From NCBI GenBank assembly GCA_964057225.1, contig OZ059894.1, positions 14,818,001 to 14,882,000 of the forward strand: a stretch of 64,000 nucleotides of DNA. Direction: 5' to 3'. Positions within the stretch are counted from its first letter, which is position 1; every line of letters starts with the position of its first letter. The position numbers and the translations under genes are program-made. Below the pieces are notes generated by a model. It worked only from the letters and a program-made list of their open reading frames with translations, ran no database searches and was not told where the DNA came from. Source of the stretch: Auanema rhodensis. Lineage: Eukaryota > Animalia > Nematoda. This document shows positions 1-64,000 of this stretch, in pieces.

Positions 1-314
1 CCTAATACTTTGAAACGTGAAAAACCTTGTTTTTCGAAAAGAATTTGTTGACACTATCTTCGTAAACTCAACTGTCTCATCTTTTCTCATTTCTGAATTA
101 GTAATTATCAATATATACATATTATGTAATATGTAATTATTATTACTATTATGCAGCTCTATTCTCACAGTTCGATTCTTTGTCCTCTTTTTACTTTATT
201 TGCTCATTCTCTCTGCTATCCATGTTTTCCTTCAATTAATCTCGTTGCCCATCTTTTTTATCTTTTACTTCACTTCTTTTTCACTTTTAAATGTATTTTT
301 TGTGATAATTTCAG

Positions 315-1143
315 ATGGCTAAACACCAAATGTCGTCCGTTTTCTATTTGTTGTTTATATTATCCTGTTTGTTATTAGTGGCAACTGCCAGTTATATAGA
401 TGACCAGGACGCACGAATTTCTAACGAACCGGAAGATGGTATGTTCATATACATAGATTTATAAGAATCATTAACTATAACATGAAATTTTAAAAATTTT
501 TAATGATATTTTGCTGTTTGTAACACATAAATAATATAAGTTAAAGTATTAAATATGTTTTTTTATTGCTAAAAACAACATTATATAAACTATAATTCAT
601 TATATTTATAAAAATATATATTATAGTTCATTATACTTTAATGATCATGATGTGGAATTTATTATGTTTTTGCTGTTTTTCAGTTGATAAACGTGCTCGT
701 AATCCATATTCCTGGATGGAACGTTCCCCAGAAAAGAGGGCTCGTAATCCATACTCCTGGATGACAGAAGATCTCGATGATAAGCCAAAGAGAGCTCGTA
801 ATCCATACAGTTGGTTGGAAACTTCTAAGGTATAGCTTGTATCAATACAATATCCCTTCTTCATTGCCTTATGAAGTGATTCATTGATATCGTATTTCAT
901 GAAATACGGTATATATTATCTGTAAAATTGAAAAAAAAAATTTCTTTCTGCAAACTAGCTATGCATATACATTATACAAATTAATAAAGTTATACTGCTT
1001 CTTATCTTTTTCTTCATTTTTAGGCTAAAAGACATCTTCGCTTTGTTGATGACATTGCTCGCCAACCACGCAATCCTTACAGCTGGCAATATACAATGTT
1101 CGATAAGCGTACGCGTAATCCTTACAGTTGGCAAAATATCTGA
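315..1143 (+). CDS. Neuropeptide-like precursor (NLP type) with five RNPYSW-core peptides
   Basis: Exons 315-438, 684-829 and 1024-1143 splice in frame with GT-AG. Signal peptide MAKHQMSSVFYLLFILSCLLLVATA, then KR-flanked ARNPYSWMERSPE, ARNPYSWMTEDLDDKP, ARNPYSWLETSKA, HLRFVDDIARQPRNPYSWQYTMFD and TRNPYSWQNI-stop. TTTCAG lies directly before the ATG. Confidence 0.9.
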
Positions 1144-2026
1144 GCAGAATCGTCTGAGTTTAAGATATTCGGATTGAACGGTCTCTTCATTCTCTCAACC
1201 TTCTCCTCTTCCTTCATCTTTTTTTTAAACAAAAGCCAATTTATCTAGCCTGGGCAAAAGCTTTAACTTGTGAACATGATAAATATTGTGTTTACTTGAA
1301 CAATAAGAAAAATTGCTTTTTTTACAAATAAAATAGCCATTTAACTATTTCAATCTCAATTAATTTTTCTTGAGAGATAGCTTACATAGTGTACACTTCC
1401 CTCACCTACCCGGTACATGAAGGACCACATTCATTACATTGATCTCACATTTGAAGGTTGTACTACTGCTGTTCCAGTAAACTATCTCCCTCTCTCCCTG
1501 TTTCTTCTTATCTCTCTTAGTATTTTATTATCTCTCATTCTCTTTCTATCTATTGCTCCCATTGACTCAATCCTAATATTAACCTGTCTATTTTGCTTAC
1601 AGAATTTCGTTTCCTAGTGTATCTTTTACACAATTTGAATAAATAATTTTTTATTATAAAATAATTAATTATTATAAAGAAATATATATCATTTTTATTA
1701 TAATTAAACCAGTATAATACATAATTCAAAAAAAAAAGAAAAAGAAAGAAAAAGGAAAATAAACATACTTATACATATGTAAATAATAAGAGAAAATTCA
1801 TGTATAATATACAGAATATTTCAGATTATAACAAATTAATTTTTAAAAGACCCGTAATGATTAAAAGTATTTATAACACCTGAGATTAAATGAAATTCAT
1901 GATATGATTAGTAATATATAGAGAAGAAATATTGGTTTGATTAAACTAGGATATCTTCGAATGTTGTCTTCCTCCCACCCATCATCATTTCAGTTTCTTT
2001 TCTTTTTTTCCTTTCTTCGACTTTAA

Positions 2027-4586
2027 CTATGATTGTGATGAGGAATATTGAATTGAGATTTTCTGTTCAATTGGTCCAATATACGTTCCCTGAGCTGAAA
2101 ATAGATAAAACAATCAATCTAATTCAGTAAAAGTTTTGAGAAAAAATTGAAAATTATGCGATCTATCTATAGGGTATAAGCGTTGAACTAAATAACTAAT
2201 CATTGTTCATAAGGACTAATCAACTATTTGAATTAGTAACGTTTTCTTGATCAAAAAAAAAAGAAGAAAAAAAGAAAAAAAGGAAAATGATATAGTAATT
2301 CTAGAACCTTCTGTGTTCCAAATTTTCAAATTGAATTTATTCCAATGGGCATTTTCGGCCGAAAATAAGTTGAAAGTTGTAATTTGTATTGAACTACATC
2401 TATTAGAACTTACTTTCACTGTAATAACTATTCTTAACAGTTCTCGTTCCTGTATATTCCTTATGATCTAATGGATTGCTTTTACCATTTCGTTCCATGA
2501 ATTGAACACGAGATGCAAACCACCTTATACCATACAACGTTTTAAGCTGATTACGATATCTATAAGAAAATCATGAAGTTATCTATATTTCTGTATAAAT
2601 ACAATATATAAACTAATTAAATATACATATTATATGATTAAGAAGATTAAGTATAATAGAACTGTACTTCATCTATACTCACCTTGTCGAATATTTTACG
2701 TAAAAAATGAAAGTGGACGATGAATTAACTACGACAAGAATATTATTCACATCATTCAAGAGATATCCGACATCTGAACGGAATAATGATGACTGAACGA
2801 TCTCCAATACATTCAGAATGAATGAGAAGGTATAACAAAATAGAAAAACTGAAAACAAAAAAATGATTGTCTGAGATAATTAAAGAAAAAGAAAAATCTA
2901 TTAAACCAACCAATTACTACAAATATCATCATCTTAGCTGTGCTATGTTCTCGGCGTTCAGATGCCACAAGCTCATTGCGCTGCTCAATGGCTTTCAAAA
3001 TGGTACGGGCAACCTTCAAAATTTAAATATTTAATTTGTTTTCAAATATAGAAAAGCAAATAATTGGTGAGTACCTCGATGTTAAGCATGCATAATGCCA
3101 CAACAGGGACTACAAATTGCGATAATAACGTTGCTATATTCTGATACCACAACATGAATTTCACATTATCGCGTAATAAGGGTTGAACCATCTCCTCTAC
3201 GGTATCTAAATGACATTCCATTTTCAGCAATACATACATAGATAACAATGTTTATTTGTTTTTTTAATAGATTTTGTATGAAATTGCATTCTACTTTATG
3301 TGCATTGTGAAAATCAGATTTGCATTGTGCAACATGTTCTCTATTCTGTTATTGTTTGTTTGTTCTTTTCAAATTAAATAAAATTAGCATAAAGCCATTC
3401 GCACATTTCATTTTTATGTTTGCAATTGCACAAATCGGTTGTTACGTTTAGTTGTATACTTTAACTTATACATATATTTATATATATATACATATAGTTA
3501 AGTATACTATACTATACTATACATACATACTTATATATACATATGTACGTATCAATATATATATATATATATATATGTATATATCCATGAAACTAAATAT
3601 CTTTATAATTAAATTTATACATTATAATATAATATATAAAAAAATCTTTTTTCGAGAATGAGCTAGAGTATAAAGAAATCATAAAATTACCTGTTTCTTT
3701 GTCGACAAACTGAAATTCCCAGAAGCGAACAAAGTTATAAGCAACAGAAAAGATAACTATGACGAAAACCGTTAATAATGCTCGTGATCTAAATTAGTAA
3801 TTTATATATGAGCATAAGTTTTAAAAAAAAAGAAAATTTTCCAACCTTGTACAATATGATCGTACAACGAATGGATGACAAACAGCTAAATATCGATCTA
3901 TTGTGATGGAAACCAATAGCCAAACACTCATTGATTGAAACATTACAGTAACCGGATATAGATATACCATAATCAATGCAGTTATACGTGGTGATCCTGA
4001 ATAAATAAATAAGTTTTAAAAACTAATTATGAAATAAAAATATTTATTTGTTTATTTAAATAAAAATAATATTATTATATTTATATAATAAACCTGGTAA
4101 TAATGATTGAAGATGTCCAATATTGAAGACTGGAATTGCTAATAAACATACACATAAATCAGTAGCTGATAATGCTGATAATAATATATTAATTGACCTA
4201 AAAATCATAATAAATTTTAAAAATATTCCATTTACTCAAATTTTAAATGAAATTTAAATATTTGAATAGAGTTTTATAATTGATTTATAACAATGATTAC
4301 CTTCGTCGAAATGCAGGCTTTGTGTAGATAATTAGAGAAAGAACATTCCCTATAATTCCCGTAACACACATACATATCATGACTATTGTACATGCTTGCG
4401 ACAACCATAATACCAAATTCATGGTCTAAAAAATATAAATAAATTTAGATTTAAATATACATAATGAATAAGAATAATAGGAAATGAGAAGAAAAAGAAG
4501 AAGAAGATAAATAAATATAAATGCATACATACATAGTTATATAAAAGTTGTAATGGATCAAAAGCTCGAGATGAAAATGAAGCCAT
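2027..4586 (-). CDS. Rhodopsin-family peptide GPCR, FMRFamide-receptor-like (frpr type)
   Basis: Spliced translation gives seven TM segments: GIIGNVLSLIIY, LSALSATD, SVWLLVSITIDRYLAVCHPF, YNFVRFWE, QFVVPVVALCMLN, REHSTAKMMIFVVIVFLFCY, LVVVNSSSTFIFY...RYR. The first exon (MASFSSRAFDPLQLLYNY) and last exon are less certain. Confidence 0.85.
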
Positions 4587-4734
4587 TAATATATGTTTTC
4601 GACTTTTATTCTTCGATTTCAAACATATATACATATATACACATATTGTAAGTCTATATGTATATATCCAAAAGTTCAAAAATTAATTAGCAGATGAGCA
4701 AGAGAGCATTGAAATTTCTTAAAATGAGATATCT

Positions 4735-4746
4735 AGTAGTAGTAGC

Positions 4747-4783
<37 letters not shown>
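4735..4783. repeat. (AGT)n microsatellite
   Basis: About 16 AGT units with one AGC variant. Confidence 0.9.
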
Positions 4784-7700
4784 AGAACATCCATTTTTTT
4801 TCTACAAAACAGTCTTTTCTTAACGATTTGAGCATTATCATGCAGAAATTTGATGAATTAATCGAATCTGACGTCGAGGTGAACAACGAATGAATATTCG
4901 ATGGAAAAGATGAGAAGTATTACGGCTTTAGATTTGAAATGAGAAAAGTCGTCGTGTTAACTTGGTTCACCAAAACGGAATATTTTCTTCTTGACATACT
5001 ATTTTTAAGTTCTATCTCATGATATGGATGTAGATGTATACATAAATAAAAATAAAAAATATATAAATAGCAAATGTTTCAAGAAATATAGAATTTGTAT
5101 CAAAATCTGTAAAGAAATTAACATTTGATCTGATCCCTTGAAACTCTCTTCGTCCCTCATTCTCTTTCTTAAACATGAGCTTTGAGTTTTAATTGAGAAA
5201 GAAACAGAAATTGAGAAGAATTAAAAAGAATTTTATGTAAATAACTTATATTTTATAAATTTATTTTTATATTATAATAATAAGTGAAAAGGGCTCAAGA
5301 TCAAGTGATAATGGTGATTGGTTGATAATATCGTGCAGATGAAAACTTGCAAAAACAAAAAAAAAGAAACATAGATTAACAAGTACTCAAATATGAAAAT
5401 ATAATGAACAAACATCCAATTGAATTGTGATGCTCAGTCCATATAAGTAAACTATATGAATATAATAAAGTTTTTATCGTAAAAACTTGATTGAAAATAG
5501 AGATTTGAGTATTTGAGATTATAACAACTTCAATACCGTATAATCATCTATCGCAACTTTGAATTACGTATGCATATCTTAGTAGCCGTTTATTCATTTT
5601 TAGACAAAAAAATAGATAAAAATAAATTTTATTTTTACCTTTCATTACTACTATCTAGAAATTAAAAAAAAAGAGAAGAAAAACTAGTTGCCAATATCTG
5701 TTCAATGACACTTCAATTTCAAAAAAAAAGGAAAGTTTTTTCTAGCTTCCGTAGTGATCTAATTGTTGACAAGCTTCAAAGAAAATGCGTCTGAAAAATT
5801 AATTTCAATCTAGCTTAAAGAACTTCAAGATTTTTCCTTACAAACAAATGATTTATAGTTATAACCATGAATGTTTTGAGGATTTAGTCAAAAGTTTTGA
5901 TATAATAAACGGAAATCAATATTACTAGTTCGGAGAAAAAATTAGAAAGATAAATGCAAGAAATATACATATAGGCATGGACATCTCTTTTATCTGTTTA
6001 AGCTCAAGAAGGATCTAAGGTTTTGCAATTCAGAAAGGTCGAAGATCTAATATTTCCCTGGAAAATTTTCTTGCAATCTACTGAGAGGGAGGATTTCCGT
6101 TGATCGCTTTTCCGTTTCTGACCCACACTTTGCTCTGTCTCACTTTGTCTCTATCACATGAATTTCCTTGTTCTCATGAGTACTTTTCTACAAATTAAAT
6201 AACTTCAGGCATTCCCCACTCATAATATTTCCATTTTATTAGCGGTGTTAATGAATATTCTCCAAAAAAAATTCTAATGGACTCAAGATTAAGATTATTT
6301 GAGAAAAGAACACAAAGGAAGCATGTGTAGTATGTTCATGGATGTATGTGTATATTCAATGTAAAATTATAAAAAAGAAAATACTATTATATCATATAAT
6401 ATAATAATTAAAGATATTTGAATTATTATAGAGCACTTGTTTCAAGTTGAACTGGAATAACCAGCAAGAGAGAGAGAGAGAAAGAGAGAATAAGTTCTAC
6501 ATGGAGACTAGGAGGGGAAAAGAGAAAAACAGAGAAACACAAAACATGTAATGATCAATGGAATTTTATAGTTTTAAAAGCATACAAATCACCAAACTTA
6601 TAAAAGGTTAAAATCATTTAGTTTCAAAAATAAGTTTAATTTTTTGTTTAAAAAAAATGTTTGAAGGTGATGTAGAACATGTTTACTCAAAAATATTCGC
6701 TTCATGTTTTGATATAAAACTTATAAATTCATTTGAAAGTTGACCTTATTTGAAGGAATGAAAATAATACTGCAATCAAGATTTGAAAAAATAGATTTCA
6801 ATGGGTCAGGATCACATCAGTAGAAGTACAACAGCTTCTAACGTTTTAATTTTTAAAAATGAAGTTGTTGTACATGTGTCATCATACAGCTTGAGTAGTA
6901 ATTCAAACGCCCATAAGCAACACGTCACTACTTCTCTAAAGACTTATTCAAGATCAAAAGGTTGACATAATGAAGAAAGGAATGCTTAAGCTTATGCTGT
7001 TGTGTGGTGCTGCGTAGGCGACTTGCTGCACGAAAGACGACGACAACGTCTTGTCTACCTTTCCCTCGTGTCACGCTACATGTGAAAAAGTTTTATATGA
7101 TAACTTTTCTCGTTGTGTAACTTTGGTTGTACTGATTGAAGATGAAGAAATGCTTAGCAAAGTAAGATAATGCAATGTTTTTTACTTAATTAGGCTTTTA
7201 CGAAAGAAAAAACAGCTTTTTGCAGGCAATTCGATATAAAATATCTCGTATTGACCCTCACACATGGGATTGTATTCATACATGAAATCTATAACATTTC
7301 TTCAGATAACATTATAATAATTTTTTCAAAAATAAGAGAACAAACATCGTTGAATATACGATGTCAATTTCAGGGAGCTATATTCAACAGATTCATTCAA
7401 TAGAAAATTTTCGAATAAAATCTTTAAGAAGGACAAATCTTCATTTATATTTCATTTTTCTTTACCAAAAAAAAGAATATGCAAGATTCAATGCTCCGAA
7501 TACGACTTTGTAATTCTTGAGAATATACGGACTTGATAGACAGTAGTATGAAGCTGACATAAGAATTTCATTTAAATGCTTTTCTCTACCTCTCTTTCTC
7601 TCCCATAACTTCTGCATCTCTCTTTCCTTCATTTTCTTCAACAACAACATGTTCATTTCTTGGATTTAAATAATGTAATCGACAATGGACACGTATTTTC

Positions 7701-10700
7701 TGGGTTTCCGCTTTCATTTCATCTGCTAATCATATCTTTTATTTCACTTTTTCTCAGCTCAATTCAACACAAAAAAAATATAAAATAACATAATTAATCT
7801 AAACTGAAACACCGTAAGTATGGAGAGAATAGTTGTCACTCCATCAAGTAGGAGTAGTAGGCGACAGCCATATTGAACATGTAATTTCTGAATGAAGTAA
7901 TGACTTAGAGCAAGCACACAATGAATAGAAAAGAATAGATTTTCAAAATTCAACCGTTGATGAAAAGGCTCAGAAACATTCTGTACTTTAGGCTTAATCC
8001 GAGTCATATTTAAACAAGAAAAAAGTTTTAAGAACATCAGTTCTTTGGTCCTAATTAGTTAGCAAATTCAAGGTAAAAGGATGTTTATTTCCAATTTTTC
8101 AACGGCAATTTTCGAAAAAAAGGTATTATTTTCCTTAAAATGAGTAGGAAGTTCGTTTTGTACTTTATGTAAGATTGTGAAGTATCTCGAAAGTCTCCTT
8201 CCTTATTTGGAGCAAAAAAGAAAAAGAAACATATGTATCTGTATATGTACTATTATTATTATTATTATTATTAAATAAATTGAAAACAATATTATTAAAT
8301 AGTTAATAATATTATTAAATAAAATAATAAAATCACATTATGACATAAATTAAAATAAAATAATTTTTTTTGAAACAAATACTATTTTTTTAATGTATTT
8401 TTACTGTTATTTACCAGCTATTAAATGGATTTATGAGAGAAATTTCTTTAATTTTGAATAGATAAAGATAAAATACGATGATTCGTAAAAGAAAACAGAA
8501 AAAGCAAAAAATAAAGTTGTATCTTTGAAAAAAATGACAAATAGAGTTAATTATTTAGAGAATGTGGATAATTTTTGAAAAAAAAAAGAAAAGGAGAAGC
8601 TATGAGTAGGAGGGTAGACTAAAAGAACGCGAGAATGTTAGACTATCATTAGATTTCTTTTGAACTAATTTAAAATGGTTGCTTTGAAAGAAAAGAAAAA
8701 AGATAAGACAGAGAGAGAGAGAGAAAGAGAGAGAGAGATAGATAGAGAGAGACAAGATTCTTTTATGGAAGATAATAATAAGAAAAAGAATTTTTCAACC
8801 GAAATTCCTTAAAAATGCAAAACAGTCATCGGTTGTTTTGAACAAAACGTGATTTCTATTGAGTGCTAAAGCATCTGATAGATACTCCAAATATAAATTT
8901 AATTGCAAATTTTGAAAATTTGTTCAAAAGAAGTTCATCATTGTCATTTAGATTTTTGTCTTTTTTAATCTACAATTCTAATAAAGGACATAATATTATC
9001 AGATATAATTAAAATGCAATTGGAATGACAGCTTCAAGTAATTTTAGGAATTTAATCTATCTAAACTTCGTATAAAGTTTTGCTGATGATGCTAAGAATT
9101 CTGAGATGATGAGATGCTGCACATAATGAAATTATCCAGTACTACTTGTGAACGTTGAATTGTAGAAGCAGATTACATGGAAGCTAACCAGAAAACTGAA
9201 ACAGCAAGCCATCGGATCAGATGATGTCATTGCTTTTCATTTTTTTAATTTAAGAAATGAAATACATGTGTATGTATTAATGGATACATACTATATATCG
9301 TCTATATATCGTCTCTATATAGGTTATATAGTATATAATTTATATAGTATACTATATATAATATAGGTTTATATCAGCTTGAATTGCAAAAAAAAAGAAA
9401 GAAATAATAGAAAAGAGTGAGAAAAGCTAAAAGTGAAGTTTCGTAAACAGGACGATTAATGTCCTCAGAATAGGTTTTTGTACTTTCAATTTTAAAAAAA
9501 AGTTCACAAAATTCTTCACTAGATAGCATTAATGGTAGCAAACGTGATTATTTTGCTTCAATAATAATATTAGACTATATGGATGGATATGTGGAAAAGC
9601 TTTAGCTTCTCAGAGATTAAGAAACAATTCGTATGCATAACATTGTTCACTGTTTTTCATGAGCGTTATTCATAAACAAATGTATGAGAGAGAGAGAGAG
9701 ATTGTTTTTCGGTCAAAATGCGATCAAGCAATAAGTAAGCAGAGGAGGAAAAGCTTCTTCGTGAGAAGTATGACAGTTCTTCTCCTTCTGTACTTCTATA
9801 AGTGTAAGTAGAATGTGTGAAAATGTAGTGTTTGCCTTCTGTATGATATAGATTAAATGAGTATTACGATGAAGCATATGCTAGAACCTCTATAGAAAAT
9901 CAGTATTTCTAAGAAAATACTATATATATATATATGGAAGTTATAATTAATTATTCGTCCTAAATTATCAGAAAAATCTGCAATATTTGACATGTATAAA
10001 CGCGACATTTCACTAAATGATTTAGTCTATGGGTCACAAAAAGTGATGCTATTGTCTTTTTTTTTTGGCAGCAAATTATATTTACGAGATCCATATGTCA
10101 AAGTTATTTTTGAAAAATTACTGAAAAAGATATGTCTAAGTATATGCTTAAAGTGACATTTCTAAGAAAAAGAAAAAGGCAAAGAAGCAGAATAATATGA
10201 TGACGATGCTGAATGTTTCTGAATGAAATGGTCAAAAATGGAATAGATGTCAAATTGAAGAATATTTAAAGGTTCACATTTTAATTTGAAAGTAATACAT
10301 ACGAATATCTATATATATATATATATATAGATGTGATTGAGGAAGAAAGTAAAGATTTTAGTAAAGTTCAACATATAATTATGACGATTTATATATAAAT
10401 ATATATATATATATATATACTATACTTATATATATATAGTTTGATTATATTATATTTACACATTTATATTGTTTTTTGTCTTCAAGTATAAGATGCAAAC
10501 AATAAAAAAAATCTTTTTTTTTCTATTAATTTCTTTTTTTTGTAGAAAAAAGATCTACAAAAGACTTCAATGTTTCAAGTATTTCATGTGGAATATATAA
10601 CAAAGAAAGGAAAAATAGTTAGATATTAATGACGTGACGTAATTAACTATTATAAATGGTTCATAACGAAATATTTTAAAAATGATATATGATTGAATAA

Positions 10701-13700
10701 TTTCATTCATAAGTTTTTTTTTAACTAAGAAATTGTGTGAAATTGTTTAAATACATACTCGAAATTTGTTCGTTTTTTGAACAGGAAAAAAAGAAGGAAG
10801 AGAAGAAGAGAGTTAGATATCATTACTAAAAATGTAGTTTGAACATGTTGTAAACAATACTAGTAAACATAGTTTTAAAAAAAAAGTTTGGTAGAGATCA
10901 TAATGAGGAGAAAAACGAAATGGGTACGAGAAAGAGTGGGCAAGAGTTTAGTTGAAGTTCAACCGTTCAACGCGTCCGCAATGATTATAATGAGATCATG
11001 TACAAGTTGAGGGGATCACACGTAAAATGCTAATTCACATCACGCAGACTGCCGGAGGAGAAAATGAAAAAGAACCAACATACGGGAGGAAGTTAAAAGA
11101 GAAGAAGAGTATAGAAGATAGGAGGGAAAGTGAGAAAGAAATGGTAAAGATATCTTCTCCAGATAAAAGAAAGAAAATGAAAAAAGATGCTTAGTCAGAA
11201 AGAGAAAAGAAAATATAGAGAGAGAAGAAGATGAAAAGACGAAAGAGTTTGTTATTATATTGAAAAACAGAGAGAAATAGCTGAGCAATAAAGGCTACTC
11301 CTTAATCCATTTTGTGGAACAGTTCATCTGTTTCGTTCAAAGAACAAATATGATTATAATATTATTTAAAAAAAAAAACAAAAAAGAATAAAAGGAAATA
11401 TAATAGAAAAAGGAAGAAGAGGAAGGTATTTTACATCCATAGTTTATATTCAACACATTAATCAAAATACAAAAAGTACAAAGAAATGTCAAATAGATGT
11501 ATCGAGGGATTGGTGAATGTCTTGAAAGAGCAAGAGGATGATTAAAGCAAAATTGAATATGGGATAAGAAGATACTTTTTCTGAAACAATAACTCCTCAA
11601 TATTTTCATTATAAGTTTCACAATATCCAAATATACTTTCAATATGCTTTTTGGTCATTTTCTTTGAAATTGTCTTCATTTTCATTCATATTTTGCTCGT
11701 ATTATGACAATAGAGACCAGTTGAATCTAATCTCGTAACAGATAGAAAGCTTTCGCTTGCAGAATTTCGTTATATAACCTAAAGTTAGTGTCAGTGTGGG
11801 AGGATTGTGACAAGCTGACGACATCTCATTGACACTTTAGTTATACACATAGTATATACATAACTCGTTTTGAAAAAAAATAATTGGATGAAACGATTTA
11901 AACAAATCGTTTCTAATAGTAAACTCACTATCTTCCGAGTTAGTGAGAGAAATATGTATGGATTATATCTAAATGTGTGTCTCTACTCACACATCAAGTA
12001 GGAAGTTCATTCCAGAAATGATTGCATCAAGAATCGAGATAACAGCAATTCAGTTAGGAAAATGCTTTAGAAACATTTTTGCCAACTTGAGATAGCTGAA
12101 CAAATAGCTTAAAGAAGCAGGCGTTCAAAAAACTTTCAACATTATCATTTAAGAATCAAAAGAAAAAATAAAGTGAAAATAATAATGAAATAAGGATACT
12201 TGAAAGATTTCACTTGATTTCTTTCAATGTCTTAGTTTCGTTTTCTATTTACTTTCAAGCAATGTAGCTTGATTCAAGATGGTTTTCACAGATACTACAC
12301 TCCACCTAGAAACAAAATAAGAAACTTTAAAATAAATTTTTGCTTCTGGAGTTTGAAATTGCAAAAAGAGAAGCGTCAATTGCTAATAACATTGGATATT
12401 GAAAGAATACCAAAATAAAATAAAATGAACGGATACATAATAAAAAGAAAAAGAGACAAAGATAAATAAGAAGAGAAAAAAAGAAAAATTAGGAAAAAAA
12501 ACTTAATAATATTGATCATCATCTCACATTTTGATGAAAAAAAATAGAGGGAAACCCGAACAACTACTAGTAAAAGTTGAGAAGTGTGAACAGGAGTACT
12601 ACTACTACTACAACTCCTGCAAAACCAAATTTCGAACAAAAAAAATTGTTTTTATCATACTTAGGTGAAATTTCTATCTTTGTTTTTTTTATTTCGTTGA
12701 AATTATAATGATAAGTAATAAGCAAAGTATAGACCAAAAGCAAATGATTATATTAGAAATTAGATATTTGGAGTTATAGCTAAAGAACTAGTATTTGCTT
12801 GTTTTCATGATAGATATAGATATTCTGCAAATTTGATTTAAGTAAAGTAAAATAACAGCATTTTTAATTTTGAATAAGATGAAACTCATTAATTGAGTAA
12901 TTGAATGAATCTTTTTTTTTTCAAAACGATCAGTGTGAGAATAAAAAAAACAAATCCAGCCAACAATGACATCAATCACATTGTGAGCACGTTGTTGAGC
13001 TCTATCTAGTCGGGAAGAATGTACCAAATAGGATCAAAAGAAGAAGTTTGGTTTCTAAGTTGCAGGATGTTTTACATAGTAAGGAAGATAGCAAGTAATT
13101 GAAATTGATGAGCTTTGTGGATGAATGAACAAAGATACTAGATATTCAATTAGATCATCAACTTTTACTAAATGAGATATTTCGAATTAAAAGGAAAACA
13201 TTCATTTTTTTCATGAAATTAAAAAGGATATCATTCTTCCATTGCCCAAAATTATCTTTTGAACATGACGTAGTTGGCTAAGATGATGAGAAATTTTGCA
13301 AAAAAAGAGAATGCCGGTTTTGCTAACAAATTCCCTCTCTCTTTTCTCTCTCTCTATCTCTTTCTCTCTTTCTCTATTTTCTTTTTTACTTTCTCTTAGT
13401 TTATATATCTCTCTCTCTTGCTTGATCTCTTGAATTCCTATTTTGTTGCCCTCATTGCACTCAATTTCTACACCTCTCATCTTCTTTCTATCTCTCCGTG
13501 CAACTCTCATTCCCTTTATCTTTTCCCTCTCTTCTATCTTATTTCTCTTTTCTTTCTCATTGACACTTGTTTCTCAGTATTTCTCGTATTTTTAATTCGT
13601 TATGAATACTTTGACCACAATCCTAATCAAACTAGCATGCTCTTGAGATATGAAGCATGTATGTAGATGGCCTTCTGTTTTTGACACAAAAAAAGGATTT

Positions 13701-15180
13701 CTATTGGAAACTGATGGATTTGTCATATGTCTATTCTTACTTAAATAACTGAATTACATTGATCATTTTTAAATTCTTTTCTTATTCTATTTTCAATGTC
13801 ACGTTGTTCACGTTAGAGCATGAAGAGCATGACGACTAATATGAGAATGCTACAAATAAGTTTTTGTTTCTTTTTATTTTTTTAAAATAACATTTTTGAT
13901 ACAAAAATGAATATTTCTTCTTTCACACTTATATAAAAATACAAATAAATCTATATATTAAGAGAAAAAATGAAATTTGGTTTACTAGAAGTATAAAAAA
14001 CTTGATATGAGACCAAAAAAACTAATGAAACGAGCTGGCCTGACTTGTCGCAATTATAGGAGCATGCTTGATTTGCCGGACACGAAAATATTTTGAATAT
14101 GACTATATATCTTGAGACGAACTTTTCAGCTGTCTTATATTTATTCAGAGAAACAAAAAGATCTGGTACATACCATAGAGTAATAAACGTCAGTACTCAA
14201 TATCCACAAAGGTTTTTTTTGTTTCATTTTAATGATTCTATTCCTGTTTAGCATTATATGATACTATATAACTATAACTATATATATCTATCTATACATG
14301 TTTATATATACATATATGTATATCTAAAAAGTTTTGAATGTTATTAATCAAGTTATTATAAACATGAAATAGTTATAGATATATACAAACATGAATGTAT
14401 ATATCTTTGAAGCAATATGAAGTTATTGAACTTGTCATATTCACATCTTTAATTTACAATCTGTAGTTTTTTAATCAAAAAAAATATCAAGAAGATTCAT
14501 CTTGATACATTTTATATAGAACAAAACAAAGATATTGTTGTCATAAACAACAGCAACAAAAACTTCTGATGAACATAATATGAAAATTGTCTAAAAGTAG
14601 AAATATTACAAATACTATATCCTATACTATTACTATAGTATTTCATCAAATTAAACTTTTTCTTCTTTAATCTTTTCCTTTTTTTTTGAATTTTTTAAAA
14701 ATAAAATGAAAGTGTATCAGTTGAGAATCATAAACGAAAAAAGCACTATGAAATAATTAATAATATGGAAATACGTTGAGAAAATTTTTCAATTTTCACT
14801 GAGTAAGTAAAGATCTTCTCAGTTTATTCATCTGCTCTATTTTTTTCAGCAGCAGATACCGTATAGCATCAATTTACTTCATAATAACCAATATTGCAAA
14901 ATGAAAATAAAGAAAAATCAAAAATAGAAAACGTTATAACAGAAAATGCTTATGTATTAGGCTATTCCTAGAAAAAAGTTTATGAAATATCGTTTTTTCA
15001 ATTTATTTATAAAGAATTCCGATGTCACATGTAGTAGATGCACAATGCATCACCAAATGGAGCGAGTTTAGCTTCCTTTGAACATTTTAAATTTTTTTTA
15101 GAATTTAAAAGTTTTAACAAAACTTTAATATTAATAAATTAAATTATTATATGAAACTAAGCAGATTTTTAGATATATAG

Positions 15181-16088
15181 TAGGTGGTCCAAATGGAACG
15201 TGGCCTCCATCAATTTTTTTTCAAAAAAAAAAAAAACAAACAAACAAAAATAAAATTATAAATATATTTAAATGAATACAAAATAATATTTTTAATTAAT
15301 CTCAGCTCATTTGTCTGAAAAGCTTGTTTGACTTTGCTCTCTTTTTATTCGTCTTGTTCGTAATGGATGTAGCTCATATGCACCAGGTCCTCCTTTTTCA
15401 TTTTGAAAATGATGTTTCTGCTAAAGAAACATGTCGCAAGATGAAAGCAGTTCATGGAGAATTCTCTCCAGCTCACAGAAGATGTAAGAAATGGTTTACA
15501 TGCTTCAAACCAGCGAGATGGATCTCGGAGATCGTCACTGGCCCGGTGCCGTTAAGAATTTCAGCGATGACAGCCTTCAGAAGGTTCTCGATGACATTCC
15601 TGGAGCGACCCAACTCCAAATCGTGAAAGAACTGAAGGTTAGCAAATCTGCTGTCTCTTAGAAGCTTAACAAAATGGGTAAAATCCATAAGATTTCACCA
15701 TTTTCCCCACATGTCTTGACTGAGAGCAATATCAGATCGAGAGTTGTTTTGGCTGAGCAGGACCTTCTGTGAATGAGTCAAAAAAGGGTTTTTTTAAGTT
15801 TGGTAACTGGGGACAAGAAGTGGATTCTCTACCTCAACCCAAACATGACTAAGATTTGGGTGTACCCAGGTGAGGAAGTTCCTATGACACATAGGGCTTA
15901 CCCACAAATTCCTAAAAAGCCGCTGCTAACAACGCTTCTGCAATTAGGTTGGGTCGTTTTGAAGAACATTTTTCAGAAAAGAATTAGAAATTTAGAAGAA
16001 AGGTGAAAGAAAGTGATAGAAAATTAGGGAAACTATTTTAGAAAATAAAAACTTTTGCATTGCTACGTTTCAATTAGACGACGATTTA
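15181..16088 (+). mobile_element. Degenerate, internally deleted mariner (Tc1/mariner) element
   Basis: Mos1-like N-terminal HTH from 15363 (MDVAHMHQVLLFHF...CKKWFTCFK), then PHVLT and LVTGDKKWILY (cf. IVTGDEKW), and C-terminal FQKRIRNLEER*KKVIEKLGNYF (cf. GIRKLPERWQKVV..GEYF). Frameshifts and stops are present and the central catalytic region is missing. Imperfect TIRs: TAGGTGGTCCAAATGGAACGTGGC (15181) versus GCTACGTTTCAATTAGACGACGA (about 16062). Confidence 0.85.
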
Positions 16089-17296
16089 TAGACTGATATA
16101 GCATATATAGATAAATGGATAAATATGTTATATGATATGTGAGGGAATGATTAAATAAAATCTCATAAAAAACAGAAATAACATTTGTATTATCATTTCA
16201 AAGAACGGAAGAAGAAAATCAACAGGATGTATTATAAATACGAAAGTTTATATTCTGAATGTATATAAAGAGAGAATTAGAGAGAGAACGCGTAATAGAG
16301 ATGAAGAAGTGTGGGGGGGGGTGGTTGATGAAATTAAAAACAACTTGAAAAGGCTTAAAAATTGAAGATCACTGTATTTGCACAACTATTCCGTGTTTTT
16401 ATAACATAAAAAATGAATTAAAAGCTCACAAAACATGAAAATGAACGTATGAGATTGATTATAAGATATAATATATATTCTAACAGATGATATAGTTAGT
16501 TCATAAATGAAATATTTATAAGAATCAAAACACATTTTCAAGTTTTAAATTATCAACATGATAGTGTTATGAATTGAAATATACATAGAAATCAATCATA
16601 AATGAGAATTGGAAAAGTCATTTATGTGTAATCGACATAAAGTAAATGTATTTTTTTTAAAATAACTTCATTGGGTGTTTTGATGATTTTCAATATTCAA
16701 TTATGAATAATTTAATTTCTTTTATACATAAAGAAAAAGTTCAAGTTATTGAATGTTCAATAACAACAACTTGATTAGTTATTTCAAAGATTTTTTATCA
16801 AAATTTCTCTCTCTCTCTCTCTCTATAATATATATATATAAATTCTCTTTTATTTATAAAATATAAAGAAAGTTATCAATACGATTATAAAACTATATAA
16901 TAAAATGTTAATTATTATTTAAATAGTAATAATATTCTATTTTATTCATAATCATTCGTGTATTCACATAATACACCAACCCCCACTCCTTCCATTTTCC
17001 CTCCTTTCTCCCTCCATATATCTACTTTTCTTCTTTTAAGTTCTAAAAAGCACGATCACTCTGCAATGTTACATCTGTCACCTTTGCAGCAGCAGTTTGA
17101 CACCCTTAGAGTTACATTGATGTATATGAATCATCAAGATATATGAATACATCATAGTTAATAGTATATTCTTTCTTAGAATAAAAATAATTAAAATACC
17201 TTATATATCATTAGAAATGTTTATTTTAGTGTTAAACCTTATTATATAAATTTGTTTTACATGATCATTATCATCATTATTTTACATTGCTATCAC

Positions 17297-18772
17297 TTAC
17301 TTATCTGGAATATCTTCCATTGCTATATTATCAAATGACATTATACCTCGAGATCGGTTACAACGTAGATACAGCAATACAACACATACTACAGAAATAA
17401 CTATTAAAGCTATTAGATTTACATTCACCGGTCCTGGACGAATTATGAGCACCCGGCCCATACCGGACATACCGTAATTCAGAAATACGGTACGGCCGTT
17501 AAGTGATGGTACTTCATCAACCAAATATGAAATTGGAATTGGAGCACGACTTCTTGTTGTATACATTATGAATTTATATAACTGAGAATATGATATGACT
17601 ACTGGCTGTATAAGTAATGTCCAGAGAACACCTGTTGAACATGGTGGATGAACGAAAGAACCTGAAAATTTCATTTCCGTATAAACATAACTCGTTGAAA
17701 ATCTTATACCATTATAACGATAGAAGGAAGTATGATCTTTGGGAAGAAGAACTGCTGGCTGAACAAAGTCGTATGGCTCATCCAAGCCGTTTTCTATAAT
17801 AGGATACATGGATTTAGCGGCGGATATGATGACATGATGACTTACTGCTAAACAATGGCTGATCCAATGTGCTCATTTCCTTGTTCTTTTTTGCACGACT
17901 AGTTGTATTGACAGTTAATTCAAAGAAGACAGCAACCTATAAACAGAAAGAGGAAATATCTTACACATATATAATGCATTCAAAGATATGCTTACAATAG
18001 CAACATGTCCAGGCTTATTACGAGCATCTTCTAGTCTGAATCCTTCACGTACATGAACAAAATGAGCCTGAAAACATTCATTTTTTAACAAAACACTACT
18101 AAAAGGGAATGTTTTACCTCCATAAAGTGATAAGCTCCATTAATGGTATGGCCAGATTGAATAGGTGAATGACTACTCCATTCACTAACTGCCCAATGAA
18201 TTTCTTCCAGATAATACTTGTAAGGTAATCCCCCACCAATAATCATTGGACGATTTTGCCATAATCGAAAACCAAAAACAGCTTCTGAATATATGAATAT
18301 ATTAGAATATAGTTGGCAATATATACAAGAAAAACCTGTGAAATTTTCAAATTTTCGTTGTCGTACTAATCCGGTTGAGTTATAATTAATAAATTTTAAA
18401 GGAGAAAATTGAATAGGTACAGCTTTTACTGAAAAACAAAAAAAATGTTATGTATAAATTCAATTTAAGAATGCTTGAAACATACCGACGTCGATGTTAA
18501 CTGGGGAGCGTTCTTGTCCGTCAAAGCAGTCCGGATGGGCATTTTTGATATCAGTTTTCCAATCAGCAAACTCTTTAACAGCATCAAGCAAAGTTTTACC
18601 TATAACGTTTGAGTTGATGAAAAACAAAAATCAAATTGTAAGTCTTACCGATGCTTTTCGAAGTTGTAGCCGAAACTGTCGATGTAGATATCGTAGTGGC
18701 TTTTTGAGTAGAAACATTATTGGATAATTGCAATAAATATATGAGAAAAACTATGAGATAACCACTCGTCAT
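17297..18772 (-). CDS. Alpha-carbonic anhydrase-like protein with signal peptide and C-terminal TM helix, probably non-catalytic
   Basis: Spliced: MTSGYLIVFLIYLLQLSNNVST..., C.GQERSPVNID, IIGGGLPYKYYLEEIHWAV, SGHTING..HFMEAHFVH, VAVFF, LLPKDHTSFYRYNGSFVHPPCSTGVLWTLL, then TM LIALIVISVVCVVLLYL. A further short 3' exon is possible. Confidence 0.85.
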
Positions 18773-20078
18773 CACCGGAGCACACTGACTGATTTGGCTC
18801 TATAATCAAACGTTCGACCTAAATTGATGATCGTTCCTATGCCATTGGCAAATTCTCTCGGGTTTCCAATAACCTAAGGAATTAGGTTGACATTTTCTCT
18901 TAGATCTTCTGAACTCTTCAGAAATATGAACATCTATCAAAATAGACAATGAATAAGAAGTGAGAGAAAGAGAGAAAAAGATAAGAAGAGTAAGTAAATA
19001 AGAGAGATTTTTTAAATATATAAGAAAAAAGAGAAATGTTAGAGATTAAAGTTACAAATGTTATTGATTTTATAATTGTTTTCTGTAGATTTGTCTTTGA
19101 TTTTGACGATATTCCATATTATTTGTATATATATATATTTCTTATTATTATATAATATAATATATATTGTGTAATGTATTCTCTTTTAATTCTTTTTTTA
19201 GTAATTGTATAGGTTGATGATGATTTTATTGATTTATACTTGAGTAATTCAATTTATAAACTTAAAATCACTTCATATACATACATACATAGATATATTA
19301 AAACTTTTTTTTTCAATAAAATAATAAAACAATCCGTTACTACTTACAAATTTCCTAAATGTTTGATTATACAATGAGAGAAATTGATAATAGAAAAGTA
19401 GTAAGCATCATTCGAACTAGTTACAATTCTCAATTGAAAATCTCAAAATAGGCATAATCAAGCTAATTCTGGAGAAATAATAATTATAATTCAAGACTGA
19501 AACGAATGAAGCATGAAGAGATATCACGGCTTTTAAAATAATTGTTCGCAATATTATGTGAGATCAGAAGGTAATGTATAAAATTAATAAATAAATAAGT
19601 ATATAATAATTAATTATATACATATAAACTATTAAAATTTTACAAAAATACTTTGTTTAAATAATAAATAATTATATTTATATAAATATAAATATTACAA
19701 ATGAGATCATTCTAATTATATAAGCTGACTTAGAAGATAGACGACGGGTCAAATTTCAAACTAAAAAAACATTGTACACGTGTTAAGGGGTATGAAAAGC
19801 CAACTTAAGTGCTAGTTTACTAAAGCCTTATCACTAGTTTAATGACTTTTACTCCTGTATAACTAATCATTTCAACTAGAACTTCTATATAAAGACATTG
19901 ACAAGAATAAACTTAAAAAGTTGCAAAAACAGTTTTGATGATGATGAATCTTCAAAATGTCTTTTCAAATGTTTCTAAATTATAATCAATGACGGTATGT
20001 GATAGCATAGGAATATGACAAAAGATGCGTAAAGTTGGTAAGAAGGTTTAGGTTCCAAACTTTAGAAAACAAATAAGT

Positions 20079-23000
20079 TTATGATATAGCACCTTTATGT
20101 GTTAAAAATTCCATCAATGTCTCAATTTCTAAATTGATATTAGCTGTTGCTCGTCGAATTCGTTGTGCTATTTCGTCTGTTTCACAATCATCGAAAGAAC
20201 GTCCACAGAATGAAGCAACCATTGCTTGAGCTTGTGCATCCTCACTGAAATCAAATAAACTTGCTAAAGCTATAAATAATTTCAAAATATATATAAATAG
20301 AAGTTTTGGTGCACAAGGTGATTGTAGAGGTATCGTACAAGTTAAGATGTAGAGGGAAAATAAATAGTTGAATAATGCATTAAACAACCGTTCATTAGAT
20401 ACAACATCAACACAAATGACACATTGCTCAGATATTAATTTAAGTTTCACGTGATCTTTAAATGCCACGTGAAATATACGTGAAATATACGTGAACAAAA
20501 TATTTGAATATTTGAACTGTGTGCATATATACATACAAAATAAAAAAAAGTAGAAGAAATAGTCTACATTCACGCATCATGCGCTCAATTAGCAAAGCAA
20601 AAATGAAATGAAAATCCAAAAGATATTTAAAAAATTTAATGTTTATATAGGGTGCATATAGAATAGCTGAAGCGAAAATACCTGGCTACTGACACATGGC
20701 TTCCAGCTTTCTTGCTTTCAGTTGATCCGCGAAGAAGTTTATCACGCAGCTCCAGTAGATCGATGAATGACCGTCGTTTTGAAGGAGTTGATCTAATTTT
20801 GTGAGGAGTAGCCGTCAGGTCCAACTAAAAAAATTGAAAATATATATAAATATGTTATAAATTATATGCTAACCTGTTTCAAAGCATCATTCAAATCTCC
20901 ACATTTCAACCGAAGTTCAGAGAAATGAAGTATTGTATTCTTGACGATTTCATGAATTTCTGCCACCCAGAACTTCATAGACAGACCCAAAGCTCGCCGA
21001 CATTCGTTTATAAATGACTGTGATTGAGCAACAGCCTATGAAAATTAAAAAAATAAAGTTTTTAATAAATATAATAATATACAATACCTTATCCAAATGA
21101 TGATTATTCCATAATTGAAGATAATCTCCTTTATGATCTACATTAGGTGACCAATCCATAATTGCACACCAATCCTTCATTAAAAGTGGTTCAACCTATG
21201 TTTTTCAACTTCAATTTTAAGTTTTAATATTTTTGAATTACCTTGATTCCTGCTTGTAGCATACACAATATTCCTTGTTTTGTGTATAAATCTCCACGAT
21301 TCAGATGTGGATATAAGAATTTGATAGTCATTTTAACATCAACTTTCTTAATTTCTTTTCGAATCTAAAATAAATCTAAAATATAAATAATATAAAATTG
21401 ATTATAACCTTGCTCAGGAGTAAACCAAGAAGCTTTGCACACGATTTGTTGCTTTTACACTCATCAACTACTTCACATTTTGGTTCACAGTCTTGATGAA
21501 AACAGGGAGATTTTGACACAAAAATAGTAATTTCGTATAAATCTATCTGAAAATATAAACATATAAACATAACATTTAAATAATATGTCATACACTATAT
21601 TTGGATATTAAATCAAATAAGGCAACCAAAAGCTGTTCTTCCACATGAGGCTCTGCTTTAGAATCATGAAAGAAATCTCCTCGATAAATATAATCATCAC
21701 CTTAAATAAATATGTTTGTTGTTTAATTTTTATGTATATATATTCAACGTTTACCTATTAATGTTACAATTAAACCGCTGCTTTCATGTTTATGTTCTAA
21801 AAAGCATTGCTGAACATGTTTCGGTATTGAAAATTTGGCTGCCCCATTCGTACAATCGCCACAGCATCGACATCTGGAATGCAAATATTCGTAAAAAATA
21901 TTTTTCAAAAAAAATTAACAGAGGCAATTATAATATTTGATGTAATTTTTCTTTCATATCATATAGTAAGAAGAGAATATTTGTGTTTTTTTTTCGACGA
22001 ATTAGATGGGAACAAGATACTAGATATCTGGGATAATTCGGGTAAGTAAGCATTCGTCGGTGCTAAAAGCTAACAATCGCATAGATAATGGCCTAATTAT
22101 GTGAACAGATCGTCTGGTTAGCCTAATATAAATATGCTTTCCCTCTATTCCTATCGATTTTATATAATTAAAATATAAAATAATATGAATTTCAAAAAAA
22201 TAATTAATAATAATTAAAATCTAAGAACGTACTTGCTTGAGCAAAATTCATAAACAGATCGGCATGGACATTCCTTCTTGACACACATTTTCTTGTTTTT
22301 TGCGCATTGACATCCTTGTTCAGGTTTAGCAACTTTTACTATTTTTTTAGGTGGTTCCTAAATTAATTAAATTAAACAAAATAAAATCCCTAATGTATAT
22401 TAATATAGTAAAGAGAGTGTTATAGAAGGTTTAGCTAAGAAGGTTCTCAAATCAATAAACTATAATTGTTTGATGTCAATTGTGAACAAAAGAAAATAAT
22501 GTACAGATTGCATCCATATAATTTAAAGACAAAATAAGCATATAATTATAAAAATATATAAAATATGAGAAAATAATAAAAAGATGTTGTGTTATTGTTT
22601 AAATATATGAGAACATTTTATAAATATTTGGAAAATAAGTTGAATTTAAGCTCAAACCTTGTTTTTACAAATTTGCTTACAAGCACAAAGCTTGCTACAT
22701 CCTTCCTTCATCTTTAAACAGTCACATCTTTCGTTTTTCATACAAGCATTCTTTGCTGGCTTAGCTGGATCAACTTCACATGAGCATTTACAAATTGCCT
22801 GATTTAAGCAGTCGCCTCGATATCTAAAAATTTAAATTAAAAAGTTTATTTTAATTAAAAGTTAATTTCTCTCTCCCTTTATTACAAGAAACAATTTTTT
22901 TTTCTTTTTAGCTTTTCAAATTCTTTTTCTCTTGAGTTTAATTCCATGTTTTTTGCTGTTTAGCCATTCATTGTTGTTCAGGGGAACAGATATCCTTAAT

Positions 23001-25973
23001 GAATCTCGGAATCCGATCTGATGATGGCTATAACGATATCTAATAATGCTTCTCCTCTTAGTCTCATCCAAGCTTTATCCATATTTCCCTTCGTATTTCA
23101 TCAATTGCTTGATGCGCGCCTCTACGAATGATATTACTTGATGCTATACCAAATCTAGCGACAACAGAGGTTCACGATGCTTGTGCTTCTCAACCTCTTT
23201 CGCTCTCTTTCAACACGTTTGGTTTCAAGTGTCTTTCTAACGTGAATAGAGATATTGATTAAAGATAGAAGAAGGCTTGCATGCAGCTTCATTTGGTCAG
23301 CAACAATACAAGGACATCGAATGTCTGTCATCTATTGACCAGTAGTTAGCTCAGGTCGTCGTATTGTCAAATGCACCCCTCCTCCTAGTAGACTATTTCT
23401 AATTTTCTTTTCTAGTATTTCTTCCACTCAAACTCTTTTCCCTTTTCTTTGAACTGTGTAGTTCAGCATACACGAGAGTGGGGGCTTTTCAAAAGGCATA
23501 CACTTTCCCTTTTACTTATTACTCTCTTAGAGCTTCAACACCAATAGTCAACTACCAGCTACACATGCGTAAGATCCAGTCAACCTCTTCTTTCTCTTCC
23601 TCTTGTTCTCTCTTTTTCCCTCTCTCCTTCTTTCACCCCTCCCCTCTCTTCCTCTATCTATTTCTCATGGTACTATATTTCTCTCTCCCTACCCTTTTCC
23701 ACTCGTTTCTTCTCATTTGGTCTGCCTCTTCTCTCTCTATCTTTTTCATTGTATTATAGTAGAGGCCAGCTGCCAAATGCCTAATTAATGTGTCAATTCA
23801 GCAACCTTTACAGCTTAAGCAGCAAGATTAGTTGAACCACAATTCCATTAATATGTGAGTACTTTATGATCGACCAACTGACAGCTTAATTAGCAATGAT
23901 TTGTAATTAGACAATTCTTAAAACTTGAAAATTGATCAAAAAATGTCGAAAAAAACTGTTAAATGAAAACGTCATTGGGTTTCTTGAAGCAATTAGATAT
24001 GAAAGGACAAAATCTTATAAATTGTCAAAATCATATTACCCAAGAGATTTCAATGATTATTGGATTAACTAAGAGATTAAGCAGACTAGTCAAAGAACAA
24101 GTTTACAAGCTTCTTCTCGACATTATTCAATTGCTTGATGATTTGAAGCTGAACGAGTGTTCTGTCGTTTCCAAGGACGTTTGTTCTTCAAAGATTTAAC
24201 TGAAAACTAAACCATCTGCTGTTTGCTGGATGTATACAAGCTATATAGAGGGAAAAAACGGAAGGATGCCGCTATGCAGTTGACTCATCTTCTCCGGTTT
24301 CTTAGGTCTAAATGGGATTTGGTGGACTATTGGACGTGGTCCGAAAGATGGCTCGTCAGTAGTTCATTAGACGACAACTGACAATAATTCTATTGGCTTC
24401 CTCGCCCCGAAATGTAGAAAAAACGAAAAAGAGTTAGAAGCCGTAGCACGAACTGAAGAAAGCAGAGCGGTGAACCGTTGATATAACATAATCAACGTTG
24501 GTCGTCTCTACGGATTCAACTTCACACCAACAAATATTCCGTTTAACCATATATACTAAACTCTGTAGCCGAGAATCATATTATCGAAGTTTTCGTTCCA
24601 CCTTAATCTTTATCCACTCAAAACGCTAAACTGCTTCTTCCATGATATCTTCTGGGAGAATTAGTACATGAGTGATTACACTAAGAATTTCTTTAATGCC
24701 TCTAACAATTCGGAGAACGAGTATTCAGAGGGCAAACTGAAAGCCGACAGAATGCCAAACGAACAAACAGAAGGACCATGGAACAGCTCGTGTAACTCAC
24801 AGTCTCTCATGTCGTTTGTCATTCTTTGTAGGCTTCTGTCTATTTTGGCTTCATGCCAGATGGGCTGAGTAGTCGAAGAGTTAGAAGCCGAAAAAGACTA
24901 AAATGAGGACGATGAGAAAGATATGCAATCTATAGTTAGAACGTTGAGCCCATGATGCTATAGTAGTTTGAAAAGACAGAAATTAGCATAAAGAGATCGA
25001 ATAGTGGAAGCTGAAGAAACCGAAAAAGGGAAGAAGATGACGATGCGAAGTCAGCAGAAAACATGATTCATGAAGAAGATTCGACCCCGGCAGCTATGGT
25101 GTCCTAAATAGTCCCAAGGGTGCAACCAGAACTTCATTCTTGCTCTCCCTTTCCTTCATATATCCAGTATTTCAATCCTTCAACGCTGTTTTATCTCCTC
25201 GATCACTTCCATAGGCTGCTTTCAAGCCTTGAATTATACTAATAATAGATCGAGGTGTGGAATTTTCAATATATTTTTTGAAGAAAAAGCTAAGAAACAA
25301 AAGTTTGTATTCTTATTTTCAGTCAAAATTAAATAAAGCCAAGGTACTGATTCAACCTTTTTTCCTCGTCTTTAGTTTATTTGATAAAAACTTCCTTCCA
25401 AATCGAGTTGTAGCAGTTTATGGATGCACAGGTTGCCTCTACTATATATACCAGCTCAAACAAAATAAAGAAGGAAAAAGCCCGATGCTTCTGGTTACTG
25501 CTTTTCCTCTTCTCTCGTAAAATTTTAGTTCTCTCTCTCTATCTCTCTCTCTTTCAATCTATTCATTTATGTAGCTATCTCCCTCTCTTTCTCTTCTTTT
25601 ATGCGTCGTCATATCTCTATCTCATTCTCTCCCTCTCTCTCTATTTCGCGCACCCAGTCACCCACTCAACTCCCTCCCTTCTTTGCTTTCTTATCTCTCT
25701 CCATCATTCATACTATTTCTATTACTCGACACATTTTCATTCGCTTAATGAAGCCACTGACCTGGTACTCTCACAATGCTCATCACATGTCTTTCTGGCA
25801 GCTACACATGGACATGTATCAGCACTACATCTAAAAGAATACAAATAGAATAAAATTCTTTGTTTATACTTCAAATTCGAATTTGAAGTTTTCTTGGAGA
25901 AGATGACTAACCTACTCTGACTGACTGCACATTCGCAGCAATAGTTTGTGGCCCGGCTCATTTCGCTGGCCAT
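20079..25973 (-). CDS. CXC-repeat / AID-APOBEC-like zinc-dependent deaminase fusion protein
   Basis: Exons at approximately 25973-25912, 25830-25762, 22823-22658, 22357-22233, 21873-21755, 21700-21594, 21546-21409, 21364-21242, 21195-21088, 21035-20874, 20825-20681 and 20244-20079 join in frame. Three Cys-rich CXC modules end in C-x-N. The deaminase motifs are PHVEEQLL, ITIFVSKSPC...SCAKLL, MTIKFLYPH and QGILCMLQAGIKVEPLLMKDW, followed by a helical C-terminus. Confidence 0.85.
23940..25110 (+). pseudogene. Decayed intronless coding-like sequence of unknown origin inside the 2.9-kb intron of the deaminase gene
   Basis: GC is higher than in normal introns here. Long reading-frame stretches are broken by scattered stops (LLDVYKLYRGKKRKDAAMQLTHLLRFLRSKWDLVDYWTW; MSDYTKNFF...QMG*VVEELEAEKD*NEDDEKD). 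GAGTTAGAAGCCG recurs at about 24431 and 24878. No family recognised. Confidence 0.35.
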
Positions 25974-28900
25974 TTTGATTCTGAACGAAAGGCCATTTAA
26001 AGAAAAAAACAGGAAAAATAAAATAGAAAGACAATGAAAAACAGATAAATTAGATTTTAATATTAGTATTGATGATTTTACAAGAAGAAATATAAATGAA
26101 AACGATTACGGAGCTCTTACCAAAAAAAAAGGAATCGCAAGAAAGCAAAAGCTCAAAAATGAAGACTCAAAAATTCAAAAAAAAAAGGCTCAAAAGACAA
26201 AGAAAACTATGGAAATAGATATAGAAAATTTTAACCGCTTTATATCTTTAGAATGTTCAAGAAAAAAATGTAAAAAAGAAATTCTAAACTTCAGTAAAAA
26301 TGATTTATTCAATCATATGTATGATATATATAATTTTAGATATGTATATTTATAGATTAATAAAGTAACAAAATGACAATAAAAAAACTTATTTTCTATA
26401 GTAATATGTTCATAAAATCAACTTTTATATAAGATGAAATGTTATTTAAAGAAATAAAATAAAAAAATAAAAATTCATTATTCATTAAAAAATGATTTAG
26501 ATTTAATAGATAAATCATATAAACAAGCATGTAGTAGTAGTAGTTGTTGTAGTTTTAGAATAAAAGAAAACAAATCATATAAACAATTACTATATTTCAT
26601 ATATGACGTGTGTGAAATAAACGAAAAAAAAAGATTAAAAATTAATAGGAAAATGACAAAAAATAATTTATATTTAAATTGAAGAAAGAAAAACTAAATG
26701 ATCTCTAGCTATAAGCTCTGGGAGATCTATGAATAATTATTCAGATATTTATATTTATACTATACTAAACAGGTTTTCACTTGTTCAGTTTATATTTCTT
26801 ATACAAATTTCTTAAAAAAGTGAAGAAGTGAAAGAAGAGGGAGATAAAGACGTATGTGACCCATGTGCTGGTATATGTGTGGCCCTTACTGGCCGTGCCC
26901 GTTCGATTAGTTGAAAGGGCAGGGGTCTACAGACACACACACACATACACATACACACATACACATAGAAGAGCGAGCCATGGCCCAGCCCAGCTCAGCG
27001 AGATAGCTAGCTAGTCAAGCCGTCAGGCCAGCCATCTAAGCCAAAAGCAGCTCCAGCCCGCCTCCTTCTGCTCCTATTTCTTCTCTCTTTTCTCGCTTGA
27101 ACTCCTCCTTCTTCGGTTCTGCTCGTCCTCTTTGTTCCACCCCTTCCCTCCTGGTGCTACAGCTCCTCCTCTCCCTTCTACTGGGGTTCGTCTCATTTCT
27201 CTTTCCTTTATAGAAACAAACAAAATTATTGTTTATCGGTCTGACCACTCTCCCCATTATCATATAGTCTATAACATCTGCTCCATGTCTCTTTTCTTGT
27301 CTGCTCTCTCTTTACTTTGCCCTTAAAAGCGATATCTCTCTGTCTCGCCTATCCGCCTTATTTGAATGACGTCTCCAATTCTCTATGGTCGGGCTTCACG
27401 CAAAGCTACTATACCCACCGCCTCTCAGCATGTGCCTACATCCGTCTTTTCTTTTCTCTTTGCTCTGCTTCTCTAGTAATCTCTTTCATTGGCTTCATGT
27501 CTAGTATCCTTGTTCTCGCTCTTCCGCACCATCCGGTCACCAGTCGGCTACTTCAATTCATTTGCCGTCTACTAGCCAGCTGACCACTGCTCCAATGGTG
27601 GAAAGGATTCAGTTGGATTTCTCCTTCTGCTCTCTTCAACTGCAACGTTCTTTATATGATTCTCTCTCTTTCATCTCGTCTCGCTCACACTGCTGTCTTC
27701 CTTCCCAGCCTTCTTACACCCATTTTAAGCAAGATCCTAAGAGTGAAAGACAATCCATAGGTCATGCTTGAAGAAGAACTTAGCACGACAGGTGTGTAAA
27801 CGAATACAATTATGATTATATATGGATTTATAAATTGAGAATGTAAAAGATCTGATGATAGAATTGATTCGAAAAAGAAAAAATACCAAAAAAATATTGA
27901 ACTATAAAATCAAATCTTAATGAATTAAATTATGCTAATAATAATAATAATATAATTATAATTAAATAATTAAAAGTTAATAAATATAAATTAATGAATA
28001 AATTAACTATGAGTTATTTGTTAGCAGAATTCTTCTTGAGCTCTGCTTAGATATTTCCATGACAACAGCATCAGTTATGTGCTGATAGTCATGCGAAGAT
28101 ACTTACTTACTATGTTTTGATATTTGACCTGGATCACAATAAAATAAATAAGTAAAACTGTTCATCTTTCTTTTTAAAAAATAACAAAAAACTGACCGAA
28201 ATGAAATCAAAAGTGGAGAAAACTAAAATACAAATGTATTTACTATTCATATTGAGGACAAGAAAATATAAAAATTCAGACAAAATTTGCCAAATTGAAA
28301 AGATACTAGAGATTTAAACTTGCAAAATTGAATCTGAATATTTAAATATATTTCAAAGTTCAAAATAGAACAAAAGAAAACAGGAAGAAAAAGAAAGCTT
28401 TCTCAGTAATAGTTAGCATGTTTGGTCAAAAGTCAAATGTATATTAACTTACGAAAAAATAATTAAAACTTAATAATCATGTTTCTTTTAGTTAATGTTA
28501 CTATTAGATAATGTGATTATAAACAAGCATTCATTATGTTTACTAATAATGTAATGTTTAGAAATGTTTAAAAGTCTTCAGATGTACGGGATGCATGTTA
28601 ATAATAATATTTTAAACTATGTTGACATAGTTAGAAATCAAATTAGCATAATATAAACACGTAAATTTGCATAATTATCACGTAATACGTTAAAAAAGGT
28701 AAACAGTTATTTTTGATTTTCGAAACGTATTCGCTCTGTGTGAAGCCTTGTGGCATTAAATTTATCCTTTTATTAATTATATCTAATTAACTATGTAGTT
28801 TCAGCTGCACGTATCTTTAGGCATAAATATAATTATAGCATAAAATGGACGATTTCTAATTAAAATTATAGAAATATGTAATTCAGTATAGATTAATCAT

Positions 28901-29340
28901 TTTTAAACCTTGCAAACTTTGAAAATTTTCAAATAAATTTTCATAGCACTCAAACTATTCTTCTTTTGTATCAGATCTATTACAAACTTTCATCAAGCTT
29001 TCTTATATCAGAAATGAGAAGCTTATTTACACGCCATTTTCACTTTTGTTGTCCATAAAAAAGAAAAGTTGTTGGGAAACAAAGTAAGCTGATATGAAGC
29101 AACAAATGTTTTGAGAGAAAATAAGCAAAGAAGCTGATTTTTAACGGTTGGCTACTTGTCCCGATGTCATTTTATGTCAACTAGCAATTACGCAGCTCGT
29201 CATGGACATCCAACAAGGATACCGAACTTGTTTGTATGCTGTTTACAACCAGTTTGGAAGGTTTATCAGCAAATGAACGAATCAGTACTATATATATAAG
29301 TAAGCATTTCGAAGGACAATTCGAGAAAGAATTAACGAAG

Positions 29341-30792
29341 ATGATCAAGATCGCCTGCTTAGCAATTGTTGCCCTTACGGCTTCAGTCAGCTCATCGCCA
29401 ACATTCTGTCACTGTCCTAGTGGTGCTTATGGAAGTAAGTTACATCAAGAACTTTGATCATTTCTAATCAAAAACTAAAACAATATTGTCTATCTATACA
29501 TATATATGTATATCAAAGATATTTGATGATACGCGAGAAGCCTTCTCGATTTTCTTTGTCCTATTATCTGAAATGGGTCAAAGTTACATAATAAAGATGT
29601 TGGATCAGAATGATGGTTTTCATATCTGTTTTGATATTAAAAATATATTTCATACTTCAAAGATATTGAATTTTACTTCCAGTGACCTGTCCAAATCCAA
29701 TTCAGTTAAACTGTCCACCAGCACCACAGTGTCCACCAGCTCCACCATGCAATCCATTCCCAACTCTTCCATCTTTCGACCACAACAATGCTATTCAGGT
29801 TTTAATAATCACATTTATGTTACTTCTAATATTTATTCTTCTTCAGGGTATTGCCCAATTCACCTTCCCAACTTTAGCTCCTCTTGGACAGGGGCTCGGA
29901 CAAGTTACTCCAGTCCCAGTTACACCGCTTCCACTCCCAGTTGCTCCACCAAGCAATGGGCAAGAAAGCCTTCTTCCTATTAGCAGTCCTTCATCAGTAA
30001 GCATATTTTGGTGAATTTTTAATTTTAACTATACATTCAGTCTATTGGCCAAGCACCAGTAGTTGCTCCAGCCATTTCCCAACCAGCTTATCCACAACAA
30101 CCATACCAAGTTCAACCAGTCCAAGGTATCATACTATTCGCTATTCATTTTCATTGTAAATTTAAGTTAATGTCCAAGCTTCTAACCAATACCTCGAGGC
30201 TCCAGTCGATGCTACAACCAGAGCTACTACCATGGCTGGAGAATCGTACGTTCTAAACATTTACTTATTGTATAGTTCCTAAATTAAAGATATGTGGAAG
30301 CTGAATCCCCAGAAGAGTCTACCTCTCACACTGGAGTATTCGAAAATGAGCCAAACAGTACGCTAATAACATAAAAGGGTTCTCAGTAATGCTTTGTATT
30401 TTAGATGGATATCGTCAACCAGTTAAGAGAGATTCCGATAATTCTGATTCTTCTGTCTTAACCGACAAATGTAACGACAAGAGACTCAAGAGAATCATTG
30501 AAGAGGCTAGTATTCCATCTTAACTGAGCACTCGCTAATGTGTTTTTCTACAGAATGTTGACAGCAACCCATCCACTTCCAAGAGAAAGATCCAAAAGGC
30601 TGCTAGCGATGAGATCGGAGGATTATTCGATGTCATCTGCTCCTCTCATGACTTCTCATATTTAGCCAACACTCAGGTACTCCCAGAACTTCAAGAACTA
30701 TATGAAGTTGAAAAAAATATTTCCAGCTTTTCTGTGAGGCTGGTAACGATGATGTAACATGCTTCGCTTTCCTCCACTCAATCATTCAATAG
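29341..30792 (+). CDS. Ground-like (grl family) hedgehog-related secreted protein
   Basis: Signal peptide MIKIACLAIVALTASVSS, a Pro/Cys-rich and Pro/Gln-rich region, and a C-terminal ground-like domain KCNDKRLKRIIEENVDSNPSTSKRKIQKAASDEIGGLFDVICSSHDFSYLANTQLFCEAGNDDVTCFAF. Confidence 0.9.
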
Positions 30793-31115
30793 AGAACAAA
30801 CTTTTGTGAAAAAATCTGTTTGATTTCAAACGGCCGTTATCAAGTGCAATCTTCTTTTGTAAATTATTTATGAAATAATAAATATTTTATTGTTTTTTAA
30901 ATGATTTTATTTATTTTCAAGAAGCTCATCACAAGTAAACCCATGAGAATTTTCAAATAATTATTAGTTGTAAAGCTTTAAATACACAATAGAACCCATA
31001 GCAAAGACATGTCAATTTCTACTACAGTTATTGGAAATTCAATATAAAATTAAAATATATAAAAGAAGTTTTGTGATTGTTATTTGTATCATATTATTAA
31101 TATAATTCTTATAAT

Positions 31116-33247
31116 TTAATCAGTTGTTGTACAACTTCTAATAAGTTCTTTAACCGTAAGATTACGTTTTGCTACGTTCTGTCGTTCTGATAAGACGTTC
31201 TTGTCAATCGTTACATCAGTTTGATCAAGTATACTAAAACAATCATCCAATATCTTTTGACGGTCCGTACATGATATGAAAATCTGAAATTGTTTTTATT
31301 ATATTCATGAAAATTTTTTATTAATATGGAGAACCTGAACAACATTATCATCGATGCTCTCACTGTCACTCATTTCTTGTCCCTCGGCAACGCGCCATGC
31401 GACTCTCATTTCTGAGCAACTTCTGGAAAACAATTTCTTTTGATTAGATGAGATTCATCATCTACCTTTTAGGTATTGTAGTTTGATGAATAAGAATTCC
31501 TTCTGCCATGGGGAAATTCAAAACAGCGTTGTATCTTCTTGTTTCTGCAAAGCACATACAAGGCTGAAATTCAAGAAAACGTTCATCTATCATTTCCATG
31601 AAACTTGCCGGAACCTCTTCTAAGTCATATGAATTCTCGATTGCAAAGTTTTCCCAGCAGAAACAAGGCTTTGTTAATGATAAAAGTTGTTTGAAAGTAT
31701 CCCATTCTGGTTCCAGTGAGAAACCCAAAAAGAATATATCATTATGATCCTATAATTTTAAGAATAATATTACATTGTAAGAAATTAGTTTACCTTATAA
31801 AATCCTTTTATAAACAAAACACCTGAATATCCTTTAGGAAACACACTTTTCATGACCTATACATAGAAATATTCATAATTTTCTGATGATGTGACAGCAA
31901 AAACCTGAACAGCAAATGATTCCAACCCAGGTAACAAATCTCTTGTCTGTTCAACAGTAAAGAATTCAAAGCCAAAAGGTCTTTGAGATTGAATGGATTC
32001 TATAACTAAACGATGACTTTCTAATGTTGAAATACAACCTGAATTAAGATAATTAGTAAATTTCTCAAGTGGTTTTCTATGTCCAACCTATTATGCCATG
32101 TTTTGCCGTACACAATAAACTAAATTCTCTTCCATCGTCAATGTATTCTGTGACTAAATACTCTTCAAAACGATGAACAGTTGATTGTCTCTAAAATATA
32201 ATTTATAAAAAGAAATATTTATATTCTTTATTATTACTCGAAACCAAGATTTAAATTCTAATTCATTTCTTATTATTCCTACAGAATGAGCAGAATGTGG
32301 GCGGATGGGCTGTATGACAGCAGGAAATCCTCCAATCTGAAGATCATCATTAGTATATTTTAGAAATGCAGAAGCAGAATTATTTTTTTCAAACTCAAAA
32401 AATGAAAAAAATCACAAACCTGGGTTCGAACTGCTTCCATCCATTGTTCTGGTTGAGGTGTCCCAGATAAAGAGCACTGTCTGAATAATAAATAATAGAA
32501 GAAAACAAAGATTGTTGAAGAAAAAAAGTATTAATGAATGAAAATTCTAAAAATTCTTCTTCCTTTTCGCATTAACTAATCCAAAAAAGATGTCATCATT
32601 ATGGATTAATCGTACCTTAATGTTGCCAATCCGTTTCGTCTAGGATTAGAAATAGCATCACGTACACTGAATAGAATATCTAATTGATCCGGCAAAAAGC
32701 CCTGAAAAAAATGAATAATGAGCATAAATCAAGTAAACTGAGAATTGAAATCAAGAATTTCTATTATCTTTTCCGAAAGAACAAGTTATTTCGAAAATTA
32801 GTTTTACAAATAATGATTATTACCTCTATACCGAGTTCCTTACGTAGTTGAGCTATTGGTCTTTGTAATTTTCTTTCGAAAACTACTAATCTACGCTGAC
32901 TAGATGTATATATAGAACATAATTCTCGAACCTAAAAATTTAAAAAAATAAAGAAAAAGTTGAAAATAACTCATAAAAACCTTTTCTAAAAGTTGACTGT
33001 TATTTAGATCTCTCATAGGCGGTTCAACCTGATAATAAACATCTACGCTAAAAGAGAAATATCCAATGAAATGTATTTTCACAACAAACAGATTGTTCTA
33101 TAATTTAAAATTGTCAACTTACTTGCTTTCATCCAAAAGAATACGTGGAGGAGCTACTACAAACAAACGAACATGTGGAGGCTTTCTAAGGTCTCGTAAA
33201 CCTAATTTATACTTCCAAAGTACGAGTATTATTGTGTAATTTTGCAT
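31116..33247 (-). CDS. Divergent ATP-grasp-fold protein
   Basis: A multi-exon frame runs from MQNYTIILVLWK to ...LIRSCTTD-stop. It contains IGGFPAVIQP (cf. GYPvvlKP), SVGIIRNELEF (cf. GV..v.s.eel) and EEYLVTEYIDDGREFS (cf. lvEEyi.GrEfS). Confidence 0.65.
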
Positions 33248-36200
33248 AATTATTCTAAAATAAATAAATATAAGTAAAAAAATATAGACACAAGCTTTAG
33301 CTTTAACCAAGAAATTATATTTGTGGATTGAAAAATCGAAAAATCTTAAAATAATTATATTCAAATATAAATAAGTATATTGACTATGAGAAAAACAGAA
33401 TTTAAAGAAATATTTCTATAAAGTTCTTATAAAGAAAATATCGAAAAAAGCACATCTGGCTCTCACTATTCGATTGTCCAATTGCTTCTAAAGCTTCTCA
33501 TCGTCAACATTAAATTTAAAATAGCGAAGGACAACGAGACAGAAAATATAAAAAGAGTATATGAGTCATGAGAGGAAACTAGATAGGCCTATGGCATGTG
33601 ATAATATATAATAATATATGAAGAGAATATAAGCAAATTGAAAGAGATGAACAAACTAAAAAGGAGAAATACCCGGTCAATGAAAAAGAGTTATCCTCAA
33701 GACTGAGCAAGATGCTTGTTACATCCTCTCAGTGTCTTGCGTTCAGGCGGTGAGCCTCGTAACCAGTGGCTTGCTCTCGTTGCCAGCTTTGCACGAAAGG
33801 CTGATGGGAAAGACAAGCTGTAGAATCATGAAACAAAATGAAAATAAGAGAGAGACATTGTGCTACACAGAGAAAGAGGAGGAAAATAGCAGTGAAAAGA
33901 GGGAAGAGAGGAAGAAAGAGAGAGAGAGAGGGAAAGAAGACAGGAAATAGGAAGAGATGGGTGATTGGGGGGAGGGACAAACTAGGGTTAGTGTTTAGTT
34001 AAAAGTCGAGAAGAAATTCATTAATTTCTTATTCATTTGAGGCATTTTACGTCCCCGTGCCATCATTGGCCACATTCTCAGATAGCATCAAGCATAATTT
34101 TTAACCTGAAATATGTCCCTTAATGACTCGTAATAGTGACATCAGAAGCAAGTTTAATCATAAGCGTACATCACTTTATAATATAAGTAAGAGATACATA
34201 AGATTAAATTAAATTAAAACCAATTGAAACTTATTTAAGCATTATAAATATATTACAGAATATTGAAAACGTGTATAAGACAAAGAGTTTTTCTAATTCA
34301 AAAGATAAACTATGGAATATATCAATAAATATTTATACATGTATGTTTTATCGTAGGAATTGATTAAGAAAAAGGTGTTGAACGAAAAGCTTCCTGACGT
34401 AGGTTATTTTAATCCCGCCTTTCTTCATAGATAAGAGTCTTAAATCATGAGAGATTTTATTCCAGGATTTTTAGATAAACCATTTATTCAATCATAATTT
34501 CAAATAATAAGTTGTATTAGAGATTAATTTCAATTGAATAAAACAATATATTTCATATAAAATGACTCTGATTCGGAAATTATTTCCTCATTTGCATAAT
34601 TTCCTATTTTTCATTTTTAATTGAAAGCAGATAGCCAGCGGTTGCATTGATTTCATAGTCTAGCAAAATATTGATAAATATATAATACACATATGAATAT
34701 ATACATATGTGGTATTTTTATTTTAGAACATAGAAAAAGTGAATCCATGACATTTGAATAGAAACAAAATCATAAAAGCTATGCTACATTATACATATAT
34801 TAAAGAATGTAGTCATCATTAAAACATTACAAATGATAAAATGATATCTTTGTAAATCATCACGAATGTATACATCAAGTGCTATATCAGAAACATATTA
34901 ATATTTCTTATGAATGTTAAATTATTTTCAAAATTACCTTGTTGTACTACGAAATACATATGTTTGTAGATAGATAGATGTACTATTTCAATACAAAATA
35001 CTACTATCCGAAAAATTGAAGTTGAATACGTTGAAACATTAAGGAAAACAAAATATTCTTTCAAACATACTTTGTACCTTATGACTTTATAATTTGTATT
35101 TCATTTGCAATTGAATTTTAAATAATACTAATATCAATATGAAAATAATAATATAATATAATAGAAAGTGACGATTAGTAAAAAGAATAAAAAAGAAAAT
35201 ATAAGCTTTTTAGATATATTTTTGAAGAAGAGGAAGTATAAAAATAATATTGTACCAAAACTATTAAGTTGAAATATGCAGATGGAATTGTGAGAGACGC
35301 AGACATTTCAGAAATAACAACTTTTTGCCTTTTTATTTCTGAATATCACGAATTGTTTGTTGTAGCTAAATGAAGCTTCATCAGTACAATCTTAACATGA
35401 ATGATGTTGCTGCTATTCAGAAAAAGAAAAGCTGAATAGAATTACACCAACTATCATTTATTCTCATCTTAGTAGTTTCCATGGATATATTTAAATATCC
35501 TTTTGGAGTAGAAGTTTCATATATATTTGGAAATTTATCTATATACATATACAGATTAACAGTCAATCTAAGTGTTCTCATTGAACAAATTCAAACGAAA
35601 AATCAAAAATTTGTATTGAATTGCAACATTTGAAAATAATTCATAATATTTTTATTGTTGGCCATAGATTTGATATTTTGAAGCATTTTGAAGAAGTTTG
35701 AAGCAGTTTGACTTCGGCTTGAACTAAACATTTCAAACTTCTTCATTCCCATATATGACAGCTGTAAGTTCCATTTTCGATTTTTATCAACAATTCAAAA
35801 TGTTCGAGTTGAAAATATAAGGTCAAAATTGAAAGAATAAAAGATATTATTATCCAAAATACAGATACTTATATTTACAAAACTATAAAAAAACTATAGT
35901 ATTTTATAAAATAATTTTGATTATCAATAAAAGTTTACCTTGACTTACATACATACATATCTGCTATTTATGTTATTTTCTTACCATCAATACTTTAAAT
36001 ACAATTTTTTTATTATTCTTTTAAGCTGATGATGATTTGTCTATTCTTATTCTTTTTATTTTATATTTATAAATCTTTAAATACTTTTTTGAATAAATAT
36101 GAATACATACATACATATATGTATATGTAATATATAGCTATAACAAAACTTATCTGTTAAAAAACTTTTTTTTAAACTGAAAAGTTGACATGAAAAATAA

Positions 36201-36315
36201 TCGATTTGATAATAAAAACCTTATTTTCATTAAAAATCGAATATTATTTTACTTACAAAAATACCATACATGAAACAGATTAAAACGAATTATTAGTTGG
36301 CCACATTTGAAAGAT

Positions 36316-36781
36316 TCAAAATTTTACGGAAGAAATCTTAAATGATTTCATATCGTTTAAATATTTCTTTTTTTCAAATGTAAGATATTCTTTGAGCTTG
36401 GTGACGTTATAAGCTTTAGGAAGTAGATCTTCGAGAAATTCATAGCGGGGCAATTGGTTATCAGAATAGTCCAGCTCCTCTTTGGATATCGGAGGACGGC
36501 TGACAATGTGGTTCACGAATACCGAAAGAAGAAGAAGAATTCGAAATGTTCCTGAAAACAAAAAACAATTGTATTTATGTACATACATATACGTGGATTA
36601 ATTTCCTTATTTTATTTGTTGGAATCACAAAAATGTTGAGTTAAACTTAAAGTACAGTCAATCGAAAATAAGCAATTGAAGCGTATAAAAATACGTTTTA
36701 AATTTTAAGTAGATCAAAGCTATAGATATTTAAGAAAAATATGAAATAAACAGAGAATTAAAACGAAAACTTACCGATCAT
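36316..36781 (-). CDS. Small (about 80 aa) predicted secreted protein, unknown function
   Basis: Micro first exon ATGATCG|gtaag (36781-36775) spliced to tttcag|GAACA (36551) gives MIGTFRILLLLSVFVNHIVS-RPPISKEELDYSDNQLPRYEF...ISSVKF-stop. Confidence 0.6.
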
Positions 36782-37532
36782 GTGTTAGAATCGAATGAAA
36801 TCGAAACGTCAAACCCGTTTTAATATCAAAAACATTAGAAGAAACAGAGACCAAAAAGCATATAGAAGTTATCAAATTGAACTCTTGAAGTATTTGTCGT
36901 CTATATCGGTAAATTCAACCTTTTTAATATTGTTTTCAGGGCCCTGTTGCTACATTTCCATCAAAAGAATTTACAAAATTTCAACTGAAAATAGCAATAG
37001 TATACAAACAATTTTACGATTGAAAGGCATGTAATATTTGATAAAAGAAAAGATATTTAAAAGGAATTTACAGAATATTGTTGCTTCCAAATCCTCTTTT
37101 TTCACCCCCAACATCTTGCTGATTTTTAATATCATTATAGATCTTTTGAAAAGAAAAGAAGATCAAATAATTGTTTAGGATAAAATATGCTGATTGTTAT
37201 TCTGATAATCTTTTTCTCTTCTTTTGAAAACTAATGGAAATTTGAAGAATGGATAACAAAGAAAATACGTCTATATCAGAAGTAATCCATATATCCACGT
37301 AACAAAAACTAAAAAAAAACTTAAATATATCTTTAAAACCCCTTTCAAAGAAGCATAAATCCATATTTACGTATATGTCTGAATTAATATTCATTTTTGA
37401 GGATATATATACATATATACATAGCATTATTGTACAAAATACTTTAGAAGGATTAATAAATATGACAGAGTACAATATAAGGAGAAATCCCAGAGTATTT
37501 TTTTCTCCCAATAAAAAAATTATTTACAATAA

Positions 37533-38032
37533 TCATAAATTGATAGAATTCACGATTATTACATGATAGTCCAATACACCTCTCATACATTCCATGAATT
37601 CAAAGCCATTTGATACAGTAAAGCCAACCAAATCTTTTGAGCCGTAGTGAATGACCACATTACATTTCACAGTATCGGATATGAAGCGATAGCATCTAAA
37701 AATGTTTTTTTTTGTAAATTTGATATTTCAGATATATTTAGAAGTTCTAGTAATTTTCAAAGAAAAACCAACCTTTTCACATCCAATGCCCAATAGATGC
37801 CGTTTTGGCTTTTACCCCACGTTTTTTTATGAGAACATTTCCCAAGGTCTTCTTCCTGCAAAATATAAAAACCATTTAAAAATTCAGATAAAAAATGAAT
37901 TACCTCAAACCAAAGTATACTTATTCCATCTAAGGCAAAGCGACGAGTTTTTTTATTAGGAAAGTAATAGTTTTTAACAGTTAATACTGAATCTGTTAAA
38001 CATACAAAGTCGTCTTCATATACTGCCGCCAT
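37533..38032 (-). CDS. Small conserved hypothetical protein, possibly PH-like fold
   Basis: Three exons in frame: MAAVYEDDFVCLTDSVLTVKNYYFPNKKTRRFALDGISILWFE|EEDLGKCSHKKTWGKSQNGIYWALDVK|RCYRFISDTVKCNVVIHYGSKDLVGFTVSNGFEFMECMRGVLDYHVIIVNSINL. It is beta-rich with a C-terminal helix. Confidence 0.75.
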
Positions 38033-39745
38033 TCTAAAAATATCAGCTATAGTAAAACATTCATAAAAATAGAAAACAAAATTATAGAAGACCTAGTTTC
38101 AAGATAAAGCACAACTCCTCATATCTGTCGCATTTTATATCCCTTAGATTAGGAGCTCCGCCTCCGAGATTCAGCATATCCTCTACCATTTAAAAGAAAA
38201 AATCGGATGCGTATGCTAAAGCTGAGAATTATGTAATATTATTCATTAACTTATCAGATTTTTATCACCACATAAATACTTGTTGATGTAGATACTACAA
38301 CCAAACAAATTCATAAATCCACACTTCAAACGTCATTGTGCTCAAAAATTTGATTACACCCTCAAAATCATCTTAGAATTGGAAGATCGGAAGATACTAT
38401 TTTTAGAAAGATACCACTTTTAAATTTTCTTCATTCCCATTTTTTTTTACTTTTTAAATTTTAAAAACCAACAGTACAATGCGCATGCATCAGTTTAAAT
38501 GAATAAGTTGACCAATCGAAGATCTACAAGATGTTAACTCACGTGGAACAAGCCTGATTAAATAGGAAACATTTTTTTACATCATAAGATATGTTATCTT
38601 ATTTAATTGAAAAGGAACTAAGGCAATCCGGAAAACGGAAATGATTAACACCTGCACGGATGTTACCATATTATCACATGTCACTGTTGCAAATAAGCTA
38701 ATGTTTTTCCTAAACTGGGTCAAAATTTTACACAAAGATTAATAATCATGTCCATGAAAATGTTGAGCTTTTATTCACTGAAACTAGAGTTGTTAAACCA
38801 TTGCCGTTACGAAATTACAGATTTATCATTTCAAAATATCATTTAAAAGACAATCACTTAATTTCAATTTCAAGTCCCAGTAGATTACTGCTTTTATAAG
38901 AAAAGTACGATTGTTATAAAGACACATAATGTAAATAATTATTATGTTATTGGTAATTGTTATTTCTTTCAATTTATTTAAATTTGTCCATATCGTTCAA
39001 ATGTACTTTCGAAAATTTATTCTGTATACTTCCTACATAGTCGTGAACATCCCTTGAGCCTAAATATGTTCGTACTATCTATGAATTCTAAGAATAAATT
39101 CTGTAAAACAGTACTGATAACGTGAGCGCTCCAAATATAATAAAAGGATAATAATATAACAAAATTTAGATTAATTCTAAATTTCAAAACAAAGCGTCAC
39201 GTATTTCTTGCTAAAAAAAACCATTGACATCAACAATGACTTCTAATTGGAAGATCCTATACAAAATAAATAGCCTTAGAATGTATTATTTCTTAAAAAG
39301 GTCATCAATCAGAAGCATAACTAGAATTGTTCTCCAAATAAAATCGGGAAATATGCTGATGATGAATAAGTTCAGAGATAACCTTCGTAATTTGTAAAAC
39401 GTGCCCCAATGCGAATTCCTTTCACTGCGTATTTACTGAGTATTTGATGTTTTTACGCTATGCTTGTCTGATGCACTGCGTTCCACTAGTTTCAGAGGGT
39501 TTTCCCAAAATCTTTCGGTATTTTTTAATTTGCAAATCGAAGTTTTTTTGTTTTGTGCTATAAAACTATATTAGTTTTAATGTTGTAATGATATTTAATT
39601 TCGGCTTTGTTCCATTTTGAAGTTATAGTTGTTGCTCCTGTACTTATTAAAGATATTTCTTTTAATTTATTTGTTCTTGTCTATTGCTTAAATTACGTTT
39701 TCAATTTTTTAGTATTTTACAGTTTATCTTACTTGGCAAGTAATC

Positions 39746-40303
39746 ATGCAGATCTTTGTTAGCGCCCTTGACGGAGGACTTCACCGTTTCGATGTGTCCG
39801 CTGAGACCACCGTTGCTTCCTTGAAGGTACTGTTAATTTGATCTAACCAAAATTTAAATATAGCTATTTTAGCAAAAAATCGGAGCCTCTGATGAGCTCC
39901 TTTCCTTCGGATCCAAGATCCTCGATGATGGAGCCGCTACTCTCTGCTCCCTCGACATCGTCAACGGATCTTCCTTGGCCATCAACGCCAGACTTTTGGG
40001 AGGTTAGTCCTTTCTAATTCGTTTTATCTTTTTGCTCTTTTCTTCTATTTATGTTTTTATTTTTTTTCTTTAGGTAAGGTTCACGGTTCCCTCGCTCGTG
40101 CCGGTAAGGTTCGTGCTCAGACCCCAAAGGTTGACAAGCAAGAGAAGAAGAAGAGAAAGCAAGGTTTGTGTTAAAAATTAATTGCATTGGTTATTTTTGT
40201 TTCTTTAGGACGTGCTGCCCGCCGTATCCAGTACACTCGCCGTTTCCTCAACGTCGCTACTGGACCAGGAAAGAAGCGTGGACCTAACTCTAACTCCGCT
40301 TAA
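39746..40303 (+). CDS. rps-30: Ubiquitin-like FUBI / 40S ribosomal protein S30 (eS30) fusion
   Basis: [11 protein letters not shown]...ARLLGG|[60 protein letters not shown], in four exons with strong high-expression codon bias. Confidence 0.97.
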
Positions 40304-40442
40304 TTTGTTGTTATAACCACTTTGATATAAAGTTGTTTTTCTTCCTATTTTTGTCGTTGAATTGAAGTTTGAATACACTTTGTAGTATTTTGGGGATTAA
40401 TAGTAACTTGAAGCATAATAACCGAATGCTATTTAGAAATTA

Positions 40443-41253
40443 ATGTCCGCAGAGTTATTTGAGAAGTTTAGGGAAGATATTGAAAGAGGTGTGATGCGAA
40501 TTATGCGTTAAATTATATTTTTAATTTCCACAGATGATGGAATTCGTACCAAATCTAAAGCCAAAAAACAGATAAGTAGAAATGTTGATATAGCTCAGCG
40601 AATTCTTAATGCAGCCAATAGAGGGCAGGTTTGTTCACTTGCTTTTATTTTGTTTTGTAACTTTTGTAACTTAGTGGTGAGTTTTATTTGTAATATCGTG
40701 TTCTAGGTGGAGCTTGCCGAAGATGAGCAGTTTTTAGTAGAAAAGAAATCAAAAAAAAAAAGAGCTCAGAATACAGGCGTGAACTTAAATTTGAAACATG
40801 CTCATCAGGTTGGTATCGATCTAGATTATTTATGTACAATTGTTACTATCAGGGATTTTCTTTAATTGATCAAGTGCGTGCCGAAAAACCTAAGGACTTG
40901 TTGAACCGTAACATTAAATATATGAAATATACAGAGAAGCGTAAACTAGATGAGAAAAAGGTTTGTAGTATTAATTTAAATTCAGTACTTATTGACTGTT
41001 ATAGGTTGTAAATATGATGAAAACTCATTACTTTTCTTTGAAAAAGAAGCAAATAGTGAGAAGAGATCGAGAAAAGCTTACATGTTTGTTGTATTTCCTC
41101 AAATATTCTTAAATGACCATTAATTTAGGCTTACGTGAACCTAAGAAAACTAGTAACAAAAAGAGTGTTTTCTCTCAAAAAGACTTTAAAAATATTGGAG
41201 CTTATGAAAAAGTTACAAAATTTAAACAAGATGAAAATGGAACATTCCTGTAG
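40443..41253 (+). CDS. Small basic protein, AROS/RPS19BP1-like (probable ribosome biogenesis factor), downstream gene of a likely operon
   Basis: Six exons in frame from MSAELFEKFREDIER. The protein is Lys-rich with DLLNRNIKYM and C-terminal KKSVFSQKDF (cf. AROS-family SVFTEEDF). It starts 139 bp after the rps-30 stop. Confidence 0.6.
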
Positions 41254-41754
41254 ATGTTTGTTTTGTTGTTAATAATTGTTATATTGTTATGTGATTTAGT
41301 TGTTATAAGTTGTTTTAACTTTCTTTGACGGAGTACACATTTCAGTGAACTATTTTAAACTGCTTTAACAAGTCTTAATGAGGAAATACTATATTTATTA
41401 CAATTTATGACAATAACAAAAAGATAACATTTATTATAAAAGTTCAAGTTTAAGCTCGAAGAAAGTTTATTGTTCCGAGAATATGAAAGAAGTGTCCTAT
41501 TTTCACTAAAGTTTTGTAATCCAAAGAGTTGGTACATGTTTATACTGTTGAGAATTTTTTAAAGGGCTGTTATTCGAGCAGAGCATATTTCAATAAAATA
41601 TACATTCATTTTCATTTCCTGTCTTTGATATAAACGGTAATTTTCCTTTTAGTATAAGTATAAAATGCAGCGTTTTTTGAAACCCCTACTATAATTTTCC
41701 TTTTTACATAAACAAATAAATTAATAATTGTAGAAAAACATGACATTATCATAT

Positions 41755-44700
41755 TTAACAGATATTATGACAGTGGTTTGCTTTCAATAATAAAATAGAC
41801 GCGTAGGTTTCTTCTGGACGTTGGTTTTTTCTCTCCTTGGGGCTGTTGTCTGAATGTTGCAAAATGAATACAGGAGAAACATTTAAAATAGTACCATTGT
41901 AGGATTTCGGTTTTTCATCTAATCCGAAATACCAAGAATATAAGTGAGTTCCACGTAAGAATGGCCGAGTTACCTCACAGAATTCTTCGCTTTCAGTGGG
42001 CATTAAAGTCTGAAATTAATATTTATTTGAATATGTAGTGTACACACCTGGCTGAAACAATCCCCAGCTCCATCTAATGAACATAAGTGAACGTTTAATA
42101 TCGTATCTCTTCCAGATATGTTGTATCTAAGAAGCTTGTTGTAGGAGTAAAAACATTTTGAATATAAAACCTGTATCCGAGACATAATGAATAATCATAC
42201 CATATAGGCTCTGATTTGAAATAAGTTAGATTATTGCCTTGCAAAATTATGTGTTTATGCATCGGTGTTTTAACTTTTGGCTTTACCCCAGAATCTTAAT
42301 AATGATATATTTTGTTTTTGCAAAGTATAGCGGAACTTACATCCTGTTTGCTGCTTTTTCTTTGACGATTTTTGTCTTGGAAAACGAATATTATCAGAAT
42401 AATTATAGTGGGAATTCCAATTATTAACGTGTTGCGGTAATCGTTGATCCTCTCTTTTGGACTTTCCATGACGTGCTTCGCATTTTGATTTGCATTCATG
42501 TAATGTCATGAAATTGTTTGCAGATTTTCCACATCCTGTGTAGTGAAATCCTCGACATGCTTTTGATCGCTTGTTGAAATAATATCTATAAAATGAGAAT
42601 TGAAACTTTAGAATATAATAATAAAGTAAATGATGAGCAGAGTTGCATATCATGAAATTTGAAAATAAGTTATTTAAGTTGCATCAAGACACCATTCATG
42701 CATATTTAAGAATTCTAATTTTGGCATGTCTTTGAGAAATACATTTGGCATACATACTAAATAAACGAAGACTTATATATGCTCATTGTTTCAATAAGCT
42801 CTCCAAATTTTGGATTTTCTCTTATAAGGCTTAGGAAGATATTGTTTTCATTTCAGTGTTTTGATCAAACATTTAAGCTACTTAAACTTTACCTGTTCGA
42901 CATGGCTTCACACCAGTTACCACGATCAAGTGATTCCAGACAAGGATCTGAAAATGAATTGTCAGCCAAAACATATTTCAACTTTTTAACCGTTGGATGT
43001 GCTTTTCTATAAATATGATGGTTTATACTTACCTAAACCTGATATTTCACATGTTTTCTGACATTTTTCAAAACTTTCAAATTTGTTAGTGTTACCCCCG
43101 CATCCTGAATGTTTATCATTTAATTATAAAATGTATTTGAATTTCTAAACCTCCATAAAGAAATTGATCACACGTTCCTCTAGTTTCATTAAAAAACCAC
43201 ATATATTCCAATTGATTACATTTTCCCCAATCAGGAGGATGGGAACATATGGCTGGATCGTTACTTGGCTTAATTCCTCGACAAATTTCACTGCATTCCC
43301 ATTCAGTGGCAAATCTGAGGATAAAAGTTGAATTGAATCAAAAAGAAAGTTAACCTATTTTCATTTCCACCACAACCACTATATGTGAATGAAACACATT
43401 TCTTGTTATGGTATGACCATCGTTGAACAGGACGCTTCGTACTACTAGAGCATTTTCCGGAAGATGATCCTGGTTGAGAACAAACTGAAACTTTTTGATA
43501 AACAAAGATCTATTTTCATATATTAATATATGTGCGATATGTGCTACATACCATGACTGTTGGCTCTTGGCTTTCTTTCCAATTTTCTTCGTTCAACTTG
43601 ACAAGTACGTTGACAAACTTCATAAGAATGGAAATTATTGGCATTACCACCACAACCCAAATACCAGAATTGAGAACATTTTCCTAGAAAAAGATGAGAA
43701 ATTGGGAGAAATGTTGATAATTTGTGATTAGGAAATACCATATTCACGATCATAGTAGAATCGATAGCTAGCTTGAGCTAAACAATGATCATCGTTCTTT
43801 CCATAACCAATATGAAGTGGTTGATGACAATCCATCTCAGGTTCTAAAGAGCAAAAGTGGTTTTTTCTAAAAAAATTTGAGAAAATAGTTGAGAAACCTG
43901 TCATATCATTGAATTCGTAACATAATCCTTCACATTGACTTAAGGTCATGAAACGATTTCCATTGCCATCACATCCAGAATAAGCGAAAGGACGACAAAC
44001 TTTGGATGTTTTATCATAATAGAAAGCTGGATATCTGTGAAAAAATAAAATAAAATTGAGGAATAAAGGATTGAAGATCCAACGTTTCTCGACAATTTCC
44101 AATTTCTATTGGTTCTAGACATCGGTACTTGGTTTCTGGATCCGGCAGACGTGATTCAACCGCATAACCTGGATGAACACAATGCCTCTTACAGGATTCT
44201 TCAGAAGGGAATATGTTTTCAGAGTTAGAAACACATCCATCCCACCAGAATGAATTACATTCTCCAGTTTTGGGCTGAAATTTTGAATTACAAGATGGAA
44301 TATCCTCGTAAGACATACCTCGAAATGCCATTTCTCTTGCCATTCTCCATTTCCACATGATTCCTGATACTTTGGATCAAATCTGGCAGCACAATGATCT
44401 GAAAATCAAAATTTAAGTTTCATTTCAATTCGAAACTAAGTCAAGTACTTGGTGTTCTTTCTTCGATATGTCGTTCACAAATCCATTGGCATGTTTCCAA
44501 AGATGGGAAAATATTTTCATTTTCTCCTTTGCAATTACCGTACCTTAAAGGTTTTTCAAATAAAAATTTAAAAAAATTGAGAAGTTTTTCACCAGAACAT
44601 CTGACATCTGTGAGTTGAATGATCAAAGTAATAGAATTGTTGGAACCGGCCCGTTGCACTACAGGAATCCTTGTATGAGTCATCAAATGGTTGGATACAA

Positions 44701-47700
44701 GCTTCTGAAAAGACTTGTCTGATGTTCAACTTAACCACCCTCTGAGCTTACGAGTGAGTTCTCTTGGTGGACGTTCGCAGACTTCTTCGCATTCTCCAGA
44801 ATCTGTGAAGAAATTCAAACTGGGAGATCGACATCCACCCCAATGGAATGCAACACAACGTTTTCTTAAAAGTAGAAGTAGAGGTTTGCAAAATAAAAAA
44901 AAATAAAAAAATACTTCTCATGATCGAAGTAAAATCTGGTGGAAAACTCGCCCAAACGACAATCCCCGAGGTATACTGTATCAAACTTTTCCAAACAACC
45001 TCCTAAAGATATGAAAACTTTGAAAAGAATTGTATTCCAGTATCATACTTCCTTTAACTTCTGGATGTTTTCCAGCACATTTCCATAAACAACTTTCAAT
45101 ATCATCAAAATTATTTCTTGAAGTACTGAAACATCCATCATTCCAATACATTTTGCATTGTCTTGTATCCGGGTCATAGTAAAATCTGAGATTTTTAGAA
45201 CTTTCTTGATTAATATCTTGATGTTACCGATTTTTCCATAAATGACCTCCAGAACAAGATTTTTCTAAATTTTTATCAAAACGTTCCAAACATTCAGCTG
45301 CAATTACATGAATAGTTTAAGTTACTACATATAGATACCGTAATCCTAAAGTACAGTATACCATGATATGATACAGTATACTGTACCTTAGTGATACGGA
45401 TAGGCACACGAAAGCAGAAAGAAGAAAGCTTTACCTGCATATTCGGATACAGTAATGACGATTGTAAGAAGCTAAAGCATATTTTCCATTCATTACCAAA
45501 TGGGTGAAAGGGGGAACGTCTCCAGAATTCATTTAAAGTGATCGTCATTCAAAGTAATCCAAATAATGAATAAAAATACAAATAAACAAAGAGATGTTGA
45601 GAAGTTTTATTCGAAAAACAGATTTCTGAGAAACAACTTGATTGAGCATTACATAAATTGCAAGACGTTCCCCTTTTCAGACAATATAATATCGAGAAAT
45701 TCTTTAAGAAATCTTCAGGATTATTTACAGAATTTGCAAAACATAATTTGAACGTTTCATAGAAAAGTGCAAAATGGCAGGTTTTGTTGTCAAAAACTTC
45801 AACCCATATTCATAAATCAAAGCAAACACAGCATGAAAATGCTCTCCCTTTTGAAAAAAAAATAAAAATTTGGAAAAATTAACAAAGGATCACTCTTTCT
45901 TCGGGGTAATTCCTAAAAATATCAACTCTGCGCTAGAAGATCTGCGAAGAAAGAGTGAAGGAGCTATGGAATCGACTGGAAAACAACCAAAAAGTTCAGA
46001 AAAAATAGAAAAACTAGAAAAAACAAAGCTTAGAGCAACAAAAAGCGGAATATTACGAAGAAAAACGTACAAGCTACTGTGACTGGATGGTCAACAGCCT
46101 TACTGTATGCCAAGTCTGCGCGATTCTCTTCAGCTCTTTGAATGGATGCCATCTGACGGCTCAGATCAGCTTGGAAAGCATGTTGAGCTACAAGGTTCTT
46201 ATGCTCTAGATCTTTGGCTGTCATCGTCGTTGTTGAGACCTGGTCAATACCAGTTGAAGGCTGTTCTTCTACTGCCACATCAGATTGTTCGTCTTTTGTT
46301 CCAACTACGTCTTCTGAAGCGGGTTGACGTGTACGTCGAATACCTTTCTGATAGTGTGTTTCAGTCATTCGAACTTGAAGACCTTTGATGTGAAACTTCT
46401 TCTGCTGAGCACGTGGCTGACGCAACGTACTGGACTCAGAAGAAGCAGAGGACTGTGATTGTGTGAGAGGAAGTGCATGATGTGGTGCAAAGGAAGAAGA
46501 ATCAGATACTTCACGTGAACTATCACGCCGTGTATGATGATGATGATGGTGATTATGTGAATGAGAGCTGTGATGGTGATGGTGATGATGTTGATGCCGA
46601 TGATGATTTAAAGAATTTGAATTGCGGGGAACGTCAGAGTAAGAAACAGAAAATGAACTACGAGAATCTGGCATTAAAACTATGCTCGTACCACTATTTT
46701 CAGAATTTGTCTTCATCTTGTGTCCACATTTCTCCATACATTCCTGAAAGTTACAGCGTTATAACGGCCAGTTATCAGTGAAATCTCTACCTGCTGATCT
46801 TTCCATAAGTTTCGGTTTGATGTTAAGCATCCACCCCACCAGAATCTAGGCAAAAATCGTTTTTACATGTTTTAGAGGGAAAGTTTTACTTTTTACATCC
46901 TTTCTTCTTACTGTCATAGTAAGAACGAACTTTCCAGTCATCATTTGAACAATCTTCATCCCATTTCTCATCATATCCATCATCACAGAAATCTTCTGAA
47001 GTCGATTTATTATAGAAATCAAAGAAGGTTATTGAACTTGATTCAAAGTTTGTCTTCAAATTTTCAGATGAAAACTGCTGATGTTCTTCGAGTTGTGGTG
47101 TTTCATTGACATGGTTGGATGTTGCCTGATCTGGTTCTGATTTTGGCTTCTCCAGAAGATCTGGTGATATATCATAATACTTGACTGGATGATCTGTTGG
47201 AAGAACATGAACTTGTTCATGCTCTTCATCCGAAAAGGTATGTTGAGATTCGGACGGAACTTCTGGATCAGTTATAGCCCTCTCATGGTCACTTTGAACA
47301 GATACTGTGGTGGTTACGACGGCTCCAGGAACATGTATTTGTTGTTCCCCAACAGGGTACTTATGAGCACAAGCAGTTTTACAAGACTAAAATAAAACTT
47401 TAAAGTTGCAGCCCAAGTTTTGAAACTAACATAGACAGTTGAAAAGAAATTTCGAGCATCAGAGTCACATCCGCCATACCAAAACGACTTACAAGCACCT
47501 TTATCTGTATTGAAGTACCATCGAATAACCTACAAGATTGAACTAAGTTATTAAGAAAATGAGAAAGCCTACCCAATTCTCATTCGAACAATCTTCTTCC
47601 AGACGTGGATGAAGTGGTTCTTCACATAGATCAGCTAACTTTCCAAGTTCATTCAAAGTTTTTACAACTTTTGTCTTTTCTTTTGTGATAAAGTCTGGTT

Positions 47701-48121
47701 CTGGTGTAGTCGGAAGATCTTTTGAAGTGGAGTAGATATCGTTGGAATCTCGACGGTGAGAATAGTGCGAACGATGCCGATGAGTTGTAGCTATATTGGA
47801 ATCTGTTGTAGTAGCTTCTTCGAATACTGAAGGAGGCAAGGTAAAGAGAGGTCGACGAGGACTTGCAGAAGGCTTCAACACAAATGTTGGTTGCTCTTCA
47901 GAACTTGAAGATGGTGAACCGTTGGGTAATGACATTAACTTCTTTTTAAATTCCAACATATACTGCTCACGATTAAAGGTGGACAGAGGAGTTGATTTGG
48001 TTGCAAAAGTGCTAGGATCCATTCTGGGTCCAGGGGCAAGTCGAACATGAGTTGGAAGAGTAATTATCTTAACGAAGGGTGTAGTTTCAACAACTTTTTG
48101 TGAAGAAGGCGTTATCGCCTG

Positions 48122-48152
<31 letters not shown>

Positions 48153-50985
48153 GATGTTGATGTTGTTGTTGCTTCTGTTTCTGTTATTTCAGTCATTGTC
48201 GTTGCCGTCTGTGAGGTTGTTGGACTCTCTGGAGCTCTTGATGGTACAGAAGGAAGTTCAAATGTATCTGTAAAACAGAGAATGAAATGTTTGAGTTTTG
48301 AAAAGAAACTTACTCTTCATTTGAGATTCAACTTGTTCAATTCCAGCCGATGAGGAAAGGCTATTGACCTTCTTCCTCATTTTTCGAATTTTCTTTGGTT
48401 GTTCCTCTTCATCAATTGGGATATCTTCCAAAGGATGACGATACACTGGTGGAGCCGTAACCTCTTCGTATTCAACATCTTCCTCAACTTCTTGTTTGAT
48501 TTCGGTGTCAGTTCCTTTGTTAATTGCAAGATTTCTTTGTAAATTCATTGTAAGTTCTCTTTGTTCTTCAGATTCTGACACAATAGGTGTTGAAACTTCG
48601 GTTGGTGATTGTGTAGTTTGAGGTGCTACCTCAAATGTCTTCAATAATTTGTATTTTTCATGAAGATCTGCAAGAGGATGTCGTTCCTCAATCTGGGCAG
48701 ATTCTAGAATTCGTTGGCCTTCTTCTTCGATTGAAGGATGGAAAGAAGGCAATTCCAAGGTTTTCTTTGGAGGTGAACGATCTTTCATGGGCTCGGATGA
48801 ATCAACATCTTCGTGGCATGTCTTCTGACATACCTCTAACGATTCGAAAAAGTTTTTACCAGCAGTATCACGAGCATCACATGATGTATCATACCAAAAT
48901 GGTTCACATTCCTAAATTTGGACAAGTATCAGCTATTCGTATAGGAATAAGAAGAGTCTTACTCTCTTCTCATAATTCCAATAAAATTTCTCATCCCATT
49001 CAGCAGACACACATTCAAGACGAAGGACTTCATCAAAATCACGAAGACAAGTATCTTTAATTATAATGTTTATGAAATTCTATGTATATACTCTTTATCT
49101 TACTATCATTTGGGTTAACTTCTTGCATTATTTTTACTATTTTATCAGCTTCTGTCTTTTGTTGTTGTGTTGAAAGTGTTGTTGTTTGAATATCCTCACT
49201 TATTTCCAAATTTAATTTCATTGGATATGGAGTTATAACTTCGTTCTAGGGTATCTTCGATTGTAACTTAGGGGATGATATGAATCTAACACCTGTGCAA
49301 CTATATTTCCAAATGATAAAACCTTCAAAGCTTCACGTGGAACACTGGCACATAGATCGTCACAAGTCTGCAAATGAGTGGATTTAGGACTGAGAGAGAA
49401 AAAGAAATGTTTACTTGAATATCAGAAAAGATGTTCCTTGAAGTAGATTTGCATCCTCCGTAGAAAAACTGCTTACATCGCATGGATTCATGATCGAAAT
49501 AGTATCTGAATATGATATTCTTTTCACAAAAGTTTTAGAAGAATTCCGAAACCTGATCAGTTGTTCTCCGTTATTGCAATCTTCTTCAGTCAGATTGATG
49601 TCAAAAACGTCGGTGCAAGCATCTGAAGTATGTTACTGAAGTTGTTTCAGGGTTCTGACGACGCATACCTTTGGTAATCTGGCATTCGCCATTATCAGTG
49701 AACCCAGAATCACAATCACATCGATGTGATCCAATGGTATTGACACATCTTGAGTTTTGGGGACAGATGTTCTCGGAATCGCATTCATTAATATCTTTAA
49801 AGGAAATGCTATAAACTGGCAGAAGCACATGATGTAGTAGTTAATGGCTACTTTTATGTTTTCTGATTTTCAACCTAATTTATTAATTATTCTGATTTTC
49901 TTAATTCTTCTTTAAAAATCTAGTACTATTTGAAAACGAAGTTGAGAATATGGAAACAGATAAAGGAAGTTATGATAGAATAGGAAGAACCTGAACATGA
50001 CCATGCATTTCAGATGATATCAACGTCTTTCGAAATGCATGACCACGATCTGTCATGAAGCATCAAAGTGAATTTCATCCTAGTTTACATCTTTCATTTG
50101 TTTCCTTTTTCATTAAGAAAAGCATTTTCATGTTTCAAAATGAAAAATATTCTTTGTGAAGTCTTCAGAAGCTAATTACTTTTTAAATTCCAAAAGCTTA
50201 CCTATACATATACGTCCAAGTTTCTTAAAACCGGGTATACATCCGCAGTCTCCTGCTTCCGCGCAGATTCCATAGATGGGGTCACAATGAGGGCATTCAC
50301 GTATTGAAGGTGTGATCTGAAAGAACAACACCATAACAACAAGTGTTTTCATGTTGACTGACCTTAGTCTTACTAATCATCTGAATAGGTCTTGTAGAAG
50401 CTGGAGGAGCCCGGATAGTTGAGGTGGTTGTCGGTTTCATCGTTGTCGCCTTTGTTGTCGCTGCTGTTGTGGAAGTGAGGGGAGCCGTGGTTACAGTTCG
50501 TCGGTGCTTAGACTCCTGGACCTTTACATCTAATATTTTGCTACAACTAAAGCTCTTTCTTACCTTTGCCAAGTTTAAAGCCATTTCGGCTTTGTCTTTT
50601 TTCTGAACGCATCTGCTTCTACAATGTGTTCTTCGCATAAATCTATTCGAATTACCTCCACATCCACTGAAATTAAACATCTTATAAGGAAAAAAAGAAA
50701 AAAAACTTACGAAAAAATGAATCGTTTACATTCATCAGATTTGGGATCATAATAATAGCGAATAAGTTCTTTAGTACATCCTCCGACATCAGGCGGAAGC
50801 TGGAAAAACTATCGTAACCCAATCAAAAAATGTGAACTCACGTGGCATAGATCAACCGAAGCTTTTAAAGAAACATCGCTGAGTATAGAAGATGGAACTG
50901 ATCTAGTATTAGGTGAATACCAAGCAAGATCATTGATAGAATCTACTATCAACGGTAGAGATATGAGGGTTAAAACCCGAATCAT
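41755..50985 (-). CDS. mec-1: Full-length secreted EGF + multi-Kunitz extracellular matrix protein, MEC-1-like
   Basis: Signal peptide ([16 protein letters not shown]), one Kunitz, EGF, calcium-binding EGF (DINEC...[12 protein letters not shown]), then 13 more Kunitz domains by my count with Thr-, Glu- and His-rich linkers and a unique C-terminus. This order matches the architecture I recall for C. elegans MEC-1. An intronic CATCTGAAATGCAT touch-neuron motif supports the call. Orthology was not tested. Confidence 0.75.
50003..50016 (-). promoter_or_regulatory. Candidate UNC-86/MEC-3 binding site (CATnnnAAATGCAT), left copy
   Basis: CATCTGAAATGCAT in gene orientation, in the enlarged intron between the two EGF exons, with a second inverted AAATGCAT about 20 bp away. 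Confidence 0.55.
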
Positions 50986-52248
50986 CTGAAATATTACGGT
51001 GCAATGAAAACATAATTTAGGAACAATCGTGAGAAAAAAATAATAAAAATAATAAGAATTATTTGAGTTAATTTAAAGTACGATAATCTTAAAAAAATCT
51101 GTCGGTAATTCATTTTCTGAGAAAAACAGACGTCAGACAGCTAAAGGGTCACATAGGGGCACGCACAGGTCATCTCTCCCTGATTCATCTTTGTGAGGTC
51201 GTAAACTTCTCGAAATAAGCTTAGATCGAAAAGACTGAATTCTCAGAATAGCTACTGACTGAGCGTTCTGAAGAACTGTGCTTTTGCGAGGCAGAATCTC
51301 ATCACATATGCATACAGCCTGTCCTTTTCCTACTTAAAGATAATGCCTCATACTCTAACCCTCCCATTGCCTCTCTTCATCATCATAGCATTCAATTCAT
51401 CCAAAACCCTATTGCTATCTCTTCAGGGCAGCTGACGACTGTCCTCTACTTTCCAGTTGTTATTTTATTCTTTTTATAATTATTCATCTTACAACCCTTT
51501 CTGTCAAGTATCTTTATGGTGTTGATGAACGTCATCATGTACTCCAGCTCAATGATTTTTTAAGTACTTTTTATGACATAAGTAAGTACAGAATAAGTAA
51601 AAATAATAGAAAAAAGATTAATTTTTGAGAAAAATTAAATATTTCTAATTGTTTCCAGTCTCACAATTTCGATCAACTAATCAATTTTAATCAACAATAT
51701 AAATACAAAATCTTCTCTTCGGATCAAAAATTAACTTCATTTGAAAGGATATAAGATGAAAAGACAAGAGAAAACAACTGGAAAGTAGAGGACAGTCGTC
51801 AGCTGCCCTGAAGAGATAGCAATAGGGTTTTGGATGAATTGAATGCTATGATGATGAAGAGAGGCAATGGGAGGGTTAGAGTATGAGGCATTATCTTTAA
51901 GTAGGAAAAGGACAGGCTGTATGCATATGTGATGAGATTCTGCCTCGCAAAAGCACAGTTCTTCAGAACGCTCAGTCAGTAGCTATTCTGAGAATTCAGT
52001 CTTTTCGATCTAAGCTTATTTCGAGAAGTTTACGACCTCACAAAGATGAATCAGGGAGAGATGACCTGTGCGTGCCCCTATGTGACCCTTTAGCTGTCTG
52101 ACGTCTGTTTTTCTCAGAAAATGAATTACCGACAGATTTTTTTAAGATTATCGTACTTTAAATTAACTCAAATAATTCTTATTATTTTTATTATTTTTTT
52201 CTCACGATTGTTCCTAAATTATGTTTTCATTGCACCGTAATATTTCAG

Positions 52249-55081
52249 ATGATTCGGGTTTTAACCCTCATATCTCTACCGTTGATAGTAGATTCTATCA
52301 ATGATCTTGCTTGGTATTCACCTAATACTAGATCAGTTCCATCTTCTATACTCAGCGATGTTTCTTTAAAAGCTTCGGTTGATCTATGCCACGTGAGTTC
52401 ACATTTTTTGATTGGGTTACGATAGTTTTTCCAGCTTCCGCCTGATGTCGGAGGATGTACTAAAGAACTTATTCGCTATTATTATGATCCCAAATCTGAT
52501 GAATGTAAACGATTCATTTTTTCGTAAGTTTTTTTTCTTTTTTTCCTTATAAGATGTTTAATTTCAGTGGATGTGGAGGTAATTCGAATAGATTTATGCG
52601 AAGAACACATTGTAGAAGCAGATGCGTTCAGAAAAAAGACAAAGCCGAAATGGCTTTAAACTTGGCAAAGGTAAGAAAGAGCTTTAGTTGTAGCAAAATA
52701 TTAGATGTAAAGGTCCAGGAGTCTAAGCACCGACGAACTGTAACCACGGCTCCCCTCACTTCCACAACAGCAGCGACAACAAAGGCGACAACGATGAAAC
52801 CGACAACCACCTCAACTATCCGGGCTCCTCCAGCTTCTACAAGACCTATTCAGATGATTAGTAAGACTAAGGTCAGTCAACATGAAAACACTTGTTGTTA
52901 TGGTGTTGTTCTTTCAGATCACACCTTCAATACGTGAATGCCCTCATTGTGACCCCATCTATGGAATCTGCGCGGAAGCAGGAGACTGCGGATGTATACC
53001 CGGTTTTAAGAAACTTGGACGTATATGTATAGGTAAGCTTTTGGAATTTAAAAAGTAATTAGCTTCTGAAGACTTCACAAAGAATATTTTTCATTTTGAA
53101 ACATGAAAATGCTTTTCTTAATGAAAAAGGAAACAAATGAAAGATGTAAACTAGGATGAAATTCACTTTGATGCTTCATGACAGATCGTGGTCATGCATT
53201 TCGAAAGACGTTGATATCATCTGAAATGCATGGTCATGTTCAGGTTCTTCCTATTCTATCATAACTTCCTTTATCTGTTTCCATATTCTCAACTTCGTTT
53301 TCAAATAGTACTAGATTTTTAAAGAAGAATTAAGAAAATCAGAATAATTAATAAATTAGGTTGAAAATCAGAAAACATAAAAGTAGCCATTAACTACTAC
53401 ATCATGTGCTTCTGCCAGTTTATAGCATTTCCTTTAAAGATATTAATGAATGCGATTCCGAGAACATCTGTCCCCAAAACTCAAGATGTGTCAATACCAT
53501 TGGATCACATCGATGTGATTGTGATTCTGGGTTCACTGATAATGGCGAATGCCAGATTACCAAAGGTATGCGTCGTCAGAACCCTGAAACAACTTCAGTA
53601 ACATACTTCAGATGCTTGCACCGACGTTTTTGACATCAATCTGACTGAAGAAGATTGCAATAACGGAGAACAACTGATCAGGTTTCGGAATTCTTCTAAA
53701 ACTTTTGTGAAAAGAATATCATATTCAGATACTATTTCGATCATGAATCCATGCGATGTAAGCAGTTTTTCTACGGAGGATGCAAATCTACTTCAAGGAA
53801 CATCTTTTCTGATATTCAAGTAAACATTTCTTTTTCTCTCTCAGTCCTAAATCCACTCATTTGCAGACTTGTGACGATCTATGTGCCAGTGTTCCACGTG
53901 AAGCTTTGAAGGTTTTATCATTTGGAAATATAGTTGCACAGGTGTTAGATTCATATCATCCCCTAAGTTACAATCGAAGATACCCTAGAACGAAGTTATA
54001 ACTCCATATCCAATGAAATTAAATTTGGAAATAAGTGAGGATATTCAAACAACAACACTTTCAACACAACAACAAAAGACAGAAGCTGATAAAATAGTAA
54101 AAATAATGAAAGAAGTTAACCCAAATGATAGTAAGATAAAGAGTATATACATAGAATTTCATAAACATTATAATTAAAGATACTTGTCTTCGTGATTTTG
54201 ATGAAGTCCTTCGTCTTGAATGTGTGTCTGCTGAATGGGATGAGAAATTTTATTGGAATTATGAGAAGAGAGTAAGACTCTTCTTATTCCTATACGAATA
54301 GCTGATACTTGTCCAAATTTAGGAATGTGAACCATTTTGGTATGATACATCATGTGATGCTCGTGATACTGCTGGTAAAAACTTTTTCGAATCGTTAGAG
54401 GTATGTCAGAAGACATGCCACGAAGATGTTGATTCATCCGAGCCCATGAAAGATCGTTCACCTCCAAAGAAAACCTTGGAATTGCCTTCTTTCCATCCTT
54501 CAATCGAAGAAGAAGGCCAACGAATTCTAGAATCTGCCCAGATTGAGGAACGACATCCTCTTGCAGATCTTCATGAAAAATACAAATTATTGAAGACATT
54601 TGAGGTAGCACCTCAAACTACACAATCACCAACCGAAGTTTCAACACCTATTGTGTCAGAATCTGAAGAACAAAGAGAACTTACAATGAATTTACAAAGA
54701 AATCTTGCAATTAACAAAGGAACTGACACCGAAATCAAACAAGAAGTTGAGGAAGATGTTGAATACGAAGAGGTTACGGCTCCACCAGTGTATCGTCATC
54801 CTTTGGAAGATATCCCAATTGATGAAGAGGAACAACCAAAGAAAATTCGAAAAATGAGGAAGAAGGTCAATAGCCTTTCCTCATCGGCTGGAATTGAACA
54901 AGTTGAATCTCAAATGAAGAGTAAGTTTCTTTTCAAAACTCAAACATTTCATTCTCTGTTTTACAGATACATTTGAACTTCCTTCTGTACCATCAAGAGC
55001 TCCAGAGAGTCCAACAACCTCACAGACGGCAACGACAATGACTGAAATAACAGAAACAGAAGCAACAACAACATCAACATC

Positions 55082-55112
<31 letters not shown>

Positions 55113-58100
55113 CAGGCGATAACGCCTTCTTCACAAAAAGTTGTTGAAACTACACCCTTCGTTAAGATAATTACTCTTCCAACTCATGTTCGACTTGCCC
55201 CTGGACCCAGAATGGATCCTAGCACTTTTGCAACCAAATCAACTCCTCTGTCCACCTTTAATCGTGAGCAGTATATGTTGGAATTTAAAAAGAAGTTAAT
55301 GTCATTACCCAACGGTTCACCATCTTCAAGTTCTGAAGAGCAACCAACATTTGTGTTGAAGCCTTCTGCAAGTCCTCGTCGACCTCTCTTTACCTTGCCT
55401 CCTTCAGTATTCGAAGAAGCTACTACAACAGATTCCAATATAGCTACAACTCATCGGCATCGTTCGCACTATTCTCACCGTCGAGATTCCAACGATATCT
55501 ACTCCACTTCAAAAGATCTTCCGACTACACCAGAACCAGACTTTATCACAAAAGAAAAGACAAAAGTTGTAAAAACTTTGAATGAACTTGGAAAGTTAGC
55601 TGATCTATGTGAAGAACCACTTCATCCACGTCTGGAAGAAGATTGTTCGAATGAGAATTGGGTAGGCTTTCTCATTTTCTTAATAACTTAGTTCAATCTT
55701 GTAGGTTATTCGATGGTACTTCAATACAGATAAAGGTGCTTGTAAGTCGTTTTGGTATGGCGGATGTGACTCTGATGCTCGAAATTTCTTTTCAACTGTC
55801 TATGTTAGTTTCAAAACTTGGGCTGCAACTTTAAAGTTTTATTTTAGTCTTGTAAAACTGCTTGTGCTCATAAGTACCCTGTTGGGGAACAACAAATACA
55901 TGTTCCTGGAGCCGTCGTAACCACCACAGTATCTGTTCAAAGTGACCATGAGAGGGCTATAACTGATCCAGAAGTTCCGTCCGAATCTCAACATACCTTT
56001 TCGGATGAAGAGCATGAACAAGTTCATGTTCTTCCAACAGATCATCCAGTCAAGTATTATGATATATCACCAGATCTTCTGGAGAAGCCAAAATCAGAAC
56101 CAGATCAGGCAACATCCAACCATGTCAATGAAACACCACAACTCGAAGAACATCAGCAGTTTTCATCTGAAAATTTGAAGACAAACTTTGAATCAAGTTC
56201 AATAACCTTCTTTGATTTCTATAATAAATCGACTTCAGAAGATTTCTGTGATGATGGATATGATGAGAAATGGGATGAAGATTGTTCAAATGATGACTGG
56301 AAAGTTCGTTCTTACTATGACAGTAAGAAGAAAGGATGTAAAAAGTAAAACTTTCCCTCTAAAACATGTAAAAACGATTTTTGCCTAGATTCTGGTGGGG
56401 TGGATGCTTAACATCAAACCGAAACTTATGGAAAGATCAGCAGGTAGAGATTTCACTGATAACTGGCCGTTATAACGCTGTAACTTTCAGGAATGTATGG
56501 AGAAATGTGGACACAAGATGAAGACAAATTCTGAAAATAGTGGTACGAGCATAGTTTTAATGCCAGATTCTCGTAGTTCATTTTCTGTTTCTTACTCTGA
56601 CGTTCCCCGCAATTCAAATTCTTTAAATCATCATCGGCATCAACATCATCACCATCACCATCACAGCTCTCATTCACATAATCACCATCATCATCATCAT
56701 ACACGGCGTGATAGTTCACGTGAAGTATCTGATTCTTCTTCCTTTGCACCACATCATGCACTTCCTCTCACACAATCACAGTCCTCTGCTTCTTCTGAGT
56801 CCAGTACGTTGCGTCAGCCACGTGCTCAGCAGAAGAAGTTTCACATCAAAGGTCTTCAAGTTCGAATGACTGAAACACACTATCAGAAAGGTATTCGACG
56901 TACACGTCAACCCGCTTCAGAAGACGTAGTTGGAACAAAAGACGAACAATCTGATGTGGCAGTAGAAGAACAGCCTTCAACTGGTATTGACCAGGTCTCA
57001 ACAACGACGATGACAGCCAAAGATCTAGAGCATAAGAACCTTGTAGCTCAACATGCTTTCCAAGCTGATCTGAGCCGTCAGATGGCATCCATTCAAAGAG
57101 CTGAAGAGAATCGCGCAGACTTGGCATACAGTAAGGCTGTTGACCATCCAGTCACAGTAGCTTGTACGTTTTTCTTCGTAATATTCCGCTTTTTGTTGCT
57201 CTAAGCTTTGTTTTTTCTAGTTTTTCTATTTTTTCTGAACTTTTTGGTTGTTTTCCAGTCGATTCCATAGCTCCTTCACTCTTTCTTCGCAGATCTTCTA
57301 GCGCAGAGTTGATATTTTTAGGAATTACCCCGAAGAAAGAGTGATCCTTTGTTAATTTTTCCAAATTTTTATTTTTTTTTCAAAAGGGAGAGCATTTTCA
57401 TGCTGTGTTTGCTTTGATTTATGAATATGGGTTGAAGTTTTTGACAACAAAACCTGCCATTTTGCACTTTTCTATGAAACGTTCAAATTATGTTTTGCAA
57501 ATTCTGTAAATAATCCTGAAGATTTCTTAAAGAATTTCTCGATATTATATTGTCTGAAAAGGGGAACGTCTTGCAATTTATGTAATGCTCAATCAAGTTG
57601 TTTCTCAGAAATCTGTTTTTCGAATAAAACTTCTCAACATCTCTTTGTTTATTTGTATTTTTATTCATTATTTGGATTACTTTGAATGACGATCACTTTA
57701 AATGAATTCTGGAGACGTTCCCCCTTTCACCCATTTGGTAATGAATGGAAAATATGCTTTAGCTTCTTACAATCGTCATTACTGTATCCGAATATGCAGG
57801 TAAAGCTTTCTTCTTTCTGCTTTCGTGTGCCTATCCGTATCACTAAGGTACAGTATACTGTATCATATCATGGTATACTGTACTTTAGGATTACGGTATC
57901 TATATGTAGTAACTTAAACTATTCATGTAATTGCAGCTGAATGTTTGGAACGTTTTGATAAAAATTTAGAAAAATCTTGTTCTGGAGGTCATTTATGGAA
58001 AAATCGGTAACATCAAGATATTAATCAAGAAAGTTCTAAAAATCTCAGATTTTACTATGACCCGGATACAAGACAATGCAAAATGTATTGGAATGATGGA

Positions 58101-59708
58101 TGTTTCAGTACTTCAAGAAATAATTTTGATGATATTGAAAGTTGTTTATGGAAATGTGCTGGAAAACATCCAGAAGTTAAAGGAAGTATGATACTGGAAT
58201 ACAATTCTTTTCAAAGTTTTCATATCTTTAGGAGGTTGTTTGGAAAAGTTTGATACAGTATACCTCGGGGATTGTCGTTTGGGCGAGTTTTCCACCAGAT
58301 TTTACTTCGATCATGAGAAGTATTTTTTTATTTTTTTTTATTTTGCAAACCGCTACTTCTACTTTTAAGAAAACGTTGTGTTGCATTCCATTGGGGTGGA
58401 TGTCGATCTCCCAGTTTGAATTTCTTCACAGATTCTGGAGAATGCGAAGAAGTCTGCGAACGTCCACCAAGAGAACTCACTCGTAAGCTCAGAGGGTGGT
58501 TAAGTTGAACATCAGACAAGTCTTTTCAGAAGCTTGTATCCAACCATTTGATGACTCATACAAGGATTCCTGTAGTGCAACGGGCCGGTTCCAACAATTC
58601 TATTACTTTGATCATTCAACTCACAGATGTCAGATGTTCTGGTGAAAAACTTCTCAATTTTTTTAAATTTTTATTTGAAAAACCTTTAAGGTACGGTAAT
58701 TGCAAAGGAGAAAATGAAAATATTTTCCCATCTTTGGAAACATGCCAATGGATTTGTGAACGACATATCGAAGAAAGAACACCAAGTACTTGACTTAGTT
58801 TCGAATTGAAATGAAACTTAAATTTTGATTTTCAGATCATTGTGCTGCCAGATTTGATCCAAAGTATCAGGAATCATGTGGAAATGGAGAATGGCAAGAG
58901 AAATGGCATTTCGAGGTATGTCTTACGAGGATATTCCATCTTGTAATTCAAAATTTCAGCCCAAAACTGGAGAATGTAATTCATTCTGGTGGGATGGATG
59001 TGTTTCTAACTCTGAAAACATATTCCCTTCTGAAGAATCCTGTAAGAGGCATTGTGTTCATCCAGGTTATGCGGTTGAATCACGTCTGCCGGATCCAGAA
59101 ACCAAGTACCGATGTCTAGAACCAATAGAAATTGGAAATTGTCGAGAAACGTTGGATCTTCAATCCTTTATTCCTCAATTTTATTTTATTTTTTCACAGA
59201 TATCCAGCTTTCTATTATGATAAAACATCCAAAGTTTGTCGTCCTTTCGCTTATTCTGGATGTGATGGCAATGGAAATCGTTTCATGACCTTAAGTCAAT
59301 GTGAAGGATTATGTTACGAATTCAATGATATGACAGGTTTCTCAACTATTTTCTCAAATTTTTTTAGAAAAAACCACTTTTGCTCTTTAGAACCTGAGAT
59401 GGATTGTCATCAACCACTTCATATTGGTTATGGAAAGAACGATGATCATTGTTTAGCTCAAGCTAGCTATCGATTCTACTATGATCGTGAATATGGTATT
59501 TCCTAATCACAAATTATCAACATTTCTCCCAATTTCTCATCTTTTTCTAGGAAAATGTTCTCAATTCTGGTATTTGGGTTGTGGTGGTAATGCCAATAAT
59601 TTCCATTCTTATGAAGTTTGTCAACGTACTTGTCAAGTTGAACGAAGAAAATTGGAAAGAAAGCCAAGAGCCAACAGTCATGGTATCAATCATTCCGATA
59701 TCATATAG
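52249..59708 (+). CDS. 3'-truncated duplicate of the MEC-1-like gene (signal peptide, 2 EGF, 11 Kunitz; partial gene or pseudogene)
   Basis: Near-identical to the left copy up to the splice donor after ...KPRANSH. It then reads into unrelated DNA (GINHSDII-stop at 59708) and lacks the last three Kunitz domains and the C-terminus. Confidence 0.8.
53218..53231 (+). promoter_or_regulatory. Candidate UNC-86/MEC-3 binding site (CATnnnAAATGCAT), right copy
   Basis: Mirror of 50003-50016, with ATGCATTT at 53194-53201. Confidence 0.55.
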
Positions 59709-60141
59709 CTTTGAAATATCTAATCAGCTATTGCTTTATCTATCTTCAGTTATATTCAATAATTAATATTTGTTATAATAAATTTGTTTAATTTCAACTT
59801 TGATATCGATTAATTCTTAAATTTCATGTATTTTTGCTTCATAAATTCTGTCTTATATGTGAATGTCGAAGTACTTAACTATGAAAATAATGTATTCACA
59901 GTATAAGTGTCATCCAATATTTTCAAAAGTAAAGTAATAGAATTGAAACTGAATTAGTGAGTATTCAAGAAATTATATATCTGCCTGAGTTAATTTCATT
60001 TGTTTTCTTTTTTCTTTGTTTTTATAAAAGTGTATTCATATCCGATTTCAGGGCAGTAATTCCTCAGCTATTTCCTATGTGAGAAGTTTTATTTCAAGAA
60101 AAAGAAAAAGTATATAGAGAAAAGAGATTAGAAAGTGCTAA

Positions 60142-60242
<101 letters not shown>

Positions 60243-60557
60243 TAAATGAAAGAGAAAAACAGATATTTCCGAAACAAAACATATTGTAAACTCATTTTTT
60301 TCATTTTATTTAATTACATTGAATCCGAGTTGATCCTCTTTTAATCCATTAGTGATTACATTCAAATAGAAACAATAGAAACTATTTCTTCAATTTTTTG
60401 AAATTTTATGTCAAACGTACTCAACGTAAACTATTCATCTATTATTCACTTTTAGGTTTATCTTTCGAATAAAAAATGACTTGTTTGTGGATGCCGTTCG
60501 AAAATTGTAACATTTCCATAAGAATCTATGAGTTTTATTTCATTTTCTTTTCATTCA

Positions 60558-60593
<36 letters not shown>

Positions 60594-63344
60594 ACTCGTT
60601 TTTTTACTTCTTTTACCTCTTCTTCTCCTTTACTACAATTTCTGAAAATTGTTTTTCTCTTTCTATCTGACTTTTCTTCTCATTCTTCTATTTTCCCTCA
60701 CATATGTATATCTATCTCTGATTCCTGCCTCCTCATTGTCGCTCATATTCCTCTCCATTTTAAGCGATATTTCATTTCTATTTCCCTCATTCATTCAATC
60801 CGTTTTTATTTTACTTTCCATATAAACGATGACTTGAAACCTGTTCCAATAGGTCAGTATAATCAAATAATTATTTCATCGTTAAACCATCTAATGAGCT
60901 TATTCATTCTTCTTCATTCCTTATTCAAAATAAAATTCGTAGATTATGGACATTTACTCAATTTACAATTTTCTTTTTTGTGTTTACTCTTCCAAAAAAC
61001 AGAGAAATCAAGCAAAACGAAACCGTTTTACGATGTCAATCATTTCAGTATTTCCAAAAAGAAATTTAGTTATGTCATCTCTTCTTCGTTATCTCTTGGT
61101 TTATTTTATCAAATTTGAGGAAAAAGAAGAGTTTTTATTTCTTTTAAAACTATATGTTTCATACATTTATTATATGAATTCACCGTTTGTATGTATATCT
61201 TCTTTGAATATTTTCAACAAATTTGTCCTTCAATTCAATGAAAAATCTAGTTGTGACTGAATAGATATGTGTGAACCGTCTCTGCTCTTCTTATTCAATT
61301 ATCATTGAAGCAGTTCCAAATGAATAGCTCTTATTTCCTTTTATAGACGATATTATAGTTTATAAAACTAACACAAAGCACATTACATGTGTATCTCTCT
61401 TTTTGCCTTTCAATCTTTTTCAATTTCTCATTCATTCTCTATATATGTATGTACATACATATCTTTCTGATTTGTCATCCAAGATATTCAATCAACACAA
61501 TCCGTAGTCTATAATATGATTTTTAGCTTCTCATTGACCTTAGAAGCTTAATTGCAGAAGCTAGAGGAGTTACACGAATTAGTATCTGGTCACTCATTCA
61601 GTCAGAGACTACCAAGTAGTAGCGTGAGGACCGGAGTGCCAACACTCTCTCTCTCCATTCACCCTTCCATGTTTAGACGGCTGGTAGACATTAGGCGGAT
61701 CGATATACCACAATATATGTATATATATATATACATCTATATAAGTATATTTATTATATTTATCTATTTTATATTTAAAAATTATTTATAATCAATGAAA
61801 TTGAATGAATTAAGAAAAATTCGTTTTTTTTGACACTAATATGATTGAGATTTGACATAATTTTATGATTTTTTAAATTATATTTATTATAATTATTATA
61901 TAATTTATTTTAAATTAATATATTAAGTCAATAATATATATTTTTATTTTAAATGATCAATGATTATGATTATTTGCACTCTTCTACATATATAAATAAT
62001 ATACATATACATAGTATATAAATTCATCTAAAAGGATATTTAAAGCTTAACCTATTCAAGCATATAATCTTAAAGCATTTTATGATTTTAAGATTAAGAT
62101 TCAGACTGAATGATCATAAAGCTGTATAGTTTAAACGTTCAGGTTTCTGTTGTTACGTTCTAAAACACAACCACAACACATCGAAAAGTTTTTATTTCAA
62201 AATCATTCACTCGAAATCTAAGTTTGAACTTCTGTTTCTTTTTCCGAAACTACTTATGTATATTCTTTATTCATTTTTCATATTTAAATGATTTTATTCA
62301 TTTTTTATTTTATAAAACCAACTATTAGAAGTCACTCAATTAGTTATAAGTGAACTTATTATTTCTTCATTTCTTGATTTTTCATCTTTTTTTTTGTTTT
62401 AAAAATACAAAAATGTATATTATTAAATAATAATTAATTTAAATCGTTATTCGTGTATATAAACGTGTCTTTCAAGATGTGAATCATTTTATTTGCTCAC
62501 AATTGCTTTTCCGGATACAAATTGACAATGATTGTTAGGATAACATTCATTGCTTTCATTTGATTCTCTTTTCTACCTTATATTTCATCTTGATTTGTAC
62601 TTTTTTTTTGTCAAATAATTGTCAACTATTTATATCTTTAACCCTTCAAATTGTTTAATTCTGGCTTTCAATATGAGAACGAAAAGTATAAAAAGCATGT
62701 CTCGTGTATAGTATTCGTAAAGATTTGGACAAATTTCAATTGAATAATGATATTTACCTATCACCTATAAATATTTCTGCTGAAATTTATTTTTCTTCTT
62801 CATAAATTTTTCGAAAAAAAAATTTCTTTCATTCCTTTTATTTGAAAAAAAAAAGAAAAAATGAACTATGTATCTATACTTTGAATAATGTTTTAAAGGA
62901 TGAACAAGATCAATGTTAACTAGATTGATGATGAGAAAAAAAAGAGAAAAGTTTACTTGATGTTATAATAAAAAAAGAAAAAAGAAACATAAACTATGAC
63001 TAATACTTACCATATAATTATATTTGAAATATAAACAACATTCACTATTTCTATATTTAGTCATCAAAGTATTTGTTGTTGTTGTTGTTGTTTTTTTCTT
63101 ATATTTACGCAGAAGTAGGTAAAAAAAAATCTAAGAATGAAGAGAAAGTGAAGGAAACATTATCATCTTCATGTCTAATAACAGCTGCATTTCGTATAAT
63201 TTCTCTTAGTTATGAAGGATTTTCTGCTTGCTCAACATATTACAACCTTTCAAAGAGCTACAATGAGATTATACATCTGTTAAAATGAATATATTTTATC
63301 TTATGATTTTTCTTTTGATTTCGAAATTCATTTTATCTTCCATT

Positions 63345-63347
<3 letters not shown>

Positions 63348-63402
<55 letters not shown>
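63348..63402. repeat. (CT)n microsatellite
   Basis: About 54 bp of uninterrupted TC repeat. Confidence 0.95.
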
Positions 63403-63404
<2 letters not shown>

Positions 63405-64000
63405 ATTTCGTTAGGCCTGTTCTCCATCACGCAACCTTCAAAGCTGTACCCTCAATTCAATCAAACATCAGTTAGACCTCGTTCATCTCGTCGTCCTTTA
63501 ACTATTCTCTAGGACATTTTCAAGATAACTTTTAATATTCGTTCTAAAAATTATCATTCTAGTTATAGAAAATACATTTATAGCTAGGTTATGACAAACT
63601 ACAAACAAAATCAACACTACTTATTTGAAATTCATGTATGTATAAGGAAATTTCTATTTTCTTGAAATGTTTTTGAATTTTTGTCAAAAACATTTCATAA
63701 CCTCTCCTCTTAAAATGAGAAAAATTCTTTAAAAGATGTGCATTCCTACTTCTGCTTTTCACTCGTACTTCTTCAAATCAATCTAATAATTCGTATAAGT
63801 AAAGCAAATATCTATTATGAGTATTGAATATCTTTATATTTCATTCTAATATTAATATTCATATATCTTTTCAAATACATATAACTATATAGAAAATCTC
63901 ATTTATTTTCTTCTTTTTGTTTTTTTTCTTCAAAATGTTTATTTTTCTCACTGAAACTTGTCGCTTAGCAACTGAATACTTAAAGATATGATGTGAAACC

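What the first reader, a model, noticed from the sequence alone, without database searches (positions are those of the whole stretch)
20079..25973. Nematode AID/APOBEC-like deaminase with three N-terminal CXC zinc modules: candidate DNA-targeted editing or mutator enzyme
Seen: the gene is fragmented in the ORF track but splices cleanly over 12 exons. It has an intact H-x-E (HVE, 21639-21647), S-P-C (21502-21510) and a later C-A-x-L-L. Further AID/APOBEC hallmarks follow: ITIFVSKSPC (cf. ITWYLSWSPC) and GILCMLQAGIKVEPLLMKDW (cf. AID [20 protein letters not shown]). Upstream are three modules of pattern CxC..C..CxC..C..CxC..CxN; the first is split by a 2.9-kb intron and lacks one Cys. Known: tesmin/LIN-54/MSL2-type CXC domains bind DNA, and AID/APOBEC enzymes deaminate C to U in polynucleotides. 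I recall CXC-fused APOBEC-like proteins being predicted computationally in nematodes (C. elegans ZK287.1), and I know of no established substrate; this recollection needs checking. Inference: a naturally DNA- or chromatin-tethered base-editor-like enzyme, possibly for antiviral or anti-transposon defence.
Basis: partly seen in the sequence, partly recalled or inferred. Interest (0 to 1): 0.88.

Follow-up and report, generated by a model that had tools for sequence, protein, structure and literature searches.

The report
Roundworm CXC-APOBEC-like deaminase gene (ZK287.1 orthologue)
This is a real, transcribed 12-exon gene for the roundworm-wide protein that joins three zinc "CXC" modules to an AID/APOBEC-type cytosine deaminase; the family was described by computer analysis in 2011, it is extremely conserved rather than fast-evolving, and what it edits is still unknown.

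Summary
A 12-exon minus-strand model (20079-25973, all GT-AG, 495 aa) is 99% identical, without gaps, to an annotated Auanema sp. JU1783 protein. It is 88.7% identical over its full length to C. elegans ZK287.1. Spliced contigs from four public runs (one study) reproduce all 11 junctions, including the 2,938-nt intron that separates CXC exons 1-2 from the rest.

The deaminase domain passes Pfam APOBEC_N. Its predicted structure matches only AID/APOBEC structures (Z 15-17). H-V-E-E, S-P-C and the distal Cys are near-invariant. The three Cys modules are homologous repeats with the tesmin/LIN54 nine-Cys pattern. They miss the Pfam threshold and lack LIN54's DNA-reading tyrosines.

This exact architecture was published for ZK287.1 (Iyer 2011), and the clade was revisited by Krishnan 2018, so it is already known. 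The scan had not noted it before on other DNA.

The defence/mutator reading is not favoured. The named hits are essentially one gene per species, spread across all major nematode lineages. Identity is 73-89% in Chromadorea, and dN/dS is about 0.006 against a congener with saturated synonymous sites. The substrate loop is invariant.

My reading is a conserved endogenous polynucleotide cytosine deaminase, or an APOBEC2-like regulator. The substrate is untested.

The parts
20079..25973 (-). Whole coding span of the gene. It has 12 exons: 25973-25912, 25830-25762, 22823-22658, 22357-22233, 21873-21755, 21700-21594, 21546-21409, 21364-21242, 21195-21088, 21035-20874, 20824-20682 and 20244-20079. 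The product is 495 aa.
   Evidence: model, all GT-AG. (99% identical, gapless, to P0071). (all 11 junctions in RNA-derived contigs).
22802..25940 (-). CXC module 1 (residues 12-51). It has eight patterned Cys plus C12 and ends in C-L-N. It is split by intron 1 (81 nt) and intron 2 (2,938 nt).
   Evidence: hhalign against module 3 gives E 1.6e-5.
22661..22792 (-). CXC module 2 (residues 55-98), with nine or more Cys, ending in C-K-N.
   Evidence: hhalign against module 3 gives E 1.8e-7.
21846..22312 (-). CXC module 3 (residues 115-150). Its pattern is CxC-x6-C-x4-CxC-x6-C-x3-CxC-x3-C-x-N. It spans intron 4.
   Evidence: Weak Pfam TCR hit (10.7 bits; cut-off 23.5). The only PDB sequence hit is LIN54 5FD3, with all Cys aligned.
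20988..21821 (-). AID/APOBEC-fold deaminase domain (residues about 159-355, exons 5-10).
   Evidence: Pfam APOBEC_N 97.8 bits on the 99%-identical P0071. Colinear partial hits on window exons 7-9. Foldseek and VIA matches are to APOBEC3A/B/G, AID and APOBEC1 only, with Z 15-17.
21636..21647 (-). H199-V-E201-E202: the zinc ligand His and the catalytic Glu (the HxEE motif of the nematode clade).
   Evidence: for coordinates. Near-invariant in 30 sequences. HxEE is named as the clade signature in PMC3239186.
21439..21510 (-). S229-P-C231 ... C252: the two zinc-ligand Cys. They are separated by a 20-residue insert with conserved H233, C236, C240 and C246, a probable second zinc site.
   Evidence: The insert between the two Cys is described for the nematode clade in PMC3239186 and PMC5889660.
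21272..21298 (-). R285-G-D-L-Y-T-K-Q-G293, at the junction of strand 4 and helix 4 (loop 7 position). It is invariant, or nearly so, in both nematode paralogue clades.
   Evidence: invariant R285 G286 D287 L288 Y289 T290. (secondary structure).
20082..20987 (-). Conserved C-terminal extension (residues 356-495). It has long helices at 365-393, 442-453 and 460-492 around a disordered but conserved linker. The linker carries L-D-L-T-A-T-P-H-K-I-R-S-T-P-S-K-R-R-S-F (TPSKRRSF at 20788-20765).
   Evidence: No Pfam, PDB-sequence or Atlas match.
20682..20693 (-). Alternative 5' splice site that removes 12 nt, which is the four residues S-V-A-S.
   Evidence: Joint 20244|20694 in run X3. The same four residues are missing in the Auanema isoform P0067 and in C. 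elegans ZK287.1b P0072.
23729..23910 (.). Conserved non-coding block inside intron 2, a candidate enhancer. It is 93.5% identical to the Auanema sp. JU1783 intron and is rich in TAAT cores.
   Evidence: No Rfam hit and no folding signal. No contigs laid there.

Best explanation
The locus is the orthologue, in an Auanema-like rhabditid nematode, of C. elegans ZK287.1. ZK287.1 is the founding member of the nematode clade of classical AID/APOBEC-like deaminases. Shown here: the gene is transcribed and spliced as one mRNA, and its protein has four parts. (i) Three tandem, mutually homologous Cys-rich modules of the tesmin/LIN54 CXC pattern, about 9 Cys each, presumably three Zn per module. (ii) An APOBEC-fold deaminase with an intact H-x-E / P-C...C zinc centre and a conserved Cys/His-rich insert between the two Cys ligands. 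(iii) A conserved helical C-terminal extension. (iv) A conserved basic Ser/Thr-rich linker with a conserved 4-residue alternative splice. Inferred: the enzyme hydrolytically deaminates cytosine in a single-stranded polynucleotide, with E201 as proton shuttle and H199, C231 and C252 holding the catalytic zinc. The CXC array and the active-site insert would choose the target. The whole protein, including the loop-7 position, is held almost constant across Nematoda, so I read it as acting on a fixed, endogenous target. That would be a conserved editing or marking function in the manner of AID, APOBEC1, APOBEC2 or APOBEC4, not an arms-race restriction factor. Whether the substrate is DNA or RNA cannot be decided from sequence. 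Identity and architecture: confidence about 0.95. Catalytically active polynucleotide C-deaminase: about 0.65. Endogenous conserved target rather than defence: about 0.7. DNA rather than RNA: about even.
For: - Gene model and transcripts.
- Orthology to ZK287.1: 88.7% identity, colinear over the full length. ZK287.1 sits in the same 90% cluster as Auanema, Necator and Haemonchus.
- APOBEC membership: Pfam APOBEC_N 97.8 bits against a cut-off of 25. All top 50 Foldseek and all top 50 VIA matches are AID/APOBEC chains, with Z 15-17, rmsd 2.4-3.0 A and 165-180 of about 185 residues aligned.
- Catalytic residues and clade signatures are conserved: HxEE, the insert, E305 in strand 5, L/M at its end, D311-W312 and W332 (against the list in PMC3239186).
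- Repeat homology of the CXC modules. The only PDB sequence hit is LIN54, with the nine Cys and the terminal Asn aligned.
- Constraint: 73-89% identity across Chromadorea and 58-60% to Trichuris and Trichinella. dN/dS is about 0.006 with pS 0.72 against Auanema sp. JU1783. All named hits among 51 are nematodes, essentially one per species, plus a second clade in Dorylaimia only.
- Krishnan 2018 reports low entropy for nematode AADs.
Against: - No biochemical or genetic data exist for any member. Only three papers in the library mention ZK287.1, and none is functional.
- APOBEC2 and APOBEC4 keep the same catalytic residues without demonstrated deaminase activity, so conservation of H-x-E and P-C..C does not prove catalysis.
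- The CXC modules fail Pfam's TCR threshold (10.7-13.8 bits against 23.5). They lack the LIN54 tyrosines, whose replacement even by Arg abolishes DNA binding, so DNA binding is not established.
- A profile of the family finds no APOBEC in PDB by sequence alone. The link to solved APOBECs therefore rests on Pfam and on a predicted structure (mean pLDDT 74.8).
- Strong conservation does not by itself exclude a defence role; AID is both conserved and immune.
Confidence: 0.6

Rival explanations
1. Non-catalytic, or only vestigially catalytic, chromatin or transcription regulator in the manner of vertebrate APOBEC2. The CXC array and the deaminase fold would bind DNA or chromatin at specific sites, and the conserved C-terminal helices would recruit partners. 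The zinc centre would be kept for structure.
For: APOBEC2 has intact catalytic residues, no established substrate, and acts on chromatin as a transcriptional repressor (PMC11047093 and its preprint). Like APOBEC2 and APOBEC4, the nematode clade is slow-evolving with a single conserved copy. The CXC pattern is that of chromatin proteins. In the full-length prediction, CXC modules 1-2 are more confident (pLDDT 77-85) than when folded alone (40-65). That hints they pack on the rest of the protein.
Against: The proton-shuttle Glu, both Cys, the His and the extra E202 are near-invariant across both paralogue clades over the whole phylum. So is the loop at the substrate-selecting position. This is more than structural zinc binding would need.
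Confidence: 0.2
2. One reading: a DNA-tethered mutator used for defence against viruses or transposons, like APOBEC3.
For: Iyer et al. 2011 proposed a defensive or mutagenic role, and noted that the N-terminal DNA-binding module favours DNA mutagenesis. The closest structural matches include the ssDNA mutators APOBEC3A/B/G and AID.
Against: No lineage-specific expansion; the named hits show essentially one orthologue per species. dN/dS is about 0.006. The loop-7 segment is invariant. Krishnan 2018 explicitly excepts the nematode clade from the positively selected, Vif-like-targeted AADs. Structural similarity does not separate DNA from RNA editors, since APOBEC1 also matches at Z 15.8.
Confidence: 0.15
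3. A metabolic (free cytidine or dCMP) deaminase or a tRNA (TadA/ADAT-like) deaminase that merely resembles APOBEC.
For: All of these share the same deaminase superfold and the H/C-x-E ... P-C-x-x-C zinc centre.
Against: All top 50 structural matches in both rankings are AID/APOBEC chains that cover nearly the whole target, including the two extra C-terminal helices. The APOBEC_N score is far above its cut-off. The AID/APOBEC-specific features listed by Iyer 2011 are all present.
Confidence: 0.03

Closest known systems
C. elegans ZK287.1 (UniProt Q23460 / J7S127), the nematode clade of classical AID/APOBEC-like deaminases (Iyer et al. 2011 NAR, PMC3239186; Krishnan et al. 2018 PNAS, PMC5889660)
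   Same: It is the orthologue: 88.7% identical and colinear over 495/497 residues. It has the same eight CxC motifs arranged as three modules, the same HxEE, the same Cys-rich insert between the zinc Cys, the same C-terminal region, and the same S-V-A-S alternative splice. The intron positions after residues 21 and 44 are shared.
   Different: Only species-level differences. Intron 2 is 2.9 kb here and about 0.33 kb in C. elegans. It carries blocks conserved within Auanema that were not detected in C. elegans or Necator.
Vertebrate AID/APOBEC enzymes (APOBEC3A/B/G, AID, APOBEC1; e.g. PDB 5SWW, 5K83, 5W1C, 6X91)
   Same: The deaminase fold, including the two extra C-terminal helices (Z 15-17, rmsd about 2.5 A). 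The H-x-E and S-x-S-P-C ... C zinc centre.
   Different: Only 15-25% identity. No sequence-level PDB hit. A 20-residue Cys/His insert between the two Cys ligands, where vertebrates have 2-4 residues. Lys instead of Trp in the S-W-S position. N-terminal CXC array and a 140-residue C-terminal extension. Extremely slow evolution, unlike APOBEC3 and APOBEC1.
Tesmin/TSO1 CXC (CRC) domains of LIN54, and the MSL2 CXC domain (PDB 5FD3; PMC4974476, PMC4248295)
   Same: The nine-Cys spacing CxC..C..CxC..C..CxC..C-x-N and the fold-stabilising terminal Asn. Arranged as tandem modules. LIN54 is the only PDB sequence hit of the N-terminal profile. UniProt labels the orthologues 'CRC domain-containing protein'.
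   Different: Below Pfam's TCR gathering score. Three modules rather than two. Module 1 has eight Cys. The minor-groove tyrosines (Y536 and Y610 of LIN54) are Thr, Arg and Glu here. LIN54 loses DNA binding when they are changed to Ala, Phe or Arg, so CHR-type recognition is not expected.
Second nematode paralogue clade in Dorylaimia (Trichinella T10_12284, Trichuris suis D918_01640, Soboliphyme A0A183IJ21, Romanomermis A0A915IVA3)
   Same: The same CXC-plus-deaminase architecture, aligned colinearly. The R-G-D-L-Y-T loop and the zinc ligands are invariant.
   Different: About 32% identity. Longer and divergent C-terminal regions. Found only in clade I nematodes. The window gene belongs to the conserved main clade.

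Membership tests
AID/APOBEC-like deaminases (Pfam APOBEC_N, PF08210) | Score above Pfam's gathering cut-off (25 bits) | tested here: met
   97.8 bits on P0071, which differs from the window protein at 5 of 495 residues. Window exons 7, 8 and 9 scanned alone hit profile positions 66-91, 91-127 and 128-160 colinearly, with 23.8, 16.6 and 16.1 bits.
AID/APOBEC-like deaminases | Zinc centre H-x-E ... P-C-(x)n-C with the catalytic Glu | tested here: met
   H199, E201, P230-C231 and C252 are present in the window and near-invariant or invariant in 30 sequences.
AID/APOBEC-like deaminases | APOBEC fold with two additional helices after strand 5, closer to AID/APOBEC than to CDA, dCMP or TadA deaminases | tested here: met
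   All top 50 Foldseek and top 50 VIA matches are AID/APOBEC chains, with Z 15-17 and model residues 147-355 covering 165-180 of about 185 target residues. This rests on a predicted model (pLDDT 82-94 in most of the domain, about 70 in the insert and near residue 320).
AID/APOBEC-like deaminases | Cytosine deamination in single-stranded DNA or RNA | not testable with these tools
   Needs biochemistry. No published assay was found for any nematode member.
Nematode ZK287.1 clade (Iyer 2011, Table 1) | HxEE in helix 2. Insert within the Cys pair. E in strand 5 and L/M at its end. D-aromatic in the first extra helix and W in the second. N-terminal eight CxC motifs. | tested here: met
   H-V-E-E 199-202. 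A 20-residue insert at 232-251. V-E305-P-L-L-M. D311-W312. W332. Eight CxC pairs, as 3+3+2 in three modules.
Vertebrate NAD1 (PF18778) and APOBEC2 (PF18772) subfamilies | Score above the gathering cut-off | tested here: not met
   NAD1 23.9 bits against 27. APOBEC2 23.3 bits against 26.8. It is not a member of these vertebrate subfamilies.
Tesmin/TSO1 CXC (Pfam TCR, PF03638; PROSITE CRC) | Score above Pfam's gathering cut-off (23.5 bits) | tested here: not met
   13.8 bits on exon 2. 10.7 bits on module 3. UniProt's 'CRC domain' label is a source annotation that I could not re-run.
Tesmin/TSO1 CXC | Nine Cys in CxC-C-CxC-C-CxC-C spacing, followed by a conserved Asn, coordinating three Zn | tested here: met
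   The pattern is met in modules 2 and 3, and with eight Cys in module 1. All of these Cys, plus N51, N98 and N150, are invariant or near-invariant and align to both LIN54 repeats. Zinc binding itself was not tested.
Tesmin/TSO1 CXC | Minor-groove tyrosine before the second CxC (LIN54 Y536 and Y610), required for CHR DNA binding | tested here: not met
   The aligned positions are Glu (module 3), Arg (module 2) and Thr (module 1). LIN54 with Y to A, F or R does not bind DNA.

The most novel reading that the evidence does not exclude
The nematode CXC-APOBEC is a site-specific endogenous editor, an invertebrate counterpart of AID or APOBEC1. Its DNA or RNA target has been fixed since the nematode ancestor. 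Targeting would come from the triple CXC array together with the zinc insert in the active-site loop. This would explain dN/dS of about 0.006, the invariant loop-7 segment shared by two ancient paralogues, and a conserved 4-residue splice switch. If the target is DNA, it would be a programmed, phylum-wide use of cytosine deamination in an animal genome outside vertebrate immunity.
Probability: 0.3. Interest if true: 0.75.

Novelty: already known. Interest (0 to 1): 0.35.

Why it matters
The gene itself adds nothing new to the catalogue. The family, its architecture and even its unusual conservation are in print, and the orthologue in a sister species is annotated.

What remains open, and is directly testable in C. 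elegans, is the function. A catalytically intact AID/APOBEC-type enzyme is kept almost unchanged in every nematode lineage examined, with no known substrate. If it edits a defined DNA or RNA target, it would be the first endogenous APOBEC-type editing system outside vertebrates. It would also be a natural example of a deaminase fused to a nucleic-acid-targeting zinc array.

The constraint measured here argues against the usual 'defence mutator' assumption. Experiments should look for a conserved endogenous target.

Tried and rejected
1. Sequence-only link to solved structures. A profile of 30 family members found no APOBEC chain in PDB at E <= 1, only insignificant TetR hits on the C-terminal helices. 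The link had to come from Pfam and fold comparison.

2. Folding the CXC region alone gave a poor model (mean pLDDT 52.9). I therefore did not fold-search it. Whether the modules adopt the LIN54/MSL2 CXC fold remains untested structurally.

3. The C-terminal 140 residues and the CXC region gave nothing in Pfam or the ESM Atlas feature search.

4. A nested gene or ncRNA in the 2.9-kb intron was rejected for now. There is no Rfam hit at gathering score or at E <= 0.1. There is no tandem or dispersed repeat within the window. The ORF at 23963-24196 has no Pfam hit. There is no folding z-score on either strand. No RNA contigs were laid there.

5. Upstream alternative first exons like those of the long C. 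briggsae isoforms were not found by tblastn in the window.

6. Relatives outside Nematoda. The exon-7 phmmer search of 1.84 billion representatives and two word-index searches returned only nematode-named proteins or unnamed Logan, JGI and ENA proteins. The word index and the length filter limit this search, so it does not prove absence.

Full report
**1. What is in the sequence**

On the minus strand between 25973 and 20079, twelve segments join through canonical GT..AG introns into a 1,488-nt open frame of 495 codons. The exons are 25973-25912, 25830-25762, 22823-22658, 22357-22233, 21873-21755, 21700-21594, 21546-21409, 21364-21242, 21195-21088, 21035-20874, 20824-20682 and 20244-20079.

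The window is AT-rich (31% G+C).

**2. Independent support for the model**

A phmmer search with exon 7 alone against 1.84 billion representatives found 20 proteins. These seeded the later searches.

The spliced model is 490/495 identical, without a gap, to P0071, an annotated 495-residue protein of Auanema sp. JU1783. The window is therefore from an Auanema-like rhabditid.

The orthologous locus L001 has the same 12 exons, with identical exon lengths.

**3. Transcript evidence**

Four public runs of one study hold 22-24% of the sampled words of the 5,895-nt stretch. That matches the exonic share of 25%.

Their contigs are 100% identical to the window and contain all eleven junctions exactly as modelled. 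The joint 22823|25762, which skips 2,938 nt, is present in all four runs. The joint 25830|25912 is present in two.

The runs are only guessed to be RNA, and they are contigs. They show that the joined form exists but say nothing about its level. Contigs of 1.2-2.0 kb that lack all introns are nevertheless best explained as mRNA. The CXC exons are therefore joined to the deaminase exons.

One run also shows a second donor (joint 20244|20694) that shortens exon 11 by 12 nt. This removes S-V-A-S. The same four residues distinguish the two Auanema isoforms (P0071 and P0067) and the C. elegans isoforms ZK287.1a and ZK287.1b.

**4. Identity of the gene**

- The model is 88.7% identical to C. elegans ZK287.1a (P0060, NP_505492.1, Q23460) over the full length.
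- ZK287.1 lies in one 90%-identity cluster with proteins of other Caenorhabditis species, Auanema, Necator, Haemonchus and Cylicocyclus.
- Two database searches returned 40 and 51 proteins. Every hit that carries a name is from a nematode.
- The hits cover Rhabditina, Tylenchina, Spirurina and Dorylaimia.
- There is essentially one orthologue per species; Diploscapter pachys has two hits.
- A second clade, about 32% identical and with the same architecture, occurs only in Trichinella, Trichuris, Soboliphyme and Romanomermis.

**5. Prior literature**

Iyer et al. 2011 (PMC3239186) describe 'Novel AID/APOBEC-like C. elegans ZK287.1'. The description lists HxEE in helix 2, an insert within the Cys pair, E in strand 5, and L/M at the end of strand 5. 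[quoted passage not shown] They suggest DNA mutagenesis.

Krishnan et al. 2018 (PMC5889660) keep a nematode-specific classical AAD clade. They note the loop-5 insert between the cysteines. They list the nematode AADs among the few clades that do not show high entropy or positive selection.

The other two papers that mention ZK287.1 only list it in tables or gene lists. Two further searches found no functional study.

**6. The deaminase domain**

- Pfam APOBEC_N scores 97.8 bits on P0071 against a cut-off of 25. The vertebrate subfamily models NAD1 and APOBEC2 stay just below their cut-offs.
- Window exons 7-9, scanned separately, hit consecutive stretches of the APOBEC_N profile.
- A family profile does not reach any solved APOBEC by sequence.
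- An AlphaFold2 model of P0071, built from a 30-sequence alignment, has mean pLDDT 74.8 and pTM 0.71, with pLDDT 82-94 in most of the domain and about 70 in the insert and near residue 320.
- Foldseek's first 50 matches are all AID/APOBEC chains.
- VIA-align gives Z 15-17, rmsd 2.4-3.0 A and 165-180 aligned residues out of about 185. The matches are APOBEC3A, APOBEC3B, APOBEC3G, AID and APOBEC1, and nothing else appears in the first 50.
- In the 30-sequence alignment, H199, E201, E202, S229, P230, C231 and C252 are invariant or near-invariant.
- So are H233, C236, C240 and C246 in the 20-residue insert, a plausible second zinc site.
- So is the segment R285-G-D-L-Y-T290 at the loop-7 position. 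This segment is invariant even between the two paralogue clades.

**7. The N-terminal modules**

The cysteines fall into three units: C13..N51, C55..N98 and C115..N150. Their pattern is CxC-C-CxC-C-CxC-C-x-N. The first unit has eight patterned Cys.

Profile-profile comparison confirms that the units are homologous: E 1.8e-7 and E 1.6e-5.

The only PDB sequence that the N-terminal profile touches at E <= 10 is LIN54 (5FD3). Both of its CXC repeats align Cys for Cys to module 3. That score is not significant, and Pfam's TCR model stays below threshold.

LIN54 reads DNA through one tyrosine per repeat, and changing it to Ala, Phe or Arg abolishes binding (PMC4974476). The aligned residues here are Glu, Arg and Thr. 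The modules are therefore CXC-like zinc clusters by pattern. LIN54-type DNA recognition is not expected, and DNA binding of any kind remains an inference.

Folded alone, the region gave a poor model, so no fold search was made. In the full-length model, modules 1-2 are more confident. This weakly suggests that they pack on the rest of the protein.

**8. The C-terminal 140 residues**

This part is as conserved as the catalytic domain. It consists of long helices around a disordered but conserved linker. The linker carries T-P-S-K-R-R-S-F, a basic Ser/Thr motif that looks like a kinase or localisation signal; that reading is my inference. No family or structure match was found.

**9. Evolutionary constraint**

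- Identity to the window protein is 87-89% in Caenorhabditis and strongylids and 83-86% in Pristionchus, Strongyloides and Bursaphelenchus.
- It is 73-81% in Meloidogyne, filariae, Anisakis and Gnathostoma.
- It is 58-60% in Trichuris and Trichinella and 49% in Soboliphyme.
- Against Auanema sp. JU1783, synonymous sites are saturated (pS 0.72). Only five residues differ, which gives dN/dS of about 0.006 by Nei-Gojobori.
- Together with low copy number and the invariant substrate loop, this is the signature of a fixed, probably endogenous function. It is not the signature of a host-parasite arms race.

**10. Mechanism and rivals**

The best-supported reading is a zinc-dependent polynucleotide cytosine deaminase aimed at a conserved endogenous target. 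The CXC array and the active-site insert would do the targeting. Whether the substrate is DNA or RNA is undecided.

The main rival is an APOBEC2-like regulator that binds chromatin without editing (PMC11047093).

The defence-mutator reading is possible but disfavoured.

A metabolic or tRNA deaminase is effectively excluded by the fold ranking and the clade signatures.

**11. Surroundings and side observations**

Intron 2 is long in Auanema (2,938 and 2,847 nt) and in Necator (about 4.4 kb), and short in C. elegans (about 0.33 kb). Its position after residue 44 is conserved.

Although synonymous sites are saturated, four intronic blocks still align between the two Auanema-like species. The best is 23910-23729, 93.5% identical over 184 nt. 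That is better than the coding exons, which are 84% identical. The block is dense in TAAT cores.

There is no Rfam hit, no folding signal and no contigs laid there. I read it as a candidate intronic enhancer. It was not detectable in the C. elegans or Necator loci.

**12. Verdict**

The feature is already known from computational work, and its biochemical function is still open. Interest is moderate to low as a discovery. It remains a good experimental question.

Noticed in passing
window 23729-23910 (also 24253-24404, 24799-25141, 23220-23561), inside intron 2: Blocks that align to the orthologous intron of Auanema sp. JU1783 although synonymous sites are saturated. The best block is 93.5% identical over 184 nt and is dense in TAAT/ATTA cores. 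There is no Rfam hit, no folding signal and no RNA contigs. It was not found in the C. elegans or Necator loci. Candidate intronic enhancer.
   Followed up: partly
window 20682-20693 (minus strand): An alternative 5' splice site removes 12 nt, which is S-V-A-S. It is seen in one run. The same difference separates isoforms in Auanema sp. JU1783 and in C. elegans ZK287.1a/b, so this micro-variation is conserved.
   Followed up: yes
window 20218-20711: Low-depth contigs (about 4-7, against 30-50 for the exons) cover intron 11. This could be retained intron, pre-mRNA or DNA carry-over.
   Followed up: no
window 15324-15623 (+): An ORF with a Mos1-type transposase HTH domain (Pfam HTH_48, 38.5 bits). 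Probably a mariner-family transposon remnant.
   Followed up: partly
window 17300-17809 (-): An ORF matching the C-terminal part of eukaryotic-type carbonic anhydrase (Pfam Carb_anhydrase, 38.2 bits), followed by a hydrophobic stretch. Likely an exon of a membrane-anchored CA-like gene.
   Followed up: partly
L002 and L003 (C. elegans and Necator loci): In both species a sulfate-permease gene (Sulfate_transp + STAS) lies just downstream on the opposite strand. I did not check whether this synteny holds in the window.
   Followed up: no
proteins P0034, P0083, P0084 (Trichinella): The Trichinella orthologues are annotated as fusions with short/branched-chain acyl-CoA dehydrogenase. This is probably a gene-model merger of neighbouring genes, not a real fusion.
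   Followed up: no
window 43548-59686: An earlier first-reader note reports a 16-kb near-perfect palindrome duplicating a mec-1-like gene in this window. I did not examine it.
   Followed up: no
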